Program-made: the position numbers and the translations under genes
DNA from: Trichomonas gallinae
Lineage: Eukaryota
DNA: 34,559 nucleotides
Direction of reading: 5' to 3'
NCBI GenBank assembly: GCA_008369845.1
Contig: MRSU01003466.1
Location: forward strand, 1 to 34,559
The notes under the pieces: model-generated
The model's input: the letters and a program-made list of their open reading frames with translations, nothing else
What the model was told of the DNA's origin: nothing
Database searches by the model: none
Shown: positions 1 through 34,559 of the stretch, one piece after another
Layout of the letters: each line of letters opens with the position of its first letter
Position numbering within the stretch: the first letter of the stretch is position 1

Positions 1-8898: not shown

Positions 8899-10047
8899 TT
8901 ATTTCCTTGGAACCATATCGAGCATATCTTTCTGGATGTGTAATGCAGCAAGTGCATTAGAAGCAGTAATGACGTATTGCGATGGTGGATCAGCGTGTGG
9001 TTCTCCCAGGAAGATGGAAATTTCGCGATTTGGCGCGTTGTAGGCAGCAGTTGCCTGCGAAATCGTCGGAGCAAGGAAATAACCATTTTTATCGTAAGCT
9101 CCATCGTGCTGCGATGTCGTTACATTGTCAGGCTGTATATTAAAGATATTCCATTGAGATTTTTCGATATCGTAGTAATAAATTGGCGAAAACTGATTAT
9201 CTCCTTGCGAGTCGTCTCCTGATTCACCGCCAACTAAAAGCAGGTAGTCATCGAACGGAACGAGGCTGGCATTTGTGACTGTTGGAGGCGGACAAACGCC
9301 CGAAACTTTCAAAACGACGCCGTCAGCAGGCTGGAAGTCGAAAACGAGGAACCCAGCCGTCTGAGAGGCACCATATACATATAACTTGTCACCGATCATC
9401 GCTGAGCAAGCTGCAGATCTTCCGTGATTTAAGTTGACTTGTGTCCAATGGAGAGTCTCGATATCGAGGATATACATATCTGTGTGGATGCTCACATCTG
9501 ATCCACTATAAATTAATATCTTTCCTTCGTAATATCCCATGATATGATTCGTCCTCGGGCAAGGAGCGTCGCCTGTCGTCTTTGGACGGGTGACAACGCC
9601 TGTCTGGAGGTTGACGACGTGCAAATCGTCAAGAAATGCACTATCCGAGGTTCCTCCAAAAATCCATAAATCAATTCCAACGAGAACAGCTCTTGCGCCC
9701 GACCTCGGTGGCACGGATGATGAGTCTACATTTATTTGCGTCCACTTATTCGTGTTTAAATCCAAGAACCAGAAATCATTATACATTTGTTCGTCAGGCG
9801 ATGTTCCGTAGCAGATTACAACATAGTTGAATTGCGGCACATAGACAGAGCAGTGCCCTACGCGAGGTCCTGGGCACGGCTGATCGAAATTACGCAAAAC
9901 CCAGACTCCGCCATTTTTTCTCACTGTTTTATGCATGGAAACAGTGCTTTTTTTGCTCGTTCGTATAGACTGGTAGCCAGGCGGCCTCTTGGGCATGGCA
10001 TAATGAGCCTGATAGGCCCGGATGTCTTCGGACGTGAAAGCACCCAT
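8899..10047 (-). CDS. Kelch-repeat beta-propeller protein, 382 aa
   Basis: Kelch blades PGPRVGHCSV...YG...NDFWFLDL..NKW, VPPRSGARAV...IFGG...DDLHVVNL, PCPRTNHIMG...IYSG...DMYILDI..LHW, GRSAACSA...VYG, PPTVTNASL...LVGG...YYYDI..QW, APTISQATA. Starts MGAFTS. Confidence 0.92.
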   Translation of the reverse strand: MGAFTSEDIRAYQAHYAMPKRPPGYQSIRTSKKSTVSMHKTVRKNGGVWVLRNFDQPCPGPRVGHCSVYVPQFNYVVICYGTSPDEQMYNDFWFLDLNTNKWTQINVDSSSVPPRSGARAVLVGIDLWIFGGTSDSAFLDDLHVVNLQTGVVTRPKTTGDAPCPRTNHIMGYYEGKILIYSGSDVSIHTDMYILDIETLHWTQVNLNHGRSAACSAMIGDKLYVYGASQTAGFLVFDFQPADGVVLKVSGVCPPPTVTNASLVPFDDYLLLVGGESGDDSQGDNQFSPIYYYDIEKSQWNIFNIQPDNVTTSQHDGAYDKNGYFLAPTISQATAAYNAPNREISIFLGEPHADPPSQYVITASNALAALHIQKDMLDMVPRK

Positions 10048-10060
10048 TTTTTTTAACCGA

Positions 10061-10285
10061 TTTACATTTTTTTTATCAATTTTTATGAAATCATGATCTA
10101 TATATAAAAATGAATAATGATTTTATATCTAAATTATTTTGAGAAATTTACATAATAAGTTTGATTACTTTACATTTTTTATCTAATTTTTCTAAATAAT
10201 AATCTATATATAAAAATGGATAATGATTTTGATGGGAAATTATTTTGAAAAGTTTACAATACATGTTTGAATAGTTTACATTTTT
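10061..10285. repeat. ~107-bp degenerate tandem duplication (2 copies plus start of a third)
   Basis: TTTACATTTTT at 10061, 10169 and 10275. Both full units share ATCTATATATAAAAATG(A/G)ATAATGATTTT...AAATTATTTTGA.AA.TTTACA...GTTTGA. Confidence 0.85.
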
Positions 10286-10797
10286 CGAGTATTTATATAT
10301 GTTTATATAAATTTTGATTGTTATAATTTCACATCATTTTCGTTTCAATCAAATTTGATGCCTTTTCTCAATTTTTTCTTTTAAAAATTTTTACCAAGCT
10401 ATGCATTGTTTTATGAATAAATTTTCATTTCATTTTTTTTTTGTAAACTTCACCTTATTAATAGTATAAAGAAAGACAGGCACCAACAAAATCATACATA
10501 TACACCACTTTTACAGCATGTTGCCACCATTTCATACCAAAAATTCGATATTTTTCGATTATTTTTAATTTTTCATCTCATTTTCTTCGTTTTTAGAATG
10601 GATAAATCACTTTTATTGATTATACAACTGCAGTATATTAAGTATTAACTAGTCAAAGCTTCTTTGTCCAAGAAATTTAAAAATTTCGAATAAATATGTA
10701 AAAATTATGAAATTTTGAAAAAAAAAACAAACAAATATATTTATTGAGATTATGTGGAAACAACCTCAAGCTAATTACATGATATAAAAAAATATTT

Positions 10798-13700
10798 CTA
10801 AACATAATATGATAAACCTGCGCATAACAGGCAACTATTGTTCATGCAGCATCTCTTGCAGCATATTCTGGAGCATGATGTGCATTGTTCCGAGGCAATA
10901 CTGCCACAAATTGGACATCTTGATAGAATATCGTGCTTGAGCCTAGGAGAAGACAAGCCCATAGGCGTCCATAACACAACAGTGCTGTCAACATCTGATG
11001 TTGTGAAGCAATACTTGGTTTGGTGCATAGCAATGGAAACAATTTCTTTCAAATGAGGAGATTGCAATTCTTTGATTTCGACTGTGCTGTAATCAGGTCT
11101 ATAGGTGACAATGGATACAGCACCGTTGATAAATCCTATAATTGCAGCTCTCACTGAAACTGAATTAGATAAATGGAAAACTGATATTGCGGAAGGCTGC
11201 TGTTTCAGCTGTTTTTCGATAAGAATTGTTCCATTGATTGAAATGATAACGAGAGACGAAACTGTTATTATCCAAATGCAATTCGAGTTTTCATCGAATT
11301 TGACGCAAACGACTTTTGATGATAATTCGACTTTCCTATGAATGGCTCCGCTGAAAACTTCCCACAGAACTAAAGTTCTTCCGAAAACTGTGGCTCCAAT
11401 GCAGTCGAATCCTGATATATCAGAGACAGGCTTGTAAGGTAAAGAAAGAGCTGACAATGAAGTGATTTCTACAGGAACATTTCCTTCATATTTGACCCTG
11501 AATGATCTGGACAAGCAAAATTCATAGTCAACAATTAAAATTAGTCCATTGTCGGAAACAGCCAAGCCTGACGCATAAACGAATGTTGGCGAGCATCTCC
11601 TGAAAACAATGTTGTTAGTTCTGATGTTTCTAACAACAATCGATAAATTAGAATTATCAAGTTCGAAGACTAAATCACGCGTGCAAAATAGTCTTTGCGT
11701 AGATGGATTCACTGATTTAATGTTGTCGATCTCGAACATTACATTTTGTGCTTTGATGTTTGTGACTTGTGGAGTGAAGAAAGAATGAATTGATGAACAA
11801 TTCTTTCTTCCTGAACTCTTCGATTTTGGACTGAAATTAACTGGAAAATCTAAACCATTTGACAGTCTTCTTAACTTGTGGCAGAATGAAGTGATTGAAT
11901 TTATTTCTTTTTCACTCTCCATTTTATCTAGAATCATAGCGGCTGCTCGTTGTCCTCCTTTTAATAGTTCAGGGATTGCTATGTCTAAAGGAGAAATTCC
12001 TGAATCATCAATAACGATTTTGCCGACATCGATAAATGCTGGCTTTGATGTTATTGATGATTTGTGTAGAGTGAAAATGTCTGGTGTTGAACTTCTTCTC
12101 GCTAAATCCTGTCTGCGTGAGCTGGACTTTTCAACAGTTGATTTAGGACTAAGATATGTGTTTGTAAATTTGACTGCATTGTTCAATTTGTTTCTCGTCC
12201 TGTATATGTTATCCAAGATTTCATCCGGAAAATCTAAATTAGGGAAAACAGGCTGATTCAAATAATTAATGAAAAATCTGCCTGTCAATGCGTTGTAGAT
12301 AAACATAGTATCGCTGGCTGTTATCCAACCATTTGCAAACTTTTGGAGAGCTTCTTCAATCGATTTAACTCTGTGAATGAAAGGGAAAGGTGGCATTGCA
12401 TCCAAACACTTTTCGCAGAGCTTGTTTATATATGGTTGGAGCTCACATGCATGATTTGGCAATAAAGTCATTCTAAAGCTGCCAACATCGAAGCCCCAGA
12501 AAACATACGAATCTTCAGTCCTTATCGCGTAAATTAAATCAGAATGTTTGACGTGAATAACAATTCTGCCAGCGAAAATAGATGTACTACCCCAGTCGCC
12601 TTGAATTGCTTCATTCAACAAACTTCTTGTCATATCTGATGAAATTTCGTGTAGTGTTAAAACCTCGCCTTGAAAAGTTGCGAATGTTATTATATCTAAA
12701 GCGCCTTGGAAGAAGAAAACAACGCAGTTGATGTTTTGCGTGTTGCGTGTCAAGACAATTGGATATTTGAATAAAGGAGAACCATCACTATTATGAATTT
12801 TTAAGAATAAGTCCATCATGTTGTTTGGATGCTCAGCAACAGCTTTATTCGTGTATCCTGCATATTCAACATCATTCTTAGAGAAGAAACAAGGTGTTAG
12901 CAATCTCGGCGGCAAGAATGGATAAGAACGCGGTGATAATGTATAGGCTTTTGGTGCATAATTTTCGATATCACTTTTCGCATCTTTTACTTCAGCGATG
13001 AATGATGTCCAGCTGACCATTTCTTCCAAAACAATGAATTCACTATTGAGTGAAGATAATGTTGCAAACATTAATTCTTCGAAAATTTTTTTCGATAATT
13101 TAGCGATGCAAACTGTTTTATGGGATTCAATTGCCAGCTGATTTATCTCCTTGAAAGCAACATCTCTGACATTTACCGAAGAAATCATGACAGAAACATC
13201 CATGCTTTTTGATTTGTATGCAGCCTCGAAGACGCCAAAGTCGCCTTTCTTAGCCAAAACCATGCTATCTGGGAAATATTTTGCTATTCTCTCATTGAAC
13301 ATGTTTAAGTTTGCTTTAGCAGTCATCAGTAAATAATACCATGAGTCAATTGATTTCGTTATATCTATTAACTGTATGAAAGCCTTGAAACAAGAAACAA
13401 TGTGAGAAACAATTAAAGGAATTTTGTCGTCAGCCAAATGGATGAATAAGTTCTGCAATAAGTTGTCGATGATTGTTGCCATTGCAGGAGAAAACATGTC
13501 TCCTTGTGCTCCTAACAATGAATTGATATATGTTAATAGCTGCAGGAAAACGTCAGATTCGAAACCACTCAAATAACCGGAGTTTGATAAAAACAGCAAA
13601 GTAATGAATAAATCTTGGATGCTTCCTTGTTTTGGATTATTTGTTAAGATGTAGTTGAAAACATTGATGATAAAATGTCTTATGAATATATCAGATCTCT

Positions 13701-16700
13701 GTTTTGAAATTGTCGAGAAGCCCAGCAAAAAGATACAACTCGTTGATTGATTTGACATAATCAAGAACTGGTTGATGAACAAAATTAATGATGGAATTTG
13801 TTTCAATTCGATATTATTGTTGCAATCAAGAAGATCGATAAGGAAATCAACACAGCTGACATCTTCTGATGGAATTTCAACATTAATTTTGCCTAAAATC
13901 TTATCATAGTTTGACCAGTTCGATGCATCAATTTCAAATGTTTCTTTTGGAATCTTTTCTTGTGTTGTTCTTATCGAATACAGTTCTAGTCTTTCCTTAA
14001 TGGTTTTGATATTCAAACACAATGGAAGCCAAGAACATAAGGTTGTTACGCATCTTTCTGATTCGATAACGAAATTGATTTTGTTGAGCAAAAATCTAGA
14101 AAGAGCATCAACAAATTGGAACAATTCATTTCTTCCTCTGTAAACAGCTGACGCTCCAACACAAACCATGACAATTGCGAATTGGAAAACTTCTGTGTTA
14201 TGGCTTTGGTCTGCCATTACAATTACATCTTTCCAAACATTTTCATCGTAAATGCACATCGCGATAACCTTTAGCATTGATCTACTCGCGATTATATAAG
14301 AATCTTTGTAACTTGTTATCAGTGACATTAAATGAATGATTTTCGCTTTCATTGCAACATCAGATAATAATGATATTTGTAGCAATGAATTAAATGGAGC
14401 AATATCTATAATAATCTCGAAGTTCTTTTTGTCAATGAAATTTGTCAATGCGTCAATTATATTATTTTGTATTTCAACACTGCCTATCTTTAATAAAGCT
14501 CTTAAATAGTTTTTAAGTGATGGAAGCTTTGATATGTTGTTGAGACATGATGTTATCATTGCAGGCATTGCATTGTTATCCATGATTTTCTTTGTCAAAA
14601 ATATTTCGAAATTTGCCACAGAATGAAAATCAATTCCATCGAATCTCTCGAAAATAGCATCAACTAAAATGTCATTATTAACATTATCCCACATCTTCTT
14701 GTGTAGTAAAATGCTTGTCAAGGCTCCTTCACTTTTACTATTTTTGGAAGATGAATCCAAAAAATCCATAAATAAAGGCCTCGACATGAATGGATGGCAA
14801 TTTGTAAAAGCACCGATTAACATCCAATAGAACCTTTCTGCATCATAGTGCATGATGTCTTGTATATTCAATAACGTGTGGAAGACTGCTCCAAACTGTT
14901 TAGCGTTCTGTGATGCACCTAATGCAGCTAAAAGTGTTCTTTGAGGAGAGTTGCTCAAAAAGTGCATCGGGAAGCCGAAATAAGGGACGCAGACCAAATT
15001 AGGTGGAATGAAAACATTGAAATTGTGGCTGTCTAAACCATTTGGAGTAACAATAATTTCATCATCTGAAATAGAATTAATTGAATGCGGTCCCATTCCA
15101 TATAAATCGTTGTAATTCCTTGGTGGCGATTTTGTGAATCTAATTGCAGGACCAATGAATATCAGATCTTTCGATGCAGCACAAAATCTCGCTGAAGTCA
15201 ATAAGTTTCTCTTTTGCTTTAACTGGAAAGTGAAAACTCTTCCATTGATGAATAATGCCAAAGAAGTACTCATTAATGTTGACTCTAATTTCATGGCAAC
15301 AAAATTCCATTTCGTTAAATTAATGTTCATCGAATATTGAGTGTCTTCGCATTGTATCATTATCTTTGAACCGTCGAGTGTCAGATTTAACACATCAGTC
15401 TTGAATCCTCTGAGGGAATGAACAGTAGAACTGTTTGATCTAAACCAGAATGAAAGACCAACAAATTGTATGTCGAAGAATAAATCAGTGTTTCCAGGAT
15501 AAAACTGGTACAACTGGAAATGATCGAAAGAAGTGTTAACGAATCTTTCTAGATCATATGGTCTTTCCAAAAGCATCTTAAGATACTTCGACTGCAAAAA
15601 TCTGTTCGCTATTTGATCAATCATTGGAACAGCGAAAATATCGTTCGTTCTTTTAAGAGATTGTTCTATAAATGCACTGCCAAGAAGCCAGGCATTATAT
15701 GGATCCAGTTTCATCGGCTTATCAAGCAAGTGAACAAGTGAATGAACACGAATTGGTCTGCATTGTGCAACGTTGAGTCCGAATATAACTTTTTCGAGGA
15801 GTTCTTGTGACGCATTCAATAATGGATGTTTTTCTTTCAAACTTTCTATTTTGCTTTCGAGTTCATCGAATCTTCTTGTGCAAACTAAAGCAGCCAACAG
15901 TTCTACTAAATTCTCAAGCTGTAGATTAGCAAATGCCCAGTCAATTCCATTGCAAGCAACAAAATTAACAGCAGCATCAGGAGAAAAAACTAAAACCGAA
16001 TTTAAGGACTGCAATAATGATAGTTTTCCAGTTTTCTCTATATAATCTAGAAGCATCTTAATAATTGAAACATCAGGTGATATTGAAATGAACTGTGTTA
16101 ATATATTATTTAAATCTGGTAAATCTAATATCATAACTGATTTGAAAACTGACGGTCTGAATGAAATTGCGCCTTCTAATGAGTACAATGATAAAACTAG
16201 TGGTGAGAAATGGTCATATTTCGTATATAATGCTTGAGTTAAATTTGATGGAAGCTGAACAATGAAGGCAGAGAGAAAATTTGTCTCTAATAACGCGTTA
16301 TATGATATATATTTCTTCGAAATTTGGCTTTGAAGTACTTGTAATAATATTATTAGACTGTCTATTGATGCATCAATTCTAATAATTGCGTTGAATATAA
16401 TTGGAAGACATTTGAGTACCAATTTAGGCTGTATCTTATCAATAACAACTAGGAAATACGAAATATCCACTAAAATCGGTGTATTCCAATTCATCCAATT
16501 TTGAATCGGAATTATTGAGTCTAATTTAGTTATCGACTCTGGAATCTTTTCTATTAACTCACAGACCATCATGACAATTGACTGCTGCATTGGCGGAGTC
16601 TCAGAGAAGATTTTATAGAGATGTTTAAATATTTGAAGATTTGGCGGCGACGAGCCATCCTCATTTTGCGCGTATAGCATTGGCTTGTAGCAATTTGTTC

Positions 16701-17481
16701 TCAGTTCGAATGATGTAAGTGAAACCATGATATCAAAAATTATTAGGGAATTTTGGTTAAAGAATTTTGTAATTTGGCGTGAAGTAGGTGATACGTATTG
16801 GAACATCGTTGCAATAAACAGTGCTGATTGCTCAGCCATGTTATTTTGAATTCTGTTATCTTTGATAAGTGTTCCAACTAATTGGAAAATCTCCATAAAA
16901 TTAACGGATTTGTAATATGGCTTCGTATCTGCATTAAATAATAACGAATTTACAAATTTTGCTGCATTTTCATCTTGATTTTCAATGAAAATATTATTGA
17001 ATATGAATTCAAAATGTGATGTAGACGAAAATTCGGTGAAGAATTGTTGTTTTTTGAGGAATGCTTCAAAAAAACTCTGTGAGAATGTTAGAATTTTAGG
17101 GAGAGTTTTTGAAACTTTGCAACAGTAAACTAATATGTTACAAAAAACATGTGGATTCATCGTAAATGGTGCTATATTGTACAATTTCGATAAGACTTTC
17201 ATATAATGCATTGAAAGAGGAACATTGCCATCAATCAAATTCGAGTTTTCCAACATTTCTTTTATCAGATTTGGTATCAAATATGCGCTTGATGGTTTGA
17301 TAGATTCGAGAACAATGAAATTATCGAAACTGATTAAAAATTGCATCATTAAATTCTGTTTTTCAGCAAGATCTGGTGTTCGCCGCAGCTCTTTTAGAGT
17401 GCTTTGGATGGTTGTATAATGTTCAGACCCCATACAATCGGAAGAGCCAGCATTGCTCGGCCTCCGGAAAAACGAGGTCAT
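10798..17481 (-). CDS. BEACH-family-like (ALFY/WDFY3/neurobeachin-type) protein with degenerate BEACH, WD40 repeats and C-terminal FYVE-like Zn finger, 2227 aa
   Basis: Helical N-terminus. ConA/LamG-like beta region (LSFWFR...WNFVAMK...LALFING). PH-like beta region. BEACH-start remnant KFANGWITASDTMFIYNALTGRFFINYLNQPVFP. WD40-like repeats (LVLWEVFSG, VVCVKFD, IVSIAMH...TTSDVDSTVVLW). C-terminal CxxC-x7-CxxC-x4-CxxC-x5-CxxC. Confidence 0.8.
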   Translation of the reverse strand: MTSFFRRPSNAGSSDCMGSEHYTTIQSTLKELRRTPDLAEKQNLMMQFLISFDNFIVLESIKPSSAYLIPNLIKEMLENSNLIDGNVPLSMHYMKVLSKLYNIAPFTMNPHVFCNILVYCCKVSKTLPKILTFSQSFFEAFLKKQQFFTEFSSTSHFEFIFNNIFIENQDENAAKFVNSLLFNADTKPYYKSVNFMEIFQLVGTLIKDNRIQNNMAEQSALFIATMFQYVSPTSRQITKFFNQNSLIIFDIMVSLTSFELRTNCYKPMLYAQNEDGSSPPNLQIFKHLYKIFSETPPMQQSIVMMVCELIEKIPESITKLDSIIPIQNWMNWNTPILVDISYFLVVIDKIQPKLVLKCLPIIFNAIIRIDASIDSLIILLQVLQSQISKKYISYNALLETNFLSAFIVQLPSNLTQALYTKYDHFSPLVLSLYSLEGAISFRPSVFKSVMILDLPDLNNILTQFISISPDVSIIKMLLDYIEKTGKLSLLQSLNSVLVFSPDAAVNFVACNGIDWAFANLQLENLVELLAALVCTRRFDELESKIESLKEKHPLLNASQELLEKVIFGLNVAQCRPIRVHSLVHLLDKPMKLDPYNAWLLGSAFIEQSLKRTNDIFAVPMIDQIANRFLQSKYLKMLLERPYDLERFVNTSFDHFQLYQFYPGNTDLFFDIQFVGLSFWFRSNSSTVHSLRGFKTDVLNLTLDGSKIMIQCEDTQYSMNINLTKWNFVAMKLESTLMSTSLALFINGRVFTFQLKQKRNLLTSARFCAASKDLIFIGPAIRFTKSPPRNYNDLYGMGPHSINSISDDEIIVTPNGLDSHNFNVFIPPNLVCVPYFGFPMHFLSNSPQRTLLAALGASQNAKQFGAVFHTLLNIQDIMHYDAERFYWMLIGAFTNCHPFMSRPLFMDFLDSSSKNSKSEGALTSILLHKKMWDNVNNDILVDAIFERFDGIDFHSVANFEIFLTKKIMDNNAMPAMITSCLNNISKLPSLKNYLRALLKIGSVEIQNNIIDALTNFIDKKNFEIIIDIAPFNSLLQISLLSDVAMKAKIIHLMSLITSYKDSYIIASRSMLKVIAMCIYDENVWKDVIVMADQSHNTEVFQFAIVMVCVGASAVYRGRNELFQFVDALSRFLLNKINFVIESERCVTTLCSWLPLCLNIKTIKERLELYSIRTTQEKIPKETFEIDASNWSNYDKILGKINVEIPSEDVSCVDFLIDLLDCNNNIELKQIPSLILFINQFLIMSNQSTSCIFLLGFSTISKQRSDIFIRHFIINVFNYILTNNPKQGSIQDLFITLLFLSNSGYLSGFESDVFLQLLTYINSLLGAQGDMFSPAMATIIDNLLQNLFIHLADDKIPLIVSHIVSCFKAFIQLIDITKSIDSWYYLLMTAKANLNMFNERIAKYFPDSMVLAKKGDFGVFEAAYKSKSMDVSVMISSVNVRDVAFKEINQLAIESHKTVCIAKLSKKIFEELMFATLSSLNSEFIVLEEMVSWTSFIAEVKDAKSDIENYAPKAYTLSPRSYPFLPPRLLTPCFFSKNDVEYAGYTNKAVAEHPNNMMDLFLKIHNSDGSPLFKYPIVLTRNTQNINCVVFFFQGALDIITFATFQGEVLTLHEISSDMTRSLLNEAIQGDWGSTSIFAGRIVIHVKHSDLIYAIRTEDSYVFWGFDVGSFRMTLLPNHACELQPYINKLCEKCLDAMPPFPFIHRVKSIEEALQKFANGWITASDTMFIYNALTGRFFINYLNQPVFPNLDFPDEILDNIYRTRNKLNNAVKFTNTYLSPKSTVEKSSSRRQDLARRSSTPDIFTLHKSSITSKPAFIDVGKIVIDDSGISPLDIAIPELLKGGQRAAAMILDKMESEKEINSITSFCHKLRRLSNGLDFPVNFSPKSKSSGRKNCSSIHSFFTPQVTNIKAQNVMFEIDNIKSVNPSTQRLFCTRDLVFELDNSNLSIVVRNIRTNNIVFRRCSPTFVYASGLAVSDNGLILIVDYEFCLSRSFRVKYEGNVPVEITSLSALSLPYKPVSDISGFDCIGATVFGRTLVLWEVFSGAIHRKVELSSKVVCVKFDENSNCIWIITVSSLVIISINGTILIEKQLKQQPSAISVFHLSNSVSVRAAIIGFINGAVSIVTYRPDYSTVEIKELQSPHLKEIVSIAMHQTKYCFTTSDVDSTVVLWTPMGLSSPRLKHDILSRCPICGSIASEQCTSCSRICCKRCCMNNSCLLCAGLSYYV

Positions 17482-18462
17482 TTTTTAGTACCTTAAAAAT
17501 CTGACAATTTTTCCAAAATTTAAAAAATTATTTATCTATTTATTTCCATTATGTGATATTTTTTGTAAATTTCTCAATTTTTCAAATATTTACAACAACA
17601 AAATCTTTATCATTATTTTCTAGTTTTTATCCAATAACAATCATATATCATGCCTATAGTGATTCATATAATGCCAATGAAAGTATCCTTTTCTTAAAAT
17701 AATTTTGTTTTTCTAATATTTTGAACATTTATCTGATAATTTATTAGTATACATCTAATATGAATCACAGAATATGATTTAAATGATGCACATAATGTTT
17801 GGAAATATCTACAATATTCACTACGTTATATCATAAATTGAATATTCTTATTTTCATTTTCATGTAACTATCAAGCATAGAGTATATAACAGTGCTGTAA
17901 TATTACGATTGAAGCTAGTATAAACATATTTTTATCATCATTGCTGTTTTTTTTTTAATAATGTTATACATACACATAAAATCTATTATTTATAAAACAA
18001 AATCCGACTAATATAATACACATGAAATCAAAACACTTGAAAATATCTAATAATATCAAAAAATTTCAATCAAGTAGTTATTTTTTGAAATATGATTCGG
18101 TATTCAGCTTAAAACTAGAAAATATAATATAATCAGCTTTACTAGGAATTATAATACTTTTTATCCATCATATTCGAAGAATTTCAACGATAATTTAATT
18201 CAAGACCTGTATGACCAAATTATCTATTAAAACTTACACTAGCAATAATTTTTTTGCATCTAGGCGATTTAGTAATTAAATTACGAAATGTATATGCATA
18301 GAAATGAAAAATTTATTGGATGTATTTCCTTACACAGTGCATTGTTAATCATTATCATGCAGCATCGTTTTTATATCAATTAGCATATCATAGTTCAGCA
18401 ATTGTCTTCTATAAATAGAAACCATATAATGGAATTCAATATGTAGTCAAATTTAATATTTA

Positions 18463-18639
18463 TTTGTCATGTAAAAACTGAGTTTTGTCAATATTTGAAT
18501 GTTATTTGACATGTAAAATCACGATCAAGCTATTGACAAAACGTGTCAAATAATTTCAATGAAAACAACAGAAATCGACAATTATACAGTAGAACATAAA
18601 TATTTATTTCTATTTCCTTACTCAATTTTGACATGTAAA
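18463..18639. promoter_or_regulatory. Cluster of TTTG(A/T)CATGTAAA / TGACA motifs upstream of the giant gene
   Basis: TTTGTCATGTAAA at 18463; TTTGACATGTAAA at 18505 and 18627; inverted pair TTGACA-N5-TGTCAA at 18533-18549; TTGTCAA at 18485. The regulatory role is inferred from position only. Confidence 0.45.
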
Positions 18640-18744
18640 GTTTTGATTTTGATGTGAAATGGGTAACTATATTATCATTTATAGATCAATTTTTTTATTC
18701 AATTTTTTTTGTCAATTTTCGAATTTTTATATTTTTCGGAGTTT

Positions 18745-18750
18745 TCAGTT
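18745..18750 (+). promoter_or_regulatory. Inr-like TCAGTT
   Basis: TCAGTT 14 nt upstream of ATG 18759, the same spacing as the other + strand genes. Confidence 0.5.
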
Positions 18751-18758
18751 TTTATTTC

Positions 18759-21700
18759 ATGATTGATGGTTTTCTTGATTTGTACACTGTAAACAATCTC
18801 AAGTCACCATCCATGAAGAAATTCAAGTACAGCACCGAATTCACGGGCAGTGATTTCCTTTATTTAGCATGTTATAATCTGAAAATAACCCCTTCCGAAA
18901 ACTATGTCGTTGTTTACTTCGATGATGCTTTGGTGCAGCATTTTCTGAATAATACTGACCTGTTAAAAAACCAGGAAATCGTTAAAGCTACATCAGTTTT
19001 CATCGTCGACAAGGAAGATACAGGACAAATACTCAATTCAGCGGCATTTTTCTCTCTAAAACTCCGAGTAACACAACAAACACAACAAGCACCAGCTTCG
19101 ATATTGAGCGTAGAACCACAAACTTTTCAAAATCCAAGTCCAATCGCGATTGCAGCAAATGAATATGTCGATTTCAATCTAGGAATTACAGAAGAAGAGG
19201 AAACATTTGAAGGATTAACTCAGATCCCTGTTTATTACAAATTCGAAAATAATATTCGCCCACCATGTGAGTTATTTAAGAACTTCACATTTGAAAGAAC
19301 ATTGCGTTCATGTGTTAAGCATCTTGATTTAGATCCGAACATTGATTACGCTTTATTTATATCGAGAAAAAAACATAATTTAACTCCTTTCAAAGAAATA
19401 AATTCACTAGAGAGCTATGATATTAATGAGGATACCGCGATCCATGTTTTTCCAAAGAAATTTACAGTTCACATTATAACAACTTATGTAAATCGCTTAG
19501 ATATCGAAGTAGAAGCTACAGAATCAGTTGGAGACATTGTAGAACGTATCTGCAAGCAACTTCATTTACATATTTTCCATGATTATACATTGAAAGCTGA
19601 TGATGGAAAGAAATCAATCGAATTAAATCTACAAAAACCAATAATTATGCAAACGAAACAACTAGAGTCGCTTACACTTTACAGAAGGTTCTTTATATTC
19701 TCAAGAGAAGATATAGAATCCCTTGAAAATGCAATTAATGCAATCAACGATGTGAGAAATTACATGCAATACATGAACTTATACTTCGATAAAAATGACA
19801 ACACACAGATGCTGAATATAATTTACTACGCAGTTCAGGCAATGCTCGGACCTTTGGAGGTGAAACATTTTCCTATAGATTTAGAATATTTATTCCCGAA
19901 TTTTCCTTTCCCTGATAACATAATCGAGACAGTAAAACAGAAATTCGCAAAGGTGCAGCCACCAGAGCATAGAGAAAACGCTGCTAGACTGTTTTTAAGG
20001 GAAATTAGAAATGTTCCTGGCTTCGGAGCAAAAGTTTTCAGAGCAATATATACAGATGACGAAGGTGTTGAACATATGAATGAATGCAACGTTGTAGTTA
20101 CACCAATACAGTTGATAATCGCAACAGATCAAATTGAAAAAGTGAACAAAAGCGACGATGTCTATAAATTACAGCTTACTTATAGCCAATTCCGTATAAC
20201 ATCAATGTCACAAAATGAAGTCAGCATAGAATGTCAACAAAATTATGAATCTCAATATTTCGAAATTTCTTTACAGATATTAGATGGAAGAGTCAACGAA
20301 TTCTACGAATGCGCAGTAGAAACAGCCAGAATCATCAAAGAAATCTTCACAGATAGACAAATAAGAAGGTCTCGTGGCGAACTTATATCATTTTCCGCTT
20401 CTTACGACAGAGTCGAGCTTTACACAGCTAAGGACATCAAAGATGACAGGCCACAGCTGTTTACTTACGACAGAACATTAACTGGAGCTCAACTCGCTGA
20501 AGAGGCTGCGAAAAATTTAAAGATTTGGGACGGAAGAACAGAATTTCGTGTATTATTGTACGGATCGACAGAAAACTGCGAATGGTTTGAGCCTTCACAA
20601 CTCATTGCTTCAATTGATCCTAAAAACAGATCAAAAATCATTGTTACGCCGCATTTCATCCACGCGAAAATACACTTCAGCGATGGTGGTTCTAAGGTAA
20701 TCCTCATGGATATGACAATGTATGCAGGCCGAATCGTTGAAATAATTCTTCAAAAAATTAATCATCCACTTTTCTTAGGTTTTGGCTTATATACATATGA
20801 GGATGGAAAAATAGGTGTTCCAATCTTCAACAAATATTACATTCCATCTCAAGTTTGCAAAGTTACGAATTTCTTATTCTTCAGAAGAGTTTTTGTTTTA
20901 TCAAAGGATGACACATTGTCTAAAATAACAAGAAGGCAAGTTTTAAACGATGCAATGTTCTATTTAAAGTACTTCGATGTGCAAATTTCACTTGATCGTT
21001 TCTGGGAATTAATGTTTTTGTTCAATATAGCAACAGAGAGACCAAAACAGAACAAGAAACCAGATGTCGAAGTATTTAAGAAATATCTTCCACTAACTCT
21101 CGAATATACAGTTGAATTATTCGAAAGTTTCAAGAAATTCGCTTTAAGCTATGAAAAGATTGATTCAATGAATGCATCAAAGAGATTCATGAAAGAAGTA
21201 CGTAAAATCAGCGATTTTGGCGCAATTCCATTTATGTGCATCTTCGAAGATAACGCGCCATCATCAATGATGCCAGTTCTCAAAGGCAAAGAGCGTCTTG
21301 TTCGCATTGGTCCACAAAACTTATACCTTTACAGATCAGAAACGGATATTGCGAAAATTTCTTGGTTTGAAATTCGTTACGCGAAACTTTATCAGGGCAA
21401 ATATTTGCGATTAAAACACATACCACCTAAAAGCACCGAAACTAAAATTATTTACATTACTTGCTCGGATCCTTTCCAGTTATGGCTGATAGAGTCATAC
21501 AGAGACGAATTCATCATGACACTCAAAGAGAGGAACAGAAATCACAAGAAATACTCCAAAATCATTCCTAAGATAGAAGAACAGAGAATTGCAGGCACAT
21601 ATATAGATGAAACAGGCAGACGTTTCGAGCCACAAATCGATCTTTATGTCGGCACCAATCCAGCAGTAGGTTCAAATCTCGATAAAGTTTGGTTCGAGAC

Positions 21701-24700
21701 AAGATCATCTTATCAAGACATCTACAACAAAACAATGGATGTTTTGGGCCTCGGCTCGAAAGAAAAATATATTTTGATATTGTATATCAACAGAGTTTCG
21801 TATGTTTTCGATGAAAACCACACATTGGAAGATTACACACCGCCAAGAGAGAGCTTCTTGTTTATGGTCAGAGCAGAGAGAAAAATCAGGTACTCATATC
21901 ATGGCGTTCCAAAGAAAATCACAACAAAAATGCTCGCTGACATTAAAACAGTTACATTTCTTGCGTGCGCTGAGTTTTCCATCGTTGATCCAGAGAACTT
22001 CTTCTTGTACGTCAAAACGAAGGGTGGCAACAGAGAGATGCTTGACAGAAGTTTGATGTTATGCCAGCAGACAACAGGAGGAATAGATATTTATCTGTCA
22101 AGATTTTCTTTCATCATTTCAAAAGATTACATATCTGATGTCAAGTACTTGAGAGAAGTTTATATCTGCTTGAAGGATATTGCTATGTCCAGTCCATGCT
22201 GCGTTTTCACACAGGAGAAACTCATGGCGATGATCGGTTATTCACTTCATCTTGAAGGTTTGAAGCCGTCAGACTTGGAGGATCCTCCAACTCAGTTCTA
22301 TCCAAGGCGATGGGAACCACAAAAGAACGACATGAAACTCATCAAAGAAGCATACAAGAAAACTGCTGATAAATCTCTTCCAGAAATTGTTGCGAGATAT
22401 AGAAAAGCTTGTTTGTCTCTCACTACTTTTTCAGCTGAATATTATTTCGTCAACATTGAATTGGAAGGCGGCCAGTTGATTGATGTTTTTATTGTAATCA
22501 CACGAAAACACATCTGTGTCGTCAAGCCAAAGCCAGCAACATTAATGCTCGATGAAATCGATCTTAAATCAATTTTCTCGATGCAAACAGTAAGACCGCA
22601 AATTCAACAACACAAAATGGCCTTTCTTGCAATCAACTTCGTTGATAAAAGAGGTCAGCCAACAGGAATATTAATGGAAAGCTACGAAATCACAAAAATC
22701 ACAAACTCAATTATGGCAAAAGTCGATGCAATCAAATCCAAATTGCTCAAAAATATAAGAAGAGGAGATTCAAAGAAAATCAATTCTGAATATGACATGC
22801 CAACAAAATTCATCAACGAGTTGAACACAGACTTAGAACCATACAAGATCAAGTTGCCACTTTACTTCACGAAGAAAGATATAATCGCGAAAGTTGTCAA
22901 AGAAAGAGAACTTTGTGATTTATTCGAATACGAGCTGTTGATTTCAATCGGCATCGGTAAATACGAGATCTTCGATGACAGCACACATTTATGCTACAAA
23001 TATCTCAATACTGCAACAGAAATAATTTTAATCCAGAAATATTATCTTTGCACTTTTACGGATGACAGAGGAACCGAAATTAATCTCACTGTTGACATTT
23101 CCAAGCCAGTCAAAGACATTATCGCAATACTAGGAAGTGCTTTCAACATTGATTATTATTTAGGATACATGATTGTTGACAGAAGTGGCGAAAGTGAGAA
23201 AATTTTGAGTCCACTTCAGCCTTTGGCTTCTCAAACTCAAAATTTCAAAAAGTTATATTTCACGTTGATGTTCTTCCCTCCATTCACAAAATACGACATG
23301 CAGCTTCCTCATTCGAAGAGAGAATTATTCGAATTATACAAAAACGCAGTTTTGACACAAGACTTGCATTTAGAAACAAGCAACGTGATTTTGTTCGCTT
23401 TGCTTCAGCACAACGTCGAATGCAGGAATAATCTCGAATACGACATCAAGCCGAAATCTTTCACGACTTACTTGACAAAAGGAATGGAAGATGATCCTGC
23501 TTATCTTAAAGATCTGAATGGATTCATTTCGAAATTCAAGTACATGGGCTCTGATGTTGCCGCAACGAAATACATCGAAAACGCTTTGGCATTAAGAAAA
23601 ATCGGCATTTACAAGTTCAAGATCAGTTTATTGGAACGCGAGAAAGAGAAAACTGTTTTGAGTTCATGCAAGATCGAAATTTCATACAATGGAATTGTTG
23701 CAACGAAAGGTTCTGGATCGGTTATATTCAAATGCTCATTGAGAGACATCAGATCTGTTTTGATCTGCAAAGATATCATTTATATCGGCTCAATGGACAT
23801 CACGAAACGTCAATATCACGATATTACGTTAAGAGGCGAGAAAGCACAAATGATCGAACAAATCTTAACGAGCTACTTGAAATACATGTTACCATTAGTT
23901 GACATTCGCGAGTACTATCAAGAGAACCAGAAGAAATATGTCGATCAAGTTTTCAAAGAAGATACAATCACTCTCAACATGTGCAGAAGGTTCGATAATC
24001 CGATATCGATCAAGATAACAATCGAAAAGAATAAACTAATGACCGATCTACTCAATGCTGCAGGAATATTCGCAGGAATCATTGACACAAACAATTATGT
24101 TCTTTTCGCAAGAGCTCCTGATGCAACAACTGTTTTTCCAATTGACATCAAGCAGCAAATCGTCAGCCAACTCAAAGATGACTATTATTTTTACCTCATT
24201 GCAAGAACGAAGCAAATTTATGTCCATCTTCCTGTTTACTACCTCAAAGTTCTCAAAGAAGTCGACATTAGACAAAACATCAACGACTTGATTTTCACGA
24301 TCATGAAAGAGAACAAACTTGGTATTTCAGAAAGCTTCACATTCCAAATCAGATCATCGCCGAACTTATTGTTGACTTTAGATCCATATAAACCATTGTA
24401 TTCTGATTCGATGACCATATCAGATTATTATCTTGTTAGAAGAGTTTTCATTTTCTCGTCACAATATTTCATGGATGATAATACTCTTTATCACATCCAC
24501 TACAATCTCCAAGAGTTCATTTCTAAATACAATCCAGATATTTCAGATGAAGAAAGCTCAGAATTACAAGCAATCAATGTTTTCATTCAGTCAAGAGAAA
24601 AAGATCCATACAAGAAAGAATACATGAAAAGAGTTTGCCCGGATTTGAGATTTATCACTCCAGAATCGAAAGTATATTTCACAGACAGACTCGCTGAATT

Positions 24701-27700
24701 CAAACGTGATAACGATTCAACGAAAGCTCTCTTGAGGCATCTTTACTTGATTGCGAATATTCCTGGATTCGGAACAGAAAAGTATGAGTGCATGTTTGCT
24801 GGATCTCCCGGTTTTCTTGTTATTTCTCCTTACGAAATCAAGTTTATAGATCACGAAAACAATGCAACAATGCTTGACGTTGAAAGCGAAAGCCTTAAAG
24901 AAGTAGGAATCGCGAATAATTCAATATCGATTCATTTCAGCAATAATGGACGAAATAAATCAATACAACTTTCAGCTGTTGAAAACACAATCGAAGCTTT
25001 CAGATTACTGAACTTCATCATTCACTTGATCAACAGCTCTCAAATGTTAACTTCTCTCGAATTATTAAATGAAGAACTTCAATATAACATGAATCCACCG
25101 AAACAATTGAAGCTTCAATCATCATCAGAAAAGTTTTCTTTCGATTCGAATTCAGGAGTTTCACCTTCAATTTCTTCTCCAGCTTTGGAAGTCTTCGACA
25201 CAAAAGAAGATATCGAGGATTTCCAGCCAGAAATTCTCAATTTCGATGACCTTCAAAAGACAGAAATCAACATTGTTGCAATCGATCTCGATCAAGAAAC
25301 TAAGCTACAATCTGATGGACATGATCAAAAAATTGCATTCTGGAGAATGAATAATGACATTTTCTTCTTGAGGAGGATGATTAACAATATCACAGCAATC
25401 ACAAAATATGCTGAAAATGTTAAAAGGGACAAGGAATATTGGTCTCCTGAAGATGTTAAAATGATGGAACAGAAAATCAAATCATGCATCAATGTTGATG
25501 CTAAAGTCAAAGATGAATATATCTACAAATACGAACAAATCCTCTTAAACCTCAATTTCAACAACGATAAAATGCTCAGCCAATACTTTACTGAATCAGA
25601 GGAGAGAATTTTCATCATGAGGAGCAAATTATCTGCACTCAAAGATGAACCAATCGATTTATCAAATCTGACGGAAGAAGAACAAAATTTGGTCCACGAG
25701 TTGCTTAATTTCGTCGAGAAATCTGAAAATCTTCAGCACAATTTCTTCATGAGGGCTTACGAATTCGCAATGAAAGGATTCCAGCCAGGAACAATGATCC
25801 ATATTCTCAACAAAGCCTCTTTCGAATTAAACGAAGCAATTTTGCAGTTCTGCAAAGATAGAAAAATATCAAACATCGTTGAAACAAAAGAGAAATCGAT
25901 CAACTTAATTGACCAAATTATTCCTACAATTTTCATTCCATGTATGGATTCAAACTTGAATATAGACATTTCTGTTACAGATTTCATTGATCAGTACAAT
26001 CAAATTAAGAAGGCTTACAGAGAAGTTTCAAGATACTTGCATCATATCAATGTTAAGAACTTGAACAACATCATCAATGATCATATTAACGGAGCTAAAG
26101 AATGTATTGAGCGCATCGAAGAACTTATATTGCTAATCATGCCAAGATTGACCGGAACAGATCTACACATGAGTCTTTTAATCAAATTCATGCTGGCGAA
26201 TTCTCTCAAAAGGATTGATATAGACAAACTCGATGATTTCAATCAACCAACGATAGAAATTTATTCGTCATTAATCATGAAATGCAGGAGATTGCTAAGA
26301 TTTGGAATTGATATTCATTTCGCACAAAAATCAGAGAACAAAGATTTCGTTGTTGAAGCAAACAAAGCTCTTCAAAAGCTAGACAATCATATCAAATATA
26401 TTTCATCAATCAATATCTTACCTTTGAACATAGCCAATGTTGTCAATAGACTCTATGAGCTTGAAAACTTCTTAAGTGCAGCCTGCTATATCAACAAATA
26501 CATCGAAGAAGATGTAAGAATACAGCCAATGATATTTAATATCAATAATTACATCGATATATTGAATAGTGTGGCAGCATCTACTGATACATATATATTT
26601 GTCACACAATCAATTTTCAAGATACAGGAGCTTGTTTCTAAGATTCCTGTTGAATTAGCAAAGTACGAGTCAATTATCAAAGACTATGACCTTCCTGAAA
26701 TATTGTATCATCATATGGCGATCTTGAAAGATAACATCATGCATAATTTGCTTAGATTATGCGCTAATGATGATTTCTTCTATGATGAAGACGAATTCCC
26801 ACAATTGAAAGAATTCTTAAGTGTTTCTTCTTATCTTTACAGTTTGTCACCTTCTTTGGCGACAGATACAGCTGATCCTGATCAAGCATTCACTGATTGC
26901 TTTATCACAATCAAAGAATATTTCTACAGATCAATGAATGTTCGCTCATTATTATCACAAACATATGATGAAGTAGCTGTTACAAGATTCATGAGTGATC
27001 TCAAAGGTAAACTCGACAACATCATCAAACAGATACAATACATTCATGTTTCTGATTTCTCAAATAAAATGCTACATCTTTGTGAAGAAGCCATCAACAG
27101 ATTCTTCGATTATTCTGCAACACATAAACCGAAGAAACTCAGATCAGTTCCTACACAATCACAAATCGACAAAGCAGTCGAAGTCGTTAATATGATAATC
27201 AAACGATTAGAAGAAGATATGAACACGCCAGATTTCACCACTATTTTATCGAACAAACTCACAGCGCAGGACGAAATCAAAGGATTCAAGAATCTACTCG
27301 CTAAAGTCGAAGAACAAAGAGATAAACGCAGCATTGATTTATACAAAATTTTGAAGAAAGTTGCCCAGAAAATGCATGGTTTGTCAATTAAAGTTATTTC
27401 GACATCTTTCGCATCAGAACACGAAGATTTCTTTGAACAAATCTATAAAGAAATCAAACACATCAAATCCAGTTGCACAACATCACTCAAAGATACGAAA
27501 TTGTTAATGAAAGAATTTGTTGATCATTTAATTAAATTCGAGTCAATTCCATTATTCAAATCATCTCTTGAACATATGCCGGAGATACTCAGTTTATATC
27601 AAAATGTCGAAAGCTATCCATATCCAATCGCCATGGCACACAGACAGTTCTTGAAGCACGTCAAAGTTCAACTCAAGACTTTGATGGACGATAAAACAAG

Positions 27701-30700
27701 TTTATCATTCATGCCATTCTCAGAATTCGATTCAATTCTTAAACTCTTGGATAGATTGATCACATCCATTGATTACCTTCCATATCTTAGAGTTCCACCT
27801 GAGCTGAATTTGGCATTAGTCGACTTGAATTCAAAGAGAATGTTCGAGCATGTAAAGCAACAAATCAAGCTTCTACCAGACGTATTCAACAGGCTTGTCA
27901 TCAACGGAAATATTCTCTTCTATCCAAATATGCTTGCTTACCAAGAAACAATCAGAACAGCAATCGAGAAATTCATTTCATTGACGGAAAATGAAAAATA
28001 CGACGAACTCATGGATTACTTCGAACCCTTCGACGACATCCTTCATAATCTTGAGTTGTATTTGACAATTTCTAAAGACACATTCGCTCAAAACTACTTC
28101 TTCACCTTGACGCAAAACCTCATCACATACAAGAAGTATCAGTCTTCACCTCACATTGATTCGCTCAATATTTCTATTTTCCATAAAGACATGAACGATG
28201 TTTTAGAGTCAGTTAATGAAAATGCCAATCCTAACAATTCTAAAGAGAACGAAATGCTAGCATCACAAATCAAACTTCTTATTGATATGAAAGATTACGA
28301 AGAAGCTCAAGCATCAGTTAACGAATTCTTCGATAATTACATCAAAATTTGCAAGAATTCAGAAAAGTCCGTTCATGTCAGAAAAGAAGCCTTTAGAGCC
28401 TGTTTCAGGATGCTGCCTTATTCCAACTTCAACACAGGCATTGTTATTCCTTATCTATTCGCTCCTGATTCAAACATCCAGGATCAGATCAATTCATTTA
28501 TTGAATACAACAGCTTATCAATAAGGGAAGGCCTCAAATTTATCAACAACAACATAAATTATTGGCCAATAACTGTTTGTGATAATCTTCACAGATTGCC
28601 AAGTTATATTAATGAAAACTGTCCATCTTCTGTGGCTAATTTCGTTATGTTAAGAGCTTTGGCAAAGTTATCTAACGAGAAAACAATCATCAACAACTTA
28701 AGAATAGTTTTGAACAAGATTTTACGTGATGCATTACACAAGATGCCATTCTCCAATGAATTATTTTTGGATCTTCTTGATAACTTCAATACTTTCGACG
28801 TTTCAAACTACATTTTCGGAATATTAGTCGAAATAAATGCAAATATCAGCTTCGATCAGAATCCTTATTTCGATCCAACAGAATTCTATTTCGGAATGTA
28901 TCAGGCTGTTGCTTGCTACGCTGATTTATTCTACTGCTTGTCATCTAAATTAGTCACATTGTTAGATAAGCACAAAGAAATTGATGCAAGAGTCAAACAG
29001 TTCATTACATCAGCAACAGATTGCATTTTATTCGGAATCAGAACAGTTCACATCAGACCGCGTTCATTGATAACATTAGTTGAGTTAGTCAAAGATTATG
29101 AAGACAATCTTCACTCATCATTCATCGAAAGACTTGAAGATGCAAACATGAAGTCGCAACTGAATTCAATAATCAACGACTTCAAATATCTCAGAAGTTT
29201 CTTGCTTCATTCATTATATACTGCGAAGCCATCAGATTCGATTCTGCCTCCATTCATCTTGACAATTGTTTATTCAATGAAGTATTGCGTCAAGAGGATG
29301 AACGCAGATTCATGCAGGCTAATTAAAGCTGTGATTGGATCAGCATTAGATTTCTTGGAAGTATCATTGAGCAAGTCAAAGCTGCAGGAAATCATTTTGC
29401 TACTCAGAAACATACAAACAGAATTCACCAAACTTAGTGAAACTAACACAGAAAATTTCATCAAATCAGTCAATGAAATGTGTGACAAGATTCTCCAAGA
29501 CAAGGATTCGATTTCTCAATACAGAGAGAATTGTGCGAAAATCTTCAAGTCACCAACAAAAGATCCCAGGTTGGCAATTTTGGATACGAAAGTCAAAGCT
29601 TTACCAGATCTCAAAGGCAAAGAAAAAATCAAAGAATTCCCAATACCAAAGAGATTATTCAAGTCAATCAGATCAATACAGACATACGAGCAAAACGAGT
29701 TAATCGACGCGCCAATGATTGCATCGAAAGTCTTGAAGCGAGGATTGATTCATTCGCAAAACTTGTTGATAACAATTCAGTCAATTGCTGCAATGATTAT
29801 ATTAGCACAAGAGCGTCCTGAGTCATTCATTACAATTGCTCAGCTCCAGGCTCTACAAACAGCAGCGCCAACAGATATCGCTGTTATATATGATTCGTTA
29901 ATTTTGAAAGTTAAATCTTCATCAACGATGAGCGAATTTATTAAATTAACAAGAAAGATAACAAGAGAAGAAGCAATTTATCTTCATCTCTCTTTGTTGC
30001 TTCAATGCAAGACAAAGATAGAAGTCGATAACAAAGATAGTGAACAAATTATTGATCTGATCAATCTATCAAAGCTTACAACAATTCCTGAGAATGTTGA
30101 GCATTTCAATATTATCGATAAATATCAGCAAAAGTTAACAGATCATTACTCGAATCTTGTTGAAGTGATGAATATCTTGATAATGCATTATTTGATTGCC
30201 CTTAATTTCCATGTATTGCCAAAAGTTCCTGATGAGATTTCAAAGAGCAAACTCAGAATTACAGCAACAACAATCAAATCTATTTTGAATTTGATATCAT
30301 TCCCGATGATATTCATTTCAGCGATCATATCTTTGGATAGAGAAACAGTTGCAATCATCGACAAATTTATCATAAAATGTTTAGAATATTTCAGGAAACA
30401 AAACACAATTAAATCATTCGACGAAATGACAGAACCAGTCATTTATCAGTGGAATGATATTAACAGCGAGATGAACATTGATGTCATATCTGATGTTGTT
30501 AGAATTCTCAATTCACAGTTTATTCTCTACAGCAACATGACATTAGTTTTCTCAGTCGCATCAAAGATTTTGACCGATATTAATGTTTCTACGACTGTTA
30601 TAACGGAAATCGACTTAGATTATTCAGTTGATACACTTAAATCCATCTTGATTGATAATGATTACAACACTTTCGTTACAAAACAAACGAGCCACAAGGC

Positions 30701-33700
30701 AGCTTTGTTATGCACGATTTATTCTTTCATGGAGAAATCATTCGAAAAAGGCATCACTTCAGATTTATCCATTCTACCTTTAATCACACAAACAGAAGAT
30801 TATGTCACTAAATTCAGGACAATGAAGACTTATTACATCATGAACAAATCCAGGAAGTGCTTAATCAACCAATTCAACGAATATTCAATCATAGCAAGAG
30901 ACATTTTGAGGATCAATAAGTTCATGCCTGTTTTGATGAAGGCAAGAATAATACATCCAAATGCTTCACCATTAGGCGACATAGAGAAGAGAGTTGCAAT
31001 CACAGAGAACTTCAACATCAAAGACCAGCCAATAGCAGTTCTCAATGCTTACTTGAAGTTCTTCTATCCAGGGATGCTCACAGATCAGTTTATTACAGAG
31101 TTCTCCAAGACTCAACAATTGTTAGTGAGAATAATGTTATCATATCTCGACGGAAAAGAATCTACATTTATTGGCATCGATGACATGATGTCTTACATGA
31201 AGATAATCAAGCAGCAGAAGCTCCAGAATTCAGTTAGAACGCACATAAGGAAATTCATGCTAGAAAGATGGAAGAGGTTCGATCCACTGGAAATCATGGA
31301 CTTAAAGATGCCAACTGCAATAGAACAAAACAACGCATTCTTGAAATTATCGCAAAACATTTTAGATCAGACTCCAGTTGATTTCTATCCAGAGCAGATG
31401 ATTTTGGAAAGATTGGCAATGATGGCATCAGATATAATTGCAAGCGATGTTACAACAATCGACCAATATATCACTTATCTCAAAAATACAATGCTCGAAT
31501 CAATTCCATTAAATGAAATCAAAGATGATCCACTAGATGCACATCAGATAGAAAATGAACTAAAATTATTAGAAGACAATGAAAGAATTTTGTTATTGAA
31601 GGAAGATTTAATATTAGTATATTCTGATATAAGCAAGAGGCCACATGATTTGAACCAAATCAATTTAACATTCTTGGACATTTTCATCGGAATTCAGAAC
31701 ATTTTCTTGATTTTATCTTCGCAAACAGATGCCCAAAACTCATCAGTCATAAGTCAACTGAGCCATCATGAGATTTCTGTTCTTTATGTGATGCTCAAAC
31801 TCTTCTTCATGGCTCCACTTCAAAAGTCGTCAATTAATATGAATGATTTCTTGAAATTCGAAGGATTCAATCAGACATTAAATGCAATGATAGCCCAGAA
31901 CTCAGAAGTCGATAAATTAATGACAAAATTCAAGTATTCGATCACAGAGATTGCTCCAATTACATTAAATGTACAATCAGAGTCGAAGAAGAATTTGATC
32001 GAAAGGTTATCATTCGAAGCATTGACTGTCTTAGAAGAAATAATTTTGTCAAGAGGACCAGCATCAACAGAACTATTAGAGAAACTTTTCGCTAAAGCAG
32101 CTCAACTAATTCCTTTCTTTGTCGACAGCAAGGACATCAAGATACAAGAAATGCTTGACAATATCTATGAAATCGCTCAGTTCACAATGAATATTCCTCA
32201 TATAAATGAAAATTCTGTCTATCAGATCTACAAATCTGCCCTTTCTAACTTCTTCTTGTTGCTTTTGTCATTATGCAAGCGCTTCATATCGAACAGAGTC
32301 AAGTTTTACGAGATGTATTTGAACTCAATTGAGTCGTACAATATGGAGCAGTTGTTTGTTTCTATTCATCACGTATCAGAAGATTTGCCTGAATATCAAA
32401 TTGCTCCATATAGAGCCAGAATTTTGGACAGATTCATTAATAACAGAAAGATGACAGAAGATGATTTCCACAGCGTTTCATCGCCTTCCAAGCAGATAAG
32501 AGAGTTATTGAGGCAGAGCACAATAGATGTCTTCGATGCTTATCAAAATGTCGAGAAACCATTTGAGCCATTCCAGGATTATGATATTGAAGAAGAAGAT
32601 TCAATACTCAAACTCTGTGTTTTCGTTCTCAAACTTTGCACAACAAAGATTCCACGCTCTAAAGCGAGAATCATCAAACAAGTCATCCAGAATGTTGCGA
32701 TTTTGTTCTATTTGAGAAATTATGATTTGGCTGATTTTGCTAAATCAATTGTTAATTTCTTGAGACAAACATTGACAGAATTCATTGATCTTAAAGAAGA
32801 AGACAGTGAAAGCTTCTTGTTAAGATCAACTGCTGGCGTTTTCCTGTTCCTATGCTTGATGACAGCAAACGACAGATCAACAACAGACCAATATCTAAAA
32901 CGTGAAAGAGTTGCTTCGAATTTGGTCAATTTCGAAGGCTATTTCAAAGAATTCTCTCAGTCACTTGATATCAATCACATCCAGACGTTCAACACTTGCC
33001 TCGGCAGCCTTAAACGCTGCTACTCCGTCAAACAAAACGTTGAACAACTTTTGAACATTGTTTTGTTGAGTATTGATCCATTGAATGAATTGCACCACGA
33101 AATCCCGAACGATTACAGAGAGAAGCCAACAGTTAAAGCTATACAAGAATCACAAGATCGTTGCCAGGCAGAAATAGAAGCTATAATTACACAGAACTCG
33201 ACATACAAGTCAAGCATCGTCAAACACATCACGAATCACATTTCATTGCTTATGGCTTTCTCATTCTACGAATACGATGACTCACGAATACAGTTAATCG
33301 CACTAGCTTCAACACTCTATAATCAGATCAACACAAATCTGATGAATAACAGTGAGGCATCTTTGAATGATTTCTTGCAGCTTTCTGATTCTATGATCAA
33401 CGCAATGAATATCATTCAATCATACAAAGACCCAGATCTAACAAAAGACACACGCGAGTGTTTGACAGCTCTGCACATCGCTGAGAGAGACTTCTTGATC
33501 GAGAAGAATCAGAAGAACTTAGTTGCTGTGCACGCGATGAGGCAAATGGGAGAAGCGATAATGAATGGAAAAGTCTCGCCGAAGAAGGCGATGGAGACAA
33601 TAGAAGCCATCACATCATTCGGATTCGTTTTCATGATGATCATTGTCATCAGTGAAACATGCGACATTGATCAGTCACTCCTTAGCAAGGCTAAACTCAT

Positions 33701-33779
33701 CAGAGACATCTTACAAAACATTCCACCAGCTTTGAAACTTTCATGCGAGAAAATTTTATTCATGAATACACGTAATTAA
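18759..33779 (+). CDS. Giant (5006 aa) talin-like protein: five tandem talin-type FERM heads plus a long alpha-helical rod
   Basis: 15-kb uninterrupted ORF. First ATG at 18759 (MIDGFLDLY); the track start 18654 is GTG and the extension is just T-rich promoter. Recurring F1-end motifs (YRRFFIFS, FRRVFVLS, LSRFSFII, FTLMFFPP, VRRVFIFS) and F2/F3 junctions (VPGFGAKVF, ISDFGAIPF, LTTFSAEYY, LRKIGIYKF, IPGFGTEKY) occur at ~1.2-kb spacing. These match talin LRRKFFYS and LKTYGVSFF. The CDS itself is well supported; the domain call is by eye. Confidence 0.85.
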   Translation: MIDGFLDLYTVNNLKSPSMKKFKYSTEFTGSDFLYLACYNLKITPSENYVVVYFDDALVQHFLNNTDLLKNQEIVKATSVFIVDKEDTGQILNSAAFFSLKLRVTQQTQQAPASILSVEPQTFQNPSPIAIAANEYVDFNLGITEEEETFEGLTQIPVYYKFENNIRPPCELFKNFTFERTLRSCVKHLDLDPNIDYALFISRKKHNLTPFKEINSLESYDINEDTAIHVFPKKFTVHIITTYVNRLDIEVEATESVGDIVERICKQLHLHIFHDYTLKADDGKKSIELNLQKPIIMQTKQLESLTLYRRFFIFSREDIESLENAINAINDVRNYMQYMNLYFDKNDNTQMLNIIYYAVQAMLGPLEVKHFPIDLEYLFPNFPFPDNIIETVKQKFAKVQPPEHRENAARLFLREIRNVPGFGAKVFRAIYTDDEGVEHMNECNVVVTPIQLIIATDQIEKVNKSDDVYKLQLTYSQFRITSMSQNEVSIECQQNYESQYFEISLQILDGRVNEFYECAVETARIIKEIFTDRQIRRSRGELISFSASYDRVELYTAKDIKDDRPQLFTYDRTLTGAQLAEEAAKNLKIWDGRTEFRVLLYGSTENCEWFEPSQLIASIDPKNRSKIIVTPHFIHAKIHFSDGGSKVILMDMTMYAGRIVEIILQKINHPLFLGFGLYTYEDGKIGVPIFNKYYIPSQVCKVTNFLFFRRVFVLSKDDTLSKITRRQVLNDAMFYLKYFDVQISLDRFWELMFLFNIATERPKQNKKPDVEVFKKYLPLTLEYTVELFESFKKFALSYEKIDSMNASKRFMKEVRKISDFGAIPFMCIFEDNAPSSMMPVLKGKERLVRIGPQNLYLYRSETDIAKISWFEIRYAKLYQGKYLRLKHIPPKSTETKIIYITCSDPFQLWLIESYRDEFIMTLKERNRNHKKYSKIIPKIEEQRIAGTYIDETGRRFEPQIDLYVGTNPAVGSNLDKVWFETRSSYQDIYNKTMDVLGLGSKEKYILILYINRVSYVFDENHTLEDYTPPRESFLFMVRAERKIRYSYHGVPKKITTKMLADIKTVTFLACAEFSIVDPENFFLYVKTKGGNREMLDRSLMLCQQTTGGIDIYLSRFSFIISKDYISDVKYLREVYICLKDIAMSSPCCVFTQEKLMAMIGYSLHLEGLKPSDLEDPPTQFYPRRWEPQKNDMKLIKEAYKKTADKSLPEIVARYRKACLSLTTFSAEYYFVNIELEGGQLIDVFIVITRKHICVVKPKPATLMLDEIDLKSIFSMQTVRPQIQQHKMAFLAINFVDKRGQPTGILMESYEITKITNSIMAKVDAIKSKLLKNIRRGDSKKINSEYDMPTKFINELNTDLEPYKIKLPLYFTKKDIIAKVVKERELCDLFEYELLISIGIGKYEIFDDSTHLCYKYLNTATEIILIQKYYLCTFTDDRGTEINLTVDISKPVKDIIAILGSAFNIDYYLGYMIVDRSGESEKILSPLQPLASQTQNFKKLYFTLMFFPPFTKYDMQLPHSKRELFELYKNAVLTQDLHLETSNVILFALLQHNVECRNNLEYDIKPKSFTTYLTKGMEDDPAYLKDLNGFISKFKYMGSDVAATKYIENALALRKIGIYKFKISLLEREKEKTVLSSCKIEISYNGIVATKGSGSVIFKCSLRDIRSVLICKDIIYIGSMDITKRQYHDITLRGEKAQMIEQILTSYLKYMLPLVDIREYYQENQKKYVDQVFKEDTITLNMCRRFDNPISIKITIEKNKLMTDLLNAAGIFAGIIDTNNYVLFARAPDATTVFPIDIKQQIVSQLKDDYYFYLIARTKQIYVHLPVYYLKVLKEVDIRQNINDLIFTIMKENKLGISESFTFQIRSSPNLLLTLDPYKPLYSDSMTISDYYLVRRVFIFSSQYFMDDNTLYHIHYNLQEFISKYNPDISDEESSELQAINVFIQSREKDPYKKEYMKRVCPDLRFITPESKVYFTDRLAEFKRDNDSTKALLRHLYLIANIPGFGTEKYECMFAGSPGFLVISPYEIKFIDHENNATMLDVESESLKEVGIANNSISIHFSNNGRNKSIQLSAVENTIEAFRLLNFIIHLINSSQMLTSLELLNEELQYNMNPPKQLKLQSSSEKFSFDSNSGVSPSISSPALEVFDTKEDIEDFQPEILNFDDLQKTEINIVAIDLDQETKLQSDGHDQKIAFWRMNNDIFFLRRMINNITAITKYAENVKRDKEYWSPEDVKMMEQKIKSCINVDAKVKDEYIYKYEQILLNLNFNNDKMLSQYFTESEERIFIMRSKLSALKDEPIDLSNLTEEEQNLVHELLNFVEKSENLQHNFFMRAYEFAMKGFQPGTMIHILNKASFELNEAILQFCKDRKISNIVETKEKSINLIDQIIPTIFIPCMDSNLNIDISVTDFIDQYNQIKKAYREVSRYLHHINVKNLNNIINDHINGAKECIERIEELILLIMPRLTGTDLHMSLLIKFMLANSLKRIDIDKLDDFNQPTIEIYSSLIMKCRRLLRFGIDIHFAQKSENKDFVVEANKALQKLDNHIKYISSINILPLNIANVVNRLYELENFLSAACYINKYIEEDVRIQPMIFNINNYIDILNSVAASTDTYIFVTQSIFKIQELVSKIPVELAKYESIIKDYDLPEILYHHMAILKDNIMHNLLRLCANDDFFYDEDEFPQLKEFLSVSSYLYSLSPSLATDTADPDQAFTDCFITIKEYFYRSMNVRSLLSQTYDEVAVTRFMSDLKGKLDNIIKQIQYIHVSDFSNKMLHLCEEAINRFFDYSATHKPKKLRSVPTQSQIDKAVEVVNMIIKRLEEDMNTPDFTTILSNKLTAQDEIKGFKNLLAKVEEQRDKRSIDLYKILKKVAQKMHGLSIKVISTSFASEHEDFFEQIYKEIKHIKSSCTTSLKDTKLLMKEFVDHLIKFESIPLFKSSLEHMPEILSLYQNVESYPYPIAMAHRQFLKHVKVQLKTLMDDKTSLSFMPFSEFDSILKLLDRLITSIDYLPYLRVPPELNLALVDLNSKRMFEHVKQQIKLLPDVFNRLVINGNILFYPNMLAYQETIRTAIEKFISLTENEKYDELMDYFEPFDDILHNLELYLTISKDTFAQNYFFTLTQNLITYKKYQSSPHIDSLNISIFHKDMNDVLESVNENANPNNSKENEMLASQIKLLIDMKDYEEAQASVNEFFDNYIKICKNSEKSVHVRKEAFRACFRMLPYSNFNTGIVIPYLFAPDSNIQDQINSFIEYNSLSIREGLKFINNNINYWPITVCDNLHRLPSYINENCPSSVANFVMLRALAKLSNEKTIINNLRIVLNKILRDALHKMPFSNELFLDLLDNFNTFDVSNYIFGILVEINANISFDQNPYFDPTEFYFGMYQAVACYADLFYCLSSKLVTLLDKHKEIDARVKQFITSATDCILFGIRTVHIRPRSLITLVELVKDYEDNLHSSFIERLEDANMKSQLNSIINDFKYLRSFLLHSLYTAKPSDSILPPFILTIVYSMKYCVKRMNADSCRLIKAVIGSALDFLEVSLSKSKLQEIILLLRNIQTEFTKLSETNTENFIKSVNEMCDKILQDKDSISQYRENCAKIFKSPTKDPRLAILDTKVKALPDLKGKEKIKEFPIPKRLFKSIRSIQTYEQNELIDAPMIASKVLKRGLIHSQNLLITIQSIAAMIILAQERPESFITIAQLQALQTAAPTDIAVIYDSLILKVKSSSTMSEFIKLTRKITREEAIYLHLSLLLQCKTKIEVDNKDSEQIIDLINLSKLTTIPENVEHFNIIDKYQQKLTDHYSNLVEVMNILIMHYLIALNFHVLPKVPDEISKSKLRITATTIKSILNLISFPMIFISAIISLDRETVAIIDKFIIKCLEYFRKQNTIKSFDEMTEPVIYQWNDINSEMNIDVISDVVRILNSQFILYSNMTLVFSVASKILTDINVSTTVITEIDLDYSVDTLKSILIDNDYNTFVTKQTSHKAALLCTIYSFMEKSFEKGITSDLSILPLITQTEDYVTKFRTMKTYYIMNKSRKCLINQFNEYSIIARDILRINKFMPVLMKARIIHPNASPLGDIEKRVAITENFNIKDQPIAVLNAYLKFFYPGMLTDQFITEFSKTQQLLVRIMLSYLDGKESTFIGIDDMMSYMKIIKQQKLQNSVRTHIRKFMLERWKRFDPLEIMDLKMPTAIEQNNAFLKLSQNILDQTPVDFYPEQMILERLAMMASDIIASDVTTIDQYITYLKNTMLESIPLNEIKDDPLDAHQIENELKLLEDNERILLLKEDLILVYSDISKRPHDLNQINLTFLDIFIGIQNIFLILSSQTDAQNSSVISQLSHHEISVLYVMLKLFFMAPLQKSSINMNDFLKFEGFNQTLNAMIAQNSEVDKLMTKFKYSITEIAPITLNVQSESKKNLIERLSFEALTVLEEIILSRGPASTELLEKLFAKAAQLIPFFVDSKDIKIQEMLDNIYEIAQFTMNIPHINENSVYQIYKSALSNFFLLLLSLCKRFISNRVKFYEMYLNSIESYNMEQLFVSIHHVSEDLPEYQIAPYRARILDRFINNRKMTEDDFHSVSSPSKQIRELLRQSTIDVFDAYQNVEKPFEPFQDYDIEEEDSILKLCVFVLKLCTTKIPRSKARIIKQVIQNVAILFYLRNYDLADFAKSIVNFLRQTLTEFIDLKEEDSESFLLRSTAGVFLFLCLMTANDRSTTDQYLKRERVASNLVNFEGYFKEFSQSLDINHIQTFNTCLGSLKRCYSVKQNVEQLLNIVLLSIDPLNELHHEIPNDYREKPTVKAIQESQDRCQAEIEAIITQNSTYKSSIVKHITNHISLLMAFSFYEYDDSRIQLIALASTLYNQINTNLMNNSEASLNDFLQLSDSMINAMNIIQSYKDPDLTKDTRECLTALHIAERDFLIEKNQKNLVAVHAMRQMGEAIMNGKVSPKKAMETIEAITSFGFVFMMIIVISETCDIDQSLLSKAKLIRDILQNIPPALKLSCEKILFMNTRN

Positions 33780-34559
33780 TTTATTTGTTTATATTTTTTA
33801 TGTTTAAAAATGTTATTTGTTATGTTTTTTAAATTACTATTTATTTTTTTCATTAATCAAATTTGAAATGTTTTTTATATGTTATTTGTAACGCAATATA
33901 ATTTTAACTTGATATATGATGATGTCTGGTTAACAATTGTCTTCTGATATATGATATTATATAAAATAAAAAATCAGAATCAATCATATATAAGTATACA
34001 TAAAATAGATGAACATTATTTATAGTAGGATAGTTTGTTTATGAATCTTGATAGTAATTTATTCTATTAAGATAAAATTTATCTACATTATTTCGAAATC
34101 AGGTATAGTTGTGGTGTAACTTCTATGACTTTATATGTTACAATTTCGGTTGAATAGTGAGTAATGCGTGAATTTGATACCATTCAACATTAAATCATAT
34201 GCAATGATACAATTATAACAGTGTGTATGTTACATACCGATCATTTATATCGTAGTAAAAGAAATATCATGTTATAAAACTAGCATTATCTGCGTTAAGT
34301 ACGTCATGTCATGCTGTATTTAATTATAAAAGGGAGATTTAGTCATTTTATTGATAAAAATATATTTTGTCATGTAAATCTTTTTTGCCACTGTAAAGTT
34401 AAATGTTGATATAGTCACCTCAATAGAATATATTACATAATTAATTATATATAATTTTGTTCTAAAAGGAGCGTGGGTAAAGAAAATTTTTCGATTCAAT
34501 GAGATGTATCAAAAATATTCTGTGTCCTTTCAAAATTTTTAATTAGCTTATTTGTAAAT

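What the first reader, a model, noticed from the sequence alone, without database searches (positions are those of the whole stretch)
19221..25035. Five tandem talin-type head modules (F0-F1-F2-F3 FERM) in one giant protein
Seen: the first ~2100 aa repeat with a ~395-aa period. Approximate modules: 19221-20350, 20406-21530, 21630-22740, 22795-23900, 23961-25035. Each has a ubiquitin-like F0; an F1 (e.g. TDDRGTEINLTVDISKPVKDIIAILG, FSDGGSKVILMDMT) ending in an RR[FV]F[IV]-type motif (~19680, 20880, 22095, 23259, 24435); a helical F2 ending A..[RK][FY]...[PD/T]xFG (~20013, 21208, 22419, 23592, 24759); and a PH-like F3 ending in a helix (e.g. EKAQMIEQILTSYLKYML, cf. talin EGEQIAQLIAGYIDIIL). Known: animal talin has one F0-F3 head followed by a helical rod, and Dictyostelium FrmA has two talin-like FERMs. 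Inference: a five-headed talin-like molecule would be a multivalent membrane/receptor-tail adaptor. In an organism without recognised integrins it could define a non-canonical adhesion or amoeboid-transformation system. The copies are highly diverged with no nucleotide-level repeat visible, which implies ancient duplication.
Basis: partly seen in the sequence, partly recalled or inferred. Interest (0 to 1): 0.9.

Follow-up and report, generated by a model that had tools for sequence, protein, structure and literature searches.

The report
Five-headed talins in trichomonad parasites
This trichomonad gene encodes a 5,006-residue protein with five copies of the head of the adhesion protein talin in a row, one of a family of one- and five-headed talin-like proteins in trichomonads and their relatives that likely tie the cell membrane to the cytoskeleton.

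Summary
Confirmed and extended. One intronless ORF (18759-33779, 5,006 aa) holds a lone N-terminal F0 domain, five complete F0-F1-F2-F3 heads (period about 396 aa) and a rod of about 2,700 aa. Each head position matches talin heads over its full length (hhalign 99.6-99.9%). The best PDB hits are talin-1 heads.

The protein is the ortholog of T. vaginalis TVAG_107970. It belongs to a parabasalid family of 22 distinct five-headed proteins (Trichomonas, Tritrichomonas and Histomonas among the named ones) and 8 single-headed, talin-sized proteins with a homologous rod. Heads group by position, so the five-fold duplication is old.

Most family members end in an I/LWEQ-like bundle plus a conserved last helix (moderate support). 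This paralog lacks that end. Talin's integrin-binding tryptophan is absent from all 110 tandem heads. The modelled rod is a string of long-helix bundles, with talin among the tied best fold matches.

Likely role: a multivalent membrane-cortex adaptor. A five-headed paralog was 2.5-fold enriched in more-adherent T. vaginalis (weak data). I found no description of the architecture in the open literature searched. A 2023 review says talin is unidentified outside Amoebozoa and Opisthokonts.

The parts
18759..33779 (+). Single intronless ORF, 5,006 aa; ortholog of T. vaginalis TVAG_107970
   Evidence: P0002 is 42% identical over aa 1-2150 and 36% over the full length; name
18765..19034 (+). Lone N-terminal F0-like ubiquitin-fold domain (aa 3-about 92), also present in other five-headed family members
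   Evidence: leave-out HMM E 2e-10; an alignment of 20 N-termini matches the F0 of heads 1-5 at 97.3-99.0% and talin heads at 95.2%
19188..20369 (+). Head 1 (F0-F1-F2-F3), aa 144-537
   Evidence: 208 bits leave-out HMM; hhalign to talin heads 99.8%; AF2 pLDDT 62-86 over F0/F1 and under 50 for F2/F3; Foldseek top hits kindlin and talin heads, E about 1e-10
20388..21545 (+). Head 2, aa 544-929; best conserved and most basic head
   Evidence: 210 bits, hhalign 99.7%; 51% identical to the T. vaginalis ortholog; net charge +11, family mean +5.5
21603..22766 (+). Head 3, aa 949-1336
   Evidence: 157 bits, hhalign 99.9%
22767..23921 (+). Head 4, aa 1337-1721
   Evidence: 167 bits, hhalign 99.8%
23943..25061 (+). 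Head 5, aa 1729-2101; acidic
   Evidence: 112 bits, hhalign 99.6%; net charge -8, family mean -8.3
25062..25655 (+). Head-rod linker (Ser/Pro/acidic first half), least conserved segment
   Evidence: sequence; 27% identity to the ortholog
25656..32273 (+). Rod of helical bundles, collinear with the rods of the other five-headed proteins (aa 2315-4505)
   Evidence: hhalign 99.4%, E 7e-22, reversed control 0.8%. AF2 of aa 2300-3149: pLDDT 76.8, pTM 0.70, all helical, most helices 20-30 aa. VIA-align: full-length talin 8vdo Z 14.2, 399 aligned, rmsd 24.0; talin R1R2 Z 13.0, 117 aligned, rmsd 2.6; tied with unrelated four-helix bundles
32274..33776 (+). C-terminal 500 aa, conserved with the ortholog (35%) but without the family's I/LWEQ-like bundle and terminal helix

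Best explanation
This is a talin-derived protein with five complete FERM heads, an extra F0 domain and a long helical-bundle rod, and it likely works as a multivalent adaptor that holds the plasma membrane to the cell cortex during amoeboid spreading and adhesion. Shown by computation: the architecture; homology of each head to talin F0-F3; the single old five-fold duplication; homology of its rod to the family rod; and absence of the family's I/LWEQ-like end. Inferred from talin biology: the six F0 and five F1 ubiquitin-fold domains would read Rap/Ras-type GTPases. The F2-F3 lobes, chiefly the basic head 2, would bind acidic lipids and the tails of surface proteins, so one molecule could gather several receptors without dimerising. 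The rod would act as a stretchable spacer and scaffold. The integrin-type tryptophan is gone, so the tails bound are probably not integrin-like NPxY tails. This paralog lacks the actin-binding and dimerising end, so it would reach actin through internal rod sites or partners. Sister paralogs such as TVAG_180570 and the single-headed TVAG_101030 would do the direct talin-like job.
For: A profile of the five heads ranks talin heads first in the PDB (E 9e-9; top 14 rows are talin), with the first non-talin at E 0.0018. Each head position aligns to talin heads over 319-337 columns at 99.6-99.9%. Eight single-headed relatives are 2,481-2,782 aa long, with the head at the N-terminus; talin-1 6r9t is 2,547 aa. 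Their rods are homologous to the five-headed rods (hhalign 100%). The family's last 200 aa match I/LWEQ regions of Pfam-defined talins: hhalign 77%, E 2e-5, reversed 0.2%; HMM hits E 2.6e-7 and 6e-5 land on the I/LWEQ of 2 of 10 such talins, best reversed hit 0.004. In the rod model, 5 of the top 15 VIA-align rows are talin, and the match to full-length talin runs in order over talin residues 660-1356. The five-headed paralog TVAG_180570 was 2.49-fold enriched in surface/membrane fractions of more-adherent parasites, alongside coactosin, Arp2/3 and gelsolin (PMC7885099 Table 1). All five heads are kept at 36-51% identity to the ortholog.
Against: There are no localisation or binding data for this gene; TVAG_107970 is not in that paper's supplements. 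The paralog's enrichment has adjusted P 0.075 and rests on 2 peptides, and clathrin heavy chains were enriched too. The talin F3 tryptophan is W in 13 of 16 talin heads but in 0 of 110 tandem heads; this protein has T, A, M, V, V at that site. Whole parabasalid rods do not match talin rods by profile (2.1% or less). Neither Pfam nor the PDB profile search detects talin rod or I/LWEQ families in them. The terminal helix alone scores only 6.6% against the talins' last helix. Z about 14 is what unrelated helical bundles reach, the multi-bundle match has rmsd 24, and Foldseek found nothing at E 0.001 or better for the rod. F2/F3 of head 1 were modelled only at pLDDT under 50.
Confidence: 0.55

Rival explanations
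1. It is an endocytic or endosomal cargo adaptor, like SNX17 or Sla2/HIP1R. The heads gather FDNPx[YF]-type tails of surface proteins and the rod links them to clathrin or actin.
For: Twelve of a group of 15 TvBspA proteins carry an NPxY-like tail signal (PMC2843621 passages). SNX-FERM proteins are reported absent from parabasalids (PMC11267458 passages). Clathrin heavy chains were enriched with TVAG_180570. The Atlas ranks an SNX17-type FERM cluster first for head 2 (0.91, with talin at 0.88). Sla2's REND-THATCH region appears in the fold list at Z 9.9.
Against: There is no PX or ANTH domain. The heads carry F0, and the single-headed relatives have talin's size and layout. The NPxY-binding tryptophan is absent. 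The Atlas scores are all close together and carry no E-value.
Confidence: 0.2
2. It is a structural anchor for a parabasalid-specific membrane-cytoskeleton junction (recurrent flagellum/undulating membrane, costa, parabasal fibres) and has no part in host adhesion.
For: The five-headed form is fixed in Trichomonas, Tritrichomonas and Histomonas. This paralog has lost the actin-type C-terminus. That these fibres are parabasalid-specific is recalled.
Against: There is no positive datum. The one proteomic mention of a family member is with actin regulators in an adherence-selected membrane fraction.
Confidence: 0.12
3. Only one or two heads bind anything; the others are folded spacers.
For: Heads 1 and 5 are net acidic here (-16, -8) and head 5 is acidic family-wide. 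The tryptophan site varies. Heads 3-5 are barely more conserved than the rod (36-42% against 30-43%).
Against: All 23 database or window proteins of 4,797 aa or more keep exactly five full heads. Each position forms its own group in the trees, which fits position-specific roles.
Confidence: 0.15
4. The family is not talin. A talin/kindlin-type head became fused independently to an unrelated helical rod.
For: Whole rods show no profile match to talin rods. Pfam finds no talin rod families. Foldseek ranks kindlin-2 level with talin for head 1. A long branch separates parabasalid heads from talin heads.
Against: The single-headed members have talin's length and layout. The C-terminal match falls specifically on the I/LWEQ region. 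The rod bundles match talin in order. F2 has no kindlin-type PH insertion, since the heads align to talin heads without a large gap.
Confidence: 0.13

Closest known systems
Talin-1/2 (animals); talin A/B (Dictyostelium)
   Same: Four-lobed F0-F1-F2-F3 head; linker; long rod of four/five-helix-type bundles; in most family members an I/LWEQ-like bundle followed by a terminal helix.
   Different: Five heads plus a lone F0 instead of one head. The F3 tryptophan is lost. There is no long F1 loop: heads have about 12-13 residues at that site, as do the 16 protist-type talins used here; the animal F1 loop is recalled. The family rod carries an insertion of roughly 700 aa relative to the single-headed members. 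It is far less alanine-rich (4.8% here against 24-26% in two talins). This paralog has no I/LWEQ-like end.
Dictyostelium FrmA (multi-FERM adhesion-turnover protein)
   Same: More than one talin-type FERM in one chain. Role in turnover of adhesion sites (PMC9197732 passages). That it has two FERMs is recalled.
   Different: An unnamed two-FERM protein in my set (P0078) groups with talins, not with the parabasalid heads, so that duplication looks independent. FrmA itself was not in hand.
Kindlins (fermitins)
   Same: F0-F3 four-lobed FERM; tied with talin in Foldseek for head 1.
   Different: Kindlins have a PH domain inside F2 and no rod (recalled). The sequence profile match is far weaker (E 0.003 against 9e-9).
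T. vaginalis TVAG_107970, TVAG_180570, TVAG_101030, TVAG_329890; T. foetus TRFO_05648, TRFO_11406; Histomonas GO595_000580
   Same: The family itself. Databases call them hypothetical or 'FERM domain-containing'; one name for TVAG_180570 begins 'cytoskeletal anchoring'.
   Different: Head number and talin affinity do not appear in those names. Of the six locus ids searched (two forms for TVAG_107970; the Histomonas id was not searched), only TVAG_180570 occurs in a paper, as a table row.

Membership tests
Talin | Four-lobed FERM head with F0 | tested here: met
   Five times: hhalign 99.6-99.9% over 319-337 columns; PDB profile best hits are talin heads, starting in F0
Talin | A single head at the N-terminus | tested here: not met
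   Five heads plus a lone F0; met by 8 single-headed relatives
Talin | Rod of four- and five-helix bundles homologous to R1-R13 | tested here: inconclusive
   Bundles predicted; talin tied for best fold match at a Z common for bundles, rmsd 24 over 399 residues; no sequence-level match
Talin | C-terminal I/LWEQ (THATCH) actin-binding domain, in the window's protein | tested here: not met
   Last 200 aa: 0.1% against talin C-termini and 2.3% against the family's; no HMM hit; last 560 aa 4.0%. The query profile had only two sequences, so extreme divergence is not excluded
Talin | C-terminal I/LWEQ domain, in the other family members | tested here: inconclusive
   hhalign 77% (E 2e-5) against a reversed control of 0.2%; HMM hits on 2 of 10 talin I/LWEQ regions; no Pfam I_LWEQ hit
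Talin | Terminal dimerisation helix | tested here: inconclusive
   A conserved last helix is present in 24 of 24 other full-length members and absent from the window's protein and its ortholog; alone it scores 6.6% against the talins' last helix
Talin | F3 tryptophan of the NPxY-binding strand (W359 of talin-1; number and role recalled) | tested here: not met
   W in 13 of 16 talins and aromatic in 16 of 16; W within 2 columns in 0 of 110 tandem heads; F or Y at the site in 13 of 22 head-2 and 13 of 22 head-5 sequences
Talin | Binds receptor tails, acidic lipids, Rap1, F-actin and vinculin; unfolds under force | not testable with these tools
   Needs bench work; no genome was held to look for vinculin or integrin
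Kindlin | PH domain inserted in F2, no rod | tested here: not met
   Heads of 373-394 aa align to talin heads without a large insertion; a 2,700-aa rod follows
SNX17/27/31 (SNX-FERM) | PX domain before a three-lobed FERM | tested here: not met
   No PX hit in Pfam; each FERM is preceded by an F0

The most novel reading that the evidence does not exclude
Parabasalids carry true talins, both one-headed and five-headed, so a talin-based membrane-to-actin clutch exists in Metamonada, far outside animals, fungi and amoebae. The five-headed form is a built-in receptor-clustering device that lets trichomonads spread on and grip host cells without integrins or myosin II. This gene is an old paralog specialised as a non-dimerising scaffold.
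Probability: 0.45. Interest if true: 0.88.

Novelty: new variant of a known kind. Interest (0 to 1): 0.74.

Why it matters
A 2023 review states that talin has not been identified outside Amoebozoa and Opisthokonts. It also says that how T. vaginalis crawls without myosin II is a mystery (PMC10846614 passages). T. vaginalis has at least four talin-like genes, two five-headed and two one-headed. These give named candidates for the link between surface adhesins and actin in parasites whose disease depends on adherence, and they can be tagged and knocked out. A five-headed talin is also a natural experiment on head valency. If inheritance is vertical, talin's origin moves close to the eukaryote root. 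A talin homolog has been reported in the brown alga Ectocarpus (bioRxiv 10.1101/2020.04.29.069435 passage), so talin outside Amorphea is not wholly unprecedented.

Tried and rejected
Sequence searches. No genome is held for the window, so partners (vinculin, integrins, Rap1) could not be sought. The word-index search with the head alignment among 661-2,000-aa proteins found nothing, and the search for short rod relatives found nothing. Pfam on the rod gave nothing useful. The PDB profile search with single-headed members hit heads only, with no talin rod structure. A PDB profile search with the rod alignment was not possible because the alignment was over the column limit; two smaller alignments were still too wide.

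Structure. Foldseek on the rod model gave no match at E 0.001 or better. The ESM Atlas for aa 3082-5006 gave low recognition and generic hits. AF2 of head 1 with 5 sequences was confident for F0/F1 only; VIA-align then matched ubiquitin-fold domains. The homodimer prediction of the last 212 aa of TVAG_180570 gave no answer (score 0.12, mark 0.32, alignment not used).

Expression and earlier notes. Sequencing runs: no RNA holder listed, and one DNA run had a small share of words that I did not lay. The scan's earlier findings gave nothing by words or by sequence.

Hypotheses. Rejected: recent, lineage-specific duplication of the heads (AU p 5e-52). Rejected: a decayed gene (open frame; every segment 27-51% identical to the ortholog). 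Not resolved: which head is nearest the single-headed proteins (head 5 plus single heads neither found nor rejected, AU p 0.28). A membrane anchor is unlikely but was only roughly checked: the best 19-residue hydropathy windows reach about 2.0 at aa 3841 and 4947, inside predicted amphipathic rod. One paper id recalled from memory was not held.
Full report
Observation. The window is AT-rich eukaryotic DNA (GC 24-47% in 1-kb windows) with intronless genes. The finding lies in one ORF, 18759-33779 (+), of 5,006 aa. Pfam sees only sub-threshold ubiquitin-like hits in 3 of the 5 modules. BLASTP of the protein against itself shows no repeat, but 5 of 10 module pairs score z of 4 or more against shuffles. 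A profile of the five modules ranks talin heads first among PDB sequences: E 9e-9, profile positions 41-321 of 373, first non-talin at E 0.0018. A profile built from other proteins' heads only finds five full domains (112-210 bits, period about 396 aa) and a lone F0 at the N-terminus (E 2e-10), with nothing in the reversed protein. Alignments of 22 sequences per head position match an alignment of 16 talin-type heads at 99.6-99.9% from F0 to the last helix of F3. AlphaFold2 of head 1 with five sequences was confident for F0/F1 only. Foldseek nonetheless ranked kindlin and talin heads first (E about 1e-10, low TM-scores).

Family. The ortholog is T. vaginalis TVAG_107970 (4,984 aa), so the window comes from another trichomonad (inference from 36-42% identity). 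The search of 1.84 billion representatives gave 103 proteins at E 0.001 or better. Among these, the proteins, the cluster members and the window's protein, 27 rows (22 after removing near copies) have five full heads. All 23 rows of 4,797 aa or more have exactly five. I looked up names for 20 of the 103 plus the three proteins. The named five-headed ones are TVAG_107970, TVAG_180570, T. foetus TRFO_05648 and Histomonas GO595_000580. The named single-headed ones are TVAG_101030, TVAG_329890 and TRFO_11406; the rest are unnamed. Eight single-headed proteins are 2,481-2,782 aa long. The lower-scoring hits include unnamed proteins with the Pfam talin architecture. I used 16 of them as 'talins'; their organisms are unknown to me. 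That the unnamed five-headed proteins are also parabasalid is inferred from the trees.

Age of the repeat. In a tree of 86 heads (12 of the 22 five-headed proteins, 8 single-headed, 18 outgroup rows), each position formed one group with SH-aLRT 96-99. In a careful tree of 49 rows, positions 1, 2, 4 and 5 had 99-100/97-99, but position 3 only 72/93. A quick tree of all 145 heads showed the same pattern with a few strays, mainly P0024. Forcing the window's five heads together is rejected (AU p 5e-52). The five-fold duplication therefore predates the paralogs and the split of Trichomonas, Tritrichomonas and Histomonas. The window's protein forms a subfamily with TVAG_107970 and two incomplete unnamed proteins (P0015, P0019). 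Animal talin, kindlin and FrmA were not in these trees, so the family's origin is open.

Rod. BLASTP links the window's rod only to its ortholog among full-length rods, and weakly to P0019. By profile comparison it is collinear with the other five-headed rods over aa 2315-4505 (99.4%, E 7e-22; reversed control 0.8%), and those rods match the single-headed rods at 100%. Five-headed rods carry an insertion of roughly 700 aa. AlphaFold2 of aa 2300-3149 used 20 sequences, with the register checked against hhalign (459 of 732 positions identical). It gave pLDDT 76.8, pTM 0.70 and a chain of mostly 20-30-residue helices. Foldseek found nothing significant. VIA-align against 48,161 chains put full-length talin (Z 14.2, 399 aligned, rmsd 24.0, talin 660-1356) level with pectin methylesterase inhibitor (Z 14.2, 122 aligned, rmsd 3.1). 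Five talin entries were in the top 15. Such Z values are common for helical bundles, so this is suggestive only. Whole rods do not match talin rods by sequence (2.1% or less).

C-terminus. Twenty-four other full-length members (16 five-headed, 8 single-headed) end in a conserved helix preceded by a helical bundle. That region matches talin I/LWEQ regions moderately: hhalign 77%, E 2e-5, and HMM hits on the I/LWEQ of 2 of 10 talins. The last helix alone scores 6.6%, and Pfam does not call I_LWEQ. The window's protein and its ortholog lack the motif and the match. After the last aligned position they have about 500 aa left, against 737 in TVAG_180570. This fits loss of roughly the terminal 200 aa (inference). 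The region is still 35% identical between the two species.

Binding sites. The F3 tryptophan recalled as talin-1 W359 is W in 13 of 16 talin heads and in 0 of 110 tandem heads; heads 2 and 5 often keep F or Y. Head 2 is basic, and head 5 is acidic across the family. No long F1 loop is present, as in the protist-type talins used.

Function. There is no direct evidence for this gene. TVAG_180570 appears as a 'FERM domain protein' 2.49-fold enriched in surface/membrane fractions of parasites selected for adherence, along with coactosin, Arp2/3, gelsolin and clathrin (PMC7885099, passages and section 7 read). Its supplement gives adjusted P 0.075 and 2 peptides, and does not list TVAG_107970, TVAG_101030 or TVAG_329890 (9 files searched). 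By analogy with Dictyostelium, where talins bind non-integrin Sib receptors and Rap1 (PMC9197732 passages), I favour a multivalent cortex adaptor (0.55). The alternatives are an endocytic adaptor (0.2; passages of PMC2843621 and PMC11267458), a mastigont anchor (0.12), mostly passive heads (0.15, not exclusive) and an independent fusion (0.13).

Prior knowledge. Ten full-text searches of open PubMed Central and bioRxiv turned up no description of a five-headed talin or of talin in parabasalids. I saw listings for all, though only the top 30 of 178. I read passages of PMC10846614, PMC9197732, PMC2651865, PMC13164389, PMC3748353, PMC7885099, PMC2843621, PMC11267458, and bioRxiv 2020.06.12.142943 and 2020.04.29.069435. 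PMC10846614 says talin has not been identified outside Amoebozoa and Opisthokonts but may be present elsewhere. The adhesome preprint mentions a talin homolog in Ectocarpus and has no mention of Trichomonas or metamonads in its main text; its supplements are closed. Subscription papers (for example the T. vaginalis actin-machinery and adhesome-origin papers) were not searchable and might mention these genes. Automatic database names already note a FERM domain.

Verdict. The feature is real and well supported as an architecture. It is a new variant of the talin plan. Talin orthology of the family is likely (about 0.8) but rests on moderate rod and C-terminal evidence. The role of this divergent paralog is inferred. 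Interest 0.74.

Noticed in passing
window 242-1621 (-): GDA1/CD39 nucleoside triphosphate diphosphohydrolase with a C-terminal hydrophobic stretch (Pfam E 1e-50); an ordinary ecto-NTPDase-like gene.
   Followed up: partly
window 2492-5491 (-): 999-aa coiled-coil protein with no Pfam hit. Part of it reminds me of CEP290-type transition-zone proteins (recalled, untested).
   Followed up: no
window about 7246-8382 (+): Probable surface protein with GGAI-type repeats and a C-terminal hydrophobic anchor, resembling Pmp-like beta-helix proteins (recalled); no Pfam hit. The true start is probably downstream of the first ATG at 7000.
   Followed up: partly
window 10798-17481 (-): 2,227-aa protein with weak WD40 hits near the end and a terminal cysteine cluster. 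It looks like a degenerate BEACH-family protein (recalled), but Pfam finds no BEACH domain.
   Followed up: partly
window 8899-10047 (-): Kelch-repeat protein (Pfam E 3e-45).
   Followed up: partly
window 6027-6842 (+): About 250-aa ORF with no Pfam match.
   Followed up: partly
P0105 (TVAG_180570) aa about 3700-4400: Five-headed rods carry an insertion of roughly 700 aa that the single-headed rods lack; its fold was not examined.
   Followed up: no
P0018, P0020, P0003 N-termini: The spacer between the lone F0 and head 1 varies from about 50 to about 750 aa across the family and is Pro/Ser-rich in P0003.
   Followed up: no
P0063, P0064, P0066, P0079, P0083, P0094, P0100, P0102: Unnamed short talins (1,327-1,934 aa) with a full head and I/LWEQ but a shortened rod; organisms unknown.
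   Followed up: no
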